Shown: positions 1-64,000 of the stretch, one piece after another | How the letters are laid out: every line of letters starts with the position of its first letter | Position numbering within the stretch: position 1 is the first letter of the stretch | Origin: an uncultured Pseudomonadales bacterium | Lineage (GTDB): Bacteria; Patescibacteriota; Microgenomatia; UBA1400; PJMF01 | NCBI GenBank assembly: GCA_964521215.1 | Contig: CAZFRD010000003.1 | Coordinates: forward strand, 425 to 64,424 | Reading direction: 5' to 3' | DNA: 64,000 bases | Program-made: the position numbers and the translations under genes | Notes under the pieces: model-generated | Seen by the model: only the letters and a program-made list of their open reading frames with translations | Told to the model about the DNA's origin: nothing | The model's database searches: none

Positions 1-27
1 AGTATCACTATTAACCAAAAACCCTCT

Positions 28-654
28 ATGCCATTAACACAAGAAACAGAATCAAATAAACGCCCTACAGTTAGACAATTATCGAACGCTTATCTTCAAC
101 TAGATTCAGTTATTCCAGGTAACGAACGTCCCTTTGATGGAAGATTAGCCGCACATAGTAAGTTAGTATCAGAATTAAAAATTACCTCTGGATTAGTTGA
201 ATGCCCAGAGAAGCCTTTCAATGAATGGAGTCCAGAGGATATTGAGACTTTTGTAAAATATTTAGAAAGTGATGTACTACCCCCGATGGAACTCGCAATT
301 GAAGTGATTCATCATTATCTAAAGGAAGATGGAATGCAGGATGAAAAAGCCTACAATGTTTACTCTAATTTGTTTTTCTTTTTTGACTTACTTAGATTAG
401 GTTACTTTAGCAGAATTAAAAAAGGTGAAACAAAAAGCTCGCTCATCGCTGATTGTGAAACTCTTGCAAAATTAATCGCAGCTTTTTGTACTAGTTTATA
501 TGGCATAAATGAAGAAATTATAAATTTAGGTGGCCATCAAACTGCGGGTCAATTTCCTCGAACAGTTTTACTAAGAATTAGCGAAGAGACAAGAAACTTT
601 CAGAAATCTCTCCAACTTTCTTTACTAACTCCAATTGAACCAACTATCACATAG
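28..654 (+). CDS. hypothetical protein (low-GC left-edge island)
   Basis: 208-aa ORF with no recognisable motif. The region is clearly more AT-rich than the core genes. Confidence 0.4.
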   Translation: MPLTQETESNKRPTVRQLSNAYLQLDSVIPGNERPFDGRLAAHSKLVSELKITSGLVECPEKPFNEWSPEDIETFVKYLESDVLPPMELAIEVIHHYLKEDGMQDEKAYNVYSNLFFFFDLLRLGYFSRIKKGETKSSLIADCETLAKLIAAFCTSLYGINEEIINLGGHQTAGQFPRTVLLRISEETRNFQKSLQLSLLTPIEPTIT

Positions 655-684
655 GCAGTAAAAACTAACAGGGACTCTAACAAT

Positions 685-1617
685 ATGCCACGATTTCCAG
701 ATAGAGCTGAATCACCTGAAAACAATCCCCCAAGAGAGTTTGAAGTCAATGAGGTTAGATTTAGAGAATACATTGAAGAAATCCTAAGAGAAGTAATGCC
801 TGGCTATATACTTCCCCTTAGAGGCAAAAAACCAGCTCAACCCGATCATCTTACTTACTCAAATCCCTACGTCGTAATTAACCAATGGGTTGGATTAAGA
901 GGTTTTGACACCAAACCTCCCAAAGGCTTGTTCGTAGATGGCTTAGCTATTTGGGACTGTATTAATGCAATAAAAACGAATGAGCTTACTGAAGATGTCC
1001 GACTCATAGCAGCAATCATGGCTTTAAATGACAAATTAACCTTACAATACCTTGAACTTGAAGAGGCTCATACAAACCCAATACGGCTTAAAGCTGCGAA
1101 ACAACAACTGCTTAGAAGTTGCTACTTGCTAGAAAAATTACTTACCCCAGATGGTCAAAAGAGTGTTGACCAATTCTTCTCTTCTAATAATAGAATAAGT
1201 CCAACGCTAACGTTTCAAGAATTGGGACTTTTCTTTGAGCTTCACCTTGTTGATTTAACAACTCCGGAAAATATTTATTTAGAAGCTCCCATTGATTTTC
1301 CATCTCCTTCTATAAAAAGGGATGGACCTAACCCCTCAAGCCTTGAGTATTTTACCAATGAATTTGACCAGAATTTTTTTAATCTAATGATAAAAATACT
1401 CAAACATCTTTTGTTTTCATTCCTGTTACCGGGAAATATCAGGTTAACTGATGTAGAAATTCAAGATTTGTGTAAAACTATGCTTAGTCATCTTGACCAA
1501 GAGACACAATTCCTTATATCAAATATAATCGTTAGGGTAGTCTCAAACCCTCAACTTACTACAATCTTTGCTCCTGGGTCAATTAAAGTAGTTGCCGCAG
1601 AAACATTTAGATCCTAA
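685..1617 (+). CDS. hypothetical protein
   Basis: 310-aa ORF with no recognisable family, in the same AT-rich block as the upstream ORF. Confidence 0.4.
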   Translation: MPRFPDRAESPENNPPREFEVNEVRFREYIEEILREVMPGYILPLRGKKPAQPDHLTYSNPYVVINQWVGLRGFDTKPPKGLFVDGLAIWDCINAIKTNELTEDVRLIAAIMALNDKLTLQYLELEEAHTNPIRLKAAKQQLLRSCYLLEKLLTPDGQKSVDQFFSSNNRISPTLTFQELGLFFELHLVDLTTPENIYLEAPIDFPSPSIKRDGPNPSSLEYFTNEFDQNFFNLMIKILKHLLFSFLLPGNIRLTDVEIQDLCKTMLSHLDQETQFLISNIIVRVVSNPQLTTIFAPGSIKVVAAETFRS

Positions 1618-1618
1618 T

Positions 1619-2602
1619 CTATACGACCTTTAAACAATTATTCTCCGTTTTTTTCCACCACGTCATTTGTCTTTTTGCATACTGGAATTCGTGAAGGGCC
1701 CAAAGTTGTTGACAGTTTTCTGCAGAAATTTCTCCATTTAGATAACTGCGAATTTCTGGCACGCCAAGCGTTGTTAGTACTGGGGCTGATGCTGGTAATT
1801 TAAGTTTGAGTAGATTTTTTACCTCTTGTATTGCGCCGCTGGCAAACCGTTTTTCTACTCGTTGTTTAATTCGCTTTTCTATTAGCTCCAGCGGCGCTGT
1901 GACTAATTCCACGTGATTATCAACTTGGCTCCACAGCATCGGCGAATTGGTTGATTTAGTCAGTGAGCCACTTCCATGTTTTTTTTGCCAAGTTGCCACC
2001 TCAATAGCACGAAGCAACCTTCGAGAATTCTCTCTGTCCGAATCATTCATCTGCTCCAACCGAGCTGAATCGATCTCTGCTAACCATCGTTGTAAATCCG
2101 CTACCGACATGTTTTCCGCCTTGCGTCTCATAGTTAAGTCTTGAGGAATTTGGGGTGTTACGTCATCAGAAAATAAATGTTTGTGATACAGCCCTGTGCC
2201 TCCTACCAGCATTGGTTGACGATTATTCGACCAGCTCCACTGCATAATTTCTCTTGCAAAGTTGACAAAATGAGCGAGAGACCACTCTGCAGTTGGATCG
2301 ATCATCGAAATTCCAAAGATTCGAATAGAGCCGTCTATATTTGTGAAGTAGTTAGGGTTGCTCTGAGGGGTGTCACACTGAGCATGTCGAAGTGTGACAA
2401 CCTCAAACCCCTCCGGCACATCCGCACCCGTCAAAATCTCCAATCCCTTATACACTTGCCTGGAGTCGGCACTGATCACATCCACCCCCGCCACTTTTTT
2501 CTCTCTCACCAATTGGCCAGCAATCGCCAAAGCTCTATCCGTCTTACCACAGGCGGTGGGACCAACAACAGAAATGCAGTGATTCGCTTGATCAATTTTC
2601 AT
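1619..2602 (-). CDS. miaA: tRNA dimethylallyltransferase
   Basis: N-terminal P-loop VVGPTACGKT and overall MiaA-like sequence. Overlaps the downstream NUDIX gene by 4 nt. Contains an in-frame palindromic repeat copy (see the repeat feature at 2367..2404). Confidence 0.85.
   Translation of the reverse strand: MKIDQANHCISVVGPTACGKTDRALAIAGQLVREKKVAGVDVISADSRQVYKGLEILTGADVPEGFEVVTLRHAQCDTPQSNPNYFTNIDGSIRIFGISMIDPTAEWSLAHFVNFAREIMQWSWSNNRQPMLVGGTGLYHKHLFSDDVTPQIPQDLTMRRKAENMSVADLQRWLAEIDSARLEQMNDSDRENSRRLLRAIEVATWQKKHGSGSLTKSTNSPMLWSQVDNHVELVTAPLELIEKRIKQRVEKRFASGAIQEVKNLLKLKLPASAPVLTTLGVPEIRSYLNGEISAENCQQLWALHEFQYAKRQMTWWKKTENNCLKVV
2367..2404. repeat. palindromic repeat unit, in-frame inside miaA
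   Basis: Sequence ggggtGTCACACTGAGCATGTCGAAGTGTGACaacctc. Perfect 8-bp inverted repeat GTCACACT/AGTGTGAC around an 11-nt loop. Same family as the units at 4681-4810 and 54226-54474. Confidence 0.7.
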
Positions 2603-3015
2603 ATCTCAACCACCTGGAATGCCTTTTTTTTCGAGAGCAACATGTCCAAACCAGCTTTGTGTCCCAGTAAAATATCCTCAGGCAAATTTTCGAGTGAAAA
2701 CCATACCCAATTTTCAGACTTTTCAGGTTCAAGATTAGTAATCTGGCCTTTCCACTCAGTACATACAAACACAAACTGCAAGAAAAAGTGGGTTTTTTGC
2801 CACTCTTTAACCAAACCTAAGAATTGAAATTGTACCGGCACCACCCCAACTTCCTCTAAAAGTTCTCGAGTCATACAGTGTTCTAGTATTTCTTGTTCGT
2901 CAACATGTCCTCCGGGTAATCCGTACAGTCCTTCACCGTAGGCATGCTTGCGTTTGGCTAATAATACTTTGTTATCTTTTAGCAATATTACTGGGACTCC
3001 AAGATTTTTTATCAT
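2599..3015 (-). CDS. NUDIX hydrolase
   Basis: Nudix box GGHVDEQEILEHCMTRELLEEVGV (GX5EX7REUXEEXGU) in a 138-aa protein. Confidence 0.8.
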   Translation of the reverse strand: MIKNLGVPVILLKDNKVLLAKRKHAYGEGLYGLPGGHVDEQEILEHCMTRELLEEVGVVPVQFQFLGLVKEWQKTHFFLQFVFVCTEWKGQITNLEPEKSENWVWFSLENLPEDILLGHKAGLDMLLSKKKAFQVVEI

Positions 3016-3102
3016 GCCTGATATTATAATGCGAAATAAAACACTAATATACTCAAGCGCCTTCGAATGTGTTAGTTCTTTGTTATGTTATGATAGCTTT
3101 AT

Positions 3103-3495
3103 ATGGCCAAAACACCAGAAATAGTTCAACCACTTCAACTTCCCGATGAATTTCTCAAAGAATTTAAAACATTCGCATCAGAAATTCGTAATAATCTAAC
3201 TCATTTAATTGTTACGCTAGCTGATGTAGAAAGCTACCAACTACCAGTTGATGCAAAAGACAAAATATTGCCATCAAGTATCGAAGCAGACAAGAAAAAT
3301 CTAGAGCAACTTGCAGCTCTTGTCATTAATCTTGCGAAACAGCAACTCGATAATAACTACGCTGTTGAAATGGGCGAGTTGCTTAAAGAATTCATCAAAA
3401 CACAGGGACTTATGACAAATCAAGAAGCCGAACTAATTTTACTGTACTATCACGAGATAGCGGGGTTAAATGCTCTATTTAAAAATCAAGAATAA
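3103..3495 (+). CDS. hypothetical protein
   Basis: 130-aa ORF with no motif recognised. Confidence 0.4.
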   Translation: MAKTPEIVQPLQLPDEFLKEFKTFASEIRNNLTHLIVTLADVESYQLPVDAKDKILPSSIEADKKNLEQLAALVINLAKQQLDNNYAVEMGELLKEFIKTQGLMTNQEAELILLYYHEIAGLNALFKNQE

Positions 3496-4665
3496 TCAGA
3501 TAACCTTAGGTCTTCTCTTTAAATTGTCTTTATTGATCATCTGATCTAAAATTTCCCACCGGCGTTTTTTTTCTTTGTGAGGAATATCGTCTGGATAGAT
3601 CCGCCAACTAGCAGTACCAGGGCGAGGAGAGTACATCGCCACAAAACCTACATGCCAATCCATCTGCTTGGCCAGTTCCAGTGTTTCTTGAAATTCCTCT
3701 TCTGTTTCGCCGGCAAAACCAACGACAATATCAGTGCCGATAACAATATTCGGATCAGCCGATCTCAGTTTATTCACAACTTCAATATAAGTTTCTCTGG
3801 TGTAACCCCGGTTCATCCGATACAAAACAGCGTTGCTTCCAGACTGAACTGGTAAATGCACATAGCGATCAATTTTCTGATTCTTGCCAATTTCTGCAAT
3901 CAACTCATCATGAAAATCCCAAGGATTACTCGTCATAAACCGAATAGTTTTAACTTCGTCAAAGGCCGAAATCGCTTGGAGTAATTTCACAAACGGCGGC
4001 GTTTCGGTCGGCTTAAGATACTGCGACTGATTCTCCGGCAAATCTTCTCGATTAAAATCTGCCTTTTCCAACATCAACTTGCGAAAGCCAATCCCCACTT
4101 TTTCCAACCCCCAGGAATTCACATTCATACCCAACAAAGTAATTTCTTCGTAGCCCTGATCAACCAGCCTCTTTACTTCCTCCATAATGCTGGCAAATGG
4201 CCGAGACTGCTCTCTACCTCTGGAATAGGGGACGATGCAGTAGGTACAAAAAGAGTTGCAGCCAGTCGAGATGGGAATCCAAGCGTGCTTAGTATCTTTC
4301 CTTACAGCTGCTTGATTAAAACCAACCTCGTTAATCGGTAAAATTTCATCAATAATCGGCATCATGGTATACAATTTTTCATTGCCATGATGCACCATAC
4401 AACCGGTTAGAATTATCTTCGGTCGCTGTCTACCTTGTTCATTAAAATACACTGCCACCGTGTGCAAAAAACCTCTGGCACGATCTTCTGCCGACTGTCT
4501 GACAGCACAAGTGTTGATCACTAGTTCATCACAGGTTTGCCAATCGCTGGCTTCTGAATAACCACGAGCCTGATAATCACCAGCAATCCGCTCGCTATCG
4601 GACTTGTTGGACTGGCAACCAAAAGTATGAATAAAATATGTTGGCATGAAGGGATAGTGTAACAC
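3496..4665 (-). CDS. miaB: tRNA methylthiotransferase (radical SAM MTTase)
   Basis: N-terminal MTTase motif TFGCQSN and radical-SAM CxxxCxxC (CNSFCTYC). Sits adjacent to miaA. Confidence 0.75.
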   Translation of the reverse strand: MLHYPFMPTYFIHTFGCQSNKSDSERIAGDYQARGYSEASDWQTCDELVINTCAVRQSAEDRARGFLHTVAVYFNEQGRQRPKIILTGCMVHHGNEKLYTMMPIIDEILPINEVGFNQAAVRKDTKHAWIPISTGCNSFCTYCIVPYSRGREQSRPFASIMEEVKRLVDQGYEEITLLGMNVNSWGLEKVGIGFRKLMLEKADFNREDLPENQSQYLKPTETPPFVKLLQAISAFDEVKTIRFMTSNPWDFHDELIAEIGKNQKIDRYVHLPVQSGSNAVLYRMNRGYTRETYIEVVNKLRSADPNIVIGTDIVVGFAGETEEEFQETLELAKQMDWHVGFVAMYSPRPGTASWRIYPDDIPHKEKKRRWEILDQMINKDNLKRRPKVI

Positions 4666-4680
4666 TAACCCAATGTCTGC

Positions 4681-4726
4681 TTCGACACGCTTCGATAAAC
4701 TCAGCGTGACATCAGCATGACATTGG
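4681..4726. repeat. palindromic repeat unit (reverse orientation) plus partial inverse half
   Basis: ttcgacacgcTTCGATAAACTCAGCGTGAC is the reverse complement of GTCACGCTGAGTTTATCGAAGCGTG. It is followed by atcagcatgaca, which is also found at 54291-54306. Confidence 0.6.
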
Positions 4727-4747
4727 TTTAGTCATTTTGAGTAAGAC

Positions 4748-4810
4748 GGGTTGTCACACTGAGCAGTATCCCTGAGTTCATCGAGGGGTTGTCGAAGTGC
4801 GACAACCCCT
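4748..4810. repeat. palindromic repeat unit with ~27-nt loop insertion
   Basis: gggttGTCACACTGAGC[agtatccctgagttcatcgagggg]TTGTCGAAGTGCGACaacccc. The terminal GGGGTTGTCG/CGACAACCCC is a perfect 10-bp inverted repeat. The element encodes the last 9 codons and the TGA stop of the upstream minus-strand ORF. Confidence 0.65.
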
Positions 4811-5452
4811 TAACCAAGAATAAATTTCAAGCAATCCAACCACTAGTAATAACAATGCCGCAGGTTTCGACTGCATGGCCACATGAGCAAAGATCAACCA
4901 AAGAGCAACGTAGGTCAGTCGTTGTAAAACTTTCCAAGATTTACCAAGCTTTTTCATCGATAGATCATTTGAAGTTAACCAAACTGGCAAGAGTAACAAC
5001 CAAGCGATTAGGGCAACTTGTTCAAACAAACGGAAGGGAGTGGGGAAGACAACAGTACCAGTTGAAACTAATTGAATTGCGATATACGGCAAAGTACTAG
5101 AGAAGCTCATGTGCACAAACGCCGTGGTAAACATCAGAATACCCAAGTGACGACGAAAGGGGGTAATCAGGGTGGCAATGGGTAAAGTTACCAGAGGCAC
5201 TATTTTTAAACGCTTCAAGATACCGGGAAGTAAAGTCAGACAAAATAAAAGTAGTGCTGTAGTACCCAGTTTTCTCCCGATGTTCAGCACCACAAATACT
5301 TGCTGAGGACTTAATATTGCAGTCAAGAGAGCCAAAAGCCAGATCAGCACCAAAAAAATTTCGATAATAAACAAACCAGTATTAATCTGCCTTTGGCGAG
5401 GAATTAGTTGTTTTTGGACAAATAGTAGCAAATCGCTTAAGTTTTTTTGCAT
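4778..5452 (-). CDS. polytopic membrane protein (His in TM helices; possibly ferric-reductase/MsrQ-like)
   Basis: 224 aa with several hydrophobic segments containing His (FRRHLG, FVHMSF, FAHVA). The C-terminal GCRTSTTPR and stop are encoded by the palindromic element. Confidence 0.45.
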   Translation of the reverse strand: MQKNLSDLLLFVQKQLIPRQRQINTGLFIIEIFLVLIWLLALLTAILSPQQVFVVLNIGRKLGTTALLLFCLTLLPGILKRLKIVPLVTLPIATLITPFRRHLGILMFTTAFVHMSFSSTLPYIAIQLVSTGTVVFPTPFRLFEQVALIAWLLLLPVWLTSNDLSMKKLGKSWKVLQRLTYVALWLIFAHVAMQSKPAALLLLVVGLLEIYSWLRGCRTSTTPR

Positions 5453-5453
5453 A

Positions 5454-5798
5454 CTAAGCCCTCTTTTGTTGAGCCATCAGAGCAAATGGTAAAAAATACC
5501 TCCTCATACTTTCGGCGGTAGATCGGTATTCATTGTCAAAAACAAAATAGTCAAACCAACACTCTTTCAGTCTCACCAGCTCTCGCAACCGATTGCTATT
5601 GCGCAACTGAGCCATAATGGTGAGTTGAAGTAATTCCACCGAACGAATAAAAGCACGCTCGGCTAACAAATCTTGGTGTTTCTCCCGCCAATGCAAACTG
5701 CGCTCAACTTCGCCACCAATGTGACCCATTTGTTCTGCAAATGAACGATGTTTCCAAGAACCAGATGCCTGATTGGAATGCTGCATAATTTCATTCAA
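5454..5798 (-). CDS. hypothetical protein
   Basis: 114-aa ORF that overlaps the upstream partner ORF by 8 nt. Confidence 0.35.
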   Translation of the reverse strand: MNEIMQHSNQASGSWKHRSFAEQMGHIGGEVERSLHWREKHQDLLAERAFIRSVELLQLTIMAQLRNSNRLRELVRLKECWFDYFVFDNEYRSTAESMRRYFLPFALMAQQKRA

Positions 5799-6138
5799 TA
5801 ACCATCTTCTCGATAATTTCCCTAATTTTCTTTTGCACGAGAGGGTTTTCTACGCCTCTCGATTTATTTCCTCCAGAGGGACGAAGATTAATCATTGAGT
5901 CATATTCAAGCCAATCTGTTGTCCCATGAAGCGAAGGGTACAAATTAATTCCCCACAAGTCAGCTTGTTTTGAACCTTTTTCGAGTAAAACTTGCTCTTC
6001 ATCAGCATGAAGTTCACCATTGATGGCAAGAATCTGTTTTTCCACGTCGATCACTGCCTTGACCATATCACCAAAAACTTCTTCGGCCTCCTGCCTGAGC
6101 TCAGCCAGAGTAATCGGGTTTCTGATGATCCTGATCAT
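5791..6138 (-). CDS. hypothetical protein
   Basis: 115-aa ORF, translationally coupled to ORF 5454..5798. Confidence 0.4.
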   Translation of the reverse strand: MIRIIRNPITLAELRQEAEEVFGDMVKAVIDVEKQILAINGELHADEEQVLLEKGSKQADLWGINLYPSLHGTTDWLEYDSMINLRPSGGNKSRGVENPLVQKKIREIIEKMVIE

Positions 6139-6163
6139 AAAAATGAGTATAGCATGGTCACTA

Positions 6164-6994
6164 CTAGAGAGTTTTTAGCTCAAACTCGGTGCCACCGGCG
6201 GGATAATCAAAGCGCACAGCGGCGGTTTTTTCGCTCATGTGATGAACTCGTAAAAAGAGTTCGACAAACGGGTTGTCGTACCCGCTAGAACCAGCATTGA
6301 CTGCCAAGACGCCTCGATCCACCGTGAATCCACCCGTAGCGACAACCCCCAACATGCTGACGCCATTACAGATCACTTGCACACTTTGACCAACCGTGAA
6401 ACCGCGTTTATCCAGATCTGATTTACGCATGGTGGTTTTAATATTGCCAAACCCATCGGTCCAAGCAATTAAATTGGATGGAATGTTGGGAATATCGGCC
6501 ACTGATAATTCTTTAGTTAAAATTGAGCGATCGCCGTTGAGCAAGCGAGCCACTCTTTCAGGAAAAAAATCACGAGAGCGAAATTGAGAGCCCTTATCTG
6601 GGCAATCAATTTCGCGAAACTCAACAATTTCAGATTTAACAAAACCAAAAGCAAATTCGCTCCAAACATTGATAATCTCAACCCCATTTTTTAAGCGGGC
6701 ATATTTAATACCATGATCAATGTTTGATTTAACCGCCCGAGCGGTATCTCTCCTTGGGGCGGCGTTGCCATAAATCACCATCTTGCCTTGGTTGGGTGCA
6801 AAGGCGTACTGGGCAGTGACGAAGCCAACCGCCATGGTATCTAGCGATGGTACTTCGGTGGGGTGGATCCGCACGCCGTGCGGATCCAGCAGATGATATT
6901 GAAGTCTGTTGGTAATTTCTCCAAACTCCATACCGCCCGCTTTATAGTCGCAGATAACATGTAATAGGGTGGGGGACTGAGCTATTTTTTTCAT
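6164..6994 (-). CDS. SAM hydroxide adenosyltransferase-like protein (DUF62 / fluorinase-chlorinase fold)
   Basis: SQFRSRDFFPERVARLL resembles the FHGRDIFAP motif, and WTDGFGNIKTT resembles IDxFGNLITN. The N-terminal CDYxAGG segment resembles TDFGxxDxYVG. Confidence 0.5.
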   Translation of the reverse strand: MKKIAQSPTLLHVICDYKAGGMEFGEITNRLQYHLLDPHGVRIHPTEVPSLDTMAVGFVTAQYAFAPNQGKMVIYGNAAPRRDTARAVKSNIDHGIKYARLKNGVEIINVWSEFAFGFVKSEIVEFREIDCPDKGSQFRSRDFFPERVARLLNGDRSILTKELSVADIPNIPSNLIAWTDGFGNIKTTMRKSDLDKRGFTVGQSVQVICNGVSMLGVVATGGFTVDRGVLAVNAGSSGYDNPFVELFLRVHHMSEKTAAVRFDYPAGGTEFELKTL

Positions 6995-6997
6995 AAG

Positions 6998-7072
6998 AGG
7001 CGCGGGCGGGATTTGAACCCGCGAATCGAAGGTTTTGCAGACCTCGCCATTGGACCACTCTGGTACCGCGCC
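6998..7072 (-). tRNA. tRNA-Cys (GCA)
   Basis: Reverse complement reads GGCGCGG-TA-CCAG..TGGTCC..-GAGGT-CTGCAAA-ACCTT-..GCGGGTTCAAATCCCGC-CCGCGCC-T. Cloverleaf with a 7-bp acceptor stem, anticodon GCA and a U discriminator. Confidence 0.85.
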
Positions 7073-7131
7073 GACTGGCTAGTTGATTATAACCGATAGC
7101 CACTGTCGGTATAGCGTATAATACCTAACTT

Positions 7132-8061
7132 ATGCCAAAAACCAAAAACACATCCACAAATAGTCCCACGCAACCACCATTAATTATTGGCAACACAATT
7201 TTGACCATCACTCTGCCTTGGATTCAAGTTGCGCCGGAGTATCAAAAAGTCATCAAGCGCATGGCTAAACAACTCAACCTCGCAGGCTTTCGTAAGGGTA
7301 TGGTCCCGCCTCATATCGCTGAAGAACAACTCAGGCCAGAGTCAATTGTCGAGTCTGTTTTACAAATATTACTACCCAAAGCCTACCAATATTTGCTAGA
7401 AAAAGAACAGAAACACCCGATTAGTGATCCAGAATTTGATCCCAAAGCAGTCACTAAGGGCTCCGACTGGTTAATAGAGGTACACTTAGCAGAAAAACCA
7501 GTGGTAGACGTGGCTAACTACGTCAAAATCGCCAAGGAGGCAAAAAAAGCTGCGCTGGTGCATCTCAAAGAGGAAGCCAAGCAAAAAGATGCTACCAAAC
7601 AAACCAAAGTTCCTCACGATGCTACTCACCAACAAAAGCACGATGATGACCATATTTTGCAACATATTTTTCAAGATCTAGTGAAAACCTGCAAACCTCA
7701 ATTGCCAGAATTACTCGTCAAACAACAAACTCGACGTGAATTGGAAAGGTTGGTCAAAGAACTCCAATCAATGAAGCTGACACTGGATGATTTTCTCCAA
7801 AGAAACAATCAGACCTTTGAACAATTATCTAGCCACGTAGCTTCTAGAGCGGTGGGGCAATTACAACTCGAGTTTATTCTTCAGGCTATTACTCAAAAAG
7901 CGACCATTACTGTGACGGACTCGGAAATTGACGAACTAATTAAGCTGACTCCAGATGAAAAAACTCGTGAAAACCAACTCAAGGACCCAAATTACCGGGA
8001 CGCGGGCAGAGAACACCTGACGAGAAAGAAATTATTTACTCATTTGCTCGCAGTGGCTTAA
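7132..8061 (+). CDS. tig: trigger factor (short form)
   Basis: N-terminal ribosome-binding signature GFRKGMVPPHIAEEQ. The protein is only 309 aa, so it is truncated relative to the ~430-aa canonical Tig. Confidence 0.6.
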   Translation: MPKTKNTSTNSPTQPPLIIGNTILTITLPWIQVAPEYQKVIKRMAKQLNLAGFRKGMVPPHIAEEQLRPESIVESVLQILLPKAYQYLLEKEQKHPISDPEFDPKAVTKGSDWLIEVHLAEKPVVDVANYVKIAKEAKKAALVHLKEEAKQKDATKQTKVPHDATHQQKHDDDHILQHIFQDLVKTCKPQLPELLVKQQTRRELERLVKELQSMKLTLDDFLQRNNQTFEQLSSHVASRAVGQLQLEFILQAITQKATITVTDSEIDELIKLTPDEKTRENQLKDPNYRDAGREHLTRKKLFTHLLAVA

Positions 8062-8131
8062 ATTGAAAGCCTCAAATTCAGCTTGATTATGAATTACTTG
8101 TGGGTATAATCTGCTTAGTCAAGTTGGGCTG

Positions 8132-8159
8132 TTGACTTTTTGTATTTTAGACCTATAAT
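8132..8159 (+). promoter_or_regulatory. sigma70-like promoter (TTGACT-16-TATAAT)
   Basis: TTGACT at 8132-8137 and TATAAT at 8154-8159, 27 nt upstream of the 8186 start. Confidence 0.35.
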
Positions 8160-8185
8160 TAACTGGTATAAAGTAGACAGAAACT

Positions 8186-8848
8186 ATGCAATCTCAGACA
8201 AACAGAGGAAGTTCCACTGGCAAAAATGCCTCTGTGGCGTCGCAAAATCCATTTGCTCGAGCTCTGGCAGAAGCAGAGAAGCAAGCTTCGGAAAATAATG
8301 GGCAAACCAAAGGCAATCTAGAACCAGGTTTTCCTAGCTTAGATAACTTCGGTAACTTGGGTCAGTTTGGTGGCAATCAGCTCAACCAAGAGCAACTGTT
8401 GCTCGAACAACAGGAAAAAGCCAAAAAAGAGCGACTTCGCCGCCATTTACACGAACAAATCAACCCGGTTGATACCACCAAAGTCTTTGATGCGCGTCAA
8501 AAACAAGTCAAAGAAGAAATTGACAAGTTGCGAATTGAGCTGAAGGCTTTATCCATGGAAGTTGCGGCCTTTCATAAAGAAATTGAAATTACTTTAATGA
8601 CGGAAGTCGGCTCACAGCCAGGAATGGAAGGCAAATATTATCTCAACTTTTTCCAACAATTGCGCGCTTTTATCATGTTACTTCGGCAAAAAATCCGCAG
8701 TGCTCGTACCTGGGCCAGCACGGCCGGTCAAAAGAAGAAAAAGAAAATGGTCGCTGCCGGCATCATGATTGATGGCTCAGCTCACGAACAGACTAAGAGT
8801 GTTTACGACATGATGCACCATGAACGCAGTAATGCCTATGGTGGATAA
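8186..8848 (+). CDS. hypothetical protein (Gln/Glu-rich, coiled-coil region)
   Basis: 220-aa ORF with a promoter-like element upstream. Confidence 0.4.
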   Translation: MQSQTNRGSSTGKNASVASQNPFARALAEAEKQASENNGQTKGNLEPGFPSLDNFGNLGQFGGNQLNQEQLLLEQQEKAKKERLRRHLHEQINPVDTTKVFDARQKQVKEEIDKLRIELKALSMEVAAFHKEIEITLMTEVGSQPGMEGKYYLNFFQQLRAFIMLLRQKIRSARTWASTAGQKKKKKMVAAGIMIDGSAHEQTKSVYDMMHHERSNAYGG

Positions 8849-8907
8849 ACCAATCGTTTCGTGCAGTGAAGTATTTTTTAACAACACGACTACTTAGTTT
8901 TATTTGA

Positions 8908-8972
8908 TAGTTTAGTGTAAAGCATGACTCCAGACGGGGCTATGGTTTACACTAAACTATGTTTTTCTTTTG
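8908..8972. terminator. bidirectional hairpin terminator between convergent genes
   Basis: Perfect 15-bp inverted repeat ATAGTTTAGTGTAAA (8908-8922) / TTTACACTAAACTAT (8946-8960), followed by GTTTTTCTTTTG. Confidence 0.4.
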
Positions 8973-9042
8973 TGTAGTGTGATCTCAAACCTTATGCTTT
9001 AGTGAGTAAATTTAAAAATAGAAAAGTTTGATACAAAAATAA

Positions 9043-9249
9043 CTATATTCTGACAATACTGTCTCTTCTAATCTTTAACTGATCTAGCGAATGGTCAATC
9101 TCTGTTAGTCTCTCTACTAGGGGTTTTAGATTATCAGCTTCAGTTGTCGCATCCCATTCCATTTTGATCCTAGCTTTTTCAGCTTCAAATGCATCAATCT
9201 GATTTTGGAAATCCGCTAACTTTTGCTCAACGGTTTGCCGCTCTGCCAT
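9043..9249 (-). CDS. small coiled-coil protein, hypothetical
   Basis: 68-aa ORF with heptad-like charged pattern. Confidence 0.35.
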   Translation of the reverse strand: MAERQTVEQKLADFQNQIDAFEAEKARIKMEWDATTEADNLKPLVERLTEIDHSLDQLKIRRDSIVRI

Positions 9250-9294
9250 ATTATTAACCCAAAATGATTATCTAATATATGTGAATTCTGGTTT

Positions 9295-9371
9295 TGGTGA
9301 ACTTGAGAGGACTCGAACCTCTGACCTCCTCGATGTCAACGAGGCGCTCTAACCAACTGAGCTACAAGTTC
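9295..9371 (-). tRNA. tRNA-Val (GAC)
   Basis: Reverse complement reads GAACTTG-TAGCTCAGTTGGTTAGAGC-G-CCTCG-TTGACAT-CGAGG-AGGTC-AGAGG-TTCGAGT-CCTCT-CAAGTTC-A-CCA, with CCA encoded. Confidence 0.85.
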
Positions 9372-9457
9372 AGGTTGCAACTGTTGCCACAAGTTCATGG
9401 CTACTTGCCAGGGCAGATTATACCAAGCATTTCCCCTCTCCACAAGCAAACCAAGAG

Positions 9458-9466
9458 TGATATAAT
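9458..9466 (+). promoter_or_regulatory. extended -10 element (TGaTATAAT) upstream of infC operon
   Basis: TGATATAAT lies ~77 nt upstream of the GTG start of infC. Confidence 0.3.
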
Positions 9467-9542
9467 GTCACACTTATGGTGAACGTGGTCCGTTCATCCA
9501 GTAATATTAGTAATGACTAGTTAGACCTAAGGTTTCGAAACA

Positions 9543-10088
9543 GTGAAACATAAGCCAGGTAAAAGATATCAAAGCCAAGCTGTCTTTGTCGTTGCTAATA
9601 ACCGAATTCGAACACCCCAAGTTAGGGTGATTGATGACCAAGGGACCATGCTAGGAGTAATGGCCACCCACGACGCCATGAACCAAGCATATGCGGAAGA
9701 TAAAGATCTGGTCATGGTCAATGACCAACAGCAGCCACCCATTGCTAAAATCATCGAACTAAATAAATATAAATATCAGTTACAACAAAAACAGGCAGCC
9801 AGTAGAAAAAAGGCCAAAGCACAAGATACAAAAGAAGTCAGATTCAGTCCATTTATGAGCGATGGCGACTTTGAATCAAAATTAAAAAAAGTCAAAGACT
9901 TCATTGAAGACGGCGATAAAGTAAAACTTTCGTTATTCTTCAAAGGCAGACAGATCACCAAAAAATCATTTGGAGACCAAATGATCGCCCGAGTGATTGA
10001 AGCCACAGCAGAAGACGCCGTAGTGGAAATAGCACCAAAATTAATTGGGAAAAAAATTATCGCTCAATTAATGCCAAAGAAAAAATAA
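9543..10088 (+). CDS. infC: translation initiation factor IF-3
   Basis: RIRTPQVRVIDDQG motif, C-terminal IF3 domain, non-ATG (GTG) start typical of infC. Confidence 0.85.
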   Translation: MKHKPGKRYQSQAVFVVANNRIRTPQVRVIDDQGTMLGVMATHDAMNQAYAEDKDLVMVNDQQQPPIAKIIELNKYKYQLQQKQAASRKKAKAQDTKEVRFSPFMSDGDFESKLKKVKDFIEDGDKVKLSLFFKGRQITKKSFGDQMIARVIEATAEDAVVEIAPKLIGKKIIAQLMPKKK

Positions 10089-10093
10089 CAACT

Positions 10094-10297
10094 ATGAAAA
10101 AAACTAAAATAAAAACCCGCAAAGGGGTAGCGCATCGCTTCAAAATCACTGGTAGTGGTAAAGTTATGCGTCGCTCACAAAATATGCGTCACCTCAGACG
10201 CAAAAAAAGTAAGAAGGCCATTCGTGCCTACCGCATACCCATCGAAGTCACGGGCAAGTGGGCCATAAAAATCAAAAAAATGTTAGGAATAGGGTAA
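10094..10297 (+). CDS. rpmI: 50S ribosomal protein L35
   Basis: Start MKKTKIKTRKGVAHRFKITGSGKV in the conserved infC-rpmI-rplT order. Confidence 0.85.
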   Translation: MKKTKIKTRKGVAHRFKITGSGKVMRRSQNMRHLRRKKSKKAIRAYRIPIEVTGKWAIKIKKMLGIG

Positions 10298-10301
10298 ACT
10301 T

Positions 10302-10655
10302 ATGCCAAGAACAAAAACTGGCGTCACTCGTCGCCACCGCCATAAAAAAGTTTTAGAATCCAACAAAGGTTTCCGTGGCGCCAATCGCCGGCTCTACAAA
10401 CGCGCTCACGAAGCGCTACTGCATGCTGGTCAATATGCCTACATCGGTCGCAAGTTGCGCAAGCGTGACTTCCGTAAACTTTGGATCACTCGTCTCTCAG
10501 CCGCTATCAAGGAAGTGAGCGCGGACCTCAACTACTCGCGAGTCATCAACTTGCTCAAAAAAGCCAATATTCAAATTAATCGCAAAATGCTTTCCGAAAT
10601 CGCTATTCGTGATTTTGAAACATTTAAACGCATCATTACCCAGGCGAGGGGATAA
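10302..10655 (+). CDS. rplT: 50S ribosomal protein L20
   Basis: MPRTKTGVTRRHRHKKVL...FRKLWITRLSAAIK. Confidence 0.9.
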   Translation: MPRTKTGVTRRHRHKKVLESNKGFRGANRRLYKRAHEALLHAGQYAYIGRKLRKRDFRKLWITRLSAAIKEVSADLNYSRVINLLKKANIQINRKMLSEIAIRDFETFKRIITQARG

Positions 10656-10688
10656 GGTTATCTAGCAAAAAATCATTAGCAAAGAACC

Positions 10689-10729
10689 CATCCAGACCCT
10701 CGCGGGGGTCCGGATGTGTTCTTTCATGC
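10689..10729 (+). terminator. GC-rich hairpin after rplT (putative terminator or attenuator ahead of pheS)
   Basis: CATCCAGACCC-tcgcgg-GGGTCCGGATG (11-bp stem with 1 mismatch) followed by TGTTCTTTC. Confidence 0.4.
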
Positions 10730-10750
10730 TGTACAATTAAAAGCACCATT

Positions 10751-11845
10751 ATGTCTACCGCATTAACAAATTTTATCAATCAAGCTCAACTGCTTACTAT
10801 GGAGCTGGAAAAAACTACCTCGCTGACCAGAGAGCAACTCACCAATGAGTACCTGGGTAAGAAAGGCAAATTTACTCTTTTGTCTGGAGAATTAGCTAAG
10901 CTGTCGGTCACCGAACGTGCTGAGGCGGGCAAAGTTCTCAACCAGCTCAAAACCCAAATTCAACAAAAAATTGAACAAGCGACGGCTACTCCCACTGAGC
11001 TTTGGGTCGATCTAACCGCTCCAGGCCTCAAACCACCAATTGGCCATCTTCACCCCGTCAGCCAAGCCATTGAGGAAATCTCAGATATTTTCGCTCGTAT
11101 TGGCTTCATTCGCGTTCGTTACCCCGAAGTTGATTGGGATTGGTACGTGTTTGAAAGTCTAAACATGCCTCCCAATCACCCCGCTCGTGATGAGTGGGAA
11201 ACTTTTTTCATTGATACTCCAGACACTTCTCAAGCTGTGGCTTATGACCCCAACCAACCCCGACTCCGTCACCCCAGCTTGATTGGAGGCAAACAAGTGC
11301 TCACGACTCATACCTCAAATGGCCAAGTTAGGGAGATGGAAAGATTGCACAGCCAACCACCAATTCGCATGATCAATATCGCTCGTTGCTACCGCAGACA
11401 ACAAGACGCCACTCATACTCAGATGTTCCACCAATTTGAAGGTTTGGTGGTGGATACCAACATTAATATTCAGCATCTAAAGGGAACGCTAGAATACTTT
11501 GCCCATGAATTTTACGGTCCAGATGTAAAAAGTCGCATTCGACCTTTTCACTTTCGTTTCACCGAGCCATCATTTGAAGTCGATTTTTCCTGCCATATTT
11601 GTCATGGTACAGGAAAAATCGCCGGCGAAAAATGTAAACTCTGCAAATCTGGTTGGCATGAAGTGGGTGGCGCTGGCATGGTCCACCCCAATGTCCTCAG
11701 GGCGGGAGGCATTGACCCAGATAAATATACCGGGTTTGCCTTCGGTTGGGGGGTGGAGCGCACTTATACCCTCAAGCCTAATCTCAATTTAGATGATATT
11801 AGATTATTGTATTCGGCTGACTTACGCTTCTTGTCACAATTTTAA
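10751..11845 (+). CDS. pheS: phenylalanine--tRNA ligase alpha subunit
   Basis: LNMPPNHPARDEWETFFI and GAGMVHPNVL class II motifs. Zn-ribbon insert CHICHGTGKIAGEKCKLCKSGWHEV. Confidence 0.9.
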   Translation: MSTALTNFINQAQLLTMELEKTTSLTREQLTNEYLGKKGKFTLLSGELAKLSVTERAEAGKVLNQLKTQIQQKIEQATATPTELWVDLTAPGLKPPIGHLHPVSQAIEEISDIFARIGFIRVRYPEVDWDWYVFESLNMPPNHPARDEWETFFIDTPDTSQAVAYDPNQPRLRHPSLIGGKQVLTTHTSNGQVREMERLHSQPPIRMINIARCYRRQQDATHTQMFHQFEGLVVDTNINIQHLKGTLEYFAHEFYGPDVKSRIRPFHFRFTEPSFEVDFSCHICHGTGKIAGEKCKLCKSGWHEVGGAGMVHPNVLRAGGIDPDKYTGFAFGWGVERTYTLKPNLNLDDIRLLYSADLRFLSQF

Positions 11846-11847
11846 AT

Positions 11848-13875
11848 ATGAACATTCTCATACCTCATTCCTGGTTGCTCGATCATCTGGACACGGACGC
11901 CACTCCACAAGAAATTCAATCATGTTTGTCGTTAGCAGGACCTTCGGTGGAACGACTGATAGAAAAATCTGGAGAAATCATTTACGACATCGAGGTGACC
12001 ACCAACCGCCCAGACTCACTCTCGGTCAGGGGGATCGCTCGCGAAGCCGCGGTCATCCTCAAGCAATTTGGCAAATCCGCTACTCTGCGACCCCTCACGC
12101 TCCAACCACCTCTGCCCACCCAGCCGACACTCAGCCTACCCAAAATTAACAATAATTCTTCATTAAACGGTCGAGTTATCTGCATCGTGTTGGCAAATAT
12201 CAAACAAACTCCCACTCCTGATTGGATGGAACATCGGTTACAACTAATCGACTTCAATATTCATAACAGTGCCATCGATATTACTAACTATGTCACGCAT
12301 GACCTCGGTCACCCTTGCCATGCTTTTGATTATGATAAATTGATGGCCAAGGGCGGGGAGATCAACATTGTTGAAGCCGAAGCCAATGAAACCTTCGTGA
12401 CGCTGGATGATTTACCTTTCACCACCGCTGGGGGAGAAGTGGTTTTCAAAAATAGCCAGGGCGAAATTATCGATCTACCTTCAATCAAAGGCACCGCCAA
12501 TTCTTCCACCGACGAACAAACTCAAAATATTTTGCTGTTGATGGAATCTATTCGCCCAGAAAAAGTGCGGTTTGCCAGCATGACTCACAATATCCGTACC
12601 GTGGCCGCTCAACTGATGGAAAAGTCGGTTGACCCCAACTTAGCTCAGGATGTGCTTTTCCAAGCTTGCCAACATTATCAAAGCTTGTGTCAGGCTCAGA
12701 TCGCGAGTGAAATCTATGACGATTTTCCGGCTCAAACCAGTCCAGAGCCAATGCTTTTTCCGCTCAGCGTGATAGAAAGATATTTGGGTATTCAAATTGC
12801 CGAACCAACAGTGAAAAACATGCTGGTGGAACTTGGTTGCACCGTTACATCGCAAGACAATTCCTCTCTGCAGATCACGCCACCCACTTACCGTGCTGAT
12901 TTAGCCACGCCAGTCGACTTGGTTGAGGAGGTAGCCCGAATTTATGGGTATCAAAATATTCCCAGCCAACTGATGGCTTCTGCCTTGCCACTTAATCGAC
13001 CAACCAACCAGCATTTTAATCTCGAAAAGAAACTCAAAACGCTCTTCGCTAGTTTGGGTTGGCAGGAAATGTACACCTATTCTTTAGTCAGCGAACAACT
13101 GGCCAGAGATTCTGGTTACCCACTAGAGTCACACCTGCATTTGCAGAACCCACTGAGTGATGACCGCGTTTATTTGCGTCGCTCACTGATACCATCTCTG
13201 GTTGAAGCACTCAACTCCAATCCGCTTCAATCCCAACTCTCAGTTTTTGAAATTGCCTCCGTCTACCATCCCAATCCCCAAGACCTACCCAAAGAGGAAC
13301 TGCGCTTATCCTTGGCGAGTCGCTCATCTTACCGAGAGGTCAGGGGCATGATTGAGGTGATGTGGGAAAAACTTTTCCTTTCTCAAGAGATGCTCAAATT
13401 TATTGCGATAAGTCAAGATTTTACTCAAGGTGAGCCAATTAGCAGTCCAAGCGGTACTCTGCTAATTGGCCAGATTGAATACCAAACACCCAATCAAGCA
13501 CACCCACTTGGTTCGGTTTTTATCCTTCAATCAAACGTGGTGGTCGTCGACTTAGACTTAAACTCAGTTTTTGCCTTGGCTCAAACTCATCCCCAATACC
13601 AACCAATTGCCAAAACCAACCCGTTGATTGAAGATCTCACTTTCACTCTACCAGCCAAAACTCCCATTGGAGAAGTGATCGCCATGATGAAGGCTGAGGT
13701 GGCAGAAATTTCAAAAGTTGAACTAAAAAATAGCTTTCAGCGCAATGCCACCTTTACTCTTTGGTATTTTGACCCAATCACTAACATGTCAAGCGAACGA
13801 GTGGAACCTTTACGACAAAAATTAGTATCTGCCGTAGAAAAAAAATGGCAAGCAACTTTGGTCGGTTCAATCTAA
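11848..13875 (+). CDS. pheT: phenylalanine--tRNA ligase beta subunit (lacks N-terminal tRNA-binding B2 domain)
   Basis: B1-like N-terminus runs directly into TTNRPDSLSVRGIAREAA. The protein is 675 aa against ~800 for the canonical form. Confidence 0.85.
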   Translation: MNILIPHSWLLDHLDTDATPQEIQSCLSLAGPSVERLIEKSGEIIYDIEVTTNRPDSLSVRGIAREAAVILKQFGKSATLRPLTLQPPLPTQPTLSLPKINNNSSLNGRVICIVLANIKQTPTPDWMEHRLQLIDFNIHNSAIDITNYVTHDLGHPCHAFDYDKLMAKGGEINIVEAEANETFVTLDDLPFTTAGGEVVFKNSQGEIIDLPSIKGTANSSTDEQTQNILLLMESIRPEKVRFASMTHNIRTVAAQLMEKSVDPNLAQDVLFQACQHYQSLCQAQIASEIYDDFPAQTSPEPMLFPLSVIERYLGIQIAEPTVKNMLVELGCTVTSQDNSSLQITPPTYRADLATPVDLVEEVARIYGYQNIPSQLMASALPLNRPTNQHFNLEKKLKTLFASLGWQEMYTYSLVSEQLARDSGYPLESHLHLQNPLSDDRVYLRRSLIPSLVEALNSNPLQSQLSVFEIASVYHPNPQDLPKEELRLSLASRSSYREVRGMIEVMWEKLFLSQEMLKFIAISQDFTQGEPISSPSGTLLIGQIEYQTPNQAHPLGSVFILQSNVVVVDLDLNSVFALAQTHPQYQPIAKTNPLIEDLTFTLPAKTPIGEVIAMMKAEVAEISKVELKNSFQRNATFTLWYFDPITNMSSERVEPLRQKLVSAVEKKWQATLVGSI

Positions 13876-15194
13876 CATCTTTCAAGCATCAACTGTTGGG
13901 CTTAACTTTTGTTTGGCTGATTTTCTTACTGCCAACCAATCTATTTCTATCTTTCAATCAAGATAATGCTTATGTCACTGGTATGTTTAGTGACTACTTA
14001 GTGCTAAAACTTTACCTCTCTGAAATTTTTTTATGGTTATTCACTCTCGGCATCCTTATTTTTACCAGAAAACAGTTTGTGGCTTGGTTAACCAAAACTA
14101 TGGTGCCAGTGATACTACGCATATCACATAAAAAAATATTACTGATCATTCTCATATCACTGCTTCTGAGACAAGTGGGGAGTCAGTCACCAGTTATTGG
14201 TATCTGGAGCTTTTTCCAGTGGCTGGAAGTGGGTTGGCTGATTATCACCACCAGCTTCCTTTACTCACTCAGTCCCACTCGATTCGTTAAGTTGCTACTT
14301 CTGGGTTTGGCGAGCACCATTATTTTTCAATCTGCCATTGGTAGCTATCAGTTTTACTGGCAAAAATCGCTCGTCGGTTATGTACTGCTTGGTGAACCAA
14401 ACTTAAGTACAGCTCTCAACCTCAGTCGCCAAACCTTGAGTTTGGGTAGAGAAATGGTGTTACCTTATGGCACCACCGCCCATCCCAACGTGTTGGGAGG
14501 CTATCTGGCCGTTTATGCCACGTTAATCTTTGGTCTTTTCAGTTTAGTAAGGTCAAACATTCAAAAAAAATTACTCTTAATCCCCGTCAGCCTCGCCTGC
14601 CTGTCATTACTAACTACTCACTCGATCACAGCCATACTCATCGCAATGATTGGCATTAGTTTCGCTTTGGGGATAAATTTAACCAAGTTCACCAACCGAC
14701 TACGTCAAACTCACTGCCAAAAATATTGGGCGATTGGATTAGTCCTGCTACTAGTGGTTGGTCTACCACTGCTATTAAATTTTGCTAATTTATGGTTTCC
14801 AGACTCTAGCTCAGTTTCTAGAAGAGTTTGGCTGCACCAAGCTAGTTTTAACATGACGCTTCGTCATCCGATTTTCGGCGTCGGGTTAGGCCAATTTGTC
14901 ACTCAACTGACAAAATTTACCGAAAACCCCGATGTTTGGAGATTTCTTCAGCCAGTCCACACCTCAATTTGGTTGTTCTTGAGTGAAACAGGTTTGCTTG
15001 GTGTTTTACTGATTTACCTGCTTTGGCAGAGTCTCAACCCTGCTCAAAAAAATAGCGTGCTGATCACCAGCACTTTATTGATTGCACCACTTGGTTTGGA
15101 CCATTATTTGGGAAGTCTTCAACCCGGCCGGTGGTTATGGGCAGTGATGCTCATCGGGTTATATCTCGTGCTCAAAAAGCCAACTAAGTTTTGA
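13845..15194 (+). CDS. O-antigen ligase-like (Wzy_C) polytopic membrane protein
   Basis: At least 10 hydrophobic segments. Wzy_C-like periplasmic loop RVWLHQASFNMTLRHPIFGVGLGQF. Confidence 0.5.
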   Translation: MASNFGRFNLTSFKHQLLGLTFVWLIFLLPTNLFLSFNQDNAYVTGMFSDYLVLKLYLSEIFLWLFTLGILIFTRKQFVAWLTKTMVPVILRISHKKILLIILISLLLRQVGSQSPVIGIWSFFQWLEVGWLIITTSFLYSLSPTRFVKLLLLGLASTIIFQSAIGSYQFYWQKSLVGYVLLGEPNLSTALNLSRQTLSLGREMVLPYGTTAHPNVLGGYLAVYATLIFGLFSLVRSNIQKKLLLIPVSLACLSLLTTHSITAILIAMIGISFALGINLTKFTNRLRQTHCQKYWAIGLVLLLVVGLPLLLNFANLWFPDSSSVSRRVWLHQASFNMTLRHPIFGVGLGQFVTQLTKFTENPDVWRFLQPVHTSIWLFLSETGLLGVLLIYLLWQSLNPAQKNSVLITSTLLIAPLGLDHYLGSLQPGRWLWAVMLIGLYLVLKKPTKF

Positions 15195-17949
15195 TCTTGG
15201 GAGTCGGTACTAGTGTGACAACTGGTTCCAACGTGGGAATCACGATTGGTGTTGGCGAAGGGACTGCAGTGGGAGCCACCACTGTGGTGGGAGATGGAGT
15301 GGGGGAGGGAACCTGCCAATCCTCACCGCCAGTACCAATTTTCTTTTTCTCACTCTCTTTGGTTTTTCCATCTCTGGCGTAAGCTTTGACCCAAACAGTG
15401 TATCGGCCTTTTTTCAAATTAATGGTACCCCGATATTCCCGATTCTCTACCGTTTCTATCACCTTATCATCGGCAATGATTTCTATTTTCTCAATCCCTG
15501 CTCCCGAGTCGGCTTTAACAATAAATTCAATGTTCTCCGTGTCATATTTTTTCTCATTTTCTGGTCTTTCCATGATCACCGACAAATCAGATCTGTCGCC
15601 ACAGTATTCGGTTGGAGGTTTATAAAAATCAGTCGTCTGAGGTGCTACCCAAGCGTCGATCGCTTGTTGCCACCGATTAACACCGTCTTGACTATAGGGA
15701 TCTGCCTCTGCCAAACGCACAAATTCTCGCTCATCAAAATCACCAGAAACAACTTGAGCATCAGTCGCCAATTTGTTTTGCCCTTTACATAATTTTAACT
15801 TCAAATGAATTGGGTCGGGGGAACTGGGCAGTAAACCTTTGATAGCGATTTCTGATTTAACCGGAAATTCATCATGAGCTGGGTAGCCAGAGACAGCATC
15901 CACCGAAACCGTCTCGATGCCAGCGGGCACTTCCCATGCTGGGGCAGAGTAGCCATTTTTGAGCGCATATTGGATTAGACGTTGCCAAATTGGGGTTGCA
16001 CCAGAGATACCAGAGGCCACTGTTTTCATAGCGCTGTTATCGTTGTTACCAACCCAAGCACCGATCATCACTTCTCGACTCCAACCGATAGCCCAGTTAT
16101 CTCTTTGGTCGTTGGTTGTACCAGTCTTCACCGCTACATTGGGGCTAACATTGAGTTTGGAATTGGCCCCAAACGCCAACGAGCGGGCAGAGTCATCGGA
16201 TAAGATGTGATTAATGACGTACGACTCCTCTGGCGTCATCACTTCCTCACCTTTGACGGCTCGGTGTTCGTACAAGACTGAACCATTTTTATCGACCACT
16301 TTCATGATCGCCACTGGGTCAACTCGATACCCGCCATTAGCAAATGAACTAAAAGAGCTGGCGGTATCAATCAAATGCACCTCGCCACCGCCCAGAGCCA
16401 CCGACAAACCCAAACGTTGTAAATTTTCTGCAGTCGGCTCCAGCGTACCAAAACCCATTGAGTAAGCATGGGTAAGGAAAGTTTCCAAACCTACTTTGGC
16501 CAAGCCTTTCACAGCTGGTACGTTGAGCGAACTGCCCAAACTATTTCGCAAACTGACTGGACCTCTAAATTTGCCATCATAATTTTTGGGTTGATAGGGT
16601 TTTTCGTTTTCGTTCCGTTGAAAAGTTGTTTCAACATCAATCATCATTGAGGCAGGAGTGTAACCCAATCTAAGCAAAGTTAAATACACCACTGGCTTGA
16701 TCGAACTGCCTGGCTGACGTAAACCATCAACCACCACGTTAAATTGGCCATCAATTTCTTCGTCATTAAAATTGCGACTACCCACCATTGTGAGAATTTC
16801 TCCCGTATTGGGGTTCATCACTAAGGCAGCGCCGTTAGTAATATTCAGTTGGGTTACCTTTTCAATTTCTTCACTAATAATTGCTTGGGCTTCATCCTGG
16901 AGAGTCAAATCCAAGCTGGTGGTGACCTGCAGGCCACCACTTTGGACTAATTCTGGACCGTACATATCTTCAAGTTGGCTCAGTACGTAAAATACAAAGT
17001 GGGGTGCCGACATGGTATTACGTTTGCCTTCAAAAGTGATTGTTTCTAGCTGAGACAGCGCATCTTCGTAGGCAAGGGGAGTAATGTAGTTATCTTCGCT
17101 CATTCGTCTCAACACACCTTTAGTCCGTTCTTTCCAGAGTGGCTCACCATTGTCATCCGTCTTACCCGCGAGGGGAGAGTAGGCAGTGGGTCTCTGCGGT
17201 AAACCAGCCAAAATGGCAGATTCAACCAAATTTAGATCTCGCACTGTTTTACCAAAATAATACTCAGCGGCTGCACCCACTCCATAAGCTGTACCACCAT
17301 AAGGCACTTCGTTCAGATACATTTCTAAGATTTGATCTTTTGAAAATCGCTGCTCTATGAGCAAAGAAAGCACCACCTGTTTGAGCTTGCGCGTAATTGT
17401 TCGCTCGTCACTCAAGAGTGCTTTTTTCACTAATTGTTGAGTTAGGGTAGACCCACCGACAATTCTCCCTTGCGTAATTAAATAGTAAGGAGTCCGTACA
17501 AAAACCAACAGGTCAATGCCTTGATGCTGATAGAATTCTTTGTCCTCAATTGCAATTGAGGCATCCCTCAATGTTTGGGGAATATCTGATAGTGGCACGA
17601 AGGTACGATTTTCGTCAGAAAAGACATCGTCGAGAAGTTTGCCGTTGCGATCAAGAATTTTGGTGCTAAAACCAGACCGACTAATAACTTCTCCAGATTT
17701 GGGCAAATCTTTGGCGTAGAAGGCAAGCATCACCAGAAAAACCACAATCCCCAAGATCACCAAAATTAACGAGGTGAGTGCCCCATAGCGGAAAATTTTC
17801 ATCCACACTAGCCGACGTTTTTCTTGCGATAGTTGCCTAAATCTTCTTCTTGAATGAGCTCCCAAACCTAGCCGATGCTTAAGTGAGTACCACCTACGCA
17901 AAAACAATTGTTTTAATTTTTCTAGCAACATTGTTCTATTGTATAGCAT
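15184..17949 (-). CDS. class A penicillin-binding protein (transglycosylase + transpeptidase) with C-terminal P/T-rich tail
   Basis: N-terminal TM segment and a GT51 motif IEDKEFYQHQGID..RKLKQ. TP domain motifs SSIKP and KTGTT. C-terminal extra domain plus PSPTPSPT linker. Confidence 0.85.
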   Translation of the reverse strand: MLYNRTMLLEKLKQLFLRRWYSLKHRLGLGAHSRRRFRQLSQEKRRLVWMKIFRYGALTSLILVILGIVVFLVMLAFYAKDLPKSGEVISRSGFSTKILDRNGKLLDDVFSDENRTFVPLSDIPQTLRDASIAIEDKEFYQHQGIDLLVFVRTPYYLITQGRIVGGSTLTQQLVKKALLSDERTITRKLKQVVLSLLIEQRFSKDQILEMYLNEVPYGGTAYGVGAAAEYYFGKTVRDLNLVESAILAGLPQRPTAYSPLAGKTDDNGEPLWKERTKGVLRRMSEDNYITPLAYEDALSQLETITFEGKRNTMSAPHFVFYVLSQLEDMYGPELVQSGGLQVTTSLDLTLQDEAQAIISEEIEKVTQLNITNGAALVMNPNTGEILTMVGSRNFNDEEIDGQFNVVVDGLRQPGSSIKPVVYLTLLRLGYTPASMMIDVETTFQRNENEKPYQPKNYDGKFRGPVSLRNSLGSSLNVPAVKGLAKVGLETFLTHAYSMGFGTLEPTAENLQRLGLSVALGGGEVHLIDTASSFSSFANGGYRVDPVAIMKVVDKNGSVLYEHRAVKGEEVMTPEESYVINHILSDDSARSLAFGANSKLNVSPNVAVKTGTTNDQRDNWAIGWSREVMIGAWVGNNDNSAMKTVASGISGATPIWQRLIQYALKNGYSAPAWEVPAGIETVSVDAVSGYPAHDEFPVKSEIAIKGLLPSSPDPIHLKLKLCKGQNKLATDAQVVSGDFDEREFVRLAEADPYSQDGVNRWQQAIDAWVAPQTTDFYKPPTEYCGDRSDLSVIMERPENEKKYDTENIEFIVKADSGAGIEKIEIIADDKVIETVENREYRGTINLKKGRYTVWVKAYARDGKTKESEKKKIGTGGEDWQVPSPTPSPTTVVAPTAVPSPTPIVIPTLEPVVTLVPTPKIKT

Positions 17950-17967
17950 CCATGCTACAATTATTCA

Positions 17968-19170
17968 ATGTCCACTCGAGAACTAATTACTGATCAACAG
18001 CGCATCACCGAAGTGTTAACTCGAGGAGTTGAGCAAGTTCTACCGTCGGTCGAAACTCTCACCCGCGTGATGTCCGAGCGACGCATTCGTCTATACTTGG
18101 GGATTGATCCCACTGGTTCCGAACTCACCCTTGGTCACAGCGTGGTGCTCCGCAAATTGCAACAATTTGCGGATCTAGGACATGAGGTGATTTTACTGAT
18201 CGGCAATGGCACAGTCAAAATAGGTGATCCGACCGGCCGAGACTCGACTCGGCCCGAATTAAGTGATGAACAGATCATGGCTAACTTTGCCCAATGGCAA
18301 CAACAGGCGAGCAAGGTGCTTAATTTTGAAATCATCGAGATTCGAAAAAATGGCGACTGGCTTAATCAATTAAACTATATTGAAATCATCAAATTACTCG
18401 CCAACACCACGGTGCAACAATTAATGGAGCGTGATATGTTTCAAAAACGACTTGAAGCTGGTCTACCTATCTTCGGTCATGAAATAATCTATCCGCTGAT
18501 TCAAGGCTATGACAGCGTGGTAATGGACGTAGATTTGGAGCTTGGTGGTTCCGATCAGCTTTTCAATATGATGATGGGGAGAAGTTTGCAGAAGTCCTAT
18601 CACAACAAAGAAAAATGGGTGCTGACTACCCCGATTATCAATGGAACTGACGGTCGTAAAATGAGCAAATCTTTTCATAATTATATTGCGCTCACCGAAC
18701 CGGCCAATAGTATGTATGGCAAAACCATGAGCATTCCCGACGACCAGGTGGTGCCTTACTTCACTGTGCTCACCAATGTCTCTCTAGATGAAATTGCTCA
18801 AATCCAACAGAAAATCCAGGCTGGCGACAATCCCATGCAGTTCAAAAAACAACTGGCTTGGGCCATCACTGAGTTATACCATGGCGCCACGGCTGCAGAC
18901 CAAGCCCAGAGCTACTTCGAGCGGGTAGTCCAGCAACAGACAGCTCCCGAGGATATTCCAACAGTTAGTTTGAATAGTCAATCGTTGACGGCGCTGGATC
19001 TAGTGGGTGTTTGTTGTCCAGAAATGAGCCGTAGTGAGCGACGGCGGTTAATCGAACAGGGAGGCGTAAAACTCAATGAGCAAAAACTGACAGAACCATT
19101 GGTGAGCGCGCAATATCAAGCGGGTGATGTTTTAAAAATTGGTAAAAGAGGTTATTTTAAATTGCAATAG
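17968..19170 (+). CDS. tyrS: tyrosine--tRNA ligase
   Basis: HIGH-type LGIDPTGSELTLGHSV and KMSKS motifs. The C-terminal S4-like domain and 400-aa length favour TyrRS over TrpRS. Confidence 0.8.
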   Translation: MSTRELITDQQRITEVLTRGVEQVLPSVETLTRVMSERRIRLYLGIDPTGSELTLGHSVVLRKLQQFADLGHEVILLIGNGTVKIGDPTGRDSTRPELSDEQIMANFAQWQQQASKVLNFEIIEIRKNGDWLNQLNYIEIIKLLANTTVQQLMERDMFQKRLEAGLPIFGHEIIYPLIQGYDSVVMDVDLELGGSDQLFNMMMGRSLQKSYHNKEKWVLTTPIINGTDGRKMSKSFHNYIALTEPANSMYGKTMSIPDDQVVPYFTVLTNVSLDEIAQIQQKIQAGDNPMQFKKQLAWAITELYHGATAADQAQSYFERVVQQQTAPEDIPTVSLNSQSLTALDLVGVCCPEMSRSERRRLIEQGGVKLNEQKLTEPLVSAQYQAGDVLKIGKRGYFKLQ

Positions 19171-19180
19171 AAAGATCACT

Positions 19181-19285
19181 ATGACAAAAAAAAGACGAGA
19201 GAGAATTATCCAAATCTTTGCACTACTAGCAATTATCGCCATGGTGGCCAGTCTTCTAGGCAGTAGTTTACTGGCGTTGATTTAA
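19181..19285 (+). CDS. possible 34-aa membrane peptide (MTKKRRERIIQIFALLAIIAMVASLLGSSLLALI)
   Basis: Hand-translated ATG..TAA ORF in the tyrS-recG intergenic region. Basic N-terminus followed by one hydrophobic helix. Confidence 0.2.
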   Translation: MTKKRRERIIQIFALLAIIAMVASLLGSSLLALI

Positions 19286-19309
19286 CCCAGTTCATGATAG
19301 GATGATGCC

Positions 19310-21328
19310 GTGTATAACCTCAACACGAACCTAAGTGACGTCCGTGGCGTGGGAATGGCGCTAGAAAAAAAACTAGCTCAGCACAACATTTTCACCGTTA
19401 AAGACTTCTTACTTCAGCTACCACTGCGTTACGAAGATCGCCGGTTGATTTTGGCAGTCACTGACTTACAACGAAGTGGGGTAGACAGTACCACTCCCAT
19501 TACCGTGATCGCGAAGGTGAAACAAAGTTCGCAACAGTGGCGAGGCAGGATGAGCATCCAACGAGCGACAATTTTTGATGCTACAGGATCTGTCAAAGTC
19601 ACTTGGTTCAATTGCCCATTCATCATTCAAACATTAAAAAGTAGTGGCGAATTTTACTTCAGTGGCACTTGGAACCAACAATACCAGACGCTACAACAGC
19701 CTACGGTGGAAAAAGTCTCCGTCCAAACCGCTATTCATACCGCCCGGCTAGTCCCCATGTATTCGTCCACTACCGGAGTCTCTTCTGGGTGGATGCGGCG
19801 ACTTTTGACTAACCTTTTTGAACATTTGCAAATTGACGATCCGCTTGAGCAGTTGACACAGCCAGAATTGTCTCTACTGGCCGCCTTGCGGCAACTACAT
19901 TTTCCAGGAGAACCAGATGTAGTAGTTGCCGCCAGACAAAGAATTGCCCTCGAAGAACTACTGAGTTTAATGCAACAAGCTGACCAGCAAAAACAACAGT
20001 GGTCCAAAGAAAAACCAGTATCAAAGCTGGGTCAATCGATCATTGATAAACATCTACCAGCGCTAATCAACCAGTTACCTTTTAATCTCACTACTGGCCA
20101 GCAACAAGCTTTACAAGAAATTCTGGGGGACTTAACCCAGGCTCAACCAATGAACCGCCTGCTCCAAGGAGATGTGGGTTCCGGCAAAACCGTAATTGCT
20201 CTCTTAGCTGCTCAACTCTGCCTAGCGGGTGGAACGAACGTCTGCCTGCTGGCTCCCACTCGGATTTTGGCTCAACAACATCTGGCAACGACTCAGAACT
20301 TGTTTCCCCAGCTATCGTGCGAATTGATCATTGGGGGCACCAAGTCACTGGCAAAACCAACTCAGTCGGATCCCAAGCTGTATATTGGCACTCATGCTTT
20401 AGTTAACCAACTAACCACACTAAAACCTGGTTTAGTTATTTACGACGAACAACAGCGGTTTGGGGTAGTACAAAGAAGCAACCAACCGGCTACTAAAGCA
20501 AGTCGGACCAAGCAACCACATGTTTTGACGATGTCGGCCACGCCTATTCCTCGGAGTCTGATGTTGACGGTCTTTGCTCACCTGGAATTATCGACTATCG
20601 GTGAGATGCCCAAACAAAGAAAGCCGACTATTACTTGGTATATACCTGAGTCAAAACGTCAGGGTGCCTATACTTGGTTGGCTGAGTCAATCCAGCAACC
20701 AGATACTATGGCGTTAGTTGTTTGTCCATTTATTGATCCCTCTGAAACCGAAGCGCTGGAAAATGTAGCGGCGGCGAAAGAGATGTACCAAAAAATCGTG
20801 GCTCAGTTACCCAAAGCAACTCGAGTGGCTTTGCTTCATGGAAAACAGAGTAAGGTTGAACAGAATTCTGTGATTGAGTCGGCTTTTGCTGGCAAGATCG
20901 ACGTGATTGTCAGTACGCCGATTGTGGAAGTAGGCGTGGATTTACCCCAGGCCTCAATTATGATCATCGAGGCGGCTGAGCGATTTGGCATGGCCAGCTT
21001 GCATCAACTGCGGGGGAGAGTGGGGCGGAGAGGCCAACAAGGTTATTGTTTGGTATTTTCTGGTTCAACTGACCCCAAAGCTAGAGAGCGACTGAAAGTT
21101 TTTGCCCAAACTCAAGATGGGCAACAAATTGCCGAACTGGATTTGGCCAACCGTGGCGCGGGCAATTTGTTTGGGGTGGAACAACATGGCTTTGACCAAT
21201 TACGCTTTGCCAGTTGGGCGGATACCAAGCTGATCACCCAAGCTCAAAAGCTTTTCAAGGAACTACCCAAGCCTTGGCAAAGCCAGCTTTTCACCGATAA
21301 ACCCACCAATAGCGTTGCCGCTAACTAA
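19310..21328 (+). CDS. recG: ATP-dependent DNA helicase RecG
   Basis: N-terminal wedge region with RYEDR. Walker A GDVGSGKT and helicase motifs, in a 672-aa protein. Confidence 0.85.
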   Translation: MYNLNTNLSDVRGVGMALEKKLAQHNIFTVKDFLLQLPLRYEDRRLILAVTDLQRSGVDSTTPITVIAKVKQSSQQWRGRMSIQRATIFDATGSVKVTWFNCPFIIQTLKSSGEFYFSGTWNQQYQTLQQPTVEKVSVQTAIHTARLVPMYSSTTGVSSGWMRRLLTNLFEHLQIDDPLEQLTQPELSLLAALRQLHFPGEPDVVVAARQRIALEELLSLMQQADQQKQQWSKEKPVSKLGQSIIDKHLPALINQLPFNLTTGQQQALQEILGDLTQAQPMNRLLQGDVGSGKTVIALLAAQLCLAGGTNVCLLAPTRILAQQHLATTQNLFPQLSCELIIGGTKSLAKPTQSDPKLYIGTHALVNQLTTLKPGLVIYDEQQRFGVVQRSNQPATKASRTKQPHVLTMSATPIPRSLMLTVFAHLELSTIGEMPKQRKPTITWYIPESKRQGAYTWLAESIQQPDTMALVVCPFIDPSETEALENVAAAKEMYQKIVAQLPKATRVALLHGKQSKVEQNSVIESAFAGKIDVIVSTPIVEVGVDLPQASIMIIEAAERFGMASLHQLRGRVGRRGQQGYCLVFSGSTDPKARERLKVFAQTQDGQQIAELDLANRGAGNLFGVEQHGFDQLRFASWADTKLITQAQKLFKELPKPWQSQLFTDKPTNSVAAN

Positions 21329-21362
21329 CTCCAGCTGATCTACTCTGATATAATAGATCAAT

Positions 21363-21881
21363 ATGGGACCAGCAGTAAAAGAAACACCAAGTGTTCTTCC
21401 AGTCGGGGTTGAAGTTGATAAAGTTGAAACCGATCCTCTCGCAGAAAAAGTAATCAAATTGCTCAACAGAAGAGACAAGAGACTAATAGCACTTACCGAG
21501 AGCAAAATTATTGAGTTCCCTAAAAAAAGAAATGCCACTGCAACTCTTTTTGAAATTTATGCGCTTTTTATTCGGAAAATGAGAAGAATATATTCAAGGT
21601 TTTATCCCGATGGACCAAAAGGAGTTATGCTGGCAGTAGATTATCGGTTAGGTATGCTTAACCCAGAAAGACAAGCAAGGCACTCGAGTATAACAAAATT
21701 GAATCACCCTAACAGTAAACTAAATCGGGAAATGAAAGATATCATCAGAGCAATGCTGGCAGATGAAAAAATATTGAATATACTACGAAAATTGAATGGC
21801 GGAACCTTAACTATTGACCCTGAACCAGAGAATATCAAATTCTTAAGTATCTTGGCTGAATGCTTAAAAAGAACTAATTAA
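21363..21881 (+). CDS. hypothetical protein (low-GC island)
   Basis: 172-aa ORF with no family recognised. Confidence 0.4.
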   Translation: MGPAVKETPSVLPVGVEVDKVETDPLAEKVIKLLNRRDKRLIALTESKIIEFPKKRNATATLFEIYALFIRKMRRIYSRFYPDGPKGVMLAVDYRLGMLNPERQARHSSITKLNHPNSKLNREMKDIIRAMLADEKILNILRKLNGGTLTIDPEPENIKFLSILAECLKRTN

Positions 21882-21885
21882 CTGA

Positions 21886-22275
21886 TTGATTGCAGTCAAA
21901 AGAAAGTTGAAAGTTATGCCTCAAGAAATAATAAATTACTCAAGGTTGTCTCTCGTGAGTCTAGAATCGATTATTCAGACATTATCCGAAGCTGACTTTA
22001 ATCGAATCAAGCACAGAAGCGATCCATTTAACGATATGATATTTTCTCAGCGTTTTAAAAATCAGCTTGCACTGAGATTAAAAGAAACAGGTCTTAAACA
22101 AAACTATTTTGAACGACTAATTGTTGATAATCGCCTGTTCAGTCCTGATTTATTAAATGGCGTGACTTTTCCCGGCACATATCTTTATTTATTCGTATGC
22201 TACGCCATTACCAGTCCGAAAATTAGTTTTGTTGATTTGAAAAATTTACTAACAACAATAAAAAATGCAACGTGA
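21886..22275 (+). CDS. hypothetical protein (low-GC island)
   Basis: 129-aa ORF immediately downstream of the previous ORF. Confidence 0.4.
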   Translation: MIAVKRKLKVMPQEIINYSRLSLVSLESIIQTLSEADFNRIKHRSDPFNDMIFSQRFKNQLALRLKETGLKQNYFERLIVDNRLFSPDLLNGVTFPGTYLYLFVCYAITSPKISFVDLKNLLTTIKNAT

Positions 22276-22706
22276 TTGGATGATTTTTATAACGAGCTGG
22301 CTGATCAAATGTGGCTTTTGCTCGTAAAAAGAGGTTGGGCACCCCAGCCACTTTATTGATCTGTTACTCTATTATTGGATAAACCCAACGTGACGTGAGC
22401 TAATCAGTCGACCTAGATTGACTAGTTGTCAATTACTACCCATAGTTGGATTTGCTATTTGAAGCACCTCATTAAATAATGTTAATTTGGGTGTCTGCTG
22501 TGCCACAGCTTCAAAAAGAATATTTGTCCAAAAAGTGGTGGGAGTGTCATTCGGGACCACTAGTCAGCTATGGAGAGCGTAACTCCCTTAAGCTGTTACC
22601 CCACTTAGCAAGCTTAATTCCAACAAGCCATTCTAGAACTCAAAAATTTAGTTGAGAATAGTTGTTAAAAAAAAATTTTTCAATCATTTAAGAAAAGAGC
22701 TACATT

Positions 22707-23087
22707 TTATGTTGAACTTAGTGCTGATTTCCTTTCAATGATAGACCGATATACTCCAAGAGTAGCAACTAACAACTCTGATAATTTTGATGCGCTTCTA
22801 GCTTGTGTCAGTACTGAGTCCCAAGTATTTGGTGCGAGATCGGTCCAAGTGATACTACCCATATAAATTCCCACGCTCATTGTTGCCCTCTGGATGTCTT
22901 CTTTATTCCACAAAACCTTCATTAAAATCTCTCTAAGATCATAATTGCTCATTTGAGGAATATCTTGAGGATTATTTGTGAGGTTAGTTAATGCCTCAAC
23001 TGCCTCGGCAATTTCACGTTCCACATCGTATTGTGGTACATCTTGTGTTCCATCATTTGTCTGATCAGGCCTAGCATCTTCTACCAT
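22707..23087 (-). CDS. hypothetical protein (low-GC island)
   Basis: 126-aa acidic ORF. Confidence 0.4.
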   Translation of the reverse strand: MVEDARPDQTNDGTQDVPQYDVEREIAEAVEALTNLTNNPQDIPQMSNYDLREILMKVLWNKEDIQRATMSVGIYMGSITWTDLAPNTWDSVLTQARSASKLSELLVATLGVYRSIIERKSALSST

Positions 23088-23363
23088 ATAATCCTTTTAT
23101 AATATTTACTACAATCTGACCATTTATTATATCTATTGCATCGAATCACGCAACCCTTGCGCAACCTTGACAAGGCAGGTACAATCAACAGCTTATGGGA
23201 GCACTACCTAAGAACAAAATCACCAGAGCCGAGCGCGGCAAACGCCGCCGAGGCAACGCACCAAAACTCGTCAAGGACGTTCATACAGTCAAAACACCTC
23301 TCCACAAGAGAGGTTTGTTAGCCAGTATCCTACGGCACACCAACTTCACTAAGCCGTAACTGC

Positions 23364-23738
23364 ATGTCAGAACACCAAGGTAATCGCCGAATTCAGTTAC
23401 TACAACGATTATTTGCGTTTACCTTCACTCCAGCGCAGTTCGAACGTGGTCTACTTGAGTTTGAAAAATCAAGCTACTTTGGGTTGTTACTACGAAATTT
23501 AGACAAGATCGACCAACGCATCGCCGCTTCCGCCACCGAAAGGCCGCTCAGCGAAGTCAATAAAATCGATCTAGCCATCCTGCGCCTGATTGTGTTTGAA
23601 TCAGAGCAGAAACAAACCCCGCCCAAGGTGCTAATCAACGAAGCCGTCGAACTCGCCAAACAGTTTGGTTCGGAAAATTCATCCAAATTTGTTAATGGTG
23701 TTCTTGGTAAACTATTAGTAGTAGAATCTGAAACATAG
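23364..23738 (+). CDS. nusB: transcription antitermination factor NusB
   Basis: [11 protein letters not shown] and [10 protein letters not shown] motifs in a 124-aa protein. Confidence 0.8.
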
Positions 23739-23740
23739 TC

Positions 23741-24010
23741 ATGTCAAATACCTATCACACCCCGCAACTAGCCGAGACCGTGACCACTCTCATTGCCCAA
23801 CACATCGGGAGCGAACCTCTCGCTGTAGAACTGCTAGCAGATCTAGAAGAAGATCTAGGCCTGTTAGATCAAGACATTAGTCAAATTTTAACCCTAATTA
23901 ACCGACAATACGAAGAGCTCCACCTCACTCTAAATGAGTTGGAAACCAACGAAGTTCATACCGTCGGTGATCTCATCCAGCTAATAGATGATGAGTTAGC
24001 TTACGCCTAA
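23741..24010 (+). CDS. acyl-carrier-protein-like four-helix protein lacking the phosphopantetheine Ser
   Basis: TTLIAQHIG...EDLGLLDQDISQILTLINRQYEEL aligns with ACP ..EQLG...[21 protein letters not shown], but the DSL serine is replaced by D/Q. It sits immediately upstream of rnc, where acpP sits in many bacteria. Confidence 0.45.
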   Translation: MSNTYHTPQLAETVTTLIAQHIGSEPLAVELLADLEEDLGLLDQDISQILTLINRQYEELHLTLNELETNEVHTVGDLIQLIDDELAYA

Positions 24011-24016
24011 TCTTTT

Positions 24017-24703
24017 ATGTTACCAGTTTTCCGCAATTCTCAACTCCTCACAACTGCCCTCACTCACCGAAGCGCCCTCAACGAAAAAGGCGGTGCCAAA
24101 AAATCCCAATCTTATGAGCGTTTGGAGTACCTCGGCGATGCGGTACTCGAGCTGGCAGTCAGTGAATTTGTCTTTCAACAATTCCCCAAAGAACCAGAAG
24201 GAGTACTCACCAGTTACCGGAGTGCTTTAGTCAAAACTGAAACTTTGGCCAAAATTTCCATTCAGTTGGGTCTGGGTGAAAAACTTTTCATGAGTCGGGG
24301 TGAAGCACAAACTGGTGGTAGAAGCAACAAAGGCATCCTAGCCGATGTTTTTGAAGCAGTCGTCGGAGCGCTCTACTTGGACCAGGGCTTTCCCGCAGTC
24401 GTGCAATTTCTCGAAGCCGTGCTGTTTCCTGAATTCGCTACCATTATGCAAACCAAAAGCTACCAAGATGCCAAAAGTTTGCTCCAAGAAAAAGTACAAG
24501 CTTCTGGTTTGCCCGCACCAACTTATCATCTGGTCAGCGCCGTCGGACCAGATCACTCCAAACAATTTACCATTGAAGTCCTGATCCAAGGCGTTTCGGC
24601 CGCCACCGGTACCGGCCCAAGCAAACAACAGGCTCAACAGCAGGCCGCCCAAACTGCACTTGAGCAGTTTAACCAAGACTTGTATAATCCGTCGTCTAAC
24701 TAA
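24017..24703 (+). CDS. rnc: ribonuclease III
   Basis: Signature ERLEYLGDAVLE and a C-terminal dsRBD. Confidence 0.9.
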   Translation: MLPVFRNSQLLTTALTHRSALNEKGGAKKSQSYERLEYLGDAVLELAVSEFVFQQFPKEPEGVLTSYRSALVKTETLAKISIQLGLGEKLFMSRGEAQTGGRSNKGILADVFEAVVGALYLDQGFPAVVQFLEAVLFPEFATIMQTKSYQDAKSLLQEKVQASGLPAPTYHLVSAVGPDHSKQFTIEVLIQGVSAATGTGPSKQQAQQQAAQTALEQFNQDLYNPSSN

Positions 24704-24718
24704 AACAAAGGGAACATT

Positions 24719-25159
24719 ATGTTAAAAATTAAATTAGCTCGCTTTGGCAAAAAAAACCAACCGCATTACCGGATTGTCGTCAACGAAGCCAAAAGCAAAC
24801 GTGATGGCGAATACGTGGCTAAATTGGGAGAGTATGCGCCAACCTTTAGTCCAAAAATTTTAAAGTTTGATTTAGTGGCGTATGAGCAGTGGCTCACCAA
24901 AGGTGCTCAGCCCACCGAAACCGTTGCCTCGCTGGCCAAAAGAGCAGCCAGCGAGAATCCTTTTCCTGCCAAAAAAGCTCGAGCTTCAAAAAAATCTCAA
25001 ACCAAAAAGGCCGAACCAGCCAAAACCGAAGTAGTGGAACCAAAAACCGAGGTAGTGGAACCAAAAGCTGAGGCAGTGGAAACCACCACAGAAGTGACTG
25101 AACCTGTAGCTGAAGTGGTCGAACCAACGGCCGAAGTAACAGAAAAGGAAACAGCATGA
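24719..25159 (+). CDS. rpsP: 30S ribosomal protein S16 with C-terminal repeat extension
   Basis: MLKIKLARFGKKNQPHYRIVV. The C-terminal region carries the tandem repeat KTEVVEP/KAEAVE. Confidence 0.9.
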   Translation: MLKIKLARFGKKNQPHYRIVVNEAKSKRDGEYVAKLGEYAPTFSPKILKFDLVAYEQWLTKGAQPTETVASLAKRAASENPFPAKKARASKKSQTKKAEPAKTEVVEPKTEVVEPKAEAVETTTEVTEPVAEVVEPTAEVTEKETA

Positions 25160-25407
25160 AAAATCTAATTGAATTTATCCTCATTCACCTCGTGGATCAC
25201 CCCGAAGATGTAGTGATAGATGAAACCAAGGGTGAGCAAGAAACGACATATTTAATTCACGTCCACGCCGAAGACATTGGCCGGGTCATTGGCAAAGGTG
25301 GGAGCGTGATCCAAGCCATTCGTCAAATTGCCAGAGTAAGAGCCACCAAAGAAGGTGAGCGAGTCCGCATCGATGTCTTCACCGAAGACAAACCAGAAAC
25401 AAACTAA
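25156..25407 (+). CDS. KH-domain RNA-binding protein (YlqC/UPF0109-like)
   Basis: VIGKGGSVIQAIRQIARV GXXG loop. Follows rpsP as in many bacteria. Confidence 0.75.
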   Translation: MKNLIEFILIHLVDHPEDVVIDETKGEQETTYLIHVHAEDIGRVIGKGGSVIQAIRQIARVRATKEGERVRIDVFTEDKPETN

Positions 25408-25431
25408 TTATTTTTCTGAAATTTCAACTGG

Positions 25432-26217
25432 TCACAGACCCTTCAGTGGATCAACCCCAAAGATGTCCTCAGAGCCTCCGCCTGTAATTTCTCTTTGCTC
25501 GGGTAGGGGAATGGTCAAAAACTCAGCTAACTTAGCTAACACCACATTGTTTTCCTGACTTAGTTGAGGTAGGGGAGCGGTGAGCGCCTGCTGAACATTA
25601 GGATTATAGAAGAACGTTTTGGTCTCAAGATCCACTTGCAAAATTTCTGGTTCGTTGGGATTATCTGCAGTCGAGGCGACAGAATCGCCACCAGCAATTT
25701 CAAAAGCGGTAATAGTGGTGAACGGCGCCACTTTCTCCAGCAAATCCATAAATAAACTGACTTTCTCAAAGTCCCCCTTAATCGTAAATTCTAAGGGCAT
25801 ACTATCCGCTAGATTTTTTTTGTTGGAACTGATTTTGCCACTACCGGTAGCTAGTAAGCCGGGATTGGTTTTCAAGTCATACAACTCAACCTCGGAGGCA
25901 CGCTTCACTTGGTCCAAACTGGTGAGCACCTCAAGTAGGGGCTTGTTGTTGGGCAAAGTCAGTTGCACCAAATCGTTATTGGTAAAATATTCAACTTGAA
26001 TCAAATCCTCACTCAACTGCTTGGCTTTGGTCTTAAGTTTTTTCACTTCTTCGTTTTTCTTCGTGAGAGCCGATTTGGTTTCTAGAATATGTGTAATCTG
26101 CGGGTAAATAATCACTACCGACAACACAATTGAAGCTACAAAAATCAAAATTGAACCACTAAATAAGGTTCGGCGTTTGGCTTGATTAATTAGTAGATTA
26201 GCGTTTTGCACTGGCAT
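25432..26217 (-). CDS. type IV pilus assembly protein PilO-like
   Basis: Single N-terminal TM segment plus coiled coil. Last gene of the pilM-pilN-pilO-like operon. Confidence 0.5.
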   Translation of the reverse strand: MPVQNANLLINQAKRRTLFSGSILIFVASIVLSVVIIYPQITHILETKSALTKKNEEVKKLKTKAKQLSEDLIQVEYFTNNDLVQLTLPNNKPLLEVLTSLDQVKRASEVELYDLKTNPGLLATGSGKISSNKKNLADSMPLEFTIKGDFEKVSLFMDLLEKVAPFTTITAFEIAGGDSVASTADNPNEPEILQVDLETKTFFYNPNVQQALTAPLPQLSQENNVVLAKLAEFLTIPLPEQREITGGGSEDIFGVDPLKGL

Positions 26218-26220
26218 AAA

Positions 26221-26826
26221 TTATTCAAGCTCATCAATAATGGTATCTTGAGTTTTGGACTCGGGCGTAGGGGTGGGAGAAACAATTTGCAGGTTCACAC
26301 TAATACTCATATCGTAATTACCAGTTTCGGTGCGAGAAACATTTTCTTTCACAATATCTTTGTAGTCGGTGCGGAGTTGCGGGTCGTCTAGTTGAGCCAC
26401 CACTCTTTCCAGCACAAAAACGGAGGCGGTCTTCAAACGAAACTCTAGGTCATTACTATCCTCAGCGTAATTCAGACCGGTAATCGAGACGCCAGACTCG
26501 AATAGTGAACGAAATTTCTTTAGCGCTTGCTGTTTGGCTTGCCGGTTTTGAAACAACTCGGACAGCACATTCACTTTAGAAACGTAGCCCACGTAAGCCA
26601 GCTCTTGAGCTTTCAAAGACTCCAATTGCGCTAACACTTTTTTCTCTTCGTTCTTCACCACTGCCAAAGCCACATCAAAACTCAACCTTGCCAGCACGCT
26701 GGCGGTTGTTACAGCAACAGCAATAATACCCACGACGACAGCTTTTTTGAATAATGATCGATCCTGCGCCTGTTCTTTGGAACGTTGCTTGGTGAGATGG
26801 TAGGCAAAATTAATTGAAAATGGCAT
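26221..26826 (-). CDS. type IV pilus assembly protein PilN-like
   Basis: Short cytoplasmic N-terminus, one TM segment, periplasmic coiled coil. Immediately downstream of pilM. Confidence 0.55.
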   Translation of the reverse strand: MPFSINFAYHLTKQRSKEQAQDRSLFKKAVVVGIIAVAVTTASVLARLSFDVALAVVKNEEKKVLAQLESLKAQELAYVGYVSKVNVLSELFQNRQAKQQALKKFRSLFESGVSITGLNYAEDSNDLEFRLKTASVFVLERVVAQLDDPQLRTDYKDIVKENVSRTETGNYDMSISVNLQIVSPTPTPESKTQDTIIDELE

Positions 26827-26835
26827 GAGCTAAAA

Positions 26836-27840
26836 TTAATCTTCGCATTGCAGTAATCCCATCGCTACAGCAAAACTGGGAGGATTGGAAGCATTTTCTA
26901 CAGTTTTGGCGGCACCAAAGGGAGAGGAGACCAAAACCTCGGTGCCCAATTCGGCACTCACTAAGGCTGCAAAGTTGCGCAAAGATGCCACTCCACCAGA
27001 AAGGATAATGCGCTGAACAGATGCCCCCGTATGTTCATTAGCATAGTACTGCATGGCGATTCTCATTTCTCTCAACCATTCTCTGGCTTGGGGCAATAAG
27101 ATTTCCCGGACCTTGCCCTCAAACTGTGATTCATCCAAACCATAAGCCCGCACATACTGTTCTGTCTGACCTGCCTCCAAATTGAGAGTCGTTTGCAACA
27201 CTCTGGTAAGCAATAAACCGCCACCCATATGGGAAACCACAAAATTCAGACGCCCCGCAGTGACAACTTGCAAAATTAATTCGCTCGCTCCCAAGTGAGC
27301 GATTAAAGTCACGGGGTCCGATTCCGCGACACCAATATTGCGGTAAATAGAAACTGCCTGAGTTTCCACCAAGGTTGGTTCCACGCCAATATTTTGGAAT
27401 AAAGAAATATATCGCTCGACTACTTGCTTGCGCACACCCACCAAAAGTACCTGCATCGTCGTATCTTGTTTGTTCTGAGGTCGAGCGATGACTTGGTATT
27501 GCAACGACAGCTCTTCTTTGGGAATAGGAATATGTCGTTCGGCCTGCCATTGAATTGCCGAGGCCAGTTCCGAATCGGAGAGTGGGGGGATAGAAATAAC
27601 TTTGGTCGCCACCACCGATTCTGGCAAGGAAAGCCGCAGCTGAGCTTTGGGCAAGGCATAATCTTGCCAAAGGGTAGTCATCATCTGGCGCATTTGCTCC
27701 ACTTGCGCATCATCAGCGGGAGCTGCCAAACCCGTGGGATTGAGCACTTCAAAAGCCTTATCCACCTTGGCAGATTTACCAGGCTTACCAATCAAAACTT
27801 TGATACTGTATGATCCAAGATCAAGAGCGAGTGTGGGCAT
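26836..27840 (-). CDS. pilM: type IV pilus assembly protein PilM (actin-like ATPase)
   Basis: LALDLGSYSIKVLIG ASKHA-fold start. 334-aa protein. Confidence 0.8.
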   Translation of the reverse strand: MPTLALDLGSYSIKVLIGKPGKSAKVDKAFEVLNPTGLAAPADDAQVEQMRQMMTTLWQDYALPKAQLRLSLPESVVATKVISIPPLSDSELASAIQWQAERHIPIPKEELSLQYQVIARPQNKQDTTMQVLLVGVRKQVVERYISLFQNIGVEPTLVETQAVSIYRNIGVAESDPVTLIAHLGASELILQVVTAGRLNFVVSHMGGGLLLTRVLQTTLNLEAGQTEQYVRAYGLDESQFEGKVREILLPQAREWLREMRIAMQYYANEHTGASVQRIILSGGVASLRNFAALVSAELGTEVLVSSPFGAAKTVENASNPPSFAVAMGLLQCED

Positions 27841-27873
27841 AGGGCAGTACTTTTACTTTATAAATGACTATTA

Positions 27874-28689
27874 CTATGGTTTAGTGATGGTCGTTCCACT
27901 ATATAAGGCATAATCCAAAAAGGGCGGGGGTTGTAGATCACTGGTAGTCACTTGGACGACTCGAGTTTCTTCGTCTTCACCCAAGGCGTTTTGAGCATTG
28001 GCGGTGATGGCATATTGTTGGCCGCTTGCTCCCTCAACATAAAGATTGGTTGAGTTATAGACTGGTATCACTCGGAGGAATAAATCGTCAGCGTCAACAT
28101 CATAGGTAAATTTGCTTTTTCTGCCATCGCTCCCAGCATCGAATGTAGGTTCAAAACCATCATTATGTGTCAATCCACAACCTTTGGCAGATTGGCCAAA
28201 ATATTCAACTTTGGTTTCACCATCATCATAATAGCGAGAGATCAATAAAGACGCTTCGGTATCACATGTCCCAGCCTCTTCCCCCCATTCAAGGACAACT
28301 GATCCACTTGTTGGTAAATTTACCTGGTAGGTTTCGCCTTCATCCAGTGGTTGAGTAAATTCAGTCGCCTGTGCCACTGATACTTGAACCGTCGAGTCAT
28401 TGAGGACACTACTCGATCCAGTAAGTGGCGCTGGGACACCAGCTCTTAATGCAGTGAGCACTTCGGTCAGCACTTGTTCGGCTCCAGACTGGGCAGCCGA
28501 AAAAACCTTGGTGGTTTCCGCCTGCTTGCTCGTCAGCGCTACATCTTCTGCCGTCCGTTGGGCCAAAGAGACTGCAATCACCATGGTTATACCCATGATC
28601 AACAAAACCATTAAGGCAATCTGTCCAGATTGTCGGTGTAAGTGATGAGACATGCGATCATAATACCGCATTAATTGGGTTGTCTGCAA
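27874..28689 (-). CDS. pseudopilin-like protein without Glu5 (ComGG/PilX-like), secreted
   Basis: Leader MQTT..HRQSG followed by QIALMVLLIMGITMVIAVSL, with no Glu at +5. Sits upstream of pilM in the same operon. Confidence 0.35.
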   Translation of the reverse strand: MQTTQLMRYYDRMSHHLHRQSGQIALMVLLIMGITMVIAVSLAQRTAEDVALTSKQAETTKVFSAAQSGAEQVLTEVLTALRAGVPAPLTGSSSVLNDSTVQVSVAQATEFTQPLDEGETYQVNLPTSGSVVLEWGEEAGTCDTEASLLISRYYDDGETKVEYFGQSAKGCGLTHNDGFEPTFDAGSDGRKSKFTYDVDADDLFLRVIPVYNSTNLYVEGASGQQYAITANAQNALGEDEETRVVQVTTSDLQPPPFLDYALYSGTTITKP

Positions 28690-28715
28690 GCTGTGATTTT
28701 GAAAGATTTTGAAGG

Positions 28716-29285
28716 TTAAGCAGTGTATTCTTCGTTTTCTTCCATTTCGCGCTCAATCAAACGCCTCAGGTAGACCGATCGAGGAATTTTCTTTTCCTTG
28801 GCTACCCAATCCAAATAGGTGCTGATGGTAGGCGTAATGAAGAAGTTGAAGCGTACATCACTGGTTTCTTGAGCGTATTCCAAGGCTAGAGTGAGCATTT
28901 CTTCCAGAGTAGAGTCGTCGTAGGTAAGCAGTTGGAGTCGATCAGAGTGCAAACCTTTAAGAGCGTGGGGGAGACCAGCGGCTTCTTTGCGGGTGAGGAT
29001 GATGACGGGTTTGCTCATGTTGAGGGCGGAGGCAACTTCAAAACCAATGCTGACGTCTGGCTGAGAGACTTCGTAGATGATGACGTCGGCTTTTTTGATC
29101 CAGTTGAAAAGTTTTTTGGCGTAGAGTTCGGCTTCAGCGGAGGATTCAGTAACGATCTCCGATGGGTTGCGCTCAATGGCGTGGCGGGTTAGTAAGTCGT
29201 GACCGAGCTTGTCGATAACGGAGATAACTCTCTCAAAGTCAGACTTATTTCCATTAATAATGGGTGCCATAAAATGTATTTTCAT
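28716..29285 (-). CDS. nucleoside 2-deoxyribosyltransferase-like domain fused to C-terminal ribbon-helix-helix (CopG/Arc-like) tail
   Basis: IIYEVSQPDVSIGFEVASALNMSKPVIIL resembles DPGTAFEIGYAxALGKPVI of the Nuc_deoxyrib_tr family. The C-terminal RFNFFITPTISTYLDWVAKEKKIPRSVYLRRLIEREME has a beta-alpha-alpha RHH pattern. Confidence 0.5.
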   Translation of the reverse strand: MKIHFMAPIINGNKSDFERVISVIDKLGHDLLTRHAIERNPSEIVTESSAEAELYAKKLFNWIKKADVIIYEVSQPDVSIGFEVASALNMSKPVIILTRKEAAGLPHALKGLHSDRLQLLTYDDSTLEEMLTLALEYAQETSDVRFNFFITPTISTYLDWVAKEKKIPRSVYLRRLIEREMEENEEYTA

Positions 29286-29357
29286 TTTTTCTCCTCCGTT
29301 TACAAATACCTATTATATACTTACACTGCAAGTTATTAAAAAATATATCAAATACGT

Positions 29358-30383
29358 ATGATTAATTTATCATTTGGTTTCATCGGCTGTGGGGGGTGGG
29401 CGAGGAAGAAATACCTGCCTTACCTGGAAAAACACCCAGAGGTGACGGTGGCGGCTTTTTGCGAGTTGGTGTTGCCCAAAGAAAAAACTGAAATTTCTGA
29501 ACTTTTCCCCGAAGCCAAATATTACGAAACCGCCACCGAAATGCTGGCCAGTGAAAAATTAGCTGGTGTCGTCGTCACGCTCCCACACAGCCTGCACTTA
29601 CCTAGAATCCTTCAGGCTTTAGAGCAAGGCTTACCAGTTTTTACCGACAAACCTGCCGGCGTCACCGCCGATGAAATCCGACAAATTGTCGCCGCCGAAG
29701 CAAAATCAGGCAAAAGAGTCACTATTGGCTCGCAGAGGCGAGCCTTACCAGGTTATACCGAAATTAAACAACGACTAGCCCAAAGTGGCGAACAACCACG
29801 CTGGGCCACCGGCACCTTTCACTTTAGCTCCTACCCCGGTTGGCAAAACACCTGGAGAAACAACCCCCAACTAGCCGGTAATCCGCAAACCAAGCAGGGA
29901 GTCTTGCTCGATACCGGCTACCACCTAATCGACAGCTTGCTCTATATCTTGAACTTCCCCAAACCACTCCGCGTCTTTGCGCAGGCCAATTACCGCGACT
30001 ACAACGTAGAAGCCGATGTAGCGCTCACCATCCAGTTTGACCACGAACTCACCATGCAACTAAATGTTTCGCGCGATGTGCCACCCCAATATGAAAAAGA
30101 GGGCATCGCGCTCTTAACCGACAGGCAGTACCTGTCATTCAACCTCAATTCCGTCAATGGCGTCAAAAAAGCCACTTTAGTGATTAGTGACCAAGACTCC
30201 TCAGCCCAAATCCTCCACTATCCCATCACCGCCATCGCCCATCATCCATTAGCTTCGTTCTTGGATTATGTAGCGGGTAAACCTTATGAAGAAACTTGGT
30301 CTGTCGCCTCTAGTTTGCTGACGCTAGAAATTATTGATGCCGCTTACCAATCAATTCAAACTCAAGCTGTAGTTCACTTATAA
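29358..30383 (+). CDS. Gfo/Idh/MocA family NAD(P)-dependent oxidoreductase
   Basis: N-terminal Rossmann motif FGFIGCGGWARKKYLP in a 341-aa protein. Confidence 0.75.
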   Translation: MINLSFGFIGCGGWARKKYLPYLEKHPEVTVAAFCELVLPKEKTEISELFPEAKYYETATEMLASEKLAGVVVTLPHSLHLPRILQALEQGLPVFTDKPAGVTADEIRQIVAAEAKSGKRVTIGSQRRALPGYTEIKQRLAQSGEQPRWATGTFHFSSYPGWQNTWRNNPQLAGNPQTKQGVLLDTGYHLIDSLLYILNFPKPLRVFAQANYRDYNVEADVALTIQFDHELTMQLNVSRDVPPQYEKEGIALLTDRQYLSFNLNSVNGVKKATLVISDQDSSAQILHYPITAIAHHPLASFLDYVAGKPYEETWSVASSLLTLEIIDAAYQSIQTQAVVHL

Positions 30384-30401
30384 CTTTGTCATGCAGAATT
30401 T

Positions 30402-31154
30402 ATGCCAAATTTAAACTCGGTCGCCGTAATTACAGGTGGAAGTAGTGGGATGGGACTCGCCACTGCCAGAAAATTAGCCCAAGAAGGTTGCCAGACGCTA
30501 TTTTTACTAGCAAGAACTGAGAACAAGTTGGACCAAGTAGTTTCTGAGCTAAAACATGATTTTCCCGCACTCAGAGTGAGCGGACTCACAGTAGACGTAA
30601 GCAACTTTGAGCAAGTCAAAGCCACTTTTGCCACCATTGCCCAAACGGAATCGCGGATTGATTATCTTTTGCTGGCTGCTGGTGCGAGTGTGAGCGAGAA
30701 ACTGAGCAAATCAACCGATTCCCAAGCTTTTAACCAAGATTTACAAATTAACTTAGTCGGCACCTACAATTGCCTATTGTGTGCCCAACCCTTGTTGGGG
30801 CAGGGGAGCAGTGTGGTGACGGTGGCCTCGATCCGGGGCCAGCTGCCTAGTCCGACTGGCTTGGGGTATGCCGCCGCCAAAGGCGGCATCCTAGCCTTAA
30901 CCAGATCCACAGCGCTCCAGCTGGCCCCCCAAGGAATTCGTGTCAATTGCATCTCTCCTAGCGCCGTTTTTCCCACCGGAATGTCCCAACACTGGGACGA
31001 AAGCAAGCGCCAACGGATTACTAACGAAATTCCGCTTCAAAGGATTACTAGCCCCGAAGAAATTGCCAATGTGGCTTGGTTTTTACTTTCCCATCAATCA
31101 AGTTGTCTCACTGGTCAAACTATCAACTGTAACGGTGGTGAATACATGAACTAG
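30402..31154 (+). CDS. short-chain dehydrogenase/reductase (SDR, FabG-like)
   Basis: TGGSSGMG cofactor-binding motif and catalytic YAAAK. Confidence 0.85.
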   Translation: MPNLNSVAVITGGSSGMGLATARKLAQEGCQTLFLLARTENKLDQVVSELKHDFPALRVSGLTVDVSNFEQVKATFATIAQTESRIDYLLLAAGASVSEKLSKSTDSQAFNQDLQINLVGTYNCLLCAQPLLGQGSSVVTVASIRGQLPSPTGLGYAAAKGGILALTRSTALQLAPQGIRVNCISPSAVFPTGMSQHWDESKRQRITNEIPLQRITSPEEIANVAWFLLSHQSSCLTGQTINCNGGEYMN

Positions 31155-31186
31155 CCACCAAAGCAGAAATACGCTAAGATTGGTGT

Positions 31187-31693
31187 ATGTCACAACCATT
31201 TTTTGCTAAAGTGCATCAACAATTGGGATCGACCAAGACTGGTTGGTTATTTGTGCTGGCTGGCGCAGTGGCTGGCTTATTAGTACTAGGCTTGGTTATT
31301 GCCTACCAGCGCACGACCAAAACTACCCAGCAGTATCCCACCGCCGCCGATGGTCCCAAACTACAAGATTTGACATACTTAGAAGCTCAACCAACTGAGA
31401 GCAATTTTGTTTGGCAGCCTCTCGACCAACCGCCGGTGAATGTGGTGGGTAATTTGCAAAAAAGTCGTAACGTGCCGGTTAAGGCTGCCAACCCTGGTAC
31501 TGCGTTGGTGAATGAAGGTTACCAGATGGTAGAAGTGGCTCAAACGGATATGAAGCCTTATCAGTCCCAAACCGGTTATCAAAAAGAGCGGGATGTTTGT
31601 TTGTTAATTGCTTCGATGGCTAATGGTGAAGCAGATATGTGGGCAGATAATCCCGATTACATGTATGAACTCAAGTGCGGCCGTTTACCCTAA
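31187..31693 (+). CDS. membrane-anchored hypothetical protein
   Basis: One N-terminal TM segment followed by a soluble domain. 168 aa. Confidence 0.4.
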   Translation: MSQPFFAKVHQQLGSTKTGWLFVLAGAVAGLLVLGLVIAYQRTTKTTQQYPTAADGPKLQDLTYLEAQPTESNFVWQPLDQPPVNVVGNLQKSRNVPVKAANPGTALVNEGYQMVEVAQTDMKPYQSQTGYQKERDVCLLIASMANGEADMWADNPDYMYELKCGRLP

Positions 31694-31787
31694 GTTTTTC
31701 CATTAGTCCTATAAATATATATTAAATGCGTATTGAAATGGATCATAATTCCTGTACAATCACAGTTAGTATATTATAGGTCTTTAA

Positions 31788-33125
31788 ATGCTAAAGCTAA
31801 ATGAATTTCGAGAAAAAATTGGAACATGGTACTCTCAGTTGTCAAATAAGGAAAAGGCGAGTTTAGGTGTTTTTGTTGGTAGTTTTCTTTTACTATTGAC
31901 CACATCTTGCGCTGAACCTTTACCAATGTCAGGAGTGGCAGCAGCAGCTGACCTAGGTAACAATGACAAGAGAAACCAACCCACAGCTCAAGTTGACAAT
32001 TCCGACGTCGTTGTTGCAGACAATCTTGATGAAGCGACAGCAAATCTCCAACAAGTAGCAACACCAACCCCAACGCAGACACCAAGATCTACTCAAGAGC
32101 AGCCACAACCAACCGAAACACAAGTTCCATATGCCGTTGTGAAAAAAAATAGCAACCTGCGAAGTGACCACACAATAACATCTGCGATTGTTGCTGGGTT
32201 GACCAGCGGAGAGAATGTAGTTGTAATCGGTAAAATAGACTATCCAACTGGGACTTTCGATTGGTACGAAATCCAACGAACGATTGGTAAAAGAGAAAGA
32301 GGTTTTATTCGAGGTGATTTACTTGGTGTTAGCCCAACTATGACAGTTCCCGTGCTAGAAACGCTTTCTGCACCAACCCCAGCTCCTAAACCTCCTACCA
32401 TTAGAGAAAGTCAAACGACGAAAGAAGTTTCTGTAACATACATTACACCTGCCGTGAACACCATCACTTTCTCCAACCCCTACACCCAAGAAGGGAGAGC
32501 ACCAGGCCTTGTCATAACAAACCCTCAGAGATTTAAAGTGTTAACAGACAATCATCCATGGTACGAAATAGTATTCGGAGGAAATCGAGTGTGGATACTA
32601 GCTACTCAAGATACTGTAATAGTAAAAGGAACTGAAAAAGTTGTGGTTCAAGCAAGTGGCCCAGTTGTAACTAACCCAGAAACCGCACCCACATCAACTG
32701 GCACCCATTTTAGTGGAATTCATACCGGAGGTGTCTGGTACATTCCTGAGGTGGAACTCAATCTATCAGATGGAGAACACAATAAAAGAGTCGTGTGGAG
32801 CCCTGAAACAGCAACTATTACTCCAGTTACAGGATGGGTTGCTGAAGCTAGCGAAGTAACGGTATACCAAAAAGAGGGAAACTTAATATTTAATGTGGGC
32901 TCAGTGGATCAAAATGCCGATGGTTCTTATTCGGTGTTGGGTAATAGATTAAACTCATCATATGTAGTTTATATCTATATTAAAGATGACGCTGGCAATG
33001 ACACGGCAACAAATACCAATCTTCAGTATTCTCCAACAATGGTATCAGTTGATGAGCGAGTGGGAGTATTAGGAAATTGTATATTACTATTTGTCTCTAG
33101 AGATAAGTTGCCTAAGATAAAATAA
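31788..33125 (+). CDS. secreted protein with SH3b-like repeats
   Basis: Signal/anchor peptide. Two segments with the bacterial SH3 pattern (VVKKNSNLRSDHT..GENVVVIGKID...WYEIQ and a second at VLTDNHPWYEIVFGG). Confidence 0.45.
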   Translation: MLKLNEFREKIGTWYSQLSNKEKASLGVFVGSFLLLLTTSCAEPLPMSGVAAAADLGNNDKRNQPTAQVDNSDVVVADNLDEATANLQQVATPTPTQTPRSTQEQPQPTETQVPYAVVKKNSNLRSDHTITSAIVAGLTSGENVVVIGKIDYPTGTFDWYEIQRTIGKRERGFIRGDLLGVSPTMTVPVLETLSAPTPAPKPPTIRESQTTKEVSVTYITPAVNTITFSNPYTQEGRAPGLVITNPQRFKVLTDNHPWYEIVFGGNRVWILATQDTVIVKGTEKVVVQASGPVVTNPETAPTSTGTHFSGIHTGGVWYIPEVELNLSDGEHNKRVVWSPETATITPVTGWVAEASEVTVYQKEGNLIFNVGSVDQNADGSYSVLGNRLNSSYVVYIYIKDDAGNDTATNTNLQYSPTMVSVDERVGVLGNCILLFVSRDKLPKIK

Positions 33126-33168
33126 TTACCTCTTGATCATGAGTGCTATTTCTTGATAGAGTGGTATC

Positions 33169-36100
33169 GTGTGGAAATATTTTTGGAAATTATTTGTTAT
33201 TGCATCATTATTTTTTGTTCTCGTAGTTTTTAAACCTCTAAATACCGCTGAAGCTTACTGTAATCCAGACCTCTGGCATGATGCAACAAGTTGTCAGTCT
33301 AGTTGCACAAAAACACAATACAACGACTGCGACGTAACCAATACTAGAGTAGTATCATGTACTGGGGGTAGTTGTGCAGATCCGACTGCTACGCCAGGTG
33401 GTAATCCCAATGTTCGCTGTGGCAGTTGTACCTGCCCAGATGGAAGTACTAAAGCAAAGTGGTGTACCCCCGATTGCTCTGCCACTAACGCCTGTTGGTG
33501 TGATCCATGTGGAGGAGGTGGCGGGGGAGGGGGGAATAGTTGCTGTATGTTAGATGAGAATTGTACTGCTAGTAACTCATGTTACAACTGTAGTCCTGGT
33601 AACTGTAGAGGTTTTTGTGACTCCAATAATGAATGTTCGGCAGCGAGCTACGAAGGCGCCTGTACATATCGTTGTATAGCGGATCCCACCTCACCTCCTG
33701 GTTCCACACCCACTCCAACCTTTCCACCGCTTTGTGGCAACCTCAGCGTCGACCCTGGCGAGGCGTGTGATAATTACATTTACAATAGCAATACAGTCCC
33801 TAATGCCTGTCGGCTGAACTGCCAGTGGCCAGTCTGTGGCGATTTTGTAGTAGATAATACAAACGCCACTCACGGGGGGGTCAACGAAGAATGCGATGCC
33901 GGCGCTGGCAACAGCACCACTGGTTACTGTTCCAACAGTTGTTTACAACTACCCGAATATTCAAATTCTTGTAATCTGATAACTATTGGGCCTTATGCTT
34001 ATGATGGCGTGGACTTTACCTACTCGTACCGAGCGCAAAGTAACGCCAATACTCCAGGTAGTTACTCACCATCGCTACAAATGACTCACCTCAGAAACAA
34101 ATTAGGGATAGATCTTACCCCGCCCAATATTATGTATAGCGAAATAATTCCAAGTTGTAGTAATTACTCATGCACTTCCAACCAAACAATGACCATCGAT
34201 GGTGATTACTTGGTAGTGGATGGAGTAGGTCATAGTTTAACAGTAGGTGTCAATGTCTGGTCAACTATTGAGGGTGAGGCACACCAGTGCGAAACAAGCT
34301 GGTATAGCTCCACCTCGCCAGCATGGCCCAACGAAAACTCACTTAATGGCTGTGATAACAACTGCCGAACTACCATACCAATTATTAATAAGGTAGAGGC
34401 TGCCTGTAACAACTTCACTGTTGACGCTAGTACGATCAATGCAAGTAGTAACTTAACCATCACAGGAACAACTACGACTAATTTATCAGTGGGTCAAGTG
34501 GTACTACAGTACCAAATTCTTAAGGAAGATAACTCCACCACCACTTGGGAAGCCGTTCCAGGAGCAGCTTGCACCGCTACTGGCTCAGATTGGACATGTA
34601 CCAATGTTATTCTTCCTGAATTATTAGAAACTGACCAAGAAGTGAGATTTGATTTGATTCCACTAGTTACAGTTGCCTGTTCGAATATTACGCATCATAG
34701 CGATCAAAGTACGACCGACTGCCTAGTAGCGGCTGGTCCAACTACCGCAGTAAGATGTCGATCTTGGGGCTGGGCCGCTGGCTTGCCTCCCAACGACCAT
34801 CCCAACACTTCTTGTAGCAGTAGTTGTTATGTGGCTTTACCCGTCGGTGCTGTGCCTTATACCCCCACACCCACCCCCACAGTTACACTCACCCCCATTC
34901 CAACCAATACTGCCACACCAACGCCCATTGGAGCGCCCACCGCCACGCCCACCCACACACCCACACCCACACCTACGCCCACTTCTTCCGTACCAACGGC
35001 CACACCCACCAATACTCCTGCCGTGGCACCAGCATTCTGGGGTGAATTATTTTACGACTTCAACAACAATGGAGTTTATGAAACTCAATGTGACGTGGGC
35101 CATATCGTCGAAAAAATTGATTATGCCACCTTTGGCTGTACCGGAGCAGGTTGTACCGACTGCTCGCCCAAAGCTGCACTCGCTGCCCTAATTGGACCAC
35201 TCAACCGGTCACTAGAAGGATTTGAATTATTGGTGGAGGGCACCGGTTTCATTTGGCTCCCCAATCCCAAAATCAGACTCGCACCCTACAGTAGTAATCC
35301 GTTTTACTCGTGGAACGTGGCGCAAAATAATTCTTATACCCTGACTTTGACAGATCCTCGTTCCACCGTCCGTAACTGTAGCGTCACTACTGGTAATCCT
35401 CGCAATATCTCGGTGGGCACTTCCAATGTGGGCAATATTAACACCGGTATCATCTGTAGCCCTCCTTCCACACCCACACCAACGCCCACTCCCACAGCCA
35501 CCGTTACACCCACACCCACCGTCACACCCACTTCCACGCCCACACCCACGCCCACGCCTGGTCCCTATTGGCAAATCCAAGGTGGCAATCTCTTTTCTAA
35601 TGGCGATACTACTGTATTATTGCCAGATCTCTCGTCACTCGGCACCTCAATTCATTTAGCCGATAAATATCCAAATTCTGCTCTCAATATTAGCGCTGGT
35701 GCGGCCATTAGCAATGGATTACTATCAATCGGTTCTGGTTCACTTAATGATTTTTCGGCAAATTTTTCGGGTGAAAAAGTTGAAGAAACTAGCAGCTCGA
35801 TCTGTAGTGATTACACTTTTGCCAGTTTTGCGGATAGTTTAGATTTAGCTCATTTAACATCACAAGGGCCTTTATCAGGAACTATGATTGTCCAAGATTT
35901 CGACAATATATATGGTTCAGCTGTCGATCGGGGAGATTACAAAATTTTCTATCGCTCAGATGATCTACGCCTCAATATCGGAGTATTGTGGGAAGTTAAT
36001 GCAGATCCACCAAACAACAACAAACCCACCATCGTAGTGGTTGATGGAGATCTTGAAGTTGCCTCCATCGGAGGTTTGGAACAACTCATTGACCTAAATC

Positions 36101-36471
36101 CAAATACATTTCTTGGCTTTATTGTCTCTGGCGATATCATTTTTGAAAGCTCAGTGGGCAACAACGTTAGTTCTTCAACTATACCTCCAGGAATTCCAGA
36201 CAACGAACTAAGCAATGTAGAGGGCTTATTCTTCTCGACCGGAAAACCAACCGGTGGCGGTAATGTTATCGTCCAATCAGCCACTCTACCCGCAGAGGAT
36301 AAACGCTTCGTGGGTGAGGGCACATTCATTGGCTGTGCTGGTGTAGAGTTACAGCGAGCCCTTCAAATCAATAATAATAAAACTGAGATATTCCGTTTCA
36401 AACCAGACTTACTATTGAACGTACCAACCGACTTAAGAGAGGCACATATATCATGGCAAGAAATCAACTAG
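33169..36471 (+). CDS. 1100-aa cysteine-rich secreted protein with Myxococcus-type Cys-rich repeats, poly-Gly and PT linkers (candidate pilus-associated adhesin)
   Basis: Signal peptide. Two repeats of the form CGxxxVDPGEACD / CGDFVVD...EECDAGAGNS..YCSNSC. A GGGGGGGGNSCC tract. PTPTPT linkers at ~34858-35025 and ~35465-35565. The stop overlaps the start of the pilin gene at 36453. Confidence 0.7.
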   Translation: MWKYFWKLFVIASLFFVLVVFKPLNTAEAYCNPDLWHDATSCQSSCTKTQYNDCDVTNTRVVSCTGGSCADPTATPGGNPNVRCGSCTCPDGSTKAKWCTPDCSATNACWCDPCGGGGGGGGNSCCMLDENCTASNSCYNCSPGNCRGFCDSNNECSAASYEGACTYRCIADPTSPPGSTPTPTFPPLCGNLSVDPGEACDNYIYNSNTVPNACRLNCQWPVCGDFVVDNTNATHGGVNEECDAGAGNSTTGYCSNSCLQLPEYSNSCNLITIGPYAYDGVDFTYSYRAQSNANTPGSYSPSLQMTHLRNKLGIDLTPPNIMYSEIIPSCSNYSCTSNQTMTIDGDYLVVDGVGHSLTVGVNVWSTIEGEAHQCETSWYSSTSPAWPNENSLNGCDNNCRTTIPIINKVEAACNNFTVDASTINASSNLTITGTTTTNLSVGQVVLQYQILKEDNSTTTWEAVPGAACTATGSDWTCTNVILPELLETDQEVRFDLIPLVTVACSNITHHSDQSTTDCLVAAGPTTAVRCRSWGWAAGLPPNDHPNTSCSSSCYVALPVGAVPYTPTPTPTVTLTPIPTNTATPTPIGAPTATPTHTPTPTPTPTSSVPTATPTNTPAVAPAFWGELFYDFNNNGVYETQCDVGHIVEKIDYATFGCTGAGCTDCSPKAALAALIGPLNRSLEGFELLVEGTGFIWLPNPKIRLAPYSSNPFYSWNVAQNNSYTLTLTDPRSTVRNCSVTTGNPRNISVGTSNVGNINTGIICSPPSTPTPTPTPTATVTPTPTVTPTSTPTPTPTPGPYWQIQGGNLFSNGDTTVLLPDLSSLGTSIHLADKYPNSALNISAGAAISNGLLSIGSGSLNDFSANFSGEKVEETSSSICSDYTFASFADSLDLAHLTSQGPLSGTMIVQDFDNIYGSAVDRGDYKIFYRSDDLRLNIGVLWEVNADPPNNNKPTIVVVDGDLEVASIGGLEQLIDLNPNTFLGFIVSGDIIFESSVGNNVSSSTIPPGIPDNELSNVEGLFFSTGKPTGGGNVIVQSATLPAEDKRFVGEGTFIGCAGVELQRALQINNNKTEIFRFKPDLLLNVPTDLREAHISWQEIN

Positions 36472-36965
36472 GCTATTCTTTAGTCGAACTATTGGTGGTG
36501 ACGGCTCTAATGTTACTCTTGCTTTTGGGTGTGTCCACTTTGCTCATCGCCAGTTTGACCAGCGATGCCCGTATCACCATAAGGCAAGAACTGCGAGCAG
36601 AGGGCAACTACGCCCTAGATACCATGAGTTACTTCATCCGCAATGCCAAATCTCTTGAGGACTGTACTTCTGGGGGCATCACTCTCACCGTCAACAACGA
36701 AGATAGACGAGAGAGCCAGTTCTCAGTGGTACTCAATGGGGGCTATAATCAAATCGCCTCGGATTCTGCAGCGGTAGGCTCCTTTCTTGCACGAAGAGCA
36801 TTTCTCACCCAAGCTCCTTACGAAGTGAGCAACTTTATCGTGGACTGCAATGACGACAACGCCCAGCCCTACGTCACCATTAGTTTCACTTTGGAGCGAA
36901 CTGACGTGGAAGGAGAAGCGATCAGCAATGACTTCCGCCACACCGTATTGGTGCGCAATCAATAA
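36453..36965 (+). CDS. prepilin-type minor pilin/pseudopilin
   Basis: MARNQLG|YSLVELLVV class III signal with Glu5. Confidence 0.65.
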   Translation: MARNQLGYSLVELLVVTALMLLLLLGVSTLLIASLTSDARITIRQELRAEGNYALDTMSYFIRNAKSLEDCTSGGITLTVNNEDRRESQFSVVLNGGYNQIASDSAAVGSFLARRAFLTQAPYEVSNFIVDCNDDNAQPYVTISFTLERTDVEGEAISNDFRHTVLVRNQ

Positions 36966-36970
36966 TTGAA

Positions 36971-37432
36971 TTAATATTCCCGTTCGTAATATTCTTGGGT
37001 CAGAACATAAGTTTTTGTTTTGGCATCAACTTCCCACTCAATGGTAATTTTTGCGGTGATTTTTTCTGGAGATCCAGCTGGTGGCTTCGTAATCAATACC
37101 GTAGGAGTAAAATCCATACCCAGCTTATTGATCGTCGCACATGACGAACCTGGCAGTGGTTCAGTAAAAGTAGGAGGATCCGCTGGAAAATAACAATAGT
37201 TGGTAAGATCGTTCAGCCCAGCAAAAAAAGTTGGCCAACTTTCTTGAGCCCGTTTGAGCAAAATATATTCCGAAATTTCCTCAGCCAAACTTGTTGCGCC
37301 TTCTCGGTAGCGGTTGACAGCTTCTCGCTGGATGGAGTAGGTGAGACTGATAGCGATCCCCGTCAACATCACGCCCACTATTACGGTGGCAACCAGGAGC
37401 TCAATTAAGGTATTGCCTCGTTGTTTTTTCAT
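36971..37432 (-). CDS. prepilin-type minor pilin
   Basis: MKKQRG|NTLIELLVATVIVGV. Confidence 0.65.
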   Translation of the reverse strand: MKKQRGNTLIELLVATVIVGVMLTGIAISLTYSIQREAVNRYREGATSLAEEISEYILLKRAQESWPTFFAGLNDLTNYCYFPADPPTFTEPLPGSSCATINKLGMDFTPTVLITKPPAGSPEKITAKITIEWEVDAKTKTYVLTQEYYEREY

Positions 37433-37434
37433 AA

Positions 37435-37989
37435 TTAAGGTTGTTTCGTCACGGCCGAGATCTCGCCGCCCGGGCTAAGAGTAAATTGATAAGTCACGCC
37501 ACCACGACTGACCTCAATATCGGTATCATCATCCACAGTGGCTCCGCCCATGAGCGAGTAGAAGCTGACGGATTTAGATACACTGCCCCACACTCCACCA
37601 ACAACAATTTGCTCACCATCATAAAACACATCTACCGGTACAGTAATTTCATAGGTACTAACAGGAGTTGGTGAATTTGTAGCCGAAAACTTACCCGAGC
37701 CACAGTATCCCACACTTTGAACTTCATCGTCTGAAGAATTAAAAACTAGGGAATAGCCGATTACTTTATCTGGAACTGTACACCCCTCAGCATCCTGAGA
37801 TCTAGCTTTGGCTCTGGTTTGTACAACAAAACGCTGTAATTCGGTCGCCACTTTTTCTGCATCCAATCTTTCTTGGAAACGCAGATAGGTTGCTCCACCA
37901 ACGGTCAGTAAAATCAGACCCACCACCATCGTCGCCATTAGCTCAATCAGGGTGAAACCTTGATGGTTATGAAGCGTGGGTTGTTTCAT
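37435..37989 (-). CDS. prepilin-type minor pilin (FimT/GspH-like size)
   Basis: ..HQG|FTLIELMATMVVGLILL. Confidence 0.7.
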   Translation of the reverse strand: MKQPTLHNHQGFTLIELMATMVVGLILLTVGGATYLRFQERLDAEKVATELQRFVVQTRAKARSQDAEGCTVPDKVIGYSLVFNSSDDEVQSVGYCGSGKFSATNSPTPVSTYEITVPVDVFYDGEQIVVGGVWGSVSKSVSFYSLMGGATVDDDTDIEVSRGGVTYQFTLSPGGEISAVTKQP

Positions 37990-37999
37990 GAAAAATCAA

Positions 38000-38395
38000 T
38001 TAGGGGTTAGTCACGATAAAAGGCGGAGCGTTTTCTAAGGTTGCTTCCAGTTGAAAACCAGTACAGCTAGTACTGCAACCCCCAGGTGAAGGGGTATATG
38101 TATAAGCGGCACCAGTTGACGGGTCGGTAGGAATTGCTGCATCAGACCAATAACCGGTCGTCGACAGTAAGTCGGTATTTTCTGGGTAAACTCCATTATC
38201 TGATCTGTATAGCACCAGCGCCTGTCTGATATTGGTTACATCAGTTCTCCGACGGCTGTTGCGGGCATTTCTAGCGGCATTGGTATAGGTCACCAAACCA
38301 ATAGCAAATAAGATTGACATAATGGTGACCACGGCTAACAGCTCGATTAGGGTAAAACCTGATCTTTTTTTATTTTTTCGGTTAAGTTTTATCAT
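38000..38395 (-). CDS. type IV pilin
   Basis: ..KKRSG|FTLIELLAVVTIMSIL. Confidence 0.75.
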   Translation of the reverse strand: MIKLNRKNKKRSGFTLIELLAVVTIMSILFAIGLVTYTNAARNARNSRRRTDVTNIRQALVLYRSDNGVYPENTDLLSTTGYWSDAAIPTDPSTGAAYTYTPSPGGCSTSCTGFQLEATLENAPPFIVTNP

Positions 38396-38416
38396 TTTGT
38401 TATTTTTTTTAGATTT

Positions 38417-38827
38417 TTAAAATAAGTTGTTCACACAAAAGAAACCACTTCCCCCCATTCCTGGAACACCACCGCACGCAGCATCACAATTTCCATTGTC
38501 ACCCTCAAGGTCTGCGCTAATACAGTAACTCGTTCCACCAAACTGACAAACATAATCATCTCCGCGTGGACCTTCATAAACTCCGTTGAAACCTTGAACA
38601 TAGTCATCCAAATTTGCACAGTCATTTGTAACTGGGTAAGCATTTGGTAACTGATCTGCATAGTACTGCTCAGCTGCACCTTGTAATGCTTTAATCTCCG
38701 AAATCCTCCGAGCATCTCGGCTTCTCTGAAGTGATTTTTGAAAAGCCATCAAACCCATCGTAGATAAAAGCCCAATGATGGCGACCACAATGAGGATTTC
38801 TATCAGGGTAAAGCCGTTTTTTTTCAT
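38417..38827 (-). CDS. type IV pilin (PilA-like)
   Basis: MKKNG|FTLIEILIVVAIIGLL with a C-terminal Cys pair. TTGCAA-18-TATGAT promoter-like element upstream. Confidence 0.8.
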   Translation of the reverse strand: MKKNGFTLIEILIVVAIIGLLSTMGLMAFQKSLQRSRDARRISEIKALQGAAEQYYADQLPNAYPVTNDCANLDDYVQGFNGVYEGPRGDDYVCQFGGTSYCISADLEGDNGNCDAACGGVPGMGGSGFFCVNNLF

Positions 38828-38888
38828 AGTCTGATCATCATACTAGTATTTGCGACCCAATTGCAAGCGCCGATCAAAGTAGTTGAGT

Positions 38889-39848
38889 TTAAGGACGGAT
38901 TATCACCTGGATTTGGGTGGCAGCAGTTGAGGCCGATTGCGTGCCATAAGCATCAACTACCATCAATTTGGCCAAGTAACTACATTCTGCCTGGGCACAC
39001 GGGTATTGATGAGTCGCCGCCGTATCTGTCGCCAAGCCCGTCCAACTGGTTCCGTCACCAAAATCAAGCGTCGCCGTAGACAATTTCGGCAACAGCGAAT
39101 CAATCACAAAATTAAAAATCACATCATTAATAGTATTGGCTTGGAGCACCCGCTGGTAACGATCAAAACCTGGTTCACCATTAAACGAGAGAATAATCGG
39201 CCGTGGCTGACAACTCGCATAGCAATCTTGACTACAATCAGTGCCCGGTCTCTGCTCACCCACCCCCAAGGATTGAACCGGATCACAGCAACTGAAACCG
39301 TAACCAGCGCAGTTGGTCTCGGGACTAGTAGTCGCCACCGGTTTTTCGAGTGTTGTTACCAGCACTCTATCTTCCAGCATTATCACTCGGGACCGCAACA
39401 GCAGTGGCGCCAAAACCGGCCAATGTTTAGCCACCTCTCTCACCTCGTTAGGCACTGCCTGGAGACTGATCATCCAAGCTCCTTCTTGAGCGAAAACTAA
39501 ACCAGATTGCCCTGGTTTTTTGGTGGCAAAAAGCGGTAGTTTTCGTCGTGTAATGGTTTTGGGTACAAATTCGTACTGGTTGCAAACAATTTCCAACACA
39601 TATTCGGTATCAGAAGTGAATCTGAGTTGAGGGACAAAGAGAGGAGAGTCATTGGTTTTTTGTGCCTCCAAATCCTGGCAATATTGATAATATTCACTCA
39701 GGTCCTTGGTACGCTGTAACAAGGAAACATCGCTCACAACTTGGTTATATGCACGAACCAGCACCCACTGCTGAAAGGCCAAAAAGGAGCCAGCGATAAC
39801 GACCAAGAAAATGAGGGTAAACACAACCACGTAGCGGAAAAAGCGCAT
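38889..39848 (-). CDS. membrane-anchored Cys-rich protein in pilus locus (hypothetical pilus biogenesis factor)
   Basis: N-terminal TM segment. Eight Cys clustered in the C-terminal third. Sits between pilD and the pilin genes. Confidence 0.4.
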   Translation of the reverse strand: MRFFRYVVVFTLIFLVVIAGSFLAFQQWVLVRAYNQVVSDVSLLQRTKDLSEYYQYCQDLEAQKTNDSPLFVPQLRFTSDTEYVLEIVCNQYEFVPKTITRRKLPLFATKKPGQSGLVFAQEGAWMISLQAVPNEVREVAKHWPVLAPLLLRSRVIMLEDRVLVTTLEKPVATTSPETNCAGYGFSCCDPVQSLGVGEQRPGTDCSQDCYASCQPRPIILSFNGEPGFDRYQRVLQANTINDVIFNFVIDSLLPKLSTATLDFGDGTSWTGLATDTAATHQYPCAQAECSYLAKLMVVDAYGTQSASTAATQIQVIIRP

Positions 39849-39860
39849 AGGCTCAGCTTA

Positions 39861-40685
39861 CTACACTCCCAGGAGCTGAGTCCAGTACCAAGCCCAAATT
39901 TGGTCACCCCAAAATAATGCCAAAGCACTGCCAAGCAGGAGAAATGGTCCAAAGGGAATGGGTTGTTTGAGTTTGTGTTTGCCCAACATCAAGAGAAGAC
40001 TGCCCACCAAGGCGCCAGAGCAGACCGCGATCATCAAAGCTACCAATACCTGTGGCCAACCGACTAACATGGCTAAGACTGGCGCCAGTTTCACATCGCC
40101 TAACCCCATGCCTTTTTCTTTGGTGATCCAACGCAAAAACCAAAAAAATGCTCCGACACCAATAGCGGCAACTAGCATGGCTAAGAAATCGATCTGCTGC
40201 ATAATGCCTGAGCCCACGAGGACAATGCGGTACAACAAAGTGGCCACAGCCATGATTACGACTGCCCAGTCGGGAATAATAAAATATTTCATATCTGCCA
40301 CAAAGATAACCAGACTGAGAGTGCCAATTAGTAACCAAAACAAGGGCTGGAGTAGGGTAAATGGCTGGTCGACCAGTAGGAAGAAGAAACTCCCAGCCCA
40401 ATACCACCAAACAAAGAGGGCGCCCACCATTACTTCCATCGCTACATGCGAAATCGCAATTTTTTTATGGCATTTGCGACATTTCCCCCTCAGCATCAAG
40501 TAAGAGAGTAGGGGAATGTTGTCATACCATTTGATGATGTAGGAACAGTGGTCACAACGAGAACGACCAGTTTTCCAGTCTTCTTTTTCTTCCACCGTGC
40601 GATAAACCAGCACGTGCAAAAAACTCCCAATACAGACACCAAGAGCAAAAATGATCAAGCTAACGACTATTTGAAAGATTAACAC
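39861..40685 (-). CDS. pilD: prepilin peptidase (A24 family)
   Basis: N-terminal Zn-binding CDHCSY..CRKCHKK. Multi-TM with catalytic Asp-containing loops. Confidence 0.85.
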   Translation of the reverse strand: MLIFQIVVSLIIFALGVCIGSFLHVLVYRTVEEKEDWKTGRSRCDHCSYIIKWYDNIPLLSYLMLRGKCRKCHKKIAISHVAMEVMVGALFVWWYWAGSFFFLLVDQPFTLLQPLFWLLIGTLSLVIFVADMKYFIIPDWAVVIMAVATLLYRIVLVGSGIMQQIDFLAMLVAAIGVGAFFWFLRWITKEKGMGLGDVKLAPVLAMLVGWPQVLVALMIAVCSGALVGSLLLMLGKHKLKQPIPFGPFLLLGSALALFWGDQIWAWYWTQLLGV

Positions 40686-40918
40686 CCGCTTACTCTACAG
40701 CAGAGTAGGGGAGAACACAATTGGGAGGAGAACCGTAGGAAAAGAACCTAGTGGTCGATTGAAAATGGTAATCAAGTTAGTGGGCTATGTTGAACAACGA
40801 AACTAGATGCCAGTGAATGAAAACCATCAAATAAAGACAAGCGAAAACAAGTAAAAATAACAAAAAAGCCCCGCCGTTCGCGAACGGCGGGGCCAACTTT
40901 CAAACTATCAGTCTAAGA

Positions 40919-41557
40919 TTATGGTAGACAGATCATGTCAACACCTTCTTCACCTGCGGCGTTGACTGCATCATCAGCAACACATACCCCCGCTACACCT
41001 AATAGATCATCTGGTAATGTTCCAGCACATCTCACAGTCGCCTCATTGGCAAAAGCGCTTGACTGTGGTGAAAAACAGACATAAATGTTATCACCGGTGT
41101 CACCTTCATAGTATACATACAAACCCCTTGCCTCCTGAGTGCCAGTGGATCCTCCTCCGGCTTCGTCTACCCTAGTGACATAAGAATCCTTTAATTCTTG
41201 AGTACCAACACACCCTGTGGTTGCTGTAGTTGAAAGCCGTTCAAGAATTGTACAACCAGACACAGTTTCTTCCCATCCAGAATTTACCAATTGCATAGCG
41301 AGAGTTACTCCAACCGTATCATTTGCATCCTCCTGCCATGGGAAAAATCCATTAAATGCATTATATCTTTCGAGAGCTCCAAGTAATTGCTCTGCGTCGC
41401 CACGTTTGGCCGTATCACGGCCACGATTAATTTGTTCGAGTGGGTTGATAGCCGCCAAGACCATTACAGCTAAGATACCTAAGATCGAAATGACGATCAG
41501 TAACTCGATCATTGTGAAACCTCCGCTTTTTAAGCGAGCAAGCAAGGCTTTCTTCAT
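40919..41557 (-). CDS. type IV pilin (candidate major pilin)
   Basis: ..KSGG|FTMIELLIVISILGILA. Strong Shine-Dalgarno aaaAGGAGaa and a TTGACA-16-TATACA promoter upstream. Confidence 0.75.
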   Translation of the reverse strand: MKKALLARLKSGGFTMIELLIVISILGILAVMVLAAINPLEQINRGRDTAKRGDAEQLLGALERYNAFNGFFPWQEDANDTVGVTLAMQLVNSGWEETVSGCTILERLSTTATTGCVGTQELKDSYVTRVDEAGGGSTGTQEARGLYVYYEGDTGDNIYVCFSPQSSAFANEATVRCAGTLPDDLLGVAGVCVADDAVNAAGEEGVDMICLP

Positions 41558-41614
41558 ATATATTCTCCTTTTATACTACTAATGCTGTTAACTTTCTCTT
41601 GTACTACATTTAAC

Positions 41615-41642
41615 TGTATACCAACCTGAAGAGGCTTGTCAA
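41615..41642 (-). promoter_or_regulatory. sigma70-like promoter for pilin gene (TTGACA-16-TATACA on minus strand)
   Basis: Reverse complement of 41637-41642 is TTGACA and of 41615-41620 is TATACA. Confidence 0.4.
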
Positions 41643-41645
41643 CAA

Positions 41646-42848
41646 TTAAAAGGCACTGGTCAAGCTGTAGATCGGCATCACGATGGCAATCACCATGCCA
41701 CCCACCGCCACCGCCAAGATTACCATGATAATCGGCTCAATTGCTGTTGTCATATTCTTGACCGCTTGTTCAGTTTCCTGTTCAAAATAACTCGATAGTT
41801 TAGCCAACACTTCATCCAATTTACCTGTTTCTTCACCCACCGCTACCATCTGCGACAAAATCAGTGGGATCATCTCCTGACGACCAAGAGACTCGGAAAG
41901 CAAACCGCCTTTTTCTACCTGGTCACGTGCTTCCGTAAATGCCTCACGGAAAATTACATTCTCCACACCTTCTATCACCACATCCAGAGATTGGAGTAGG
42001 GTGACACCCGAACCCAGCAACAACGACAACGTCCGCACAAAATCGGTAATCATAATCTTCTGAATCATATTGCCGAAAATTGGTAATTTGAGTAGTAATC
42101 CCGCAATTACCCGCTGACCAGACTCAGTTTTGTACCAACGGTTAAAAAAGTAAATCCCACCGCCGATTCCAGCCAAGATTAGGTACCAACGAGTGGCAAA
42201 AATGTTAGAAACCCCGATCAAAACTCTGGTCGGCAACGGTAACGTTACACCAAAATCACTATACATCGCTGTCAACTTGGGCAAAACAAAAGTCATCATA
42301 ATAAAACCAACCACCAACATCGCAATAATCACAATCACTGGGTAAATCATTGCGCCCTTGGTTTTAGCCCGAAATTCTTTCGATACTTCCAAGTTATGCG
42401 CCAAGCGCGTCAAAATATCATCCAAAATTCCTCCCACCTCACCCGCTTTCACCAGCTGAACGTACAAACGGGAAAAAACTTTCGGGTGGGAACTCAGCGC
42501 TTTGGAAAACGAGGCACCTCCCTCCACCTCATGTAAAAGGTTGGCGACCAACTGAGAAAAACCAGGCGATGACTGCTGGACTAACACACCTAATGCCTTA
42601 GAAATTGACAAGCCGGCGCTGATCATGGTGGAAAGTTGGCGGGTAAAATTTACCACATCATTTTGGCTCACACCGAAAAAACCTTGCAACAGCGTACTGA
42701 GTCCGACCATGCCCACTGGCTTGAGGTTAATCACCAATAAACCCCGCTCATCCAGAAGCATAGCAGCATCTTCGAGTGTCGACGCCTCCGCCTTGCCCTT
42801 GACGATTTCTCCCAGTTTATTTTTGGCAGAGTAAGTAAAAAATGGCAT
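41646..42848 (-). CDS. pilC: type IV pilus platform protein PilC (GspF family)
   Basis: 400 aa with two GspF repeats and 3 TM segments. Confidence 0.85.
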   Translation of the reverse strand: MPFFTYSAKNKLGEIVKGKAEASTLEDAAMLLDERGLLVINLKPVGMVGLSTLLQGFFGVSQNDVVNFTRQLSTMISAGLSISKALGVLVQQSSPGFSQLVANLLHEVEGGASFSKALSSHPKVFSRLYVQLVKAGEVGGILDDILTRLAHNLEVSKEFRAKTKGAMIYPVIVIIAMLVVGFIMMTFVLPKLTAMYSDFGVTLPLPTRVLIGVSNIFATRWYLILAGIGGGIYFFNRWYKTESGQRVIAGLLLKLPIFGNMIQKIMITDFVRTLSLLLGSGVTLLQSLDVVIEGVENVIFREAFTEARDQVEKGGLLSESLGRQEMIPLILSQMVAVGEETGKLDEVLAKLSSYFEQETEQAVKNMTTAIEPIIMVILAVAVGGMVIAIVMPIYSLTSAF

Positions 42849-42853
42849 AATGA

Positions 42854-43921
42854 TTACTCCTTAGCTAAAAGACGTTCGATTTCGTCTGGTCTAAAGGCTC
42901 GGTTACGAGCTGTTTCGGCAGTGATTTTTCCTTGCTGAACTAGCATAAACAAATGTTTTTCGAACAAAAACATCCCTTGCTCCGATGAAGTCTGAATAAT
43001 TGACTCGATTTGGAATGCCTTACTCTCACGAATGAGGTTGCGCACTGCAGCATTGGCAATCATCACTTCCAAAGCTGCCACTCGGCCTCCGCCTTTCTTG
43101 GGCAACAGACGCTGAGAGACCACCGCCTTAATCACGCCAGCTAACTGTTGGCGAATTTGTGGTTGCTGAGCAGCAGGAAAAACATCGATGATTCTATCCA
43201 TCGACTCACTCGCCGTATTGGTATGTAAAGTCGCAAAGACCAAGTGACCAGTTTCGGCAATAGTAATGGCAGAAGCAATAGTCTCGTGATCACGCATTTC
43301 GCCAATCAAAACCACATCGGGATCCTCACGGAGAGCAGAGCGCAGGGCAATATCCCACCCATGGGTATCTTGATTGACTTCTCTTTGAGAAATGATGCTT
43401 TTATCTGGTTGGTAAATGAATTCGATCGGATCTTCAATTGTTAAAATATGTTCGGCGCGTTTGTGATTAATTTCATCGATCAAGGCCGCCAAAGTCGTTG
43501 ATTTGCCTTCACCCGTTGGTCCTGTGAGCAACACTAAACCTTGAGGATACAAAGTAAAATCATGCAAGATTGGCAACAGGTCTAGTTCTTCTACCGTTTT
43601 AATTTTCTCGGGAATCAACCGACCAGCCATGGCCAGATTACCAGATGAGTGGTAGACATTAATTCTGAAGCGAGCTCTTTCTTGGTACTGGTAACCAAAA
43701 TCTAGTTCTTTATTTACCTTCACGTAATCCTGTTGTTCTTGGGTTAAAATGGAAAAAATAAATTCTTTATTTTGGGCTGGTGTAATGGGGGGCATCTCAA
43801 CCCGGCGCAGTTCACCATCCACTCTCAGAATAGCTGGATTACCACAAATCAAGTGAATATCCGATCCTTGCAGATCAACCACCTTTTGCAATAAATTTTG
43901 AATGGTCACGGCGGTGCTCAT
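42854..43921 (-). CDS. pilT: twitching motility / pilus retraction ATPase PilT
   Basis: Walker A GPTGEGKST plus Asp and His boxes. 355 aa. Confidence 0.85.
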   Translation of the reverse strand: MSTAVTIQNLLQKVVDLQGSDIHLICGNPAILRVDGELRRVEMPPITPAQNKEFIFSILTQEQQDYVKVNKELDFGYQYQERARFRINVYHSSGNLAMAGRLIPEKIKTVEELDLLPILHDFTLYPQGLVLLTGPTGEGKSTTLAALIDEINHKRAEHILTIEDPIEFIYQPDKSIISQREVNQDTHGWDIALRSALREDPDVVLIGEMRDHETIASAITIAETGHLVFATLHTNTASESMDRIIDVFPAAQQPQIRQQLAGVIKAVVSQRLLPKKGGGRVAALEVMIANAAVRNLIRESKAFQIESIIQTSSEQGMFLFEKHLFMLVQQGKITAETARNRAFRPDEIERLLAKE

Positions 43922-43939
43922 AGTGCTCTCCTTAAGATT

Positions 43940-46219
43940 TTAAATTTCAGCTACACGCAAGACTTCTTCGATCGTGGTTACTCCATCGAGCACCTTGAGA
44001 TATCCATCTTGCTTCATATACAGCATACCATCTTTGAGACTAACTTTCTCCATATCACTAGCGGCTTTGCGCGCCATAATTAATTTGGAAATTTCTTCCG
44101 AAATTTTCATTACCTCGAAAATTGCGACTCTACCCTTATAATCGGGCTCCGATTCCGGACGCTCTTTTTTGGCGCGCATTAGGACAATATCTTTCTCTGT
44201 TTTCTGGTTTTGCTGTAACCAACGTGTAAAGTTATCACCCAATACTGTTTTAATATTGTCAATCACTGCCGGATCCGGCCGATAGGCTTCTTTGTAATCT
44301 GGATTAATAATACGCACAATCCGCTGGGCCAACACGCAGGTCATTGAGGATGATAATAAAAATGGTTCGGCGCCCATATCCATCAAACGAGGGAGGGCGC
44401 CGGCAGCGGACGAAGTATGCAGAGTAGCAAACACTAAGTGACCAGTCAAAGAAGCCTGCACCGCCAAACCTGCGGTTTCGCTATCCCGAATTTCTCCCAC
44501 CATAATAATGTTGGGATCCTGACGAAGAAATGATCTCAGTCCAGAGGCAAAAGTCAAACCTGCTTGGGGATTAATTTGCACCTGGTTCACACCAGGCATC
44601 TGATATTCAACCGGATCTTCCAAAGTCATAATGTTCACTCTGGGAGTGTTAATCGTGTGCAAAACAGAATATAGAGTGGTGGTTTTGCCTGAGCCCGTCG
44701 GACCGGTGACCAAGATAATGCCGTGAGGCACCTTGATGGCGTCCTGTACATTGCGCAAAGCCAACCCAGATAATCCAATTTCTTCCAGAGTGGGCACATT
44801 GGCATTTTTATTGAGTAAACGCATCACCACCTTTTCTCCATGAATGGTGGGCAAAGTAGAAATACGCAAATCGACTTGCTGATTATTCTCACTGAAATCG
44901 AAACGGCCATCTTGGGGTAACCGGCGCTCATCAATCTTTAATCCAGATAGAATTTTGATTCTTGATACCACCGCTTGGTGGACTGATTTGGGCAAAATTA
45001 ATTTCTCCTGCAAAATGCCATCAATCCGGTAACGGACGCGCGTCCGATTCTCCTGCGGTTCAATATGAATATCGGACGCGCGGGCTTTGAGCGAAAAAGA
45101 CAAAATGGTCTGCACTATTTTGGTAATTGGGGCTTGCCTAATCATGCCACCAGATAAATCACCAAAATCTTGTTGCAGCTGTTTCTGCTGTTGGACTTGC
45201 TTGGTTTGTTCCAACGCTTGAGTCACCTCGGTAGAAAGACTTTGTGAGTATTGTTCTGCGATCAGCCTTTCAATCTCTGAAGAGGAGGCAAAGTGAGCAA
45301 TAACCTTCAAGCCGGTCTTATGTTGTAAAAAATCGATCGCTTGCACATCAAGCGGGTTGCGCATGGCTACAGACAGCGTGTTTTTGTCCTTATTCAAAGT
45401 GAACGGCAACATCCAATAGTTGCGAGCCACTGCCTCTGGAACTTGGGCCAAAGCCTCTGGGTAAACTCCAACTTCGTTCAAATCTACATAAGGTATGTTG
45501 TAGAACTCGGAACGGGCCTTGACCAAATCTTCTTCGCTCACTAATTTATTTTTTTCAATTAGATGTTCAATGTTCAAGCCAGACTGGATATTTTGGGTCA
45601 AAATTTCGTTGGCCTGCTCCGTGCTCAACAACTTGTTTTTCACCAAAACATCGAGTAGTGAGAGTGGAGCAGTCACTTTTGGTTTGGTGGCCGTAGTAGT
45701 AGTTGGCTCCGGTGGTGATGTTGGTTCTGGAACTTGGGCTAGCGGTTCTGGAGCTGGGGCTGGCGTTGGTACCACTGGTTCTGAGGTTGGAGACGATTGG
45801 TCCACGCTATCAGCCAAAGTGGGCAGAGGCACCACGGGTACTTCGCTGGGTAAAATTGACGGAGTAATTGCAGCTTGAGTTGCGGTAATTTCTTCTTCGG
45901 TTGGCGCTTCACCAATAAATTGGATCGGAATTTCTTCTGCATCCGCAGTAATTTGAGTTTCTGGTTGGTTCTGAGTAGTGGCAGAACCTGAATTAATCAC
46001 GGTAGGCTCCTGAGAAGGAATTTGAATTTGACTTAATTCGTCTACCGATTTTGGTCGACTATCACTGACTGAGGCCACAGGTGTTTGTTGCGTGACTGGT
46101 ACACTTACATGGTCGCTAGCTTGATTGGTAACTTGTGGCACCTGACCAGCATTAACTTGAGTCAACATTAATCCTGGAGGAATGATTGAGGATCGATAAG
46201 CATTGGCAGGCTCTGTCAT
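43940..46219 (-). CDS. pilB: type IV pilus assembly ATPase PilB (GspE family) with ~190-aa low-complexity N-terminal extension
   Basis: Walker A GPTGSGKTT and the GspE core. The N-terminal region is rich in P/T/S/Q (PAPAPEPLAQVPEPTSPPEPTTTT). Confidence 0.85.
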   Translation of the reverse strand: MTEPANAYRSSIIPPGLMLTQVNAGQVPQVTNQASDHVSVPVTQQTPVASVSDSRPKSVDELSQIQIPSQEPTVINSGSATTQNQPETQITADAEEIPIQFIGEAPTEEEITATQAAITPSILPSEVPVVPLPTLADSVDQSSPTSEPVVPTPAPAPEPLAQVPEPTSPPEPTTTTATKPKVTAPLSLLDVLVKNKLLSTEQANEILTQNIQSGLNIEHLIEKNKLVSEEDLVKARSEFYNIPYVDLNEVGVYPEALAQVPEAVARNYWMLPFTLNKDKNTLSVAMRNPLDVQAIDFLQHKTGLKVIAHFASSSEIERLIAEQYSQSLSTEVTQALEQTKQVQQQKQLQQDFGDLSGGMIRQAPITKIVQTILSFSLKARASDIHIEPQENRTRVRYRIDGILQEKLILPKSVHQAVVSRIKILSGLKIDERRLPQDGRFDFSENNQQVDLRISTLPTIHGEKVVMRLLNKNANVPTLEEIGLSGLALRNVQDAIKVPHGIILVTGPTGSGKTTTLYSVLHTINTPRVNIMTLEDPVEYQMPGVNQVQINPQAGLTFASGLRSFLRQDPNIIMVGEIRDSETAGLAVQASLTGHLVFATLHTSSAAGALPRLMDMGAEPFLLSSSMTCVLAQRIVRIINPDYKEAYRPDPAVIDNIKTVLGDNFTRWLQQNQKTEKDIVLMRAKKERPESEPDYKGRVAIFEVMKISEEISKLIMARKAASDMEKVSLKDGMLYMKQDGYLKVLDGVTTIEEVLRVAEI

Positions 46220-46270
46220 AACGCCTTTCTACTATACTGGAAACCAACAGCGAGATACAATCCCAAAACC

Positions 46271-46984
46271 ATGATCGAAGTCTCCGCTTTGAACTACTTC
46301 TCAGCTTATCAACAACCACTACTGATGATCCTACCGGGTGAGGCAGACCAACAAAAAACTCTCGTGCAACTGATCGCCACCTGTTCTCCTTACAAAAACC
46401 CCTTGGCTCATCAATCAGTCTACTGGGTCAATTCGAATATGGAATCGCTGGGTATCGATACCGCCCGCCAAATCTCCACGGAAATCACATTTTCTCCACT
46501 TGACGAACAGGTGCGTATTTTTGTGTTACTAGGTTTCGAACAAGCGACCACCGAAGCTCAAAATGCCTTACTCAAGTTACTCGAAAGCTCAGCCAACCAA
46601 ACCCAATTTTGGCTTGTCACTCAAAATCTGAACAAGGTGTTACCCACTATTCAATCTAGGTGCGAGTTAATCACGGTGCCTCAGACTCAAGTGATTTTCA
46701 AAGATGCGAGCGAGGTCCAACCAGCGCAAATATTCCTCCACTTGCGCCAGGCCACTATCCCCGAATGTATTGAGTTAGCGGGAAAATATTCAGATAGAAC
46801 TACCGCCCTCAATTTGGTGACATCTTTGCTGAATTGGCTCACCCAGCAAACCGAATTCATTCCCACCGCCTCGCAATTACAAGCCCTGCAGACAGCATTT
46901 GTCCGATTAGAACAAAACACCAACGTAAAACTAGCCCTTGAAAGTGCCTTTTTTGGGCTTTCTGGTGCCAAAGACCATTTTTAA
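46271..46984 (+). CDS. holB: DNA polymerase III delta-prime-like subunit
   Basis: NALLKLLE and IQSRC motifs, no intact Walker A. 237 aa. Confidence 0.65.
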   Translation: MIEVSALNYFSAYQQPLLMILPGEADQQKTLVQLIATCSPYKNPLAHQSVYWVNSNMESLGIDTARQISTEITFSPLDEQVRIFVLLGFEQATTEAQNALLKLLESSANQTQFWLVTQNLNKVLPTIQSRCELITVPQTQVIFKDASEVQPAQIFLHLRQATIPECIELAGKYSDRTTALNLVTSLLNWLTQQTEFIPTASQLQALQTAFVRLEQNTNVKLALESAFFGLSGAKDHF

Positions 46985-47006
46985 ATTGGTGTAGAATGTG
47001 TTATAA

Positions 47007-49052
<2,046 letters not shown>

Positions 49053-49063
49053 AGGAAAAAACT

Positions 49064-49540
49064 ATGTCTGATATTTTAGTCAAAATTGAAATTCCAGAGG
49101 GCTCACGAGTAAAGTACGAATTAGATGAGGAAACAGGCGAAATGATGGTGGACCGGATTGTCCCCACTGCGATGGATTACCCAGTCAATTATGGATTAAT
49201 AGAAGGCACCAAGGGCGAAGACGGCGATGCTTTGGATGCCCTGGTTTTCCTCAGCGCGGCGGTTATACCTGGAGCAGTGGTGAAATGCAAAGTGATCGGT
49301 ATGCTGGAAATGGAAGATGAAGCGGGAATTGACCATAAAATCGTTTGTGTGCCCGCTCAGGTGAAAATCGATCCCATTTGTGGTGCCTGGGAAAGTCTAG
49401 CCGACGTTCCAGAAATGAAAAAACGTCAGATCAAACATTTTTTTGAACACTACAAAGATTTAGAAGAAGGTAAGTGGGTTAAGCTCAAAGATTGGGCAGA
49501 TGCCACAACCGCATTAGCAGTACTAGAGAAATCTAAATGA
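49064..49540 (+). CDS. ppa: inorganic pyrophosphatase
   Basis: [27 protein letters not shown] family I PPase motifs. Overlaps the gyrA start by 4 nt. Confidence 0.9.
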
Positions 49541-52299
49541 ACGATCAAGATCCCAACATCGAGCAAGTAGACCAAACTGAGCAAGCTAAATCGTCCGACC
49601 AAGCTACCGAACTAACCTCAACGTCCGCCGGTGGCGCCGGTGAGTTTGAGCAGCTGACTGGAACTATTCAAGATAGTCGTTTTGGCAAACTTAAATATAT
49701 CGCCATTGCAGATGAAATGAAGCAGAGCTACTTGGACTACGCCATGAGCGTGATCGTGGCGCGCGCGCTTCCAGATGTGCGTGATGGGCTCAAACCAGTT
49801 CACCGCCGGATTTTGTACTCCATGTACAAATCCGGCATTCATCACTCAAGTTCATACAAAAAAAGCGCGCGCATTGTGGGAGACGTCTTGGGTAAATACC
49901 ATCCTCATGGCGATTCCTCAGTCTATATGGCATTAGTTAGATTGGCTCAAGACTTCAGCATGCGTTATATGTTAGTAGATGGCCAAGGTAACTTTGGCTC
50001 GGTGGATGGTGATAGTCCAGCCGCCATGCGGTACACCGAAGCGCGACTAGCTAAGATTAGTTCGGAAATTTTGGTTGATATCGATAAAAAAACGGTGCCT
50101 TTTACTGACAACTTTGATGGTTCACTCCAAGAACCTTTAGTCTTACCGGCAAAGTTACCCAATCTTTTGCTCATGGGTTCTGAAGGTATTGCGGTGGGTA
50201 TGGCTACCAAAATTCCCCCTCATAATCTGAGTGAAGTTTGCGATGCGATTATCGCTGTCATAGATCAAGGCAAAGCCGAACTAGCCGAGCCTGAGACTGG
50301 CACCACGGTTAAACCAATTATTACTCAAGTGCCTAAAGATATTGCCGAAAAACACACTCTAATCGACAACACTTTGGCTATGAATGCTTCAACCCTGGCA
50401 GGGGTTTTTCGCTCCGAAGCCACTGTAGACGACATCATGAACCACATCAAGGGTCCAGATTTTCCCACCGGGGGCATTATGTATGACTTTGCCGCAATTA
50501 AAGAAGGCTACCGGACGGGCAAGGGGAGAGTAGTGGTGCGGGCCAAAGCAACGATAGAAGAAAACAACAAGGGTTTCCAAATAATCATTACTGAGTTGCC
50601 TTACCAAGTGAACAAAGCCCGACTCTTGATGAAAATTGCGGACCTAGTCAGAGATAAGAAAATCCTCGGTATTCGTGATCTCAACGATGACTCGGATAGA
50701 GTCGGTATGCAAATTACCATCGATCTCAAGCGGGATGCGCGACCCAAAGTGGTGCTTAATAAATTATTTAAATATTCCGAACTCCAATCAAGTTTCCCCA
50801 TGAACATGGTGGCGCTCAATTCCGAAGGCATTCCTCAATTGATGAATATTAAGCAAATGATTACCGAGTTTATTGCCCACCGGCAATTAGTGGTCACCAA
50901 AAGATGTCAATTTGAACTAGCCGAGGCCAGAGATCGAGCTCATATTTTGGAAGGTTTATTAATTGCCCTGCAAAACTTAGATGAGGTGATCGACACGATC
51001 AGAAAATCAGCAGATTCTGATGCTGCCAAACTAGCATTAATGTCCAAGTTTGGTTTGAGCGAAATTCAAGCTCAGGCTATCCTAGAAATGCAACTCAAGC
51101 GTTTGGCAGCCCTTGAGCGGCAAAAAATTGAAGACGAATACCAACAACTTCAGGCCGTGATTGACCGCTTACTACTGTTATTACAAAACCCAATTGAAAT
51201 TCTCAGCGTTGTCAAACAAGAAACTCACGATTTGAAAGCTCAATATGGTGACGAAAGGAAAACTCAACTTATCAAAGGAAAGATCGGTGAATTTAGCGAA
51301 GAAGATTTAGTCCCCAACGAACCAACAGTTATCACGCTTACAGAAAGTGGCTACATCAAACGTCTTGAGCCAAGTGCTTTTCGCTCACAATCCAGAGGAG
51401 GGAAGGGGAGTGTGGGACTGAAAATGCGTGATGAAGATATCGTCAAAACTCTCTTGGTGGCCAAAACCCACGACACCTTGCTCATGTTTACCAACCAGGG
51501 AAAAGTCTTCAAGATGCGAGCATTTGATATTCCTCAAGCTAATCGTCAAGCAAAAGGTACGGCGATTGTCAATCTATTAAGTCTACAACCAGACGAAACA
51601 GTTCAATCATTATTAATTATTGATGAAGTTGCAGACCAAGATAAGTTTATAACGCTAACAACGAGAAAAGGTCTCGTCAAAAAAAGTGCGGTTGCCCTCT
51701 ACCAAAATATCAGACAAACAGGCATTATTGCTATCATTCTTAATGACGACGATAGGTTGGTCCGCAGTGCCTTGACAAGTGGTAATGACGATATATTAAT
51801 GGTGTCTCACCAAGGAAAAGTCATTCGCTTTAGCGAAGAGGAAGTTAAAACCTCTAATCGTGACACCAAGGGTGTCAAAGGTATTACTCTCAGATCAGAT
51901 GATTATGTGGTGGGGGTAGAAACTGTCTCGCCAGAGATGTCTAAATTGGCTGGTAGCTCAGATGAGCCTGCTTTACTAGTTATCACCGAACGAGGCCTCG
52001 GCAAACGGACGGTACTCAGTCAGTACCCTAGTCAGAAACGCACTGGTATGGGCGTCAAAGTCTCTGATATTACTACCAAGACTGGTCCCGTTGCCTCAGC
52101 CAGACTAGTTGAAACCGATCATAAAGATGTGGTAATTACTACTAGGGACGGTATCACCATTAAATTACCACTAAGTAAAAAATCAATTCCAATTTTAACT
52201 CGACCAACTCAAGGAGTAATTTTGATGCGGCTCAAGGATGATGATTTTGTGGCAGCAGTGGCGCTGACTTTTAAGCAAATGGACGATGAAGACGAATAA
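49537..52299 (+). CDS. gyrA: DNA gyrase subunit A
   Basis: Active-site region AARYTEARL and a C-terminal beta-pinwheel. 920 aa. Confidence 0.95.
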
Positions 52300-52786
52300 C
52301 CACCCAACAGTATCGGTAAAAAGAATACTTATTGGCGTACTTATTGGATCATTCTTTCTAATCTCTGCAGTTGTGATGTCTTTGTTTTACATCAAGTATG
52401 GTGACAATTCGCCAGAAATTATCAGTGAGTTTGCTAAATTCTCAACTGATTCACTGATTAACCAACTGTTATTATCTATTAACTGCAGGGGTGAAAATCA
52501 AAAAATTACTTATGTAGGATACCCCAAAGAAGCGTATTGCTATGCAACATACTCCGATGGTGGCGAAGTTTGCTCTGACGGTAACCAGTGCGATTCTGGC
52601 ATTTGCATACTTTCTTACGAAGATGATCGAGCCCTGCGTTTCAGTAAACTGACTAATGACTCTTTAACTGGTACTTGTCTGGCTTCAAGACAACGAGAGA
52701 AAGTAAACCTTCCATATAGTGGATGTCCAATGATGTCAATAAACGATGGGAAGGTTGGGGAATTTTCACTTTGTGCGAATAATTGA
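52286..52786 (+). CDS. membrane-anchored Cys-rich hypothetical protein
   Basis: N-terminal TM segment and eight Cys in the extracellular part. Overlaps the gyrA end. Confidence 0.4.
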
Positions 52787-52796
52787 GAATGTTGCT

Positions 52797-52873
52797 TGGT
52801 GGACCGAAGGGGGCTCGAACCCCTGACCTCCTGCATGCCATGCAGGCGCTCTAGCCAACTGAGCTACCGGCCC
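52797..52873 (-). tRNA. tRNA-Ala (GGC)
   Basis: Reverse complement reads GGGCCGG-TAGCTCAGTTGGCTAGAGC-G-CCTGC-ATGGCAT-GCAGG-AGGTC-AGGGG-TTCGAGC-CCCCT-TCGGTCC-A-CCA. The G3:U70 wobble is the Ala identity pair. Confidence 0.85.
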
Positions 52874-53120
52874 GTGTTCCAAGACGGATAGTATATCATT
52901 TATCTCGACTGGTTAAACAAGATTTCAATAATAAATTTGTCTATCCGCTTTGTTATACTGATAACCCCTAAGATATAGTCTTCTAATCAACTTAACTGAG
53001 TTAAACCTAGTGGGAGAGAGTAGTTTTACTATCTTTTTTGTTTGATACAGCAATATTTTTTACAAAATTAGCAAATTAGCAGAGTAGGGGAGTGACTGCT
53101 AATTTCACCAATCTAGAGTA

Positions 53121-54059
53121 CTACTTAAAATCTGAGTGAAATTTGTGATGAGCCTGCTTGAGCTGTGGTCTGGTGACGTGCGTGTAAATTTGTGTCGTAC
53201 CAATATCTTTGTGACCCAACATTTCTTGAACATCACGGAGTGAAGCGCCATTACTCAACAAATCCGTGGCAAATGAATGACGAATACCGTGGGGGGAGAC
53301 TCTAATAGGCAAACGGGCTTTACGACAGTAGGTATCCACCAGGCGCTGAACACTCCGTGCCGTCAAGCGCATCTCTTCTCCGTCGGAAAGAATATCTGGT
53401 TGTTTGCCAGAAAAACGAATAAACACCGGGTCCCAATTATCTCGACGAGTGTTCAGCCAACGCTCCAACCAGCTCTTGGCTCGATCACTCAAGAACACCA
53501 CACGTGGACGCCTTCCCTTACCAATCACCCCAAACTCTTGAGAGGTCATGTTGACTTGATCACGATTGAGGTTGACCAACTCACTTACCCGCAAACCAGT
53601 AGAAAACAGCACTTCCAGTAACGCCTTATCTCTCAAGCCCGATTGTGAGGATAAATCTGGTTGTCCGAGCAAGCGCTCGATACTTTCTATTGGCAAGAAC
53701 TTCATTAGACGAGCTTCTGCCTTGGGTAAATCAATTTTTTCTGGCTGAATCACTGGTACGTCGTTTTTTACCAACCATTTCAGCCAGGATCGTAAACCGA
53801 TGACATAGTAACTTTGAGTCCGTTTCGAGAGGGTTTCGCCTTCATCATCTTCATATCTTGCTAGATAAATGCGATACTTTCTAATAACTTCCTTATCTAT
53901 TTGTCTCACATCGTCAATTTCTAGATCTTTTAGCCAAGTACAAAATCGTCGTAAATATAATGAATAATTGCGAATGGTCAGTCGACTCACGTTGCGTTCA
54001 ATTTCTAAATGTTCTAAATATTGGGTTAAAAGTAAAAATGGTTCAGTCGGAAATGCCAT
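53121..54059 (-). CDS. tyrosine-type site-specific recombinase/integrase (XerC/XerD/phage-integrase family)
   Basis: N-terminal SAM-like domain. Catalytic region HGIRHSFATDLL...LGHKDIGTTQIYTHV with R, H-x-x-R and Y. Confidence 0.85.
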   Translation of the reverse strand: MAFPTEPFLLLTQYLEHLEIERNVSRLTIRNYSLYLRRFCTWLKDLEIDDVRQIDKEVIRKYRIYLARYEDDEGETLSKRTQSYYVIGLRSWLKWLVKNDVPVIQPEKIDLPKAEARLMKFLPIESIERLLGQPDLSSQSGLRDKALLEVLFSTGLRVSELVNLNRDQVNMTSQEFGVIGKGRRPRVVFLSDRAKSWLERWLNTRRDNWDPVFIRFSGKQPDILSDGEEMRLTARSVQRLVDTYCRKARLPIRVSPHGIRHSFATDLLSNGASLRDVQEMLGHKDIGTTQIYTHVTRPQLKQAHHKFHSDFK

Positions 54060-54225
54060 GCTTGAATTACTATATCAGAAATCAGCAACCGGCTTCTAGC
54101 AACGGTTAATTTTGTTTTAGCTTGTCTTATCAACTTATTACCGTTCTCTACATGGTGGATAGGTTCTCTATTGCCCCAAAATCGGCTTTTTACTAGTGTG
54201 GATGACCAGTTAATCATTGTATTTT

Positions 54226-54310
54226 GGGTGTCATGCTGAGCCTGTCGAAGCATGAATAGCCAAACTCAGCATGACACCCAAATTCAGAGTGACATCAGCA
54301 TGACACCAGC
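54226..54310. repeat. composite palindromic repeat (unit + inverse half + partial unit)
   Basis: GGGTGTCATGCTGAGCCTGTCGAAGCATGA-atagccaaa-CTCAGCATGACACCC. Outer 15-bp perfect inverted repeat. Followed by agagtgacatcagcatgacacc. Confidence 0.7.
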
Positions 54311-54344
54311 CCAGCCTCTGATTGTATATCTGGTTGTACCTCAA

Positions 54345-54380
54345 GTTGTCACACTGAACCTGTCGAAGTGTGACAACGAG
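54345..54380. repeat. palindromic repeat unit
   Basis: aGTTGTCACACTGAACCTGTCGAAGTGTGACAACgag, a 10-bp perfect inverted repeat. Confidence 0.7.
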
Positions 54381-54440
54381 CATAGAGACAGGCGAGCAAT
54401 GTCTGCCTTAGTGAACTCAAAGTAGCGCCTGGATGAACTA

Positions 54441-54474
54441 AATGTCATGCTGAATTTATCGAAGCAGACATTAC
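54441..54474. repeat. degenerate palindromic repeat unit
   Basis: aaTGTCATGCTGAATTTATCGAAGCAGACAttac. Confidence 0.5.
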
Positions 54475-54806
54475 TAAAGCCAACCATATTTTTTTAGATA
54501 CAATGTCGTAAAAGTAATATTGTGCGACATAATAGATTTGTGAAGATTGACCAATTGTGGTGGGGGAAGTAGTCCCCCTCTAACTTGCTTAAACAAGAAA
54601 TTATTTGTTTGCTTAAATTCATCTCTGATGCTAGTTAAACCCCACCCCAAGGGTACCTTCAAATATCGATAAAAAGATGATCTTCGTATGGTCTCCAGTA
54701 TGGGTTCGGGTTATTTATTCCCGCATCACTACCACACAGCGATTTACACACACAATTTACTCGAGTTATAGTCTTATAATAATTAAGTTTTCCACATTCT
54801 ACTCAG

Positions 54807-54845
54807 TATCAAACTATATCAGTTTACGTATATCAAACTATATCA
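54807..54845. repeat. 15-nt perfect direct repeat x2 (TATCAAACTATATCA)
   Basis: Copies at 54807-54821 and 54831-54845 within the ORF-free AT-rich tract. Confidence 0.6.
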
Positions 54846-55090
54846 ACCTCCCCCGCCCCGCCTGGTTTATTCATTTATCTCCCCTACTTTATTGAAAAAT
54901 AATCATCATTTATTTGTATTTTCAGTTAATTTCGTCTTTTCTGGTTAATATTGCTCATCAAATATAAAACTTGATTTTGCTTTTTTAGATAAATAATTCA
55001 TTTTATTTAATTTAAACCAGATCATAACCACCCACTCTCTCCTACTCCTTTATTTTTAAAAGGATTGATGCATCAATCTAATAGCCCACT

Positions 55091-55858
55091 TTATTTACCT
55101 GGGAAAAGTAATAAGAATAGAATCAGAGAAACCACTGTCACTAGAGAATATTCTCGAATGGTTTTTAAAAATAGTCGACCTTTGAGATAACTTTGAAACA
55201 CACCTAAGCCGATGTACATGACAGACATGATTAGTAGACCGATCGCCCAGACGGCATAGGGAATAAATGAGAGGCCGATCGCCAACTCAAACACAGCCAG
55301 GGTAAGCAGTCCAGTTAAAATCCAGTCTGTCTGGTCGAAAGTATTTCTCAGTTGGACGCTCCAAATAGACATAGCAATCAGAGGCAAGTGAATCATGGCT
55401 ACCAATCCAGCTGCCACGACAAAAGGCAAATTAAGGGTAAAAATCGTATTAGTGACTAAGAACGAAATTAATAAGCTGAAAAACAAAGCAATTGTTTGAG
55501 CGGCATAAAGTAGTTGGATGGTTCTGCCTTTGGCCACGGAGAAGATATTGCCCGTTAGCAAAAGCGCATACATGCCAACCCCAAACAAAACCATGAAAAG
55601 CACTCTTTTGGGCGTACTAGCGGGCAAGACAAAATAAAAACTAGCGATAGCCAGCGCATACAGCGTGGGCAATGGCAAAATAGTGAAATATTCATTTTTT
55701 TGCAAATCTTCTGCCAATGCCCACGCTGACAATCCGTAGGTCAGCAGGCCAAAAGCGAAAAGCGACCAAATTCTCCAACCGGCAGGAATTAGCAACACTC
55801 CAAGTAAGGCAAACCCCAACACTAATGAGGTAATGATAAATTTTTCTCTCCGTCTCAT
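55091..55858 (-). CDS. polytopic membrane protein, hypothetical
   Basis: About 8 hydrophobic segments. Overlaps the yebC-like gene by 4 nt. Confidence 0.45.
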   Translation of the reverse strand: MRRREKFIITSLVLGFALLGVLLIPAGWRIWSLFAFGLLTYGLSAWALAEDLQKNEYFTILPLPTLYALAIASFYFVLPASTPKRVLFMVLFGVGMYALLLTGNIFSVAKGRTIQLLYAAQTIALFFSLLISFLVTNTIFTLNLPFVVAAGLVAMIHLPLIAMSIWSVQLRNTFDQTDWILTGLLTLAVFELAIGLSFIPYAVWAIGLLIMSVMYIGLGVFQSYLKGRLFLKTIREYSLVTVVSLILFLLLFPGK

Positions 55859-56421
55859 GGTTGTGACTCTAATTCTAATTTAGCTGAAGTATATACATCC
55901 TCAACATCCTCATGCTCCAACAAAGTCTCAATCAAGATCTGGACAGACCCAAGCTGATCTGGTGTTAGTTCTAATGGTAGAGTGGCTCGAAACTCCGCTC
56001 CATCAGTACGCTCAAATAAATGACGGGCTGATCCAGGTCCTGCAATCGCCCCACCGTGGCGGGAAAAAATAAACTTCATTTCCGAACTAGAACGATTGGG
56101 ATTATCGGTCACGGCTTGGACTAAGTAAGCCTCTCCAAATGGTCCAAACGCTTCGTAGAGTACTTCTTGGATCGCTGCGCCGGTGGCGGATTTGCCCAAA
56201 CCTTTATCGATCGCTTTTTGGATTTTTTCTCTGGGCATGTTTGCCAACCGAGCTTTGTCGAGAAACGTACGCAGAGTGGGGTTGAACTGGGGATCGCCCG
56301 ATCCCCCTTCCTTCACCGCTTTGCGAATGTGCTTAGCCAAATCACCGAAAACTTTACTTCTTTGGCTATCCACTGCGCCCTTGCGATTTTTGATATTATG
56401 CCATTTGCTATGTCCGGCCAT
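55855..56421 (-). CDS. YebC/PmpR family transcriptional regulator
   Basis: MAGHSKWHNIKNRKGAVDSQRSKVF N-terminus typical of YebC. Confidence 0.85.
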   Translation of the reverse strand: MAGHSKWHNIKNRKGAVDSQRSKVFGDLAKHIRKAVKEGGSGDPQFNPTLRTFLDKARLANMPREKIQKAIDKGLGKSATGAAIQEVLYEAFGPFGEAYLVQAVTDNPNRSSSEMKFIFSRHGGAIAGPGSARHLFERTDGAEFRATLPLELTPDQLGSVQILIETLLEHEDVEDVYTSAKLELESQP

Positions 56422-56543
56422 AAATCTTTCCTCTTGGTAGTATATCTACGAATTGTACACCATTCGGTAACTGTTGGTTGACATTTAGGACTATCGTCGG
56501 TATCCTCTGCAGAACGTTTTTAGTGTAAAAAAAGCGAAATTCT

Positions 56544-57275
56544 ATGTCTGCAGCAACCGGTTCACTGAAACAACTTGCCGTCTTAGCCGCCAAACAAGCC
56601 GACTGGCAAAAAGCCATCGACCTCAACCAAGCTATACTAGAAAAAGAACCCACGGACGTGGGAGCCTTCAATCGGCTTGGGGTTTCTTTTCTTCAGCTCA
56701 AACAAGTTGCCGATGCCAGAAAAGCTTTCAAGGCTGCAATTGCACTAGATAAATTCAATACCATTGCCAAAAAAAATCTGGAAAAATTAAAACAAAATGA
56801 TAACGCCAACCAAACTCTCACCTTCTCCAAACAGCAGTTTATTGAAGAATCGGGCAAAACAAAAGTCATTGAATTACACCGACTAGCAGGCAAACAAGTG
56901 CTTGAAGTGCTGTCGGTGGGCACTCAATGCCAATTCATCTGTAAAAAACGCTTTATCTCGATTGAAGCCAATGGCATCTATGTTGGCGCTCTGCCCGAAG
57001 ATATTTCTTTTAGATTAGCCAAATTAATTCAAAATGGTAATCAATATGAGTGCTACATTCGCTCTGTCTCGACTAGCACCTGTTCAGTTTATGTGCGTGA
57101 GGTGCTTCGTTCGGCGGCCAATCATGACGTGAGCTCCTTTCCCATCAACCGCAGTGCTCACTTTGCCACCGACGATCTGGACGAAGGAATGTTAAAGGAA
57201 GATATTGCGCTGGAGTATGCTGGTTTTGAATCGGAAGAAACCGAAGAGCCAGAAGAATCAATGGACTTAGAGTAA
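56544..57275 (+). CDS. TPR-repeat-containing hypothetical protein
   Basis: N-terminal TPR-like helices (WQKAIDLNQAILEKEP..AFNRLGVSFLQLKQVADARKAFKAAIALD) and a C-terminal acidic tail. Confidence 0.45.
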   Translation: MSAATGSLKQLAVLAAKQADWQKAIDLNQAILEKEPTDVGAFNRLGVSFLQLKQVADARKAFKAAIALDKFNTIAKKNLEKLKQNDNANQTLTFSKQQFIEESGKTKVIELHRLAGKQVLEVLSVGTQCQFICKKRFISIEANGIYVGALPEDISFRLAKLIQNGNQYECYIRSVSTSTCSVYVREVLRSAANHDVSSFPINRSAHFATDDLDEGMLKEDIALEYAGFESEETEEPEESMDLE

Positions 57276-58181
57276 ACTTGTTTGTAACTCTTCCACGGTG
57301 CTCTCGCCCAACTGAACTAAAACACCCACTCGATCACGTGAGTAAACCCCACTTGTGACTTCTGTGTTCACTAATCCAGGCAACGATTGGCTGAGCAGGT
57401 CTGCAACTGACTGACACTCTGCGGTTAATAGCTCATCGATAAAAATTGTCGTGGCCTCGGTTGCCAATTCTCGATTGGTGACCCGCACTACTAGCCCACC
57501 CTGTTTGGTGACCAGATCTGCATATTTCGTGGCAATGCCAGCAGTGTTAGTGGTGTTGGCAACCCCAATTGGACAAGCTTCACCCATGCTACCCAGCACA
57601 GCTAATTCTAAAGACGCTTCTTCGACTTGGTCAACAAGTACTAGATTCTTTGTTTGAAGTAACTTCCAAATCGGCAATAGTTGCCAAGCTTGGCGAAGCT
57701 GTTTTTCTCTGAGCTGTTGTAAAATATTCTTCTGAATGGCTTGTTTCGCTAGACGGTTGTTGGATAAATTCACGTTTCCCAAAGGAACTACTTGGTTCAC
57801 CAAAACTCCAGCCACACTCGCCACTTGCCATGGGTCATTTAACTCAAGATCTTGCTCAGTCAGTTCAACTAATGCCAGCTTGGAGTCCAATTGGTTGGAG
57901 TCTAAGAGGACTATGAGGATCGATTTCTTTATATCCGTTGAAGGCGAGTTGGTGAAGGCAATCACTCTTGATTGTGCAACATCTCCAGTCCAACTCAGTA
58001 AGAGATTCACTACAACTGTGAGAGTGATCCAGATTCCGACCAGGCACAAACTTAGCACCAAAAACAGTTTCCACCACCTTTTTTTTGGTTTCGCAGAACG
58101 AAGTCTGACAGTTTTTTTTCTTCGGGCTGGCATTAATTGTTGGTCTATTATTACAGGGATCAAGCCATTTGCAAAATCCAC
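57267..58181 (-). CDS. membrane-anchored hypothetical protein
   Basis: Basic N-terminus and one TM segment, then a 250-aa extracytoplasmic domain. Confidence 0.4.
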   Translation of the reverse strand: MDFANGLIPVIIDQQLMPARRKKTVRLRSAKPKKRWWKLFLVLSLCLVGIWITLTVVVNLLLSWTGDVAQSRVIAFTNSPSTDIKKSILIVLLDSNQLDSKLALVELTEQDLELNDPWQVASVAGVLVNQVVPLGNVNLSNNRLAKQAIQKNILQQLREKQLRQAWQLLPIWKLLQTKNLVLVDQVEEASLELAVLGSMGEACPIGVANTTNTAGIATKYADLVTKQGGLVVRVTNRELATEATTIFIDELLTAECQSVADLLSQSLPGLVNTEVTSGVYSRDRVGVLVQLGESTVEELQTSLL

Positions 58182-59356
58182 TCTCGCATCTGCTCCGCCA
58201 AGCGGATCATCACTCTCAAGTTGTGAATACTGGCTAATCGGTAGTAACTCAATTCCGATACGTTATAAAGATGATGTAAGTAACTGCGAGAATATCCAGA
58301 TGTGCAGGTGAAACAATCACAACCTGCTTGTAGCACCTGATTATCTTGGGCAAATCTTTTATTACTAATGGCCAGCCTACCTTTGGGATATTCCGAAGTA
58401 AATACCGGTTTATCCGTTGCGGCATCAAGCTGGCCAACAAACAAAGCGCCATTTCTAGCCAGGCGAGTGGGACCAACGCAGTCGAACATATCGAAGCCCA
58501 TGAGAATGGCCTCGATCACATCCTGTGGATCTCGGCCCATACCCATGGCATATCTCGGTTTTTCCTCTGGCAACAATGAGTTGATCGAGGCCATGACCTT
58601 CTGAGTGCCCGCCAAATCATAACCCACGGTTTCGCCACCTAAGGCATAACCATCAAAGCCGATTTCCAACAAAGATTTAACAGATTGCTCACGCAGAGCC
58701 AGACTAGTTGAACCTTGGATGATGCCAAATAAAGCCTGGTAGTCGCCGTAGACACTTTTTCTCTTAGCACTCTCCCACTCGCTCTTACACCGCTTAGCCC
58801 ACCGAGAGGTGCGGGCCACAGACTCAGCCATTTTCGTTTCCGAAATCGAGTCGGGCAAACACTCATCGAATGCCATGATAATATCCGCTCCCAATGATTG
58901 TTGAATTTGAATTGACTTCTCTGGGGTAATCAAGTGTTTTGAACCATCCAAATGAGAAACAAAGATGACCCCTTCTTCAGAAATTTTGACTGTGGAAGAC
59001 TGGCCTTTTGCCCGCTGCTGAGCTCCCAAAGAAAAAACTTGATAGCCACCAGAATCGGTCAACATGGGCCGTTCCCAACGCATAAGTGAGTGCAAACCAC
59101 CTGCCGACTCGACGACCGAGGTTCCAGGTTTTAGGTAAAGATGATATGTATTGCCCAAAATAATTTGAGCGCCTAACTGGAAAAGATCGGTGGAGTCTAA
59201 ACCCCTCACGGTGGCTCTGGTACCAACCGGCATGAAGATTGGCGTCTTGATTTGGCCATGAGGTGTGGTTATACTGCCCGCTCGGGCTTGACTTCGAGTT
59301 TTTTTGAGTCTGAAAGTAAATAAGTTAGACATAATATAATTCTGGTATCCTACCAT
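58160..59356 (-). CDS. tgt: queuine tRNA-ribosyltransferase
   Basis: PIFMPVGT and LGNTYHL motifs. Zn site CDCFTCTSGYSRSYLHHL. Confidence 0.9.
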   Translation of the reverse strand: MVGYQNYIMSNLFTFRLKKTRSQARAGSITTPHGQIKTPIFMPVGTRATVRGLDSTDLFQLGAQIILGNTYHLYLKPGTSVVESAGGLHSLMRWERPMLTDSGGYQVFSLGAQQRAKGQSSTVKISEEGVIFVSHLDGSKHLITPEKSIQIQQSLGADIIMAFDECLPDSISETKMAESVARTSRWAKRCKSEWESAKRKSVYGDYQALFGIIQGSTSLALREQSVKSLLEIGFDGYALGGETVGYDLAGTQKVMASINSLLPEEKPRYAMGMGRDPQDVIEAILMGFDMFDCVGPTRLARNGALFVGQLDAATDKPVFTSEYPKGRLAISNKRFAQDNQVLQAGCDCFTCTSGYSRSYLHHLYNVSELSYYRLASIHNLRVMIRLAEQMREWILQMA

Positions 59357-60425
59357 GCTCTCAGTCCAACAGTTTGACTATCCCCTACCTTCTCACTTAA
59401 TTGCTCATGCCCCACTTGAAAATCGTGCAACCAGTCGTCTGCTCGTGCTCAATCGAGCGACGCAAAAACTCACTCACTTACATTTTAGCGATCTCGCTTC
59501 GTTACTCAAGCCAGGAGATGTGCTCGTGCGCAACGAAACAAAGGTGTTTCCCGCTCGGCTTTATGGCCAACTTCAATCTGGAAAAAAAATTGAGGTCTTA
59601 TTGCTCAATCCCCTTGATGACACTGGCATCCTATGGCGATGCCTCACTAAACCGGGAATTACAGAAAATGAAATTTTAAACTTTAATTCTGAAATTACAG
59701 CAATTAATCATTCATCCAAGCAGAGTTATGTCAAGGAAATAGAATTTCTCTGTTCTAAAATCGAACTAAGAGCATATATTTCAAAAAATGGTCACACTCC
59801 TCTTCCTCCCTACATCACCAATCAATCAAGTGAGGATCTTTTGCGGAAGCAGTATCAAACTATGTATGCCAAACATGAGGGTTCCGTCGCAGCACCCACT
59901 GCCGGACTCCACTTTACCACCGAACTTGACCAGGCATTAACCCAGCGAGGAGTAGCGCTGGTCTCAATTACTTTGCACGTTGGATTGGGGACTTTTTCGC
60001 CACTCAAAGACCATTCTTTTGTCGATCAACAGTTGCACACCGAATGGTTTACGGTAAGCCCAGAGGCAGCTGAACAAATTAATCAAGCAAAAAAACAACA
60101 CAGGCGCATTATTGTGGTAGGAACTACCACGGCTCGAACACTGGAAAGTTGTACCAATTCCCAAGGTTACCTTGAGTCCAAATCTGGCGAAACCTCACTT
60201 TTTATTTTCCCCCCTTATAAATTCCAGAGTGTCGATGCGCTGATCACCAATTTTCACTTACCCAAATCAAGCTTACTGACTTTGGTTTCGGCTTTTGTCA
60301 GTGCGCCAAATACATCAGAAATGTTTACCTCATTTGGTGAAAGTCTGATTGGTAGATCATACCAAGTCGCAATCGCTGAAAATTATCGTTTTTATAGCTT
60401 TGGCGATGCGATGTTGATTATCTAA
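59355..60425 (+). CDS. queA: S-adenosylmethionine:tRNA ribosyltransferase-isomerase
   Basis: FDYPLPSHLIAHAPLENRATSRLLVL N-terminus. Sits adjacent to tgt. Confidence 0.9.
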   Translation: MLSVQQFDYPLPSHLIAHAPLENRATSRLLVLNRATQKLTHLHFSDLASLLKPGDVLVRNETKVFPARLYGQLQSGKKIEVLLLNPLDDTGILWRCLTKPGITENEILNFNSEITAINHSSKQSYVKEIEFLCSKIELRAYISKNGHTPLPPYITNQSSEDLLRKQYQTMYAKHEGSVAAPTAGLHFTTELDQALTQRGVALVSITLHVGLGTFSPLKDHSFVDQQLHTEWFTVSPEAAEQINQAKKQHRRIIVVGTTTARTLESCTNSQGYLESKSGETSLFIFPPYKFQSVDALITNFHLPKSSLLTLVSAFVSAPNTSEMFTSFGESLIGRSYQVAIAENYRFYSFGDAMLII

Positions 60426-60880
60426 GCACCCAATTCGTAACGAACAAAGCGACTAACAGCAATTTTCTCACCAATTTTGCCACTCAGTTCTTTGACTAAG
60501 TAACCAATAGTAGTAGCTCCGTCGCGAATGTATTCTTGTTCCAGTAAGTCGTCCACATTTTCTGGTTTCATCGCCACCACTTGCATGGCAATGTTTTTGC
60601 CTAGCGCTTGGAATTCGGAATTGATGGCAACAAAATCAGTTTCGCAAACTAGTTCCACCAAGGCGGCTATGCCGCCAGTCGCATGGACGTAGGAGAAAAT
60701 GGCACCAGCCTTTGTTTCCCGATCTGATTTTTTTTCGGCACGAGCCAGTCCTCTTTCTTTGACGATGGACATGGCTTTTTGATAGTCACCCTCAGCTTCG
60801 GTCAAGGCTCGTTTGCAATCGAGCACGCCAGCTCCGGTTTCTTCACGTAATTTTTTAATATCCATTGCACTAATGGGCAT
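60422..60880 (-). CDS. tsf: elongation factor Ts (short form)
   Basis: IKKLREETGAGVLDCKRAL UBA-like N-terminus. Downstream of rpsB. Confidence 0.75.
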   Translation of the reverse strand: MPISAMDIKKLREETGAGVLDCKRALTEAEGDYQKAMSIVKERGLARAEKKSDRETKAGAIFSYVHATGGIAALVELVCETDFVAINSEFQALGKNIAMQVVAMKPENVDDLLEQEYIRDGATTIGYLVKELSGKIGEKIAVSRFVRYELGA

Positions 60881-60882
60881 AT

Positions 60883-61761
60883 TTACTCCTTTTTAGCTTT
60901 GCTTGTTTTCTTCGCTTTAACCGGTTTTACTACTTTGGCCGATTTAGTAGGTTTTTTTACTACTTTTACCTCTGTTTCGGCCACTACTTTCTCCGTAGTC
61001 GATTGCTCAACTGGTTTAATAACCGCACTCGCTTTTTTGGGCTCAACATCACCAGCTTTTCCTGCTAAGTAAGCCCGAGACATTTGCTGTAAAAAGCATT
61101 CAATACTTTTGATTGCATCGTCGTTGCCTGGTACTGCGATGTCAACGAGGTCTGGATTCGTATTGGTATCAACCAAAGCAATCACTGGTACGCTAACTTT
61201 GCTGGCCTCGGCGACGACAATTTTTTCTTTACCTGGGTCGATAATGATGATGGCGGCGGGAAGGTCAGTCAAGGTCCGGATGCCATCAAAGAATCTTTTG
61301 GCTCGAGCCACTTCTTTCTCGATTTTGACTAATTCGTACTTAGTTCTGCCTTTCAAACTGCCTTCGGCGAGTTTGGTTTCTGTATCTACCATGTCTTTGA
61401 GTGATTTTTTGACCTGAGACCAGTTGGTCATCAGTCCACCTAGCCAACGGGAAGTGATGTGGAGCATGCCAGCGGTTTCGGCAGCCTGTTTTACCAATTC
61501 ACGCGCTTGGCGTTTGGTTCCCACCACGATCACAGTTTTTTTCTGAGTTCCCAGTTGATAAAGCAGGTTGTAAGCCAAGCGCATCTGTTGAGCGGTTTTG
61601 GCCAAATCAATCAGGTGAACACCATTTTTCTCGCTGTGAATATACTGACTCATTCTTGGTTGCCACTTACTTTTGTGGTGACCGTAATGCATACCAGCAC
61701 CAAATAGTTCTTGCAGATCAAAATCTGGCGCTTTATCAGGAAGTGAGGTAACGTCTAACAT
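60883..61761 (-). CDS. rpsB: 30S ribosomal protein S2 with Lys-rich C-terminal tail
   Basis: MLEAGVHFGHQTRRWNPKM-like start (LFGAGMHYGHHKSKWQPRM) and the S2 core. C-terminal KKPTKSAKVVKPVKAKKTSKAKKE. Confidence 0.9.
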   Translation of the reverse strand: MLDVTSLPDKAPDFDLQELFGAGMHYGHHKSKWQPRMSQYIHSEKNGVHLIDLAKTAQQMRLAYNLLYQLGTQKKTVIVVGTKRQARELVKQAAETAGMLHITSRWLGGLMTNWSQVKKSLKDMVDTETKLAEGSLKGRTKYELVKIEKEVARAKRFFDGIRTLTDLPAAIIIIDPGKEKIVVAEASKVSVPVIALVDTNTNPDLVDIAVPGNDDAIKSIECFLQQMSRAYLAGKAGDVEPKKASAVIKPVEQSTTEKVVAETEVKVVKKPTKSAKVVKPVKAKKTSKAKKE

Positions 61762-61808
61762 ATTGTTGTCCTTCTTTCTAGCCGAATTTTTTCAGCTAAG
61801 AGGTTGAT

Positions 61809-62486
61809 TTGGCCAAATCAGGACTCTACACCAAATCAACCCAAGTTTTTACAAGGTGGATAGTATATCATATAATCACAAATATGCAGGAAAACTTAAT
61901 AATCGATGGTAACACAAGTAAACCTATGCAGGATTCTGACCCTCAACCTAGATGTGTGGTTGAAATATGGAATCCAAATCAAGAGCATAACCAAATGGTC
62001 AACGATTTGCGTCAGATCAGTAAAATTGATCTTGCAGTGTTTGGACACGAATATGGATGGAGCATCGTGGATGCACATGAATATATGGTGGATACACCAA
62101 GATCAATAACCGTAATTCTTAGAGACCCTCAAACGAAAGAGGTCGTGGGTTATACTGTAGCTAATCCTACAACATCAACCTACCAAAGTAGAATATATAA
62201 AACAAGACAAGCGGCAAAAAATGTGGCATATATTTCCAATACGGCAATAAAAACTGAATACCGAGGTCACCACTATACCCAGAAATTAATGAATTTACTT
62301 GAAATTGAACTTAGAGCTATGGACTATGACTTTGTTGATAGAGATTCAGCTGACGAATCAATCGATGGTCAACCAAGTTACGCCGATAAAGTCATCAAAA
62401 ACAATTCTGGGCGAATAGTATTTGAGAAAAAATGGAATACTCCACTTGGAATGCAACGATATATTCGAATGAATATAGCTGAGTGA
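61809..62486 (+). CDS. possible GNAT-family acetyltransferase (low GC)
   Basis: TAIKTEYRGHHYTQKLMNLLE resembles the GNAT motif A. Weak call. Confidence 0.35.
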   Translation: MAKSGLYTKSTQVFTRWIVYHIITNMQENLIIDGNTSKPMQDSDPQPRCVVEIWNPNQEHNQMVNDLRQISKIDLAVFGHEYGWSIVDAHEYMVDTPRSITVILRDPQTKEVVGYTVANPTTSTYQSRIYKTRQAAKNVAYISNTAIKTEYRGHHYTQKLMNLLEIELRAMDYDFVDRDSADESIDGQPSYADKVIKNNSGRIVFEKKWNTPLGMQRYIRMNIAE

Positions 62487-62497
62487 ATTACGGCAAC

Positions 62498-63196
62498 TTA
62501 GCTAGCATCTCCGCCGAAGCGTCGCTCCCTGTTTCGATATTCCGCCAGCGCCAACCTAAATTCTTGCACCGAAAAATCGGGAAAAAGTGTGGGCACAAAA
62601 ATCAATTCTGAGTAAATTGACTGCCAGGGCATAAAACCTGAGAGTCTCTGCTCTCCCCCCGTTCGGATGATGAGATCTGGATCGGGAATTTCTGCCGTGT
62701 GCAAACTCGAAGATAACTTTTCTTCCGTCAGCTCATCATCAGAAATTCCTTCTTTGATTAACTTCTTGACTGCCTTGATAATTTCTGCCCTGCCGCCGTA
62801 GTTGAGTGCAAAAGTGACCGTAATTTTTGAATTCTTGCGGGTTTTGTTGACGAAATCCAAACACTGCTTGGCAATATCTTCAGGAAAACGATTTACTTCG
62901 CCAAGAATATTCAACTTAACCCCTTCTTTGATGAATTTAATGGCTAAATTTTTCAGAGCGAACCGAAAGACGCTAAATATCTCCTTGAGTTCTTCTTTAT
63001 CCCGCTTCCAATTTTCAGTGGAAAAAGCCCAAAAAGTGACATAAGGAATTTTTTGGTCTACGCACTCTTGGATCAAAGGTTCGATGGCTTTTTCCGCCGC
63101 AAACCGGTGGCCCTCAGTTGGCTTGAGACCCTTATGCATCGCCCAGCGTCGGTTGCCGTCCATGATAATCGCCACGTGCTGAATATCAGAGTTCAT
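62498..63196 (-). CDS. uppS: undecaprenyl diphosphate synthase
   Basis: HVAIIMDGNRRWA and the C-terminal ExRxxRRFG region. Confidence 0.9.
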   Translation of the reverse strand: MNSDIQHVAIIMDGNRRWAMHKGLKPTEGHRFAAEKAIEPLIQECVDQKIPYVTFWAFSTENWKRDKEELKEIFSVFRFALKNLAIKFIKEGVKLNILGEVNRFPEDIAKQCLDFVNKTRKNSKITVTFALNYGGRAEIIKAVKKLIKEGISDDELTEEKLSSSLHTAEIPDPDLIIRTGGEQRLSGFMPWQSIYSELIFVPTLFPDFSVQEFRLALAEYRNRERRFGGDAS

Positions 63197-63225
63197 AAGG
63201 GTTCATTATAGCAAAGAAAAATTTA

Positions 63226-64000
63226 CTAGAGAGGAGATTCTATCCAGCCTCGCTGTAAGCAATAGTTCAAAACTGTCTGAAGGTCAGCGACTAGTTGGTC
63301 GGATTCTGTTTGTGTTTCATTATAAAATCTAACTAATAATCTGCTTAAATCTTTTTCAGCATCTCTTAATATCTGCATTATAGAGGTTTCAGCTAAGTAA
63401 GAAGGTCCGGAAAGATTCATCGCACCTAGAACATAGGCGTCAGTAATTCCCATATTCTTCAACCAATTTCGTATTTCATTTTCACCATCTTTTTCCTCTA
63501 AAGATTTTGAGAGCCAGTTGGAAAATTCCGCTCTTAAAGCATAGGAGCTATCCCACCTATCGTTGATTGTTCTCAGCCGACTCGCCGCCGCAGAAAATAA
63601 GGCCTGATTTACCGCATCCGATGATTGAACAAATCTAAACCTTTCTACTTTGGGTTTGCTGTCAACTGATTTATTTAAAAAATCAATTTGTGCTTGGGAT
63701 AACGGCAAACCAACTTGTTGAAGTGCTCGACTGACCAATTCGGTTGCACTCCGCAATGCAGCTTGCACTAATTCCTCGTCTGATTTTTCAGGTTCAAAAA
63801 TACCCCATTGGTCTAAATCAATATTGTGAAATACTTTTAACTGTGGAACGACATATTTAGTTACCCGACCAGCTCTAGTGGATAAATCTTCAACGACGCT
63901 GATGATTTCTGCCTTTTTATGTTTGATCTGCTTCTGGATTCGTTGCTGACTTTCTGCATCCAGAACAGTGTGATAATCTTTTCTTGCCGCTTCCAATTCT
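63226..64000 (-). CDS. hypothetical protein (5' end beyond window)
   Basis: The ORF runs to the window edge. The first codon in the track is TTG, so the true start is probably outside the window. Confidence 0.4.
   Translation of the reverse strand, partial: ELEAARKDYHTVLDAESQQRIQKQIKHKKAEIISVVEDLSTRAGRVTKYVVPQLKVFHNIDLDQWGIFEPEKSDEELVQAALRSATELVSRALQQVGLPLSQAQIDFLNKSVDSKPKVERFRFVQSSDAVNQALFSAAASRLRTINDRWDSSYALRAEFSNWLSKSLEEKDGENEIRNWLKNMGITDAYVLGAMNLSGPSYLAETSIMQILRDAEKDLSRLLVRFYNETQTESDQLVADLQTVLNYCLQRGWIESPL

Follow-up and report, generated by a model that had tools for sequence, protein, structure and literature searches.

Short palindromic repeats have been described in several bacterial settings. 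The SsnA nuclease cuts single-stranded DNA beside its flanking NTS hairpin, and its gene is laid out with these repeats as NTS-ssnA-NTS (Chenal et al., Nat Commun 2025, PMC11893778). The NTS repeats seldom lie inside genes (2% in N. meningitidis), and Rickettsia genomes are rich in Ssn-related motifs, or SRMs (PMC11893778). The Rickettsia palindromic elements (RPEs), which measure approximately 150 bp and are specific to Rickettsia, comprise ten families, each encoding a conserved peptide, and are found in frame at the surface loops of proteins (PMC10969869). In the REP/REPIN systems, where the repeats are extragenic and species-specific, the corresponding enzyme is a Y1 transposase (RAYT) (PMC3116915).

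A segment of the miaA gene in a 64-kb stretch of CPR DNA (all of which is termed here 'the window') is compared below with these systems. The evidence points with good probability to one copy of a very widespread small hairpin repeat, similar in behavior to NTS/SRM, that is tolerated within a permissive loop of the MiaA protein.

A palindromic unit within the reading frame of miaA

The host gene (positions 1619-2602, minus strand) encodes a tRNA dimethylallyltransferase of 327 aa, is the sole long ORF at that location, and matches the Pfam IPPT family with an E-value of 1.9e-42; the best Foldseek matches of its product are the E. coli MiaA-tRNA complexes 3foz and 2zm5. A search gave 5979 homologues; neither the P-loop nor the DSRQVY motif varies, and the catalytic motifs of the window's own protein, for which there is no exact match on record, are intact despite the presence of the unit. 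A scan of genome contigs with this protein gave a single Bacteroidales locus, of no relevance here.

A 27-nt string, GTCACACTGAGCATGTCGAAGTGTGAC, is found with 0 mismatches at 2372-2398 of the + strand, antisense to miaA, and consists of 6-nt arms around a 15-nt core (CTGAGCATGTCGAAG) in the forward orientation. Its coding-strand sequence, GTC ACA CTT CGA CAT GCT CAG TGT GAC, translates as VTLRHAQCD (V69-D77). A preliminary description of this DNA had proposed a dispersed palindromic repeat, translated in frame within the minus-strand ORF, and in these respects was borne out, both by the unit itself and by its relatives elsewhere in the window; the peptide string that it gave, VVTLRHAQCDTPQSN, corresponds to MiaA residues 68-82. 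The palindrome extends to approximately 2366-2404 on the + strand (GAGGGGTGTCACACT...AGTGTGACAACCTC; E67-P79 on the coding strand), with 12-nt arms that form 9 Watson-Crick pairs and one G-T pair, and the corresponding RNA is predicted to fold with an energy of -23.6 kcal/mol (z -2.0) for the coding strand and -26.2 kcal/mol (z -3.3) for the + strand. Past the unit, at 2357-2371 of the minus strand, lies an element resembling a half-arm of the form CTCAG-NN-(T)GAC (ACCCCTCAGAGCAAC, encoding T78-N82), which may alternatively be ancestral coding sequence (Q-x-D-L-P-Y); a TQPDLPY or TQADLPY motif is also present in two miaA genes that are free of the unit (L137 and L008).

The earlier impression that this MiaA is 'slightly long' is accounted for by the segment between the conserved GADVP and F/H-G-I/V-S motifs, which spans 32 aa here, as against 23-25 aa in the majority of CPR homologues and a minimum of 9 aa. 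In an AlphaFold model that is otherwise confident, pLDDT values below 50 are limited to residues 1-4, 72-79 and 216-220, and the repeat-coded residues 72-79 form the tip of a beta-hairpin between strands 67-69 and 85-87. Residues 68-95 do not align to the MiaA of S. epidermidis, in which chain residues 61-64 part two aligned stretches, and the repeat-coded loop has no counterpart in the aligned sequences of solved MiaA structures. As judged from the model, the unit thus occupies what appears to be a flexible, disordered and structurally permissive surface loop.

Related units elsewhere in the window

Beyond the exact unit, the window holds five to six relatives, so that three sites are occupied in total, with the related copies at 4664-4808 and 54223-54475. 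The idea that the unit is a chance palindrome or an artefact of assembly has its short length in its favor and nothing more; it is refuted by the failure of 100 dinucleotide-preserving shuffles to yield a single match, and by independently made assemblies, of Logan, ENA and JGI samples, in which the miaA site is occupied too.

The unit at 4748-4808 (+ strand), which overlaps the 3' end of a Ferric_reduct ORF, has the same arms as the miaA copy (GGGTTGTCACACT/AGTGCGACAACCC) and carries a 24-nt inner unit (4770-4788, CTGAGTTCATCGAGG) nested within its loop; its orthologue in L002 has a simple form of 33 nt, from which the window differs by that 24-nt nested unit. Upstream of a MiaB-like gene, a unit in the reverse orientation (4664-4732, minus strand) also harbors a nested inner unit (4686-4708), and at this same site a nested unit of 21 nt is present in one and absent from the other of L003 and L004, whose MiaA proteins are identical. 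Both of these differences speak for recent change.

The more distant cluster begins with a unit (TGTCATGCTGAGCCTGTCGAAGCATGA) that has two half-arms in reverse orientation after it (54223-54307, + strand) and forms an 18-bp perfect inverted repeat; the copies at 54223-54282 form a REPIN-like doublet. It continues with the nearest paralogue of the unit in miaA (GTTGTCACACTGAACCTGTCGAAGTGTGACAAC, 54345-54377, + strand), which differs by 2 mismatches in the loop across 54348-54374, then with a decayed unit in reverse orientation (54396-54419), and ends with a forward unit (AATGTCATGCTGAATTTATCGAAGCAGACATT, 54441-54472) whose outer arms are common to the copy at 4664-4732. A tyrosine recombinase encoded beside this cluster near 54.2 kb was considered as a mobilizing enzyme and set aside, as no supporting pattern was found elsewhere.

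Structure and distribution of the unit

The consensus of the unit, TGTCA-NN-CTGAG-CYTGT-CGAAG-N'N'-TGACA, describes a hairpin whose 15-nt core is near-invariant and whose 2-bp box covaries; the miaA copy measures 27 nt, or 39 nt with its extended arms. The core is asymmetric (CTGAGCYTGTCGAAG) and thereby sets the orientation of each copy, and its CTGAG-pentaloop-CGAAG arrangement could allow G.A pairs in tandem. In a set of 14 CPR copies, both pairs that border the core are formed in every case, drawing on four and three pair types, respectively; their covariation score is 0.347, versus 0.139 for shuffled controls (none of 500 shuffles reaches the observed value) and 0.10-0.15 for slid registers. 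The same is seen in a scan of metagenomes, where the unit was found on at least 120 contigs that range, among the matches listed, from 31 to 69% GC: the NN/N'N' box, itself unconstrained, is fully Watson-Crick in 104 of the 127 distinct units listed (the chance expectation being 1 in 16) and includes at least nine dinucleotide types among them, and the loop CTGAGC(C/T)TGTCGAAG is present in 101 of the 127. Viral contigs gave two matches in 2.9 million.

Copies that are translated in frame were found in several other proteins (a UvrA-like protein, a T9SS C-terminal domain, a TP_methylase/MazG protein and the linker of an E2 acyltransferase), in which Pfam domains flank both sides of the unit or span it.

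The unit falls outside described RNA families: a gathering-threshold Rfam scan of the whole window returned three tRNAs and nothing at the unit, and E-value scans of 2300-2470 and 54150-54550 returned far-sub-threshold matches to miRNA-like hairpins and nothing else. Searches of the literature with the unit peptides and the DNA core as strings gave no match, and a search on CPR bacteria and palindromic repeats found nothing relevant. Two superficial likenesses were rejected by inspection: a hammerhead-like reading of CUGA...GAA lacks G8/A9 and stem II, and the ends of the unit (GTT...AAC) are the opposite of the integron attC consensus, RYYYAAC...GTTRRRY.

States of the site in orthologous miaA genes

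The orthologous miaA genes present the site in a series of distinct states. It is empty in L008 and in the outgroups L136 and L137, and occupied by a simple unit in the window, L002 and L010. The core is inverted in L013 and L007 (the L013 core matches that of L002 at 13 of 15 positions as its reverse complement and at 7 of 15 directly), a nested unit adds 24 nt in L005, and three extra half-arms are present in L009. A more divergent gene, L011, whose MiaA is 46% identical, carries an independent copy in the forward orientation. The residues encoded by the unit are absent where the unit is absent (P0014/L008 reads AVMATQADLPYF at this position, and L136 and L137 likewise are without it), and the one observation named beforehand as contrary to an insertion, namely the same residues in repeat-free orthologues, was therefore not made. 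Two further expectations had to be revised: relative to the empty site, the protein has gained a net 8 residues rather than approximately 13, and the insertion, far from being private to this genome, is old within a miaA clade of 66-82% protein identity. A comparison of the window with L002 was also examined for a local spike of divergence at the unit (70% identity in a 30-nt window versus 80% for the whole gene), which was unsupported.

The reading frame is kept in all of the unit-bearing orthologues, and the peptides encoded vary (VTLRHAQCD, VPLRRAQSD, VTLPLAQYD, ITPSLSKSG and VTLIPPKSD), becoming wholly different where the core is inverted, as in two of them. Such behavior might be expected if selection maintained the hairpin as a cis-element in the transcript or DNA of miaA (for instance as a site of translational pausing or RNase action, or as a signal for replication or recombination), with the peptide as a by-product, and that explanation draws on the fold of the coding strand and on the arms, which are complementary at 8-11 of 12 positions, with compensatory changes, in all seven unit-bearing orthologues. 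It is nevertheless unlikely. The unit is also found at unrelated intergenic sites in the window and in every context on the metagenome contigs; L008 and the outgroups manage without it; the z-score of the mRNA strand is no stronger than -2.0; and no T-run or other terminator-like signal accompanies the hairpin, the sole terminator-like match in 2200-2600 lying at 2272-2287. Moreover, the correction of quasipalindromes by templated synthesis is an established mechanism, and can keep arms complementary without selection.

Relative to the empty site, the net gain in length ranges from +4 to +24 codons, unequal to one unit length, and newly nested units take pre-existing sequence as one of their arms, as in L004, where the new arm CACGCT complements an AGCGTG that was already present; local templated synthesis, as opposed to transposition, may therefore contribute to the gain of units. 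In its strongest form, this argument would have the units arise entirely from local fold-back or template-switch errors and slippage at quasi-palindromes, with dispersal by gene conversion and no dedicated enzyme. The L004 arm, the inversion of the core between fixed arms, the tandem duplication of half-arms (in L009, L039/L088 and Planktothrix) and target-site duplications of at most 1 nt are all in keeping with such errors. They cannot, however, yield a 15-nt core that is near-identical across contigs of such different composition, and they fit poorly with 34-nt outer arms, bulge included, that are shared by the copies at 4664-4732 and 54441-54472, 50 kb apart, with an inner core (CTGAGTTTATCGAAG) nested at three independent places, or with the strong association with GIY-YIG genes described below. 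As a full account, local error is improbable, slightly more so than selection on a cis-element.

Association with GIY-YIG nuclease genes

An unbiased clustering of the 1513 ORFs from the 120 loci listed identified proteins of approximately 100 aa with a GIY-YIG domain, at a median distance of 34 nt from the unit; they were the sole recurrent small neighbors among those loci, and no Y1 or other transposase family was found there. An HMM search of 787 kb gave eight intact GIY-YIG genes and one that is broken. In five loci (L042, L077, L094, L099 and L117) the gene lies between a forward and a reverse unit, and in L063 the units upstream lie far off and in mixed orientations; this reading of layouts did not take in L045. 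Four further GIY-YIG genes, picked purely by protein similarity (from Planktothrix, Sphingomonas and, in two cases, Methylobacterium), have inverted repeats of the CTGAG...CGAAG type on both sides, those of Methylobacterium being a looser variant that was read by eye. The proteins associated with the unit match PF01541 alone in Pfam and nothing in NCBIfam, and their nearest solved structures are the UPF0213 proteins 1zg2 and 1ywl; the L099 protein and its Planktothrix counterpart share 44% identity.

An HMM search found no GIY-YIG ORF in the window or in approximately 190 kb of related CPR loci, and any partner nuclease encoded by this genome is therefore hypothetical. The spread of the unit would depend on such a GIY-YIG nuclease acting on a folded single strand of DNA.

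A model for the unit and its implications

The most likely reading is that the hairpin is a selfish repeat which a permissive loop tolerates, and that its family would behave like the NTS/SRM repeats seen beside small GIY-YIG nucleases of the single-domain, Ssn-like type. In an ancestor of a Woesebacteria-like CPR clade, a copy would have landed, or been built, at the tip of a MiaA beta-hairpin specific to the lineage. It survived, in this account, because the number of bases gained was divisible by three, because that frame held no stop codon, and because the loop was permissive; its effect on the enzyme was presumably neutral. Thereafter it would have evolved as DNA and not as protein, through inversion of the core between the arms, nesting of new units into the loop and duplication of half-arms, with the arms still complementary.

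A more far-reaching proposal, which is offered tentatively, is that CTGAG-pentaloop-CGAAG hairpins and their GIY-YIG genes constitute a distinct pairing, with a preference for nesting in loops, a habit of colonizing genes in frame, and a general role as a source, driven by nucleic acid, of variation in protein loops. Such a pairing would extend across many bacterial groups and escape the published search motif for SRMs; its units would preferentially enter the exposed loops of resident hairpins, and would repeatedly colonize permissive loops and linkers of housekeeping proteins in frame (two sites in MiaA, as well as UvrA, the E2 acyltransferase and the T9SS sorting domain), where stem-mediated inversion of the core and nesting might rewrite 5-20 residues per event.

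With the selfish repeat as the preferred reading, an oddity in one CPR gene becomes tied to a hairpin family that spans genomes of 31-69% GC, and to single-strand nucleases of the Ssn type, themselves a recent discovery. The orthologous miaA genes provide a rare stepwise record of what becomes of a hairpin once a reading frame has caught it, with empty, filled, inverted, nested and arm-duplicated states. For annotators, recurrent peptides in ORFs that span units (VTLRQAQGD, VILSLSKDD and FDKLR..) are explained; for enzymologists, new candidate pairs of nuclease and hairpin are available with a defined 29-nt substrate, TGTCATCCTGAGCTTGTCGAAGGATGACA being the candidate hairpin for proteins of the L099 type.

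Comparison with known systems

The small dispersed repeats (SDR) of Nostoc, described by Elhai and colleagues in 2008, reportedly are hairpins of 21-27 nt that nest within each other and vary from one close strain to the next; to our knowledge they are specific to cyanobacteria and have been assigned no enzyme. The unit resembles them as a short hairpin repeat that nests and varies among close relatives.

It is very unlikely that the unit is a member of the RPEs, or an ordinary MITE or REP moved by a transposase or RAYT. It shares with the REP/REPIN repeats a short hairpin, at times in inverted doublets (at 54223-54282 and in Sphingomonas), and a position flanking a single-copy enzyme gene; its neighbor, however, encodes a GIY-YIG protein and not a Y1 transposase, its core is conserved over very different genomes, and its copies lie within genes, whereas REPs are extragenic by definition. 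The signature of a MITE is likewise missing from the 21-nt difference between L003 and L004, which has a junction ambiguity of at most 1 nt, no target-site duplication and no terminal inverted repeats. The analogy with RPEs drawn in the preliminary description holds as to kind, in that a palindromic repeat is fixed in frame in a housekeeping gene with its peptide at a structurally tolerant position, here a disordered surface loop, as for RPEs (PMC10969869). It does not extend to membership: the unit measures 27-39 nt against approximately 150 bp, its peptide is unconserved where that of each RPE family is conserved, and its family is found in the 31-69% GC contigs listed and not in Rickettsia specifically. 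A deeper link between the two is possible, because Rickettsia is rich in SRMs (PMC11893778).

The NTS/SRM repeats share with the unit a hairpin of 20-50 nt with a defined orientation and a conserved 5' GTCA start, a diversity of hundreds of dialects across phyla, a mostly intergenic location, and the layout of repeat-nuclease-repeat around a single-domain GIY-YIG gene of approximately 95-100 aa, which for the unit is seen in other bacteria and not in the window. The published SRM search sequence, HGTCWYN(0-2)YYVSBRHN(0-5)WNVSBRGN(0-2)RNCYNB, which as a control matches the NTS example, gives 0 matches on either strand of the window and matches neither any of the window units nor the common metagenome unit; its first six positions (HGTCWY) alone fit, as TGTCAY, and it thus misses at least one very abundant dialect. 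We know of no mechanism for the insertion of NTS, and of SsnA as a nuclease and not as a demonstrated transposase. The core of the unit, CTGAG-pentaloop-CGAAG, differs from the fully Watson-Crick CCCGCG/CGCGGG stem of NTS, and its partner proteins, which may belong to the Ssn clade (cd10448) or to UPF0213, have UPF0213 proteins as their nearest solved structures. In-frame copies, inversion of the loop and nesting are seen for the unit and undescribed for NTS (PMC11893778). With these differences, the closest described system is that of the NTS/SRM hairpin repeats that flank the Ssn GIY-YIG nucleases (PMC11893778).

The hairpin unit in miaA and its relatives

The palindromic unit GTCACACTGAGCATGTCGAAGTGTGAC was located by exact string match at 2372-2398 (+ strand), inside the 327-aa miaA open reading frame (1619-2602, minus strand; Pfam IPPT match), with the full palindrome extending from 2366 to 2404. 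Taken on the coding strand, the unit is GTC ACA CTT CGA CAT GCT CAG TGT GAC, which corresponds to residues V69-D77, and the palindrome folds stably in both directions (-23.6 kcal/mol for the mRNA strand, -26.2 kcal/mol for the + strand). Neither the unit string nor its arm-gap-arm pattern appeared in 100 dinucleotide-preserving shuffles, and a near-identical second copy occupies 54348-54374; the miaA hairpin is thus a real feature.

Additional family members were found in the window at 54223-54307 and 54396-54472, and near miaA at two further sites, in both of which an inner unit is nested. The first (4664-4732, minus strand) is a reverse-orientation unit, with the inner unit in its loop, just upstream of a MiaB-like radical-SAM gene, and the second (4748-4808, + strand) has the same arms as the miaA copy and overlaps the 3' end of a Ferric_reduct gene (4778-5452, minus strand), whose last nine codons and stop (..GCRTSTTPR*) are derived from it. 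The product is 224 aa long in the window versus 238 aa in the relative L002, where the unit has a simple 33-nt form.

Two features elsewhere in the window deserve mention. Four to five units or half-units cluster at 54223-54472, immediately upstream of the gene for a XerC/D-like tyrosine recombinase (53121-54059, minus strand; Phage_integrase and SAM_1), which itself adjoins a tRNA gene (52800-52873); no evidence tying this recombinase to the repeats was found. An 1100-aa reading frame (33169-36471) contains long ACC/CCC-rich repeats (34865-35567, periods of 12 and 18 nt) that probably encode a Thr/Pro-rich stretch, and it resembles a surface or cell-wall protein, with no relation to the hairpin family.

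Position of the repeat within MiaA

A protein search with the window MiaA returned 5979 homologues, the nearest named one belonging to a Candidatus Woesebacteria bacterium and further ones to the Patescibacteria group; the homologue alignment shows no variation in the P-loop or the DSRQVY motif. AlphaFold gives a confident model (mean pLDDT 86, pTM 0.82), which is structurally closest to the E. coli MiaA-tRNA complexes 3foz and 2zm5. Internally, pLDDT falls below 50 only at residues 72-79 (RHAQCDTP, encoded by the repeat) and 216-220; strands 67-69 and 85-87 lie on either side of the former, which places the repeat at a beta-hairpin tip in the model. Alignment to S. epidermidis MiaA leaves query residues 68-95 unaligned (chain residues 61-64 lie between the two aligned stretches), and the corresponding unaligned part against E. 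coli MiaA is 74-99. Among 120 homologues, the stretch from GADxP to F/H-G-I/V-S is typically 23-25 aa long (shortest 9, longest 64), versus 32 aa in the window. The copy is probably tolerated because it resides in a disordered hairpin tip, distant in sequence from the conserved motifs.

Residues 216-220 coincide with a second variable site of MiaA, after the RAIEV helix, where repeat-derived insertions were seen in the relative L011 (10679-10732, a loop-enlarged unit) and in four other CPR proteins (P0027, P0033, P0038 and P0103). The second-site peptides of other CPR homologues resemble the unit-encoded VTLRQAQGD and VILSLSKDD types, and some of the insertions are of other dialects, among them ..STALRMTQDD.. 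and ..RNKFGMTT... 

States of the orthologous site

Syntenic loci (Ferric_reduct, MiaB-like, NUDIX and miaA) were compared for nine relatives and two outgroups. The site is empty in L008 (protein P0014, AVMATQADLPYF), which resembles the unit-free outgroup L137 (..TQPDLPYP..), and the outgroup L136 likewise lacks a unit. A simple unit in the window orientation is found in L002 (GTTCCT CTTCGACGGGCTCAG AGTGAC) and L010; the arms are kept and the 15-nt core is inverted in L013 (CTGATCCCGCCGAAG) and L007 (CCCAGCTTGTCGAAG), the L013 core matching that of L002 at 13 of 15 positions as its reverse complement and at 7 of 15 directly. In L005 an inner unit is nested, adding 24 nt (CCC TTCGATAAACTCAG GG); in L009 the unit is followed by three extra CTCAG-NATGAC half-arms; and in L011, with a MiaA of only 46% identity, an independent forward unit (GGTGTCATGCTGAATTTATCGAAGCATGGACAC, 10277-10309) occupies the same loop. 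Every one of these states (empty, simple, inverted, nested and arm-duplicated) is in frame.

The orthologues without the repeat (L008, L136 and L137) do not share the unit's residues, and the core of the preliminary description, which had proposed an in-frame palindromic insertion, therefore stands. The insertion is nevertheless not confined to the window genome, being old in a clade with 66-82% MiaA protein identity, and compared with the empty site it adds a net 8 residues rather than about 13. A downstream ‘half-arm’, CCTCAGAGCAAC (PQSN), may be ancestral coding sequence, since Q-x-D-L-P-Y is also present in unit-free genes.

The main rival explanation holds that the stem is kept for a selected function in RNA or DNA. 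The 12-nt arms are complementary at 8-11 of 12 positions in all seven miaA orthologues that were compared for this property, and such persistence is the sole point in its favour; orthologues with an empty site, and the occurrence of the unit in every kind of context, argue against it. The best-supported reading is that the miaA segment represents a trapped copy of a selfish hairpin repeat resembling the Ssn-related motifs (SRMs).

A widely distributed repeat family

In a gap-free alignment of 14 CPR copies, the core (C13-G27) is almost invariant, and the two pairs that flank it are never unpaired while displaying three and four pair types; for covariation, a score of 0.347 compares with 0.139 in shuffles (none of 500 as high) and with 0.10-0.15 in slid registers. 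Inspection suggests that CTGAG might pair with CGAAG around a pentaloop, through C-G, T-A, tandem G.A/A.G and G-C pairs.

A scan of public metagenome contigs for TGTCANNCTGARNNTRTCGAAGNNTGACA matched at least 120 contigs. Among the matches listed, GC content ranges from 0.31 to 0.69 (median 0.39, with 20 contigs at or above 0.55), and the 127 distinct units comprise 104 in which the unconstrained NN/N'N' box flanking the core is fully Watson-Crick (chance 1/16), with at least nine dinucleotide types, and 101 with the loop CTGAGC(C/T)TGTCGAAG. Viral contigs gave only two unit matches, no Rfam family matched the unit, and neither the core sequence nor its peptides matched anything in full-text literature searches.

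Exact units translated in frame within long reading frames, with Pfam domains on both sides or spanning the unit, were found on contigs of very different GC content: in a UvrA-like protein (L060, aa 518-529), a type IX secretion C-terminal sorting domain (L100, aa 666-677), a TP_methylase-MazG protein (L061, aa 112-123) and the linker of a 2-oxoacid dehydrogenase E2 acyltransferase (L126, aa 318-329). Depending on orientation, the encoded peptide is VTLRQAQGD or VILSLSKDD, and VTLRHAQCD in the window is of the first type.

Change and apparent movement of units

The relatives L003 (1-172) and L004 (1-188), whose MiaA proteins are identical, are told apart by a 21-nt block (ATGTCACGCTGAGTTTATCGA) lying in the loop of the unit that precedes the MiaB-like gene, so that the change is recent; the new arm of the nested unit in L004 pairs with pre-existing sequence, and the window carries the filled form of this site (4664-4732). 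The 24-nt inner unit at 4748-4808 is absent from L002, and that of the L005 miaA copy is of the same CTGAGTT(T/C)ATCGA(A/G)G type. These nestings constitute three independent cases, all into the loop of a resident hairpin. Half-unit duplications of 18 and 24 nt distinguish the closely related contigs L039, L088 and L050. Junctions are ambiguous by no more than 1 nt, which indicates that MITE-style target duplication is absent, and identical 34-nt outer arms (including a bulged A) at 4664-4732 and 54441-54472, 50 kb apart, point to copying between loci. All five indels in unit clusters (L003/L004, window versus L002, L005 versus L010, and those of L039/L088/L050) are multiples of three (21, 24, 24, 18 and 24 nt), intergenic ones included, which could be chance with only five cases.

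Local template-switching is a plausible source of the inversions and arm duplications, but cannot by itself explain units whose 15-nt core is conserved across very different genomes. On the best-supported reading, the trapped miaA unit evolves through DNA-hairpin mechanisms, namely stem-mediated core inversion, nesting and arm duplication.

GIY-YIG genes flanked by units

When all reading frames of at least 100 aa from the metagenome loci (at least 120) were clustered, one small-protein family, matching Pfam GIY-YIG, stood out by its closeness to units (median distance 34 nt among the matches listed). An HMM of this family, applied to 787 kb, identified eight intact genes and a broken one, and none in the window or the CPR loci. 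The arrangement of units was read in L042, L063, L076, L077, L094, L099 and L117. Five of these (L042, L077, L094, L099 and L117) have a forward unit 10-60 nt before the start codon and a reverse unit that either overlaps the 3' end or comes right after it, producing C-termini such as ..HGSTSSP; in L063 the upstream units are farther off and of mixed orientation, and L076 carries a repeat of a different kind.

As a reverse check, tblastn of plasmid and chromid records with one GIY-YIG protein yielded six genes, of which four were examined. Those of Planktothrix agardhii and Sphingomonas parapaucimobilis have unit dialects (TGTCATTCTGAGTGAAACGAAGAATC and CTGAGCGAAGTCGAAG) on both sides, and those of Methylobacterium bullatum and M. 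aquaticum have a looser CCTCATCCTGAGG...CCTCGAAGGAGG variant, read by eye. One flanked GIY-YIG protein is 44% identical to the Planktothrix protein, and among solved structures the UPF0213 proteins 1zg2 and 1ywl are nearest to the flanked proteins. The Planktothrix gene (plasmid p1, NZ_LR882964.1, 18247-19716) lies in a defence island, with an MmeI-type restriction-modification gene on one side and drmA, which encodes the DISARM helicase, on the other.

Comparison with known systems

Membership of the RPE, REP-RAYT and MITE classes was rejected, at least one defining feature failing for each. The analogy to Rickettsia palindromic elements drawn in the preliminary description is apt in kind, but the element itself is placed with the Ssn/SRM repeats rather than with RPEs. 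Chenal et al. 2025 (PMC11893778) described an NTS-ssnA-NTS layout, in which SsnA cleaves single-stranded DNA beside its hairpin, on one strand only, and defined SRMs across phyla; the unit-GIY-YIG-unit arrangement has this same architecture. From its recurrence, together with the work in Neisseria, the spread of the units may be suggested to rely on a GIY-YIG single-strand nuclease. The published SRM search pattern (PMC11893778) matches the present units on neither strand, only its first six positions (HGTCWY; TGTCAY here) fitting by reading, and in N. meningitidis only 2% of NTS copies are intragenic (PMC11893778). New here are a unit dialect that the published motif does not capture and that is very widely distributed, the colonisation of protein loops by in-frame units, and, in miaA, a single orthologous site with a series of evolutionary states.

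Follow-up and report, generated by a model that had tools for sequence, protein, structure and literature searches.

A cluster of probable REP-type palindromic repeats encodes the C-terminal end of a YedZ-like membrane protein upstream of miaB

Introduction

Several kinds of small repeated palindrome have been described in bacteria. REPIN/RAYT systems combine a GTAG tag with a gene for a REP-associated tyrosine transposase that is flanked by the repeats, the classical RPE-1 elements measure 100–150 bp and occur in Rickettsia only, and MITEs are 70–300 bp long, with terminal inverted repeats of 15–30 bp and a target-site duplication. REPs are short, palindromic and multi-copy, and lie mainly outside genes and near gene ends (PMC12306157). 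According to Di Nocera, De Gregorio and Rocco 2013 (PMC3733652), REPs tagged with CGTC, TGTC or CCTC have 8–9-bp stems starting from an A-T pair, loops of 4–5 nt and a tendency to form opposite-orientation (head-to-head) dimers; they are found downstream of genes, include intragenic in-frame copies, have no dedicated transposase, and belong to a superfamily that includes Neisseria dRS3 and Rickettsia RPE-4 and RPE-6. This CGTC-tagged superfamily is the closest described class for the repeats analysed here.

Results

The cluster and its setting

The window (the whole stretch of 64,000 nucleotides that was analysed) has a G+C content of 44% and is Candidatus Woesebacteria-like. The repeat cluster occupies positions 4678–4810, in the gap between miaB and a gene encoding a ferric-reductase-like (YedZ/MsrQ-like) membrane protein of 224 residues (4778..5452, minus strand; Pfam PF01794, E = 3.9e-10), whose closest named homologue is from Candidatus Woesebacteria. 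The miaB gene encodes a radical-SAM methylthiotransferase (3496..4647, minus strand; Pfam PF04055 and PF00919) with an ATG start codon at 4647–4645 and an alternative GTG at 4665, and miaA (1619..2602) is also found on the minus strand. Because the yedZ-like gene points the same way as miaB and is separated from it by just 130 nt, the location of the cluster in the 5' leader of miaB, as proposed in the initial annotation, is plausible; the segment GTGTTACACTATCCCTTC, just 5' of miaB, is kept at every orthologous locus. For comparison, 54 yedZ-like homologues were found and their tails compared, and DNA junctions were obtained from nine orthologous loci (L001, L002, L004, L005, L007, L008, L009, L371 and L372).

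Repeat units contain the final ten codons and the TGA stop of the yedZ-like ORF (4810..4778, minus strand; AGG GGT TGT CGC ACT TCG ACA ACC CCT CGA TGA, that is RGCRTSTTPR*), which supports the claim of the initial annotation that a repeat element encodes the C-terminal codons and the stop of this ORF. Two details of that claim need amending: the nine codons originally counted (GCRTSTTPR) are repeat-derived, but the actual count is ten, and the TGA (4780–4778, minus strand) is also repeat-derived, but is supplied by the apical loop of a degenerate unit and not by a canonical one. Wholly within the last codons of the ORF lies a perfect inverted repeat, of 11 bp instead of the 10 bp first reported, which forms the hairpin AGGGGTTGTCG-(5 nt)-CGACAACCCCT (4784–4794 and 4800–4810; DNA fold of 4784..4810, −12.7 kcal/mol, z = −7.0; RNA fold, −18.5 kcal/mol).

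In the direction of the gene, the cluster is a succession of complete and partial units. The first is the gene-proximal half of unit 1, made of the half-centre TGTCGAAG and the arm TGCGACAACCCC (4790..4810, plus strand), and homologous to the same half of an intact unit in L001, L002 and L004; in gene orientation its first arm and half-centre read GGGGTTGTCGCACTTCGACA (4809–4790, minus strand). Next comes the degenerate unit GTATCCCTGAGTTCATCGAGGGGT (also given as ATCCCTGAGTTCATCGAGGGGT; 4766..4789, plus strand; in gene orientation ACCCCTCGATGAACTCAGGGATAC, 4789–4766, minus strand), of which a homologous piece, ACCCTTCTAACTCAGGGTTAC, is found farther downstream in L001 and L002, and then the half-unit GGGTTGTCACACTGAGCA, consisting of an arm and half of the centre (4748..4765, plus strand; in gene orientation TGCTCAGTGTGACAACCC, 4765–4748, minus strand), which matches the last half-unit of the L001/L002 array. 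A 25-nt spacer (4723..4747), kept in L001 and L002 (GTCTTACTCAAAATGACTAAACC), separates the two oppositely oriented groups, so that minus-strand units at 4678–4722 face plus-strand units at 4748–4810.

Adjoining miaB is a nested double unit (4678..4722, minus strand) with the outer arms TGTCATGCTGA (4722–4712) and TCGAAGCAGACA (4689–4678) and the inner unit TGTCACGCTGAGTTTATCGAAGCGTG (4711–4686), the latter a 21-nt addition relative to L001, L002 and L004. The reverse-oriented unit GTCACGCTGAGTTTATCGAAGCGTG of the initial annotation is indeed present at 4686–4710 of the minus strand, with none expected in shuffled sequences, and it sits in the loop of the outer unit. The stretch ATCAGCATGACA (4711–4722), which had been listed as a separate fragment, is one arm of that outer unit; it has five matches against 0.48 expected, three of them with one mismatch at 54229–54454, and its exact recurrence holds, at 54294–54305 and not at 54291. 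Around the nested unit, the arms ACTAAACCAATG and CATTGGGTTAG form a 14-nt inverted repeat that gives an extended hairpin (4663..4732, minus strand; DNA fold, −20 kcal/mol, z = −7.3), the stem of which shows one compensatory change (CCCAATG/CATTGGG in L001 and L002 versus CCAAATG/CATTTGG in L004). The RNA fold of 4640–4830 reaches −71.3 kcal/mol (z = −6.5; 0 of 200 shuffles fold as well), and places the stop codon in a predicted 13-bp helix between the oppositely oriented units.

Orthologous loci reveal a series of gene ends

The yedZ-like gene and miaB are neighbours in nine of nine relatives, and the commonest ending of the orthologues is ..SWVxVWRR(K/N/H)(Q/T)(K/V). In L005 and L007, where the spacer is 23 nt and the tails are WRRNTV* and WRQNTV*, the unit is absent, and the gene end CAGTGTGA resembles a single leftover arm. 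In L371 and L372 (spacer 48 nt), a complete unit, TCACACTTCGATGTGCTCAGTGTGAC, begins directly after the TAG stop of the tail WRRKQK*, and in L008 and L009 (spacer 23 nt) a unit of the L371/L372 type is read through in frame, giving the tails GSHTLAASV* and ASRTSSSSV*. An array of five to seven units plus half-units is found in L004 (spacer 93 nt), with the old tail replaced by VVALRQAQCDNLSRSV (elsewhere LRQAQCDNLSRSV), and an L004-like array in another frame produces the tail LRGCRTSTGSV* in L001 and L002 (spacers of 147 and 165 nt). L001, L002 and L004 carry half-units in tandem, repeating about every 22 nt.

The tail of the window array, CRTSTTPR*, is set apart from that of L001 and L002 by the first of two differences between these loci: the window is without 58 nt located between two CGACA repeats (alignment A3), a loss that joins the first half-unit to the degenerate unit and turns ..TGSV* into ..TTPR*. 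The second difference is the presence in the window of 21 extra nucleotides, which are the inner hairpin of the miaB-adjacent unit. The initial annotation had instead seen a forward unit split by a 27-nt loop insertion. The piece between the two halves of this supposed unit is 24–27 nt long, depending on the choice of boundary, and is itself the degenerate unit at 4766–4789, which was juxtaposed by the 58-nt deletion. A nested insertion at this place is rejected on the evidence of L001, L002 and L004, which share the intact first unit and a downstream degenerate unit, and the window state is derived because these three loci share the intact first unit.

We also considered a "hairpin completion", in which a 24-nt insert would pair with a pre-existing gene end (L008 and L009 versus L007), and rejected it because the unit of L371/L372 follows the TAG. 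Since these two loci carry a complete unit just past the stop, the CAGTGTGA gene end of L005 and L007 is more simply read as the leftover arm of a lost unit. In a neighbour-joining protein tree calculated with the tails excluded, unit-bearing and unit-free states are interleaved, and therefore several gains or losses of the unit have occurred at this very position. A unit at the junction is also present in L009 and L371, whose proteins are only about 52–55% identical.

The proposal that the element has remodelled the 3' end of the gene is thus well borne out by the DNA of the nine orthologous loci, in which each deviating tail is a translated repeat unit. The comparison of C-termini agrees with it: 0 of 20 other aligned orthologues end with the window peptide, and P0002 alone among the 20 shares the first eight residues of the window tail, the element-derived LRGCRTST. 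At the level of sequence comparison, these loci show that the original tail was WRR(K/N)xx, and that the cluster was remodelled by short indels at direct repeats.

The repeat family in the window

The unit has the consensus (T)GTCAYR-CTGAGCYTGTCGAAG-YRTGAC, and comprises a 5' (T/C)GTC tag followed by A-Y, two to three freely covarying base pairs, the 15-nt centre CTGAGCYTGTCGAAG and a complementary 3' arm. In alignment A4, 19 of 27 columns are invariant. A covariance model (R1), built only from 90 unrelated metagenomic units, has matches in the window that reach E = 3e-11. It recognises 4678–4716 (minus strand) with 33.6 bits (E = 9.5e-8) and finds four further intact units, at 2366–2404, 54231–54255, 54342–54380 and 54438–54475, and gives the split unit at 4748–4810 just 7 bits. 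The cluster clearly belongs to this repeat family, of which five intact units and six or more partial ones lie at three loci of the 64 kb.

One of these loci is miaA, where an intact unit (2366..2404, plus strand; R1 43.8 bits, E = 8e-11) lies in frame and encodes VTLRHAQCDT. In-frame copies in this gene comprise one unit in the window and in L001, and a nested pair, LRLPFDKLRVTSQHD, in L005; in the miaA of L009, another palindrome takes this position. The third locus is a second cluster (54225..54475) of three intact units and several half-units, located in a 1-kb spacer between a gene for a XerC/D-type recombinase (53121..54059, minus strand) and a membrane-protein gene (55091..55858, minus strand). 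The units at 2366–2404 and 54342–54380, two unrelated loci of the window, are near-identical, including the flanks GGGTTGTCACAC..GTGTGACAAC.

A conserved hairpin top on a variable base

Among 185 distinct genomic units, the two pairs flanking the centre are Watson-Crick in 92% of cases, against 41–49% in shuffled controls, with three to four pair types each; two to three such pairs are strongly complementary. In the same set the 5' flank is kept in sequence, as cgtc, tgtc or cctc followed by A-Y, or as ccgttcg. Thus, it is the top of the hairpin that is conserved and the base that varies. The tag TC pairs no better than shuffled controls in the generic set, whereas in the window copies TGTC pairs with GACA.

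A Y-GA-R context favours sheared G.A pairs, and both GA steps of the centre are in this context, with the loop variants CYTG and TTTA co-varying. From the known rules for tandem G.A pairs we infer that the centre extends the helix by C-G, T-A, a tandem G.A/A.G mismatch and G-C, capped by a 5-nt loop, which would give the stem the geometry A-T, Y-R, R-Y, C-G, T-A, G.A, A.G, G-C with the loop CYTGT. The unit hairpin GTCACACTGAGCTTGTCGAAGTGTGAC bears the CGAAG of the proposed sheared G.A tandem and miniloop. In nearest-neighbour folds the inner 11 nt of the centre (GAGCYTGTCGA) stay unpaired in an open loop, but this method does not model G.A pairs and so neither supports nor refutes the proposed pairing.

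The repeat family at large

A scan of one genome per species found the centre with minimal flanks at at least 120 loci. The matches listed include Alpha-, Beta-, Gamma- and Deltaproteobacteria, Chloroflexota, Dehalococcoidia, Bacteroidota, Nitrospirota, Cyanobacteria, Eremiobacterota, Verrucomicrobia, Ignavibacteria, Zixibacteria and Paceibacterota. More than 120 unrelated metagenomic contigs contain the 27-nt pattern, and in viral contigs about half of the centre-only matches have the flanks of the family.

An AT-rich subfamily, to which the window type belongs, was collected by a metagenome scan, and 106 of its 125 units are intergenic. They are enriched in convergent spacers (20/58 versus 47/342) and depleted in divergent ones (p = 3e-4), with a median distance to the stop codon of 62 nt and 17 of 106 within 15 nt of it. 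Their orientation is unbiased with respect to the gene whose 3' end they face (54 same, 52 opposite), and no significant bias relative to local GC skew was detectable for these units. Of 115 subfamily units, 83 carry the TGTC tag, and the cross-phylum set contains cgtc, tgtc and cctc alike. Alternating-orientation arrays are common, as in L279, with units at 3951+, 4011−, 4057+, 4118− and 4164+, and similarly in L251 and L329. In addition, units with a further hairpin or unit in their apical loop recur across unrelated contigs.

Discussion

Relation to known palindromic repeats

In their general features the units correspond to REPs: they are stem-loop palindromes of 27–37 nt, inside the range of about 14–40 nt, they share a consensus motif, they are mainly extragenic and near gene ends (the copies in miaA and at the yedZ-like 3' end being exceptions), and they form BIME-like clusters of alternating orientation with short spacers. 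We consider that the 130-bp cluster is made of REP-type palindromic repeats in a BIME-like arrangement, which are DNA-level elements whose effect on gene expression, if any, would be secondary, and we give this reading a probability of roughly 0.75. The family would then be an under-described cross-phylum REP family.

Compared with the CGTC-tagged REPs (PMC3733652), the present family appears to share the tag and the overall geometry, with about 8–9 stem positions and a 5-nt loop (CYTGT), and has in common the opposite-orientation dimers and clusters, the position downstream of genes, the in-frame copies, C-termini included, and also the fact that a dedicated transposase is not known for it either. 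It departs from these REPs in that the inner five stem positions are invariant, with CTGAG opposite CGAAG, in that two stem positions are non-Watson-Crick (the G.A mismatches) where the CGTC-tagged palindrome is perfect, in that the tag, unpaired there, is paired as TGTC..GACA in the window copies, and in that the short unpaired 3' tail described there, mostly CCA, is absent after the window copies. Column counts did not find a conserved CCA after the 3' arm, and what follows the window copies is AAC, ACC or the like. The peptides that typify the present family, LRQAQ, SLSK, FDKLR and ELVEG, are absent from the intragenic-REP table of PMC3733652. A CGTC-2 peptide in the supplement of that paper, RHSELVSGS, is compatible by back-translation with CGTCATTCTGAGCTTGT.., which is a lead only. 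The literature searched contained no relevant publication for the DNA string of the centre or for the typical translated peptides.

The present repeats also resemble E. coli REPs and BIMEs and the REPIN/RAYT systems, being short, imperfect and probably multi-copy palindromes of 27–37 nt, mostly extragenic and near gene 3' ends; as in E. coli REPs and BIMEs, alternating arrays fold into larger hairpins and some copies lie 15 nt or less from a stop codon. In contrast to REPINs, however, GTAG is absent from the unit ends; unlike in E. coli-type REPs, the hairpin top and not the base is conserved; and whereas REP/RAYT pairs are usually lineage-specific, the centre of this family is common to many phyla. 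No REP-associated tyrosine transposase was seen near the units, the ORFs between unit pairs (L209, L202 and L298) encode an unrelated small protein, IS5 fragments and a membrane protein, and the top 25 Pfam families listed for the 66 window ORFs include no transposase, Y1 types among them, and only the XerC/D-type recombinase. We know of no mobilising enzyme and no function for the shared hairpin centre.

As in Rickettsia palindromic elements, the palindrome is tolerated in ORFs as an extra peptide (VTLRHAQCDT in miaA and the YedZ-like tail), but unlike RPE-1 the units are only 27–37 nt long, mainly intergenic and found beyond Rickettsia. A MITE is rejected on the size of the units and on the comparison of occupied and empty sites (L371/L372 versus L005/L007, and the window versus L001), which differ by 21–25-nt indels without a duplicated target. 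Intrinsic terminators share with the cluster a G+C-containing hairpin just 3' of a stop codon, but the hairpins are without a T-run on either strand, occur equally in both orientations and are also intragenic, and 4660–4810 contains no terminator-like site; nor was a promoter-like consensus found within the cluster. An integron attC site is excluded by the features tested, and a hammerhead-like core, suggested by CUGA..GAA, is excluded by the absence of the required G8 and A9 positions. A structured RNA family was discarded as well, with Rfam having no match for the window cluster or for 18 other unit-bearing genomic loci; in the window, three tRNAs alone reach the gathering score, and 4550–4900 gives only chance-level matches (E up to 10).

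Other explanations for the cluster

The cluster could instead be a selected cis-acting RNA structure between two co-transcribed genes, for which repeats were the raw material; as an intercistronic stabiliser, attenuator or processing site it would uncouple the expression of miaB from that of the yedZ-like gene, or else it would slow termination at the stop codon of the latter. This we regard as unlikely, in spite of several features that fit it. A unit persists at the same junction where the proteins are only 52–80% identical to the window protein, the extended stem has a compensatory double change (L001/L002 versus L004), the cluster folds very stably (z = −6.5) and its stop codon is part of a helix, and the family is enriched downstream of genes; moreover, E. 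coli REPs located 15 nt or less from a stop codon stall ribosomes and reduce expression, according to work cited in PMC12306157. Yet the close relatives L005 and L007 have no unit, and the two states are intermingled on the tree, each lineage has its own number, order and orientation of units, the family-wide orientation relative to transcription is unbiased (54 to 52), a U-tract or terminator-like site is absent, and a unit of the same family is found inside the miaA coding sequence.

Replication errors alone (slippage, template switching and half-unit duplication), acting on a quasi-palindromic spacer without any mobile element, are a quite improbable source of the cluster. The window differs from L001 by the 58-nt CGACA-flanked deletion and a 21-nt indel in a hairpin loop, L001, L002 and L004 have the half-units in tandem at intervals of about 22 nt, and loci with and without the unit differ by 24–25-nt indels at the hairpin, all of which such errors would produce. 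They account for the remodelling but not for the origin of the units: near-identical units stand at unrelated window loci (2366–2404 and 54342–54380), over 120 unrelated metagenomic contigs share the 27-nt pattern, and the centre is found in many phyla. As the sole explanation, replication errors are largely refuted by these dispersed copies.

Finally, an artefact, either a chimeric join at the repeats or an ORF lengthened by a sequencing error, has hardly any credibility, although short inverted repeats can mislead assembly and the window comes from a metagenome-type assembly, as Logan contig SRR9038830 (perhaps from the same reads as the window assembly) is identical over 1184 nt across the cluster, from the ORF end to the miaB start, L001, L002, L003 and L004, which come from other samples, carry homologous clusters that begin and end with the same units, and the exact 224-residue protein is on record from two sources.

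History of the locus and proposed mode of action

The comparison of loci shows the following history, to which the preferred reading, a cluster of REP-type repeats, adds a mode of action that we infer. In relatives, 23–48 nt separate the yedZ-like gene from miaB, and many lineages have a single unit at the stop codon, with repeated gains or losses. In the lineage of the window, this unit grew into an array of complete and half-units, which took the place of the original basic tail WRRKQK. The 58-nt deletion between the CGACA repeats then fused the first half-unit to the degenerate unit, changing CRTSTGSV* into CRTSTTPR*, and the 21-nt piece made a second hairpin in the loop of the miaB-adjacent unit.

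The units would act as DNA-level palindromes that spread by a mobilising activity together with replication slippage, and decay by slippage, through processes that act on hairpins, and they would accumulate where they are harmless, chiefly a short way downstream of genes. The transcribed cluster is predicted to fold into one extended, irregular hairpin (about 140 nt) whose basal helix contains the stop codon. This structure would be expected to impede 3' exonucleases and slow ribosomes at termination, and may protect the upstream message. Any effect on the expression of the yedZ-like gene or of miaB would be secondary. The new tail may be tolerated by replacing a short basic cytoplasmic tail past the last transmembrane helix; from the comparative history of the locus, the repeat-encoded peptide is therefore best seen as a tolerated by-product and not as a designed feature.

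Some observations speak against the REP reading: a mobilising enzyme was not found, units occur at only three loci in the 64 kb, the nearest-neighbour folds leave the inner part of the centre open, and the window copies show neither the unpaired tag nor the CCA tail of the CGTC family. The deep persistence of the unit (at 52–55% identity) and the compensatory stem change also fit a selected local function.

A further idea, which we put forward as speculative and rather doubtful, is that the 15-nt centre is a cross-phylum module, with tandem sheared G.A pairs and a CTTG- or TTTA-type miniloop or hairpin cap, that is recognised by an enzyme on single-stranded DNA. A widely distributed enzyme might then mobilise "orphan" CGTC-type REPs, and the hairpin-within-loop arrangement could reflect insertion targeted to the apical loop.

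Significance

The impact of the cluster on the biology of miaB or of the YedZ-like protein is probably minor, and the rewriting of this gene end, though real, is a rather commonplace consequence of a repeat family that is widespread. The locus nevertheless provides a stepwise natural series in which a tiny palindromic repeat shifts a stop codon and swaps a C-terminus, with five tail solutions among close relatives. It also carries a warning for the annotation of uncultivated repeat-bearing genomes, where tails and inserts such as "LRQAQ", "SLSK" or "CRTST" are spurious and stem from the translation of repeats. Furthermore, it documents REP-type elements in a reduced Candidate Phyla Radiation genome, and points to one hairpin centre common to many bacterial phyla. 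If this centre were indeed an enzyme-recognised module, it would lead to the missing mobilisation machinery for repeats found from Patescibacteria to Proteobacteria.

Hairpin units in miaA and the start region of miaB

Within miaA (ORF 1619..2602, minus strand) we found an in-frame unit of the REP-like family, at window 2366-2404, which encodes the peptide VTLRHAQCDT. At the equivalent position, the miaA gene of the related locus L001 carries a diverged copy of the unit, that of L005 a nested double unit, LRLPFDKLRVTSQHD (L005 12486-12535), and that of L009 a different palindrome with 8-bp arms, GGATGCGT..ACGCATCC (L009 about 6380-6440). It seems that hairpin inserts are tolerated by, or attracted to, this site of miaA.

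Just 5' of the miaB ATG, the sequence (A/G)TGTTACACTA is conserved at the DNA level across all orthologous loci (window 4645-4665; L001-L009, L371 and L372), and the codon-like triplet adjoining it varies among them, being CCC, CGT, ACC or CAT. At the two loci that have no unit between the yedZ-like gene and miaB (L005 and L007), the miaB-upstream segment and the gene end pair as a 9-bp hairpin, AGTGTGACA-AGGA-TGTTACACT. This segment is similar to an extended -10 element, TGnTACACT, whose 3' end would lie 8 nt from the ATG, and a Shine-Dalgarno sequence is absent; the start from which miaB is expressed may therefore be leaderless or structured.

Other repeats and the unit hairpin

A second, larger cluster of the family, comprising three intact units and several half-units, is located at window 54225-54475 (z = -4.2 for its fold), within the 1-kb spacer immediately 5' of a minus-strand gene (53121..54059) for a tyrosine recombinase of the XerC/D type. 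The N-terminal MLRQAQHD of a spurious 75-aa ORF, 54026..54253, is translated repeat. Repeats of another kind are found in a 1100-aa ORF (window 33169-36471), where a degenerate repeat of 12 or 18 nt (CCCACNCCCACN..) recurs in long runs, especially in 34865-35567, and yields a low-complexity stretch rich in Thr and Pro; an N-terminal methylation (pilin-like) motif is present in five ORFs nearby, and type IV pilus assembly genes lie alongside.

In a Vulcanimicrobiota contig (L202 4481-5708), IS5-type transposase fragments lie between a pair of cross-phylum family units in opposite orientations, an arrangement consistent with REP-type repeats being targets of insertion sequences.

In the metagenomic units, the apical loop (columns 18 and 21 of the 27-column alignment A4) is chiefly C-YT-G or T-TT-A, with a minority of mixed combinations. 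CTTG and TTTA are known to fold, in DNA hairpins, as compact loops of two residues, and the match of the main loop types to these sequences hints that the stability of the unit hairpin matters at the DNA level.

Follow-up and report, generated by a model that had tools for sequence, protein, structure and literature searches.

A DNPH1-like domain joined to a probable ribbon-helix-helix tail in a multi-copy protein family of Microgenomatia, a candidate nucleotide sensor

Introduction

NikR, PutA, NrtR and the PurR of Bacillus subtilis are established examples of a sensor domain of enzymatic origin that is fused to a DNA-binding domain. NikR has an N-terminal ribbon-helix-helix (RHH) domain followed by a C-terminal ligand-binding domain, and PutA combines an RHH with an enzyme. 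DNPH1 (Rcl), to which the enzyme-like domain described below is related, is a 2'-deoxynucleoside 5'-phosphate N-hydrolase. Its catalysis involves Glu104 as the nucleophile together with Tyr24 and Asp80 (human numbering), and the contacts to the 5'-phosphate are essential for substrate binding (PMC10483697). Backbone NH groups of Ile29, Arg30, Gly31 and Gly100, the Ser98 side chain and Ser128 from the opposite subunit hold the phosphate, and the active sites of both NDT and DNPH1 borrow residues of the adjacent subunit (PMC10483697).

The gene analyzed here lies in a 64,000-nucleotide stretch of DNA (the whole of which is called the window) and was described in an earlier note as a fusion of a nucleoside 2-deoxyribosyltransferase-like domain to an RHH tail, situated at a pilus operon. 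It belongs to the ultra-small CPR bacteria, whose genomes are poor in recognisable regulators. The CPR (Patescibacteria) have small genomes and depend on scavenged nucleotides (PMC6744442, PMC7143001).

Results

The gene and its own signals

The gene and its immediate surroundings comprise the following features:

28716..29285, minus strand: family gene (FAM), 189 aa, DNPH1-like domain plus probable C-terminal RHH (open reading frame; more than 200 full-length homologues of ~190 aa)
28866..29285, minus strand: N-terminal DNPH1/Rcl-like domain (Nuc_deoxyrib_tr superfamily), residues 1-140 (Pfam, phmmer, AF2/Foldseek, alignment)
28719..28859, minus strand: C-terminal RHH-like domain, residues 143-189 (profiles, AF2, Foldseek, conservation)
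29291..29297, minus strand: Shine-Dalgarno GGAGGAG of the family gene (read directly from the sequence)
29312..29339, minus strand: promoter-like site of the family gene, TTAATA-16-TATAAT, 10/12 (consensus match only)
29303..29369, no strand: candidate operator, two copies of CAAATAC(C/G)TAT.AT.., 46 bp apart (76% identity)
29358..31154, plus strand: divergent GFO/IDH/MocA oxidoreductase (29358-30383) and SDR (30402-31154) (Pfam and homology matches)

The family gene starts with ATG, and its promoter-like site sits in a 72-bp divergent intergenic region common with the GFO/IDH/MocA gene. The two repeat copies flank the divergent promoters of the window; they are AT-rich, and with only two of them a chance occurrence is possible. 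Comparison of this intergenic region with those of loci L010 and L011 revealed no conservation of the repeat. The GFO/IDH/MocA-SDR genes fill the slot where most relatives have a "partner enzyme" (see below), an arrangement also found in L010; a co-directional partner enzyme is absent beside the window copy, the context of which is atypical for the family.

Two domains

Residues 1-140 are clearly related to the DNPH1/Rcl branch of the nucleoside 2-deoxyribosyltransferase superfamily. The PF05014 (Nuc_deoxyrib_tr) model matches the window protein with E=7.4e-6 and 26.5 bits, below its gathering score of 28.8, and precomputed matches to it are present on many homologues. A phmmer search against PDB sequences retrieved rat and human DNPH1/Rcl (1.3e-12 to 1e-9, residues 4-136), the best match being rat Rcl (1.3e-12, residues 4-133). 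The AlphaFold2 (AF2) model of the window protein (pLDDT 86.8, with 38 homologues in the alignment) matches DNPH1 crystal structures with a Foldseek E=6.9e-9 and TM(target) of 0.75-0.86, and the motif D..G.E..A...KPVI is found as D67, G81, E83, A87 and K92-P93-V94-I95. The Nuc_deoxyrib_tr-like N-terminus proposed in the earlier note is thus borne out by sequence, fold and motif.

The C-terminal domain is a probable RHH, on the convergence of individually weak matches. In the AF2 model and the alignment it consists of a strand (R145-F-N-F-F-I150), a helix (152-164), the turn IPRS, a second helix (169-183) and the tail NEEY, which is the strand-helix-turn-helix order of the RHH type, with an alternating R-F-N-F-F-I strand and the turn I-P-R-S before helix 2. 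These C-terminal ~47 residues are ordered in AF2 and reach a pLDDT >90 when folded alone; as is to be expected of a monomer model, the strand has no pairing partner. Of 20 family C-termini, 12 are matched by Pfam RHH_3 (best 2.9e-4; 0.0085 for the window copy, which is under the gathering score), the NCBIfam antitoxin RHH models RelB (0.036) and VapB (0.14) match residues 152-187, and Foldseek places the isolated domain closest to ParD RHH antitoxins (TM 0.64, rmsd 2.0-2.3 Å, E ~4, not a significant value for a domain of this small size); all RHH matches fall below curated thresholds. A profile search of the domain against PDB sequences gave nothing relevant, and hhalign against single NikR and CopG sequences gave no significant alignment. 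The RHH claimed earlier therefore stands as an ordered domain with two helices and RHH-like matches, although each of these matches is sub-threshold, and the two-domain architecture as a whole holds up, its RHH half on this convergent weak evidence.

The conservation pattern would fit a DNA-binding surface, Arg and Asn at alternate strand positions being typical base-reading residues of RHH proteins. Across 134 family copies, the mean pairwise identity is 55.5% in the C-domain vs 31.6% in the N-domain, and the RHH strand with the basic residues is the best-conserved region of the protein. At least 94% of the copies keep each of R145, F146, N147 and R174, while F148 and F149 are found in ~80%, R169 in 112 and K163 in 90; several Lys and Arg surround the N-terminus of helix 2. 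The family motif reads D-[VT]-R-F-N-F-F-[IV]-S-P-x-I-x-x-Y-L-D-W-x-x-K-x-K-K-I-P-R-S-V-Y-L-R-x-L-I, and the C-terminal tail N-x-E-[YF] is conserved as well.

Active site

The active sites were compared by aligning the 134 family copies to rat Rcl (human numbering = rat + 11), with the following correspondences to DNPH1:

Glu104 (human; rat E93): E83 in the window copy; Glu in 83/134 family copies, the rest mostly L, I or V
Tyr24: H4 in the window copy; Y in 75, F in 28 and H in 23 of 134 copies
Asp80: L59 in the window copy; always hydrophobic or small in the family, Asp in 0/134
Ser98: D77 in the window copy; Ser in 111/134
Ser128 of the other subunit: P106 in the window copy; Pro in 114/134
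Arg30: I10 in the window copy; Arg in 48/134

Conservation of the catalytic Glu, which the earlier note had singled out as a check, holds for the window copy but for only 83 of the 134 family copies, the nucleophile being missing in 38% of them. The DNPH1 phosphate loop G-S-I-R-G-G, whose backbone NH groups bind the phosphate, is replaced by A-P-I-I-N-G in the window copy; most other subfamilies retain S8, R10, G11 and S77 and a DNPH1-like phosphate loop, Y-F-x-[AG]-S-x-R-G. The framework residues D67, E72, G81, K92-P93 and Y122 are invariant or nearly so in the 134 copies, and the pocket-forming motifs among them (D67, E72, G81, K92-P93) are near-invariant, unlike the catalytic residues. The pocket of the window copy is rich in His and Asp (H4, H35, D67, E72, D77, E83, H107).

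Judged by this alignment, the active site of the window copy is degenerate despite the kept E83, and since the equivalents of Tyr24, Asp80, Ser98 and Ser128 are replaced (H4, L59, D77, P106), a canonical DNPH1/NDT enzyme is unlikely. Residual or altered catalysis (as an N-glycosidase) is possible in the window copy because E83 is kept and the pocket is His/Asp-rich, and the loss of the phosphate-binding Ser, together with the new Asp77, may point to a ligand that is cationic or carries no phosphate. For the family at large, the N-domain is best described as a DNPH1-derived pocket: with the Glu absent in 38% of the copies and the Asp80 equivalent absent in all, catalysis by the known mechanism would be excluded in more than a third of the family, and it cannot be the common function of these proteins.

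Distribution of the family

A homologue search over 5.8 billion clustered proteins produced 207 matches; among the matches listed, nearly all are 185-205 aa long with the full query covered. The named sources are Microgenomates, Pacebacteria and Patescibacteria, and the homologues are unnamed or "hypothetical" in all but one case, a JGI entry named 2'-deoxynucleoside 5'-phosphate N-hydrolase. Scanning a single genome of each species brought up 186 relatives; the 80 loci retained belong to MAGs of the Woese-, Shapiro-, Collier-, Chisholm- and Pacebacteria types. Many such MAGs are titled "Pseudomonadales", evidently wrongly, and two bear archaeal titles.

A profile of the C-terminal domain, run against 1.84 billion representative proteins, gave 342 matches, nearly all of them proteins of 185-200 aa that end in the domain; the shorter matches look like fragments. 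The architecture that the earlier note proposed to look for in other genomes recurs there, and within these 1.84 billion representatives the RHH variant occurs only in the DNPH1-like plus RHH arrangement. The family, with ~340 clusters at 50% identity, is restricted to Microgenomatia-type CPR bacteria and is multi-copy. No curated family model (Pfam, NCBIfam, PADLOC) passes its cut-off on the window protein, and the literature searched holds no description of the fusion, its restriction to Microgenomatia, its paralogue arrays or its co-variation with partners. Both domains, and the principle of an enzyme-derived sensor joined to a DNA-binding module, are already known.

Genomic context and partner enzymes

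The context was analyzed in 85 non-redundant loci with 142 family copies, one to six copies per ~12 kb. In 27 loci and in the window, family copies stand directly upstream of pilX-like-pilM-pilN-pilO, which is followed by KH-S16-RNase III on the opposite strand; in ~30 loci they lie between DnaX-YbaB-RecR and CysS, and in the remaining loci they adjoin rmlC-type sugar genes or the gene of ribosomal protein L10. The gene just upstream of a family copy is, with few exceptions, a further copy or a variable "partner", at a distance of mostly -4 to +40 nt. The genes found in this role or beside family copies are:

at least seven unrelated clusters of class I SAM methyltransferases
two kinds of radical SAM enzyme
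a thymidine kinase (PF00265)
a PfkB kinase
a dCMP/cytidine deaminase
a NUDIX gene, beside family copies in L006 and L069
two clusters without assignment, c42 and c46

What the partners share is nucleoside/nucleotide chemistry. For clusters c42 and c46 no match was obtained in Pfam, NCBIfam or PDB, and our guess is that they are nucleoside-phosphorylase-like and PRTase-like. The radical SAM partner was considered as a viperin but not confirmed as one, as it matches PADLOC pVip at 1.6e-23 but the NCBIfam viperin model at only 60 bits against a cut-off of 180; its best PDB matches are SkfB, BlsE and MoaA. One methyltransferase partner matches PADLOC mad2, and the PADLOC scan gave no match for the family protein or most partners. 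No cognate small toxin gene or toxin-like ORF adjoins the family copies in the loci examined; they are flanked by enzyme or pil genes.

In a neighbour-joining tree the subfamilies follow the partner type. The nearest family relative in another locus shares the partner type in 68 of 106 cases vs 7.5 expected (maximum 21 in 2000 permutations), a figure inflated by shared ancestry, and the match persists in 35 of 64 cases where the nearest neighbour is <60% identical. Divergent partner-family pairs involve the radical SAM enzymes (8), c42 (4), the deaminase (3), MT68 (2) and GFO (2); such divergent adjacency is typical of a regulator and its target, and not of a toxin and its antitoxin. The earlier idea of a ligand-responsive RHH factor and/or an autoregulated nucleotide-processing enzyme fits this evidence, and it is strengthened because the family is constantly paired with nucleoside/nucleotide enzymes.

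The pil operon and its promoter

Downstream of the family gene the window holds the following features:

27874..28653, minus strand: PilX_N-like minor-pilin/assembly protein (pilX), probable start ATG 28653 (homologue N-termini; weak PilX_N match for the L004 homologue)
26836..27840, minus strand: PilM (Pfam PilM_2, 4e-36)
25432..26826, minus strand: PilN-like (26221-26826) and PilO-like (25432-26217) proteins (PilO 0.009; synteny in 24-27 loci)
28660..28689, minus strand: pil operon promoter, -35 TTGCAG 28689-28684, 18-nt spacer, -10 TATTAT 28665-28660 (conserved pattern)
28695..28713, no strand: tandem direct repeat TTCAAAATC x2 (minus-strand reading), just upstream of the pil -35

The earlier note had put the family gene at the head of the pilM operon, 26 bp upstream of the pseudopilin-pilMNO genes. 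The gene does adjoin the operon, but TTG 28689, from which the 26 bp were counted, falls in the -35 hexamer TTGCAG of the conserved pil promoter, and the "MRYY" of the longer pilX ORF is the -10 region read as protein. To ATG 28653 the gap is likely 62 bp, and because this gap holds the pil promoter, the family gene is not the first cistron. In most loci the distance between the family gene and pilX is 64-385 bp.

The pattern C-rich-TTGCA-N17/18-TAtTAT is present in 17 of 23 pilX upstream regions vs 10 of 389 other genes. The C-rich TTGCA was considered as an RHH site and rejected, since the same pattern at the L10, NusB and pilin genes marks it as an ordinary strong -35. No conserved site beyond -35 and -10 was found in the pilX upstream regions, and conservation of the first copy of the TTCAAAATC repeat does not extend to the nearest relatives, L011 and L080. 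By its sequence the pil promoter would simply be a strong sigma-70-type promoter; the pil mRNA may be leaderless. No terminator-like site was found between the family gene and pilX, and some read-through into the pil genes is conceivable.

The pilX-adjacent copies span at least five subfamilies, namely the c42/GFO-type (window included), deaminase-type, MT95/MT55-type, MT36/MT68-type and Glu-less array types. Their N-domains are on average 33.5% identical (minimum 17%), close to the family-wide mean given above. Coming from at least five subfamilies at near-background identity, the copies found there are polyphyletic, and the pil-proximal position is a hotspot for different cassettes rather than the seat of one orthologous regulator. 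The regulatory link to pilMNO that had been suggested is not upheld as a specific one: apart from the polyphyly of the adjacent copies, a similarly large share of loci lies at the unrelated RecR-CysS position, the pil genes have their own promoter, and no shared operator emerged.

Searches for an operator

Enrichment of 7-10-mers in 99 upstream regions of family operons vs 363 other intergenic regions yielded only an extended -10 (TGATATAAT). Palindromes and direct repeats were compared between 84 target regions and 310 promoter-bearing controls; a gapped palindrome, AAAAT-NN-ATTTT (7 vs 0), was rejected as an artefact, since it spells out the codons for the N-terminus MKI[YH]F, which is conserved. 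Phylogenetic footprinting of the rSAM<FAM> intergenic regions, and of the window against L010 and L011, revealed no conserved block beyond promoter elements.

The near-invariant DNA-reading strand among paralogues of one genome is unexpected if each protein controls its own operon, and it predicts cross-talk or a common target. The reading head favours a shared target over cassette-specific operators, which gives scope to a wider reading with converging sensors (see below) or to a role of the tail other than in DNA binding.

Discussion

The reading that we prefer, and which in our estimate is about evenly balanced between right and wrong, is that of a nucleotide-sensing one-component RHH regulator with a DNPH1-derived sensor, belonging to a partner-linked paralogous family of Microgenomatia for which the pil site is a hotspot. 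We infer DNA binding, ligand binding and regulation alike from sequence comparison and modelling. The DNPH1/Rcl-derived alpha/beta domain, with its active site partly dismantled, would bind a nucleoside- or nucleotide-like small molecule, the C-terminal RHH would dimerise and bind DNA, and ligand occupancy of the former would control binding of the latter at the promoter of the cassette. The most likely mechanism would be ligand-dependent repression or de-repression of the gene's own promoter and that of the neighbouring partner; in the window, the natural target would be the 72-bp divergent region common to the family gene and the GFO/IDH/MocA-SDR pair. Each subfamily is linked in the genome to a single kind of enzyme that handles or modifies nucleosides or nucleotides. 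Residual N-glycosidase activity of the window copy may exist, in view of E83, and is not needed by the model. A one-component regulator is the most economical model, given that many members can do without catalysis and that divergent arrangements of the regulator kind are found.

The protein might instead be a moonlighting enzyme-repressor of the PutA kind, in which an active N-glycosidase clears unwanted or modified (deoxy)nucleotides or nucleosides arising from the partner enzyme or imported DNA, and the RHH autoregulates. The window copy keeps E83, D67, E72 and G81, most other subfamilies keep the Y-F-x-[AG]-S-x-R-G loop and S77, the partners are nucleotide enzymes, and CPR bacteria are believed to draw their nucleotides from scavenged DNA (PMC6744442, PMC7143001). 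However, the Asp80 equivalent is hydrophobic in 134/134 copies and the nucleophile absent in 38%, while the window copy has Tyr24 changed to His, Ser98 to Asp, Ser128 to Pro and Arg30 to Ile in an enzyme type for which the 5'-phosphate contacts are essential (PMC10483697); we regard this possibility as unlikely. Somewhat further from probable is that the tail has nothing to do with DNA, the protein being a pure enzyme or binding protein whose RHH-like part serves as an oligomerisation module or completes a neighbouring active site. The use of adjacent-subunit residues by NDT/DNPH1 active sites (PMC10483697), the conserved N-x-E-[YF] tail and the failure to find an operator agree with it, but the conserved surface Arg, Asn and Lys stand at exactly the DNA-contact positions of an RHH, and the profile matches are to DNA-binding RHH families, so that we hold it to be very improbable.

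A dedicated regulator of pilX-pilMNO, linking for instance a DNA-uptake pilus to nucleotide status, would account for a family gene immediately preceding pilX, in the same orientation, in the window and 21 of 85 loci, for the lack of a terminator-like site between the two genes and for the tandem repeat just upstream of the pil -35, and the invariant RHH reading head fits a common target of all paralogues. We think it improbable all the same: the pil-adjacent copies come from at least five subfamilies with identity at the family background, sites between RecR and CysS or next to rmlC, without pil genes, account for about as many loci, the promoter is an ordinary strong -35/-10 that is also met at the L10, NusB and pilin genes, the tandem repeat is not conserved in L011 or L080, and the conserved KH-S16-RNase III beside pilO implies that adjacency in these genomes need not be functional. 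A slightly fainter prospect still is a conflict or toxin-antitoxin-like cassette, with a partner that makes a toxic or antiviral nucleotide derivative and a family protein that acts as immunity protein or antitoxin, by hydrolysis or sequestration, and as RHH autorepressor. The organization in cassettes of two genes, whose many paralogues gather at hotspots between core genes, the resemblance of the RHH to ParD, RelB and VapB antitoxin domains and the pVip (1.6e-23) and mad2 matches of the radical SAM and methyltransferase partners speak for it. Against these stand the want of PADLOC matches for the family protein and most partners, the generic nature of the radical SAM partner (viperin 60 bits vs cut-off 180), the housekeeping look of TK, PfkB kinase and dCMP deaminase as salvage enzymes, the divergent arrangements, which are atypical for toxin-antitoxin pairs, and the window copy itself, which is without such a partner.

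A wider form of the one-component regulator that we prefer may also be considered, albeit as a long shot. In it, CPR-specific sensors would share one reading head (R-x-N), each paralogue would sense a different (deoxy)nucleoside or nucleotide linked to its own partner, and all would converge on common operators, integrating the state of the nucleotide pool in the control of salvage cassettes and possibly of the loci for the DNA-scavenging pilus and for recombination (pil and RecR). If true, this would amount to a lineage-specific regulatory network for nucleotide economy in organisms unable to make nucleotides.

Because it joins a nucleotide-enzyme-derived domain to a probable DNA-binding tail and is wired to partner enzyme genes, the family is a concrete, testable candidate for the means by which CPR bacteria gauge and manage their supply of nucleotides. 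It likewise offers an entry point to the uncharacterised methyltransferase and radical SAM partners, which probably act on nucleosides or nucleotides. With respect to the earlier note, the correction amounts to this: the fusion is real, the link to the pilus is one of position, and the enzyme-like domain departs from a canonical DNPH1.

Comparison with known systems

With DNPH1/Rcl the window protein shares the fold, a significant similarity over residues 4-136, the nucleophile Glu (E83) and the framework AD...E...G.E...KP; it differs in being without the equivalents of Tyr24, Asp80, Ser98 and Ser128 of the other subunit and in its sub-gathering PF05014 score. In contrast to the family, DNPH1 and the NDTs have no extra C-terminal RHH, and 38% of the family is without the nucleophile.

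The fusion of an RHH to a ligand-binding or enzymatic domain recalls NikR and PutA, where a metabolite controls DNA binding, and NikR also has the helix-turn pattern ...RS....R.LI..., aligned in register albeit non-significantly. On the other hand, the RHH of the family is C-terminal, its sensor has another fold, and no homology was detected beyond the RHH pattern. Similar to HicB, the family combines an N-terminal globular domain with a C-terminal RHH and is encoded downstream of a partner gene, and ParD RHH domains are the best structural matches of its C-terminal domain; unlike HicB, ParD, RelB and VapB, it comes without a small toxin, its partners being metabolic-type enzymes of 160-380 aa and many folds, and with divergent arrangements.

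NrtR, B. subtilis PurR and PyrR differ in that their sensor is a Nudix or PRTase domain rather than a DNPH1-like one, and their DNA- or RNA-binding part is also of another fold. By analogy, what the family would have in common with them is the principle that an enzyme-derived domain with degraded catalysis senses a nucleotide metabolite and controls the adjacent genes.

Pilus region and the start of the pilX-like gene

The family locus lies between two groups of type IV pilus genes (window 33000-40000; 1-4137 in L001, a locus of a relative), being flanked on one side by pilX-M-N-O and on the other by pseudopilins (N_methyl) and a prepilin peptidase. The segment between these groups, which holds GFO, SDR and three unknown genes in the window and the partner cluster c42 with a second family copy in L001, is a variable islet within the pilus region.

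On the pil side (28651-28689, minus strand), the mechanical start of the pilX-like ORF, TTG 28689, is the -35 hexamer of the conserved pil promoter, and the gene likely starts at ATG 28653. The placement of this ATG 6 nt past the pil -10 (28665-28660) points to a leaderless mRNA for the pil genes. Translation of the -10 region yields the peptide 'MRYY' in the long pilX-like ORF, hence the conservation of this peptide in the two nearest relatives (L011 and L080). A repeat adjoins the promoter:

Window 28695-28713, minus-strand reading: perfect tandem repeat TTCAAAATC x2, directly upstream of the pil -35

Only its proximal AAAAyCACArC part is common to both of these relatives. The Rfam scan of the 64-kb window at gathering score returned three tRNA genes and no other match:

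Window 6998-7072, 9298-9371, 52800-52873 (-): tRNA genes

Partners, neighbours and paralogues of the family

A radical SAM enzyme recurs beside the family:

L051:4970-5929 and 22 other loci: radical SAM partner (cluster c7)

This partner matched the PADLOC model of prokaryotic viperin (pVip) over nearly its full length (1.6e-23), and its best PDB matches were SkfB, BlsE and MoaA; its substrate is possibly a nucleotide. A viperin identity was not confirmed (NCBIfam viperin, 60 bits vs a cut-off of 180).

In one genome (L003:1-2868) the family pair adjoins genes for ThyA (350 aa), DHFR, SHMT and a GIY-YIG protein, a set that constitutes the thymidylate cycle. This locus is another association of the family with nucleotide metabolism.

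Five or six family paralogues form dense arrays at three loci, with genes for NUDIX proteins and methyltransferases lying between them and an inosine-uridine nucleoside hydrolase gene nearby:

L006:2724-7570, both strands (same contig as L021)
L083:3211-7109, both strands
L004:4656-7817, both strands

Not every copy is intact: split or truncated ones occur in L004 (4656-5270) and L008 (5487-6053), a hint that family copies turn over.

L025, L056 and many of the loci L010-L089 lie on contigs titled Bathyarchaeia, Methanoperedens, Methylococcaceae, Treponemataceae or 'uncultured Pseudomonadales'. Their synteny is typical of Microgenomatia (RecR-rSAM-FAM-CysS and pilMNO-S16-RNase III), and these contigs probably represent binning contamination or mislabelled MAGs.

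C-terminal tail

The ribbon-helix-helix (RHH) domain is followed by a short tail:

Window 28719-28736: residues 184-189 of the family protein, after the RHH

The tail motif, N-x-E-[YF], is conserved, with Y or F present in 109 of the 134 aligned copies. In NDT enzymes the C-terminal Tyr of a neighbouring subunit enters the active site; by analogy, a similar cross-subunit role is therefore conceivable for the family tail.

Follow-up and report, generated by a model that had tools for sequence, protein, structure and literature searches.

A cysteine-rich secreted protein with a ComZ-like C-terminal solenoid, encoded beside a minor pilin, is a candidate type IV pilus head in a CPR bacterium

We analyzed a 64,000-nucleotide stretch (the window) from an uncultured bacterium whose nearest genome record (L006) is assigned to Candidatus Woesebacteria, in keeping with the CPR-like lineage that an earlier note on this DNA had proposed. 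That note singled out a large gene as encoding a candidate pilus-tip adhesin. The gene sits within a complete type IV pilus (T4P) gene set, as follows.

26836..27840, minus strand: PilM
31187..33125, plus strand: two upstream genes for membrane-anchored proteins (168 aa; 445 aa with SH3_3)
33169..36471, plus strand: large-protein gene, GTG start, encoding a secreted modular Cys-rich protein of 1100 aa with 54 Cys
33169..33252, plus strand: Sec-type signal peptide, aa 1-28, ending NTAEA↓YC (arrow, cleavage site)
33253..33678, plus strand: N-terminal Cys-rich region, aa 29-170, 24 Cys, including the G8 tract
33727..33948, plus strand: two degenerate DUF4215/Myxococcus-type cysteine-rich repeats, aa 187-260
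33949..34833, plus strand: module A, aa 261-555, 14 Cys
34834..35043, plus strand: P/T-rich linker 1, aa 556-625
35044..35457, plus strand: domain B, aa 626-763, 6 Cys
35458..35562, plus strand: P/T-rich linker 2, aa 764-798
35563..36468, plus strand: conserved C-terminal domain (CTD), aa 799-1100, 302 aa, predicted beta-solenoid of ComZ/ice-binding-protein type
36434..36441, plus strand: Shine-Dalgarno-like AGAGAGG (by inspection), 11 nt 5' of the pilin ATG, within the end of the large gene
36445..36468, plus strand: conserved C-terminal tail HISWQEIN; family consensus (I/V)WQE(V/T)N at or near the C-terminus
36453..36965, plus strand: partner minor pilin, 170 aa, G↓YSLVE, PF07963 at 1.3e-5
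36971-37432, minus strand: convergent prepilin gene, 153 aa
37435-37989, minus strand: convergent prepilin gene, 184 aa
38000-38395, minus strand: convergent prepilin gene, 131 aa
38417-38827, minus strand: convergent prepilin gene, 136 aa
38889..39848, minus strand: 319-aa membrane-anchored protein with a weak PKD-like C-terminus
39861..40685, minus strand: prepilin peptidase PilD
40919..41557, minus strand: candidate major pilin, a 212-aa prepilin 83% identical in L006
41646..46219, minus strand: PilC (T2SSF), PilT-like ATPase, and PilB-like ATPase with MshEN

The 1100-aa reading frame is real, and NCBI predicts an identical product at this gene, without a product name. By inspection, its sole hydrophobic segment is N-terminal and is followed by AEA↓Y; this resembles a Sec/SPase-I leader and agrees with the signal peptide described before. 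The cysteines number 54 rather than the more than 60 first claimed, and what had been taken for a C-terminal domain of ~600 aa is domain B, a P/T linker, and the 302-aa CTD, which was overlooked at the time and is the main support of the pilus argument. Two P/T linkers had been reported; both are present, and a third, short P/T stretch lies at aa 171-186.

Pfam and NCBIfam searches with the whole protein and with each segment returned nothing but a sub-threshold DUF4215 match, and PDB sequence searches with the large protein, the CTD profile, and the partner pilin gave no meaningful match. The N_methyl (PF07963) and TIGR02532 prepilin models did not match the 1100-aa protein, whose AEA↓Y leader lacks the class III prepilin signature (G↓F/YxxxE with a hydrophobic alpha-1). 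We rejected the idea of a pilin with an uncleaved helix because leaders across the family are typical Sec signals with AxA-like sites. No wall-binding or sorting motif of a known kind was detected in the large protein, and the tail was rejected as a sortase/exosortase signal because the protein has neither LPXTG nor a C-terminal hydrophobic segment. An enzyme fold unrelated to adhesion, which the earlier note held would speak against an adhesin, was found neither in the large protein nor in ten relatives, and no enzyme domain was seen in either.

The N-terminal Cys-rich region is 48-65% identical in four relatives (P0002, P0003, P0029, and P0031) and contains the uninterrupted Gly tract described before, eight residues at aa 115-122. 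Two CGxx...ExCD repeats follow (aa 189-218 and aa 223-258), both degenerate. Their assignment to the Myxococcus type holds in part: BLAST of aa 187-260 reached E values of 1e-9 to 1e-15 against the repeats of P0004-P0027, which carry PF13948, but Pfam DUF4215 scored only 10.4 bits on the large protein (E=0.85; cut-off 27 bits) and NCBIfam gave no match for these repeats. Orthologues have one near-threshold DUF4215 copy (25 bits). Tandem repeats of the DUF4215/Myxococcus cysteine-rich repeat proteins (PF13948, TIGR02232) align here with just two degenerate, sub-threshold copies, and the remainder of the large protein is unrelated to them. Module A, present in two copies in orthologues of 1556-1570 aa, is probably two Ig-like beta-sandwiches according to a low-confidence model. 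The N-terminal part was poorly modelled (pLDDT 54), and a binding fold could therefore not be identified there. For domain B, the sole relative found was P0036; orthologues have a different domain at the same position.

Downstream, the 170-aa protein is a prepilin by its PF07963 match. As had been reported, the stop of the large gene overlaps the start of this pilin gene; the overlap measures 19 nt, and the DNA encoding the tail also encodes, in another frame, the MARNQL start of the pilin. The partner retains Glu5 and is therefore not an obvious terminal subunit of the PilX/GspK type. The four further pilin genes (36971-38827) and pilD (39861-40685) also lie on the opposite strand, where the earlier note had placed them.

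Comparison with related loci, of the kind that note had proposed for related strains, revealed that the large gene diverges faster than its neighbors. Against L001/L006/L007, identity is 93% for PilC, 90% for PilM, 85% for PilD, and 83% for the major pilin, 67-69% for the partner pilin, and 36-46% for the large protein, whose orthologues display both module duplication and domain replacement.

[quoted passage not shown] ComZ (PDB 6qvi) was the best structural match, and ice-binding proteins were equally similar. The CTD had no match to any Pfam, NCBIfam, or PDB sequence, and no Pfam family, the ice-binding family included, was matched at E ≤ 10. Judged from sequence, the CTD defines a large, undescribed, and widespread protein family. 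A profile search returned 1076 representative proteins (459 at E ≤ 1e-10), and a scan with an 8-sequence alignment found members across many different metagenomes. In nearly all of 148 listed members that we checked, the CTD lies at the C-terminus or a few residues short of it, and the sequence before it begins with a Sec-type leader and varies from member to member, being Cys-rich in most. Modules of the fn3, CarboxypepD_reg, and GBS_Bsp-like kinds were found in relatives; enzyme domains were not. The family signature reads PWWQxxGG ... FVGxGTFVGW ... WQEVN, and its most conserved motif is the tail. In the monomer model the tail is unpacked (pLDDT <50), as would be expected of a partner-binding peptide. 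Some subfamilies continue a few residues past the WQE/WRE motif; therefore, a free C-terminus is not required.

How often does the CTD travel with a pilin? Orthologous loci keep the order of large protein, overlapping 168- to 170-aa pilin, and four convergent pilins, and the pair of large protein and same-strand pilin is retained in P0035, P0043, and P0168, where CTD identity is only about 25-30%. The -19 overlap, WQE(I/V)N* over MARNQL, was found again in distant loci (L032, L046, L067, and L076). A single pilin family (GFTLIE...FMTFL...LRN), that of the partner, lies directly 3' of CTD genes in many loci. We counted 71 non-redundant CTD genes followed by 700 nt or more of sequence, taken from fetched loci that are pilin-rich and an ORF list that includes spurious ORFs. 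Of these, 33 have a same-strand prepilin of this family directly 3' (-35 to +47 nt), 6 reach the same family via a tandem second CTD gene, 6 show pilins within 6 kb, and the other 26 lack any pilin motif in the available flanks. Hence, the CTD is not exclusively pilus-linked. The earlier note had named orthologues encoded away from pilin genes as evidence against its proposal: orthologues keep the pair, but about a third of the CTD family is not near pilins.

T4P are the main suspects for how uncultivated CPR bacteria recognize and attach to their hosts, and we know of no tip or adhesin component defined in CPR pili outside Saccharibacteria. Because its CTD resembles ComZ and usually adjoins one minor pilin, we consider the large protein a good candidate T4P head with a possible role in host attachment. 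Specifically, we suggest, at about an even chance, that it is the non-pilin head of a T4P tip complex in a Microgenomates-group (Woesebacteria-like) CPR bacterium. In the earlier proposal of a pilus-tip adhesin, the link to the pilus gains, indirectly, from the retained gene pair, the ComZ-like fold, the PilY1-like layout, and the lack of an enzyme fold or domain, but is weakened by the third of the family without pilins. By analogy, the protein may best be read as a functional counterpart both of PilY1 and of two tip pilins that bear a solenoid, ComZ and cyanobacterial PilX.

For ComZ of Thermus thermophilus, a place at the pilus tip and binding to the neighboring pilin PilA2 have been argued (PMC6561018), and the solenoids of cyanobacterial PilX have been proposed as tip plugs in place of PilY1 (bioRxiv 10.64898/2026.02.12.705559). 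ComZ and the PilX/HpsA-type minor pilins have this solenoid in common with the CTD, but they are pilins with an N-terminal pilin helix, and their solenoid interrupts the pilin fold between its final two strands. The large protein, in contrast, is a Sec-exported non-pilin in which ~770 residues precede the CTD; after this last domain comes nothing but the 8-residue tail, and the pilin is a separate gene. No sequence similarity between the CTD and ComZ/PilX was detectable. By analogy, the arrangement looks like a "split ComZ", with the solenoid ending a separate secreted protein whose gene adjoins a separate pilin gene.

In layout, the large protein resembles the PilY1/PilC proteins at the tips of type IVa pili in Pseudomonas, Neisseria, and Myxococcus, which are defined by a type I leader, a variable N-terminus, a conserved C-terminus at the pilus-proximal end, and a gene in a minor-pilin cluster (PMC7541494). 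Paralogues with different N-termini are likewise common to PilY1/PilC and the CTD family (PMC7541494). PilY1/PilC are proteobacterial, however, whereas the large protein is from a CPR bacterium, and PilY1 has a modified beta-propeller as its conserved domain, whereas the CTD is modelled as a solenoid; no PilY1/PilC Pfam match was found in the large protein. In the Saccharibacteria (Nanosynbacter lyticus TM7x), PilX1 and PilX2 are proposed tip adhesins, and PilX2 is needed for efficient host binding (PMC11623550). Compared by description, these too are large proteins of CPR pilus loci without a PilD-type leader, but they are pilin-like "lollipops" whose C-terminus is a beta-jelly-roll or beta-propeller rather than a solenoid (PMC11623550). 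For the Gram-positive-type pili that the earlier note had invoked, the documented example, from Streptococcus sanguinis, is a pilin of modular build and not a separate non-pilin (PMC8179133).

We infer the following sequence of events for a pilus head. The large protein would be exported by Sec and its leader cleaved, and the overlapping pilin gene would be translationally coupled to it. At the membrane, the CTD solenoid would dock on the partner minor pilin and a priming complex of the other minor pilins, perhaps through the exposed (I/V)WQE(V/T)N tail. On pilus extension, the solenoid would come to lie at the pilus-proximal end, and the disulfide-rich N-terminal modules, with P/T linkers between them, would protrude from the tip, where they would bind a target that presumably belongs to a host cell. 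The host and an epibiotic lifestyle are assumed from the lineage only.

A competing reading, which we judge unlikely, is that the protein is a general cell-surface protein off the pilus. The CTD would then hold the variable Cys-rich ectodomains on the CPR envelope, be it at the wall, the S-layer, or a membrane protein, and its gene would lie next to pilin genes because surface structures are regulated together. The 26 of 71 CTD genes without a pilin in the fetched flanks are consistent with this reading, as is the lack of a pilin leader. Furthermore, at several loci, with or without pilins, a membrane-anchored protein of ~190-235 aa is encoded just upstream with an overlapping stop and could be the real partner of the CTD protein. 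Against an envelope anchor, the pairing with one pilin family is close and often involves overlapping genes, and it persists where CTDs share only about 25-30% identity. In addition, none of the known wall-binding or sorting motifs was detected, as mentioned above, and a pilus tip protein is among the closest folds.

Alternatively, the protein may serve DNA uptake at the pilus tip instead of host adhesion, with the solenoid as a competence-pilus DNA receptor and the N-terminal part as an accessory. ComZ itself binds DNA and is required for transformation in Thermus (PMC6561018). Its DNA-binding lysines lie between the pilin domain and the solenoid (PMC6561018), an arrangement absent here, and the equal similarity of the CTD to ice-binding proteins weakens the parallel. 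DNA uptake would also leave the fast-evolving, Cys-rich N-terminal region of ~770 aa, with its P/T linkers, without a role, and we regard it as improbable.

We give little credence to the pilus machine working as a T2SS-like secretion piston, with the CTD recognized by a pseudopilus tip and the protein released to the medium. A Myxococcus model likens PilY1 to the T2SS substrates that contact the tip subunit (PMC7541494), and several pilins of the locus weakly match T2SS pseudopilin models. Yet a PilT-like retraction ATPase, as is usual for true pili, is encoded in the locus, and no secretin gene was noticed among the locus products scanned. To our knowledge, an outer membrane is generally taken to be absent from CPR cells of this group, and a Sec-exported protein would therefore need no piston. 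Least of all do we expect the CTD to be a DUF3494-like ice- or glycan-binding module beside a pilin by chance: it shares the predicted beta-solenoid with DUF3494/type 1 ice-binding proteins but matches no Pfam family at E ≤ 10, differs in its WQEVN tail, its invariable location at the C-terminal end of large Cys-rich proteins, and its pilin-gene link, and was recovered from many different metagenomes, and the pairing with one pilin family would go unexplained.

Returning to the pilus head, we can tentatively extend it to the whole family, although we hold the extension to be rather doubtful. Microgenomates-group CPR bacteria and their relatives might build a "split" tip, in which a family of >1000 representative proteins supplies interchangeable disulfide-rich heads, each inserting a ComZ-like solenoid into one dedicated minor pilin in trans, and paralogues from other genomic sites and tandem copies act as alternative heads for the same pilus. 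Such a split tip would give minimal cells a modular host-recognition repertoire, comparable to the swapping of phage tail fibers. If docking holds, the CTD signature would find candidate host-recognition proteins in thousands of CPR genomes, and a domain built into a pilin (ComZ/PilX) and a tip protein that is no pilin (PilY1) would exemplify convergence on one solution. If docking fails, a large unannotated family with a ComZ-like CTD, a strong link to one minor-pilin family, and hypervariable N-termini is still a major uncharacterized class of CPR surface proteins.

Finally, some neighboring genes have patterns of their own. A search for a single upstream partner gene kept across loci instead gave several BLAST clusters of ~200-aa membrane proteins encoded 5' of CTD genes; an HMM of one cluster did not match the 168-aa ORF of the window. 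The order of the 168-aa and 445-aa upstream genes is conserved in close relatives, with fast divergence, and the 319-aa membrane-anchored protein keeps the same position in distant loci.

The Cys-rich secreted protein (hereafter the large protein) lies within a type IV pilus (T4P) locus, where its gene runs into that of a prepilin, the partner pilin.

Genes of the T4P locus in the window, with counterparts of the last in other loci
31187-31693 (+): membrane-anchored 168-aa protein, just upstream of the large gene
31788-33125 (+): membrane-anchored 445-aa protein, P/T-rich in parts; SH3_3 and Big_6-like matches
33169..36471 (+): large protein, 1100 aa, GTG start
36453..36965 (+): partner pilin, 170 aa, PF07963 at 1.3e-5, cleavage motif G|YSLVE
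38889-39848 (-): ~320-aa protein, between the minor pilins and pilD (L006 3001-3960; L008 11931-12896; L011 11821-12786)

As the earlier note had described, the stop of the large gene overlaps the partner pilin ATG, by 19 nt, and four prepilin genes and pilD lie on the opposite strand, together with a 319-aa gene. The remaining T4P genes in the window encode a 212-aa prepilin, PilC, PilT-like and PilB-like ATPases, and PilM. An AGAGAGG motif lies 11 nt 5' of the partner pilin ATG. The single 19-nt stretch (36453-36471) encodes WQE(I/V)N-stop and MARNQL in two frames. The same overlap is present in the distant loci L032, L046, L067, and L076, and this dual coding persists where the conserved C-terminal domain of the large protein (CTD; aa 799-1100) is only ~33-38% identical. 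A conserved N ends both proteins (WQEVN in the CTD protein, LRN in the pilin).

The large protein is modular, with a Sec-type leader and variable N-terminal modules. The identical NCBI product carries no name. Judged by inspection, the signal peptide was borne out, the single hydrophobic segment being N-terminal (MWKYFWKLFVIASLFFVLVVFKPLNTAEA|YC), as were an uninterrupted Gly tract (G8 at aa 115-122) and P/T-rich linkers (aa 171-186, 556-625, and 764-798). We counted 54 Cys rather than more than 60, and the proposed ~600-aa C-terminal domain resolves, beyond the first long linker, into domain B (138 aa), another linker, and the CTD (302 aa). Two Myxococcus-type repeats (aa 189-218 and 223-258) are supported by homology but degenerate: they scored E=0.85 against Pfam DUF4215 and had no NCBIfam match, and BLAST with aa 187-260 matched repeat arrays of DUF4215 proteins at E down to 1e-15. 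One such match (P0011), a TRINITY contig product in a EukProt eukaryotic transcriptome, has a carbonic-anhydrase domain as well, which illustrates the wide distribution of this Cys-rich repeat. The model of aa 187-560 (7-sequence alignment) was poor (pLDDT 54), with pLDDT 70-83 for two all-beta segments, aa 264-369 and aa 397-500, which matched only generic Ig/fn3/PKD-type folds. No enzyme fold is apparent in this model, which supports no more than that.

The CTD had no match among Pfam, NCBIfam, or PDB sequences. A three-sequence profile searched against 1.84 billion representative proteins recovered 1076 proteins at E<=1e-3 and 459 at E<=1e-10, named 'hypothetical protein' in every case seen; a literature search found no paper describing the family. 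In nearly all of 148 listed members checked (137-1586 aa, the shortest being fragments), the CTD lies at the C terminus or within a few residues of it. Most members have ordinary Sec-type leaders, often with a Cys within a few residues after, and their variable N-terminal parts contain a median of 5% Cys. The only modules in ten diverse members were fn3, CarboxypepD_reg (Ig-like), and GBS_Bsp-like, and none of the ten had an enzyme domain. From N to C, the CTD consensus reads PWWQxxGG, FVGxGTFVGW, FRPDF, and (I/V)WQE(V/T)N.

AlphaFold2 (36-sequence alignment) predicted the CTD as a confident beta-solenoid (pLDDT 87.8, pTM 0.89). Its last eight residues, HISWQEIN, are more conserved than any other motif of the CTD, and in the model they are unpacked against the monomer (pLDDT <50). 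Fold comparison was led by ComZ and ice-binding proteins, with others far lower (VacA p55, 7.8; EtpA, tapirins, and bactofilin, ~6-7). Foldseek returned nothing at E<=1e-3; its first ranks were nonetheless the same two groups. Judged from the model, a solenoid of the ComZ/ice-binding-protein type is a firm assignment, and kinship to ComZ specifically, rather than to ice-binding proteins generally, is not firm. The ComZ match is made relevant by the literature: ComZ is a pilin fold with this type of solenoid inserted between the last two strands; it interacts with PilA2, the neighboring pilin, and the case has been made that only the pilus tip can accommodate it (PMC6561018). Cyanobacterial PilX and HpsA-type pilins carry the same insertion and are proposed to form a 'tip plug' replacing PilY1 (bioRxiv 10.64898/2026.02.12.705559).

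Three of four individually inspected distant CTD members (P0035, P0043, and P0168) have a same-strand 164-182-aa prepilin immediately 3' and convergent pilins beyond it; the two with enough flank (P0035 and P0168) also have a ~321-aa protein, followed in P0035 by PilD. In the remaining case (P0059), on a short contig, no pilin follows the CTD gene. A metagenome scan contributed 80 CTD loci. Among 71 non-redundant CTD genes with >=700 nt downstream, 33 have a same-strand prepilin directly 3' (-35 to +47 nt), six precede another CTD gene in tandem, which itself has such a pilin, six have pilins elsewhere within 6 kb, and 26 have none within the fetched flanks. With the sole exception of the divergent L072, the 3' pilins belong to one recognizable family (GFTLIE..., FMTFL, C-terminal ...F.T.V.LRN). 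The CTD gene is tightly paired, often overlapping, with one minor pilin family inside T4P loci. No ortholog of the large protein is encoded away from pilins, the arrangement that the earlier note took to speak against its adhesin reading; among paralogs in the family, a sizable minority is. The new elements here are the conserved CTD family and its separation from the pilin dedicated to it, the two forming a split arrangement. Tandem CTD genes with a pilin only after the second (L010, L011, L038, L040, L041, L048, L049, L050, L059, and L060) suggest either a heterodimer or a choice of heads for the same pilus. Immediately 5' of many CTD genes, whether or not the locus contains pilins, lies a gene for a ~190-235-aa protein whose stop overlaps the CTD start, for example:

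L037, 4965-5540
L039, 4343-5050
L086, 4622-5215
L008, 5372-6004
L032, 3476-4121

These proteins have one N-terminal membrane helix. BLAST groups them in several clusters, not in a single family, and they may serve CTD proteins as a second partner.

We propose that, after export, the CTD solenoid, possibly via its tail, would dock on the co-translated pilin in the minor-pilin priming complex, and that the large protein would then ride outward on the growing pilus. Its disulfide-rich N-terminal modules, on P/T linkers, would be shown at the tip and bind a target there. ComZ and PilX house the solenoid within their own pilin fold; here it would belong to a separate protein, a 'split ComZ', a reading to which we give an even chance. 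That the large protein is instead a non-pilus envelope anchor, for which the 26 CTD paralogs unlinked to pilins and the small membrane proteins encoded just 5' of many CTD genes speak, we consider unlikely. A ComZ-like DNA receptor at the pilus tip is decidedly improbable, the cargo of a secretion piston still less probable, and a true ice- or glycan-binding solenoid the least probable of all.

The large protein belongs to none of the families compared. It is not a pilin, having no class III leader, nor a ComZ/PilX-type pilin, since no pilin fold surrounds its solenoid, although it has the solenoid and a pilin neighbor in common with these. PilY1/PilC is ruled out by the lack of a propeller and of a Pfam match, and DUF3494 by sequence; to DUF4215 repeat proteins it is only a degenerate relative. 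In its mode of action it seems to resemble PilY1 and ComZ. The closest precedent in the candidate phyla radiation (CPR) is the PilX1/PilX2 pair of Saccharibacteria, whose folds differ (PMC11623550). The observation in the earlier note was largely correct, and its reading as a pilus-tip adhesin is plausible and now better supported, although the evidence is still indirect.

The large protein has only three whole-length relatives. One of them, P0001, is a fragment of identical sequence. The other two, P0002 (1565 aa) and P0003 (1556 aa), share 42-46% identity with the large protein over the N-terminal half and 39-42% over the last 300 residues; both have module A (aa ~212-555) twice and a different domain in place of domain B. 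A genome scan also found the gene in L006, a Candidatus Woesebacteria MAG, and L007, a MAG contig labeled Pseudomonadales with the gene content of L006. As L007 (CAYNWG010000032.1, 'uncultured Pseudomonadales bacterium') carries the same CPR-type pilus locus, it is probably mis-binned or mislabeled. More distant relatives include 'Patescibacteria group bacterium' and 'Candidatus Shapirobacteria', and because of these names and that of Woesebacteria we assign the window to a Microgenomates-group CPR bacterium. All orthologous loci keep one order: ~170-aa membrane protein, SH3_3 protein, large protein, overlapping pilin, and four convergent pilins.

Between the window and loci L001, L006, and L007, identity was 93% for PilC, 90% for PilM, 85% for PilD, 83% for the 212-aa pilin, 67-69% for the partner pilin, 52-65% for other minor pilins, 36-46% for the best segment of the large protein, whose domain content differs between these genomes, and 35-38% for the upstream 168-aa protein; the 445-aa SH3_3 protein had no BLAST match at 1e-5. 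The large gene and its two upstream neighbors, which keep their order in close relatives and diverge at least as much as the large protein, are thus the fastest-changing genes of the locus. Such change is expected of exposed, interaction-determining proteins; relaxed constraint may account for it instead.

The ~320-aa protein has an N-terminal membrane helix and a weakly PKD-like C terminus (PF18911, E=0.0013), and no family model names it. Its place is kept even in the distant locus L008 (32% identity), and it may be an unrecognized component of the CPR pilus machinery. Genes for a nucleoside 2-deoxyribosyltransferase-like protein, a GFO/IDH/MocA oxidoreductase, and a short-chain dehydrogenase adjoin the operon in the window (28716-31154), and the same three adjoin that of L008 (720-3203). 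The two sugar-type oxidoreductases might take part in glycosylation of the P/T linkers or pilins. The PilB-like ATPase (43940-46219, -) is long (759 aa), with ~240 residues N-terminal to MshEN that have no Pfam match.
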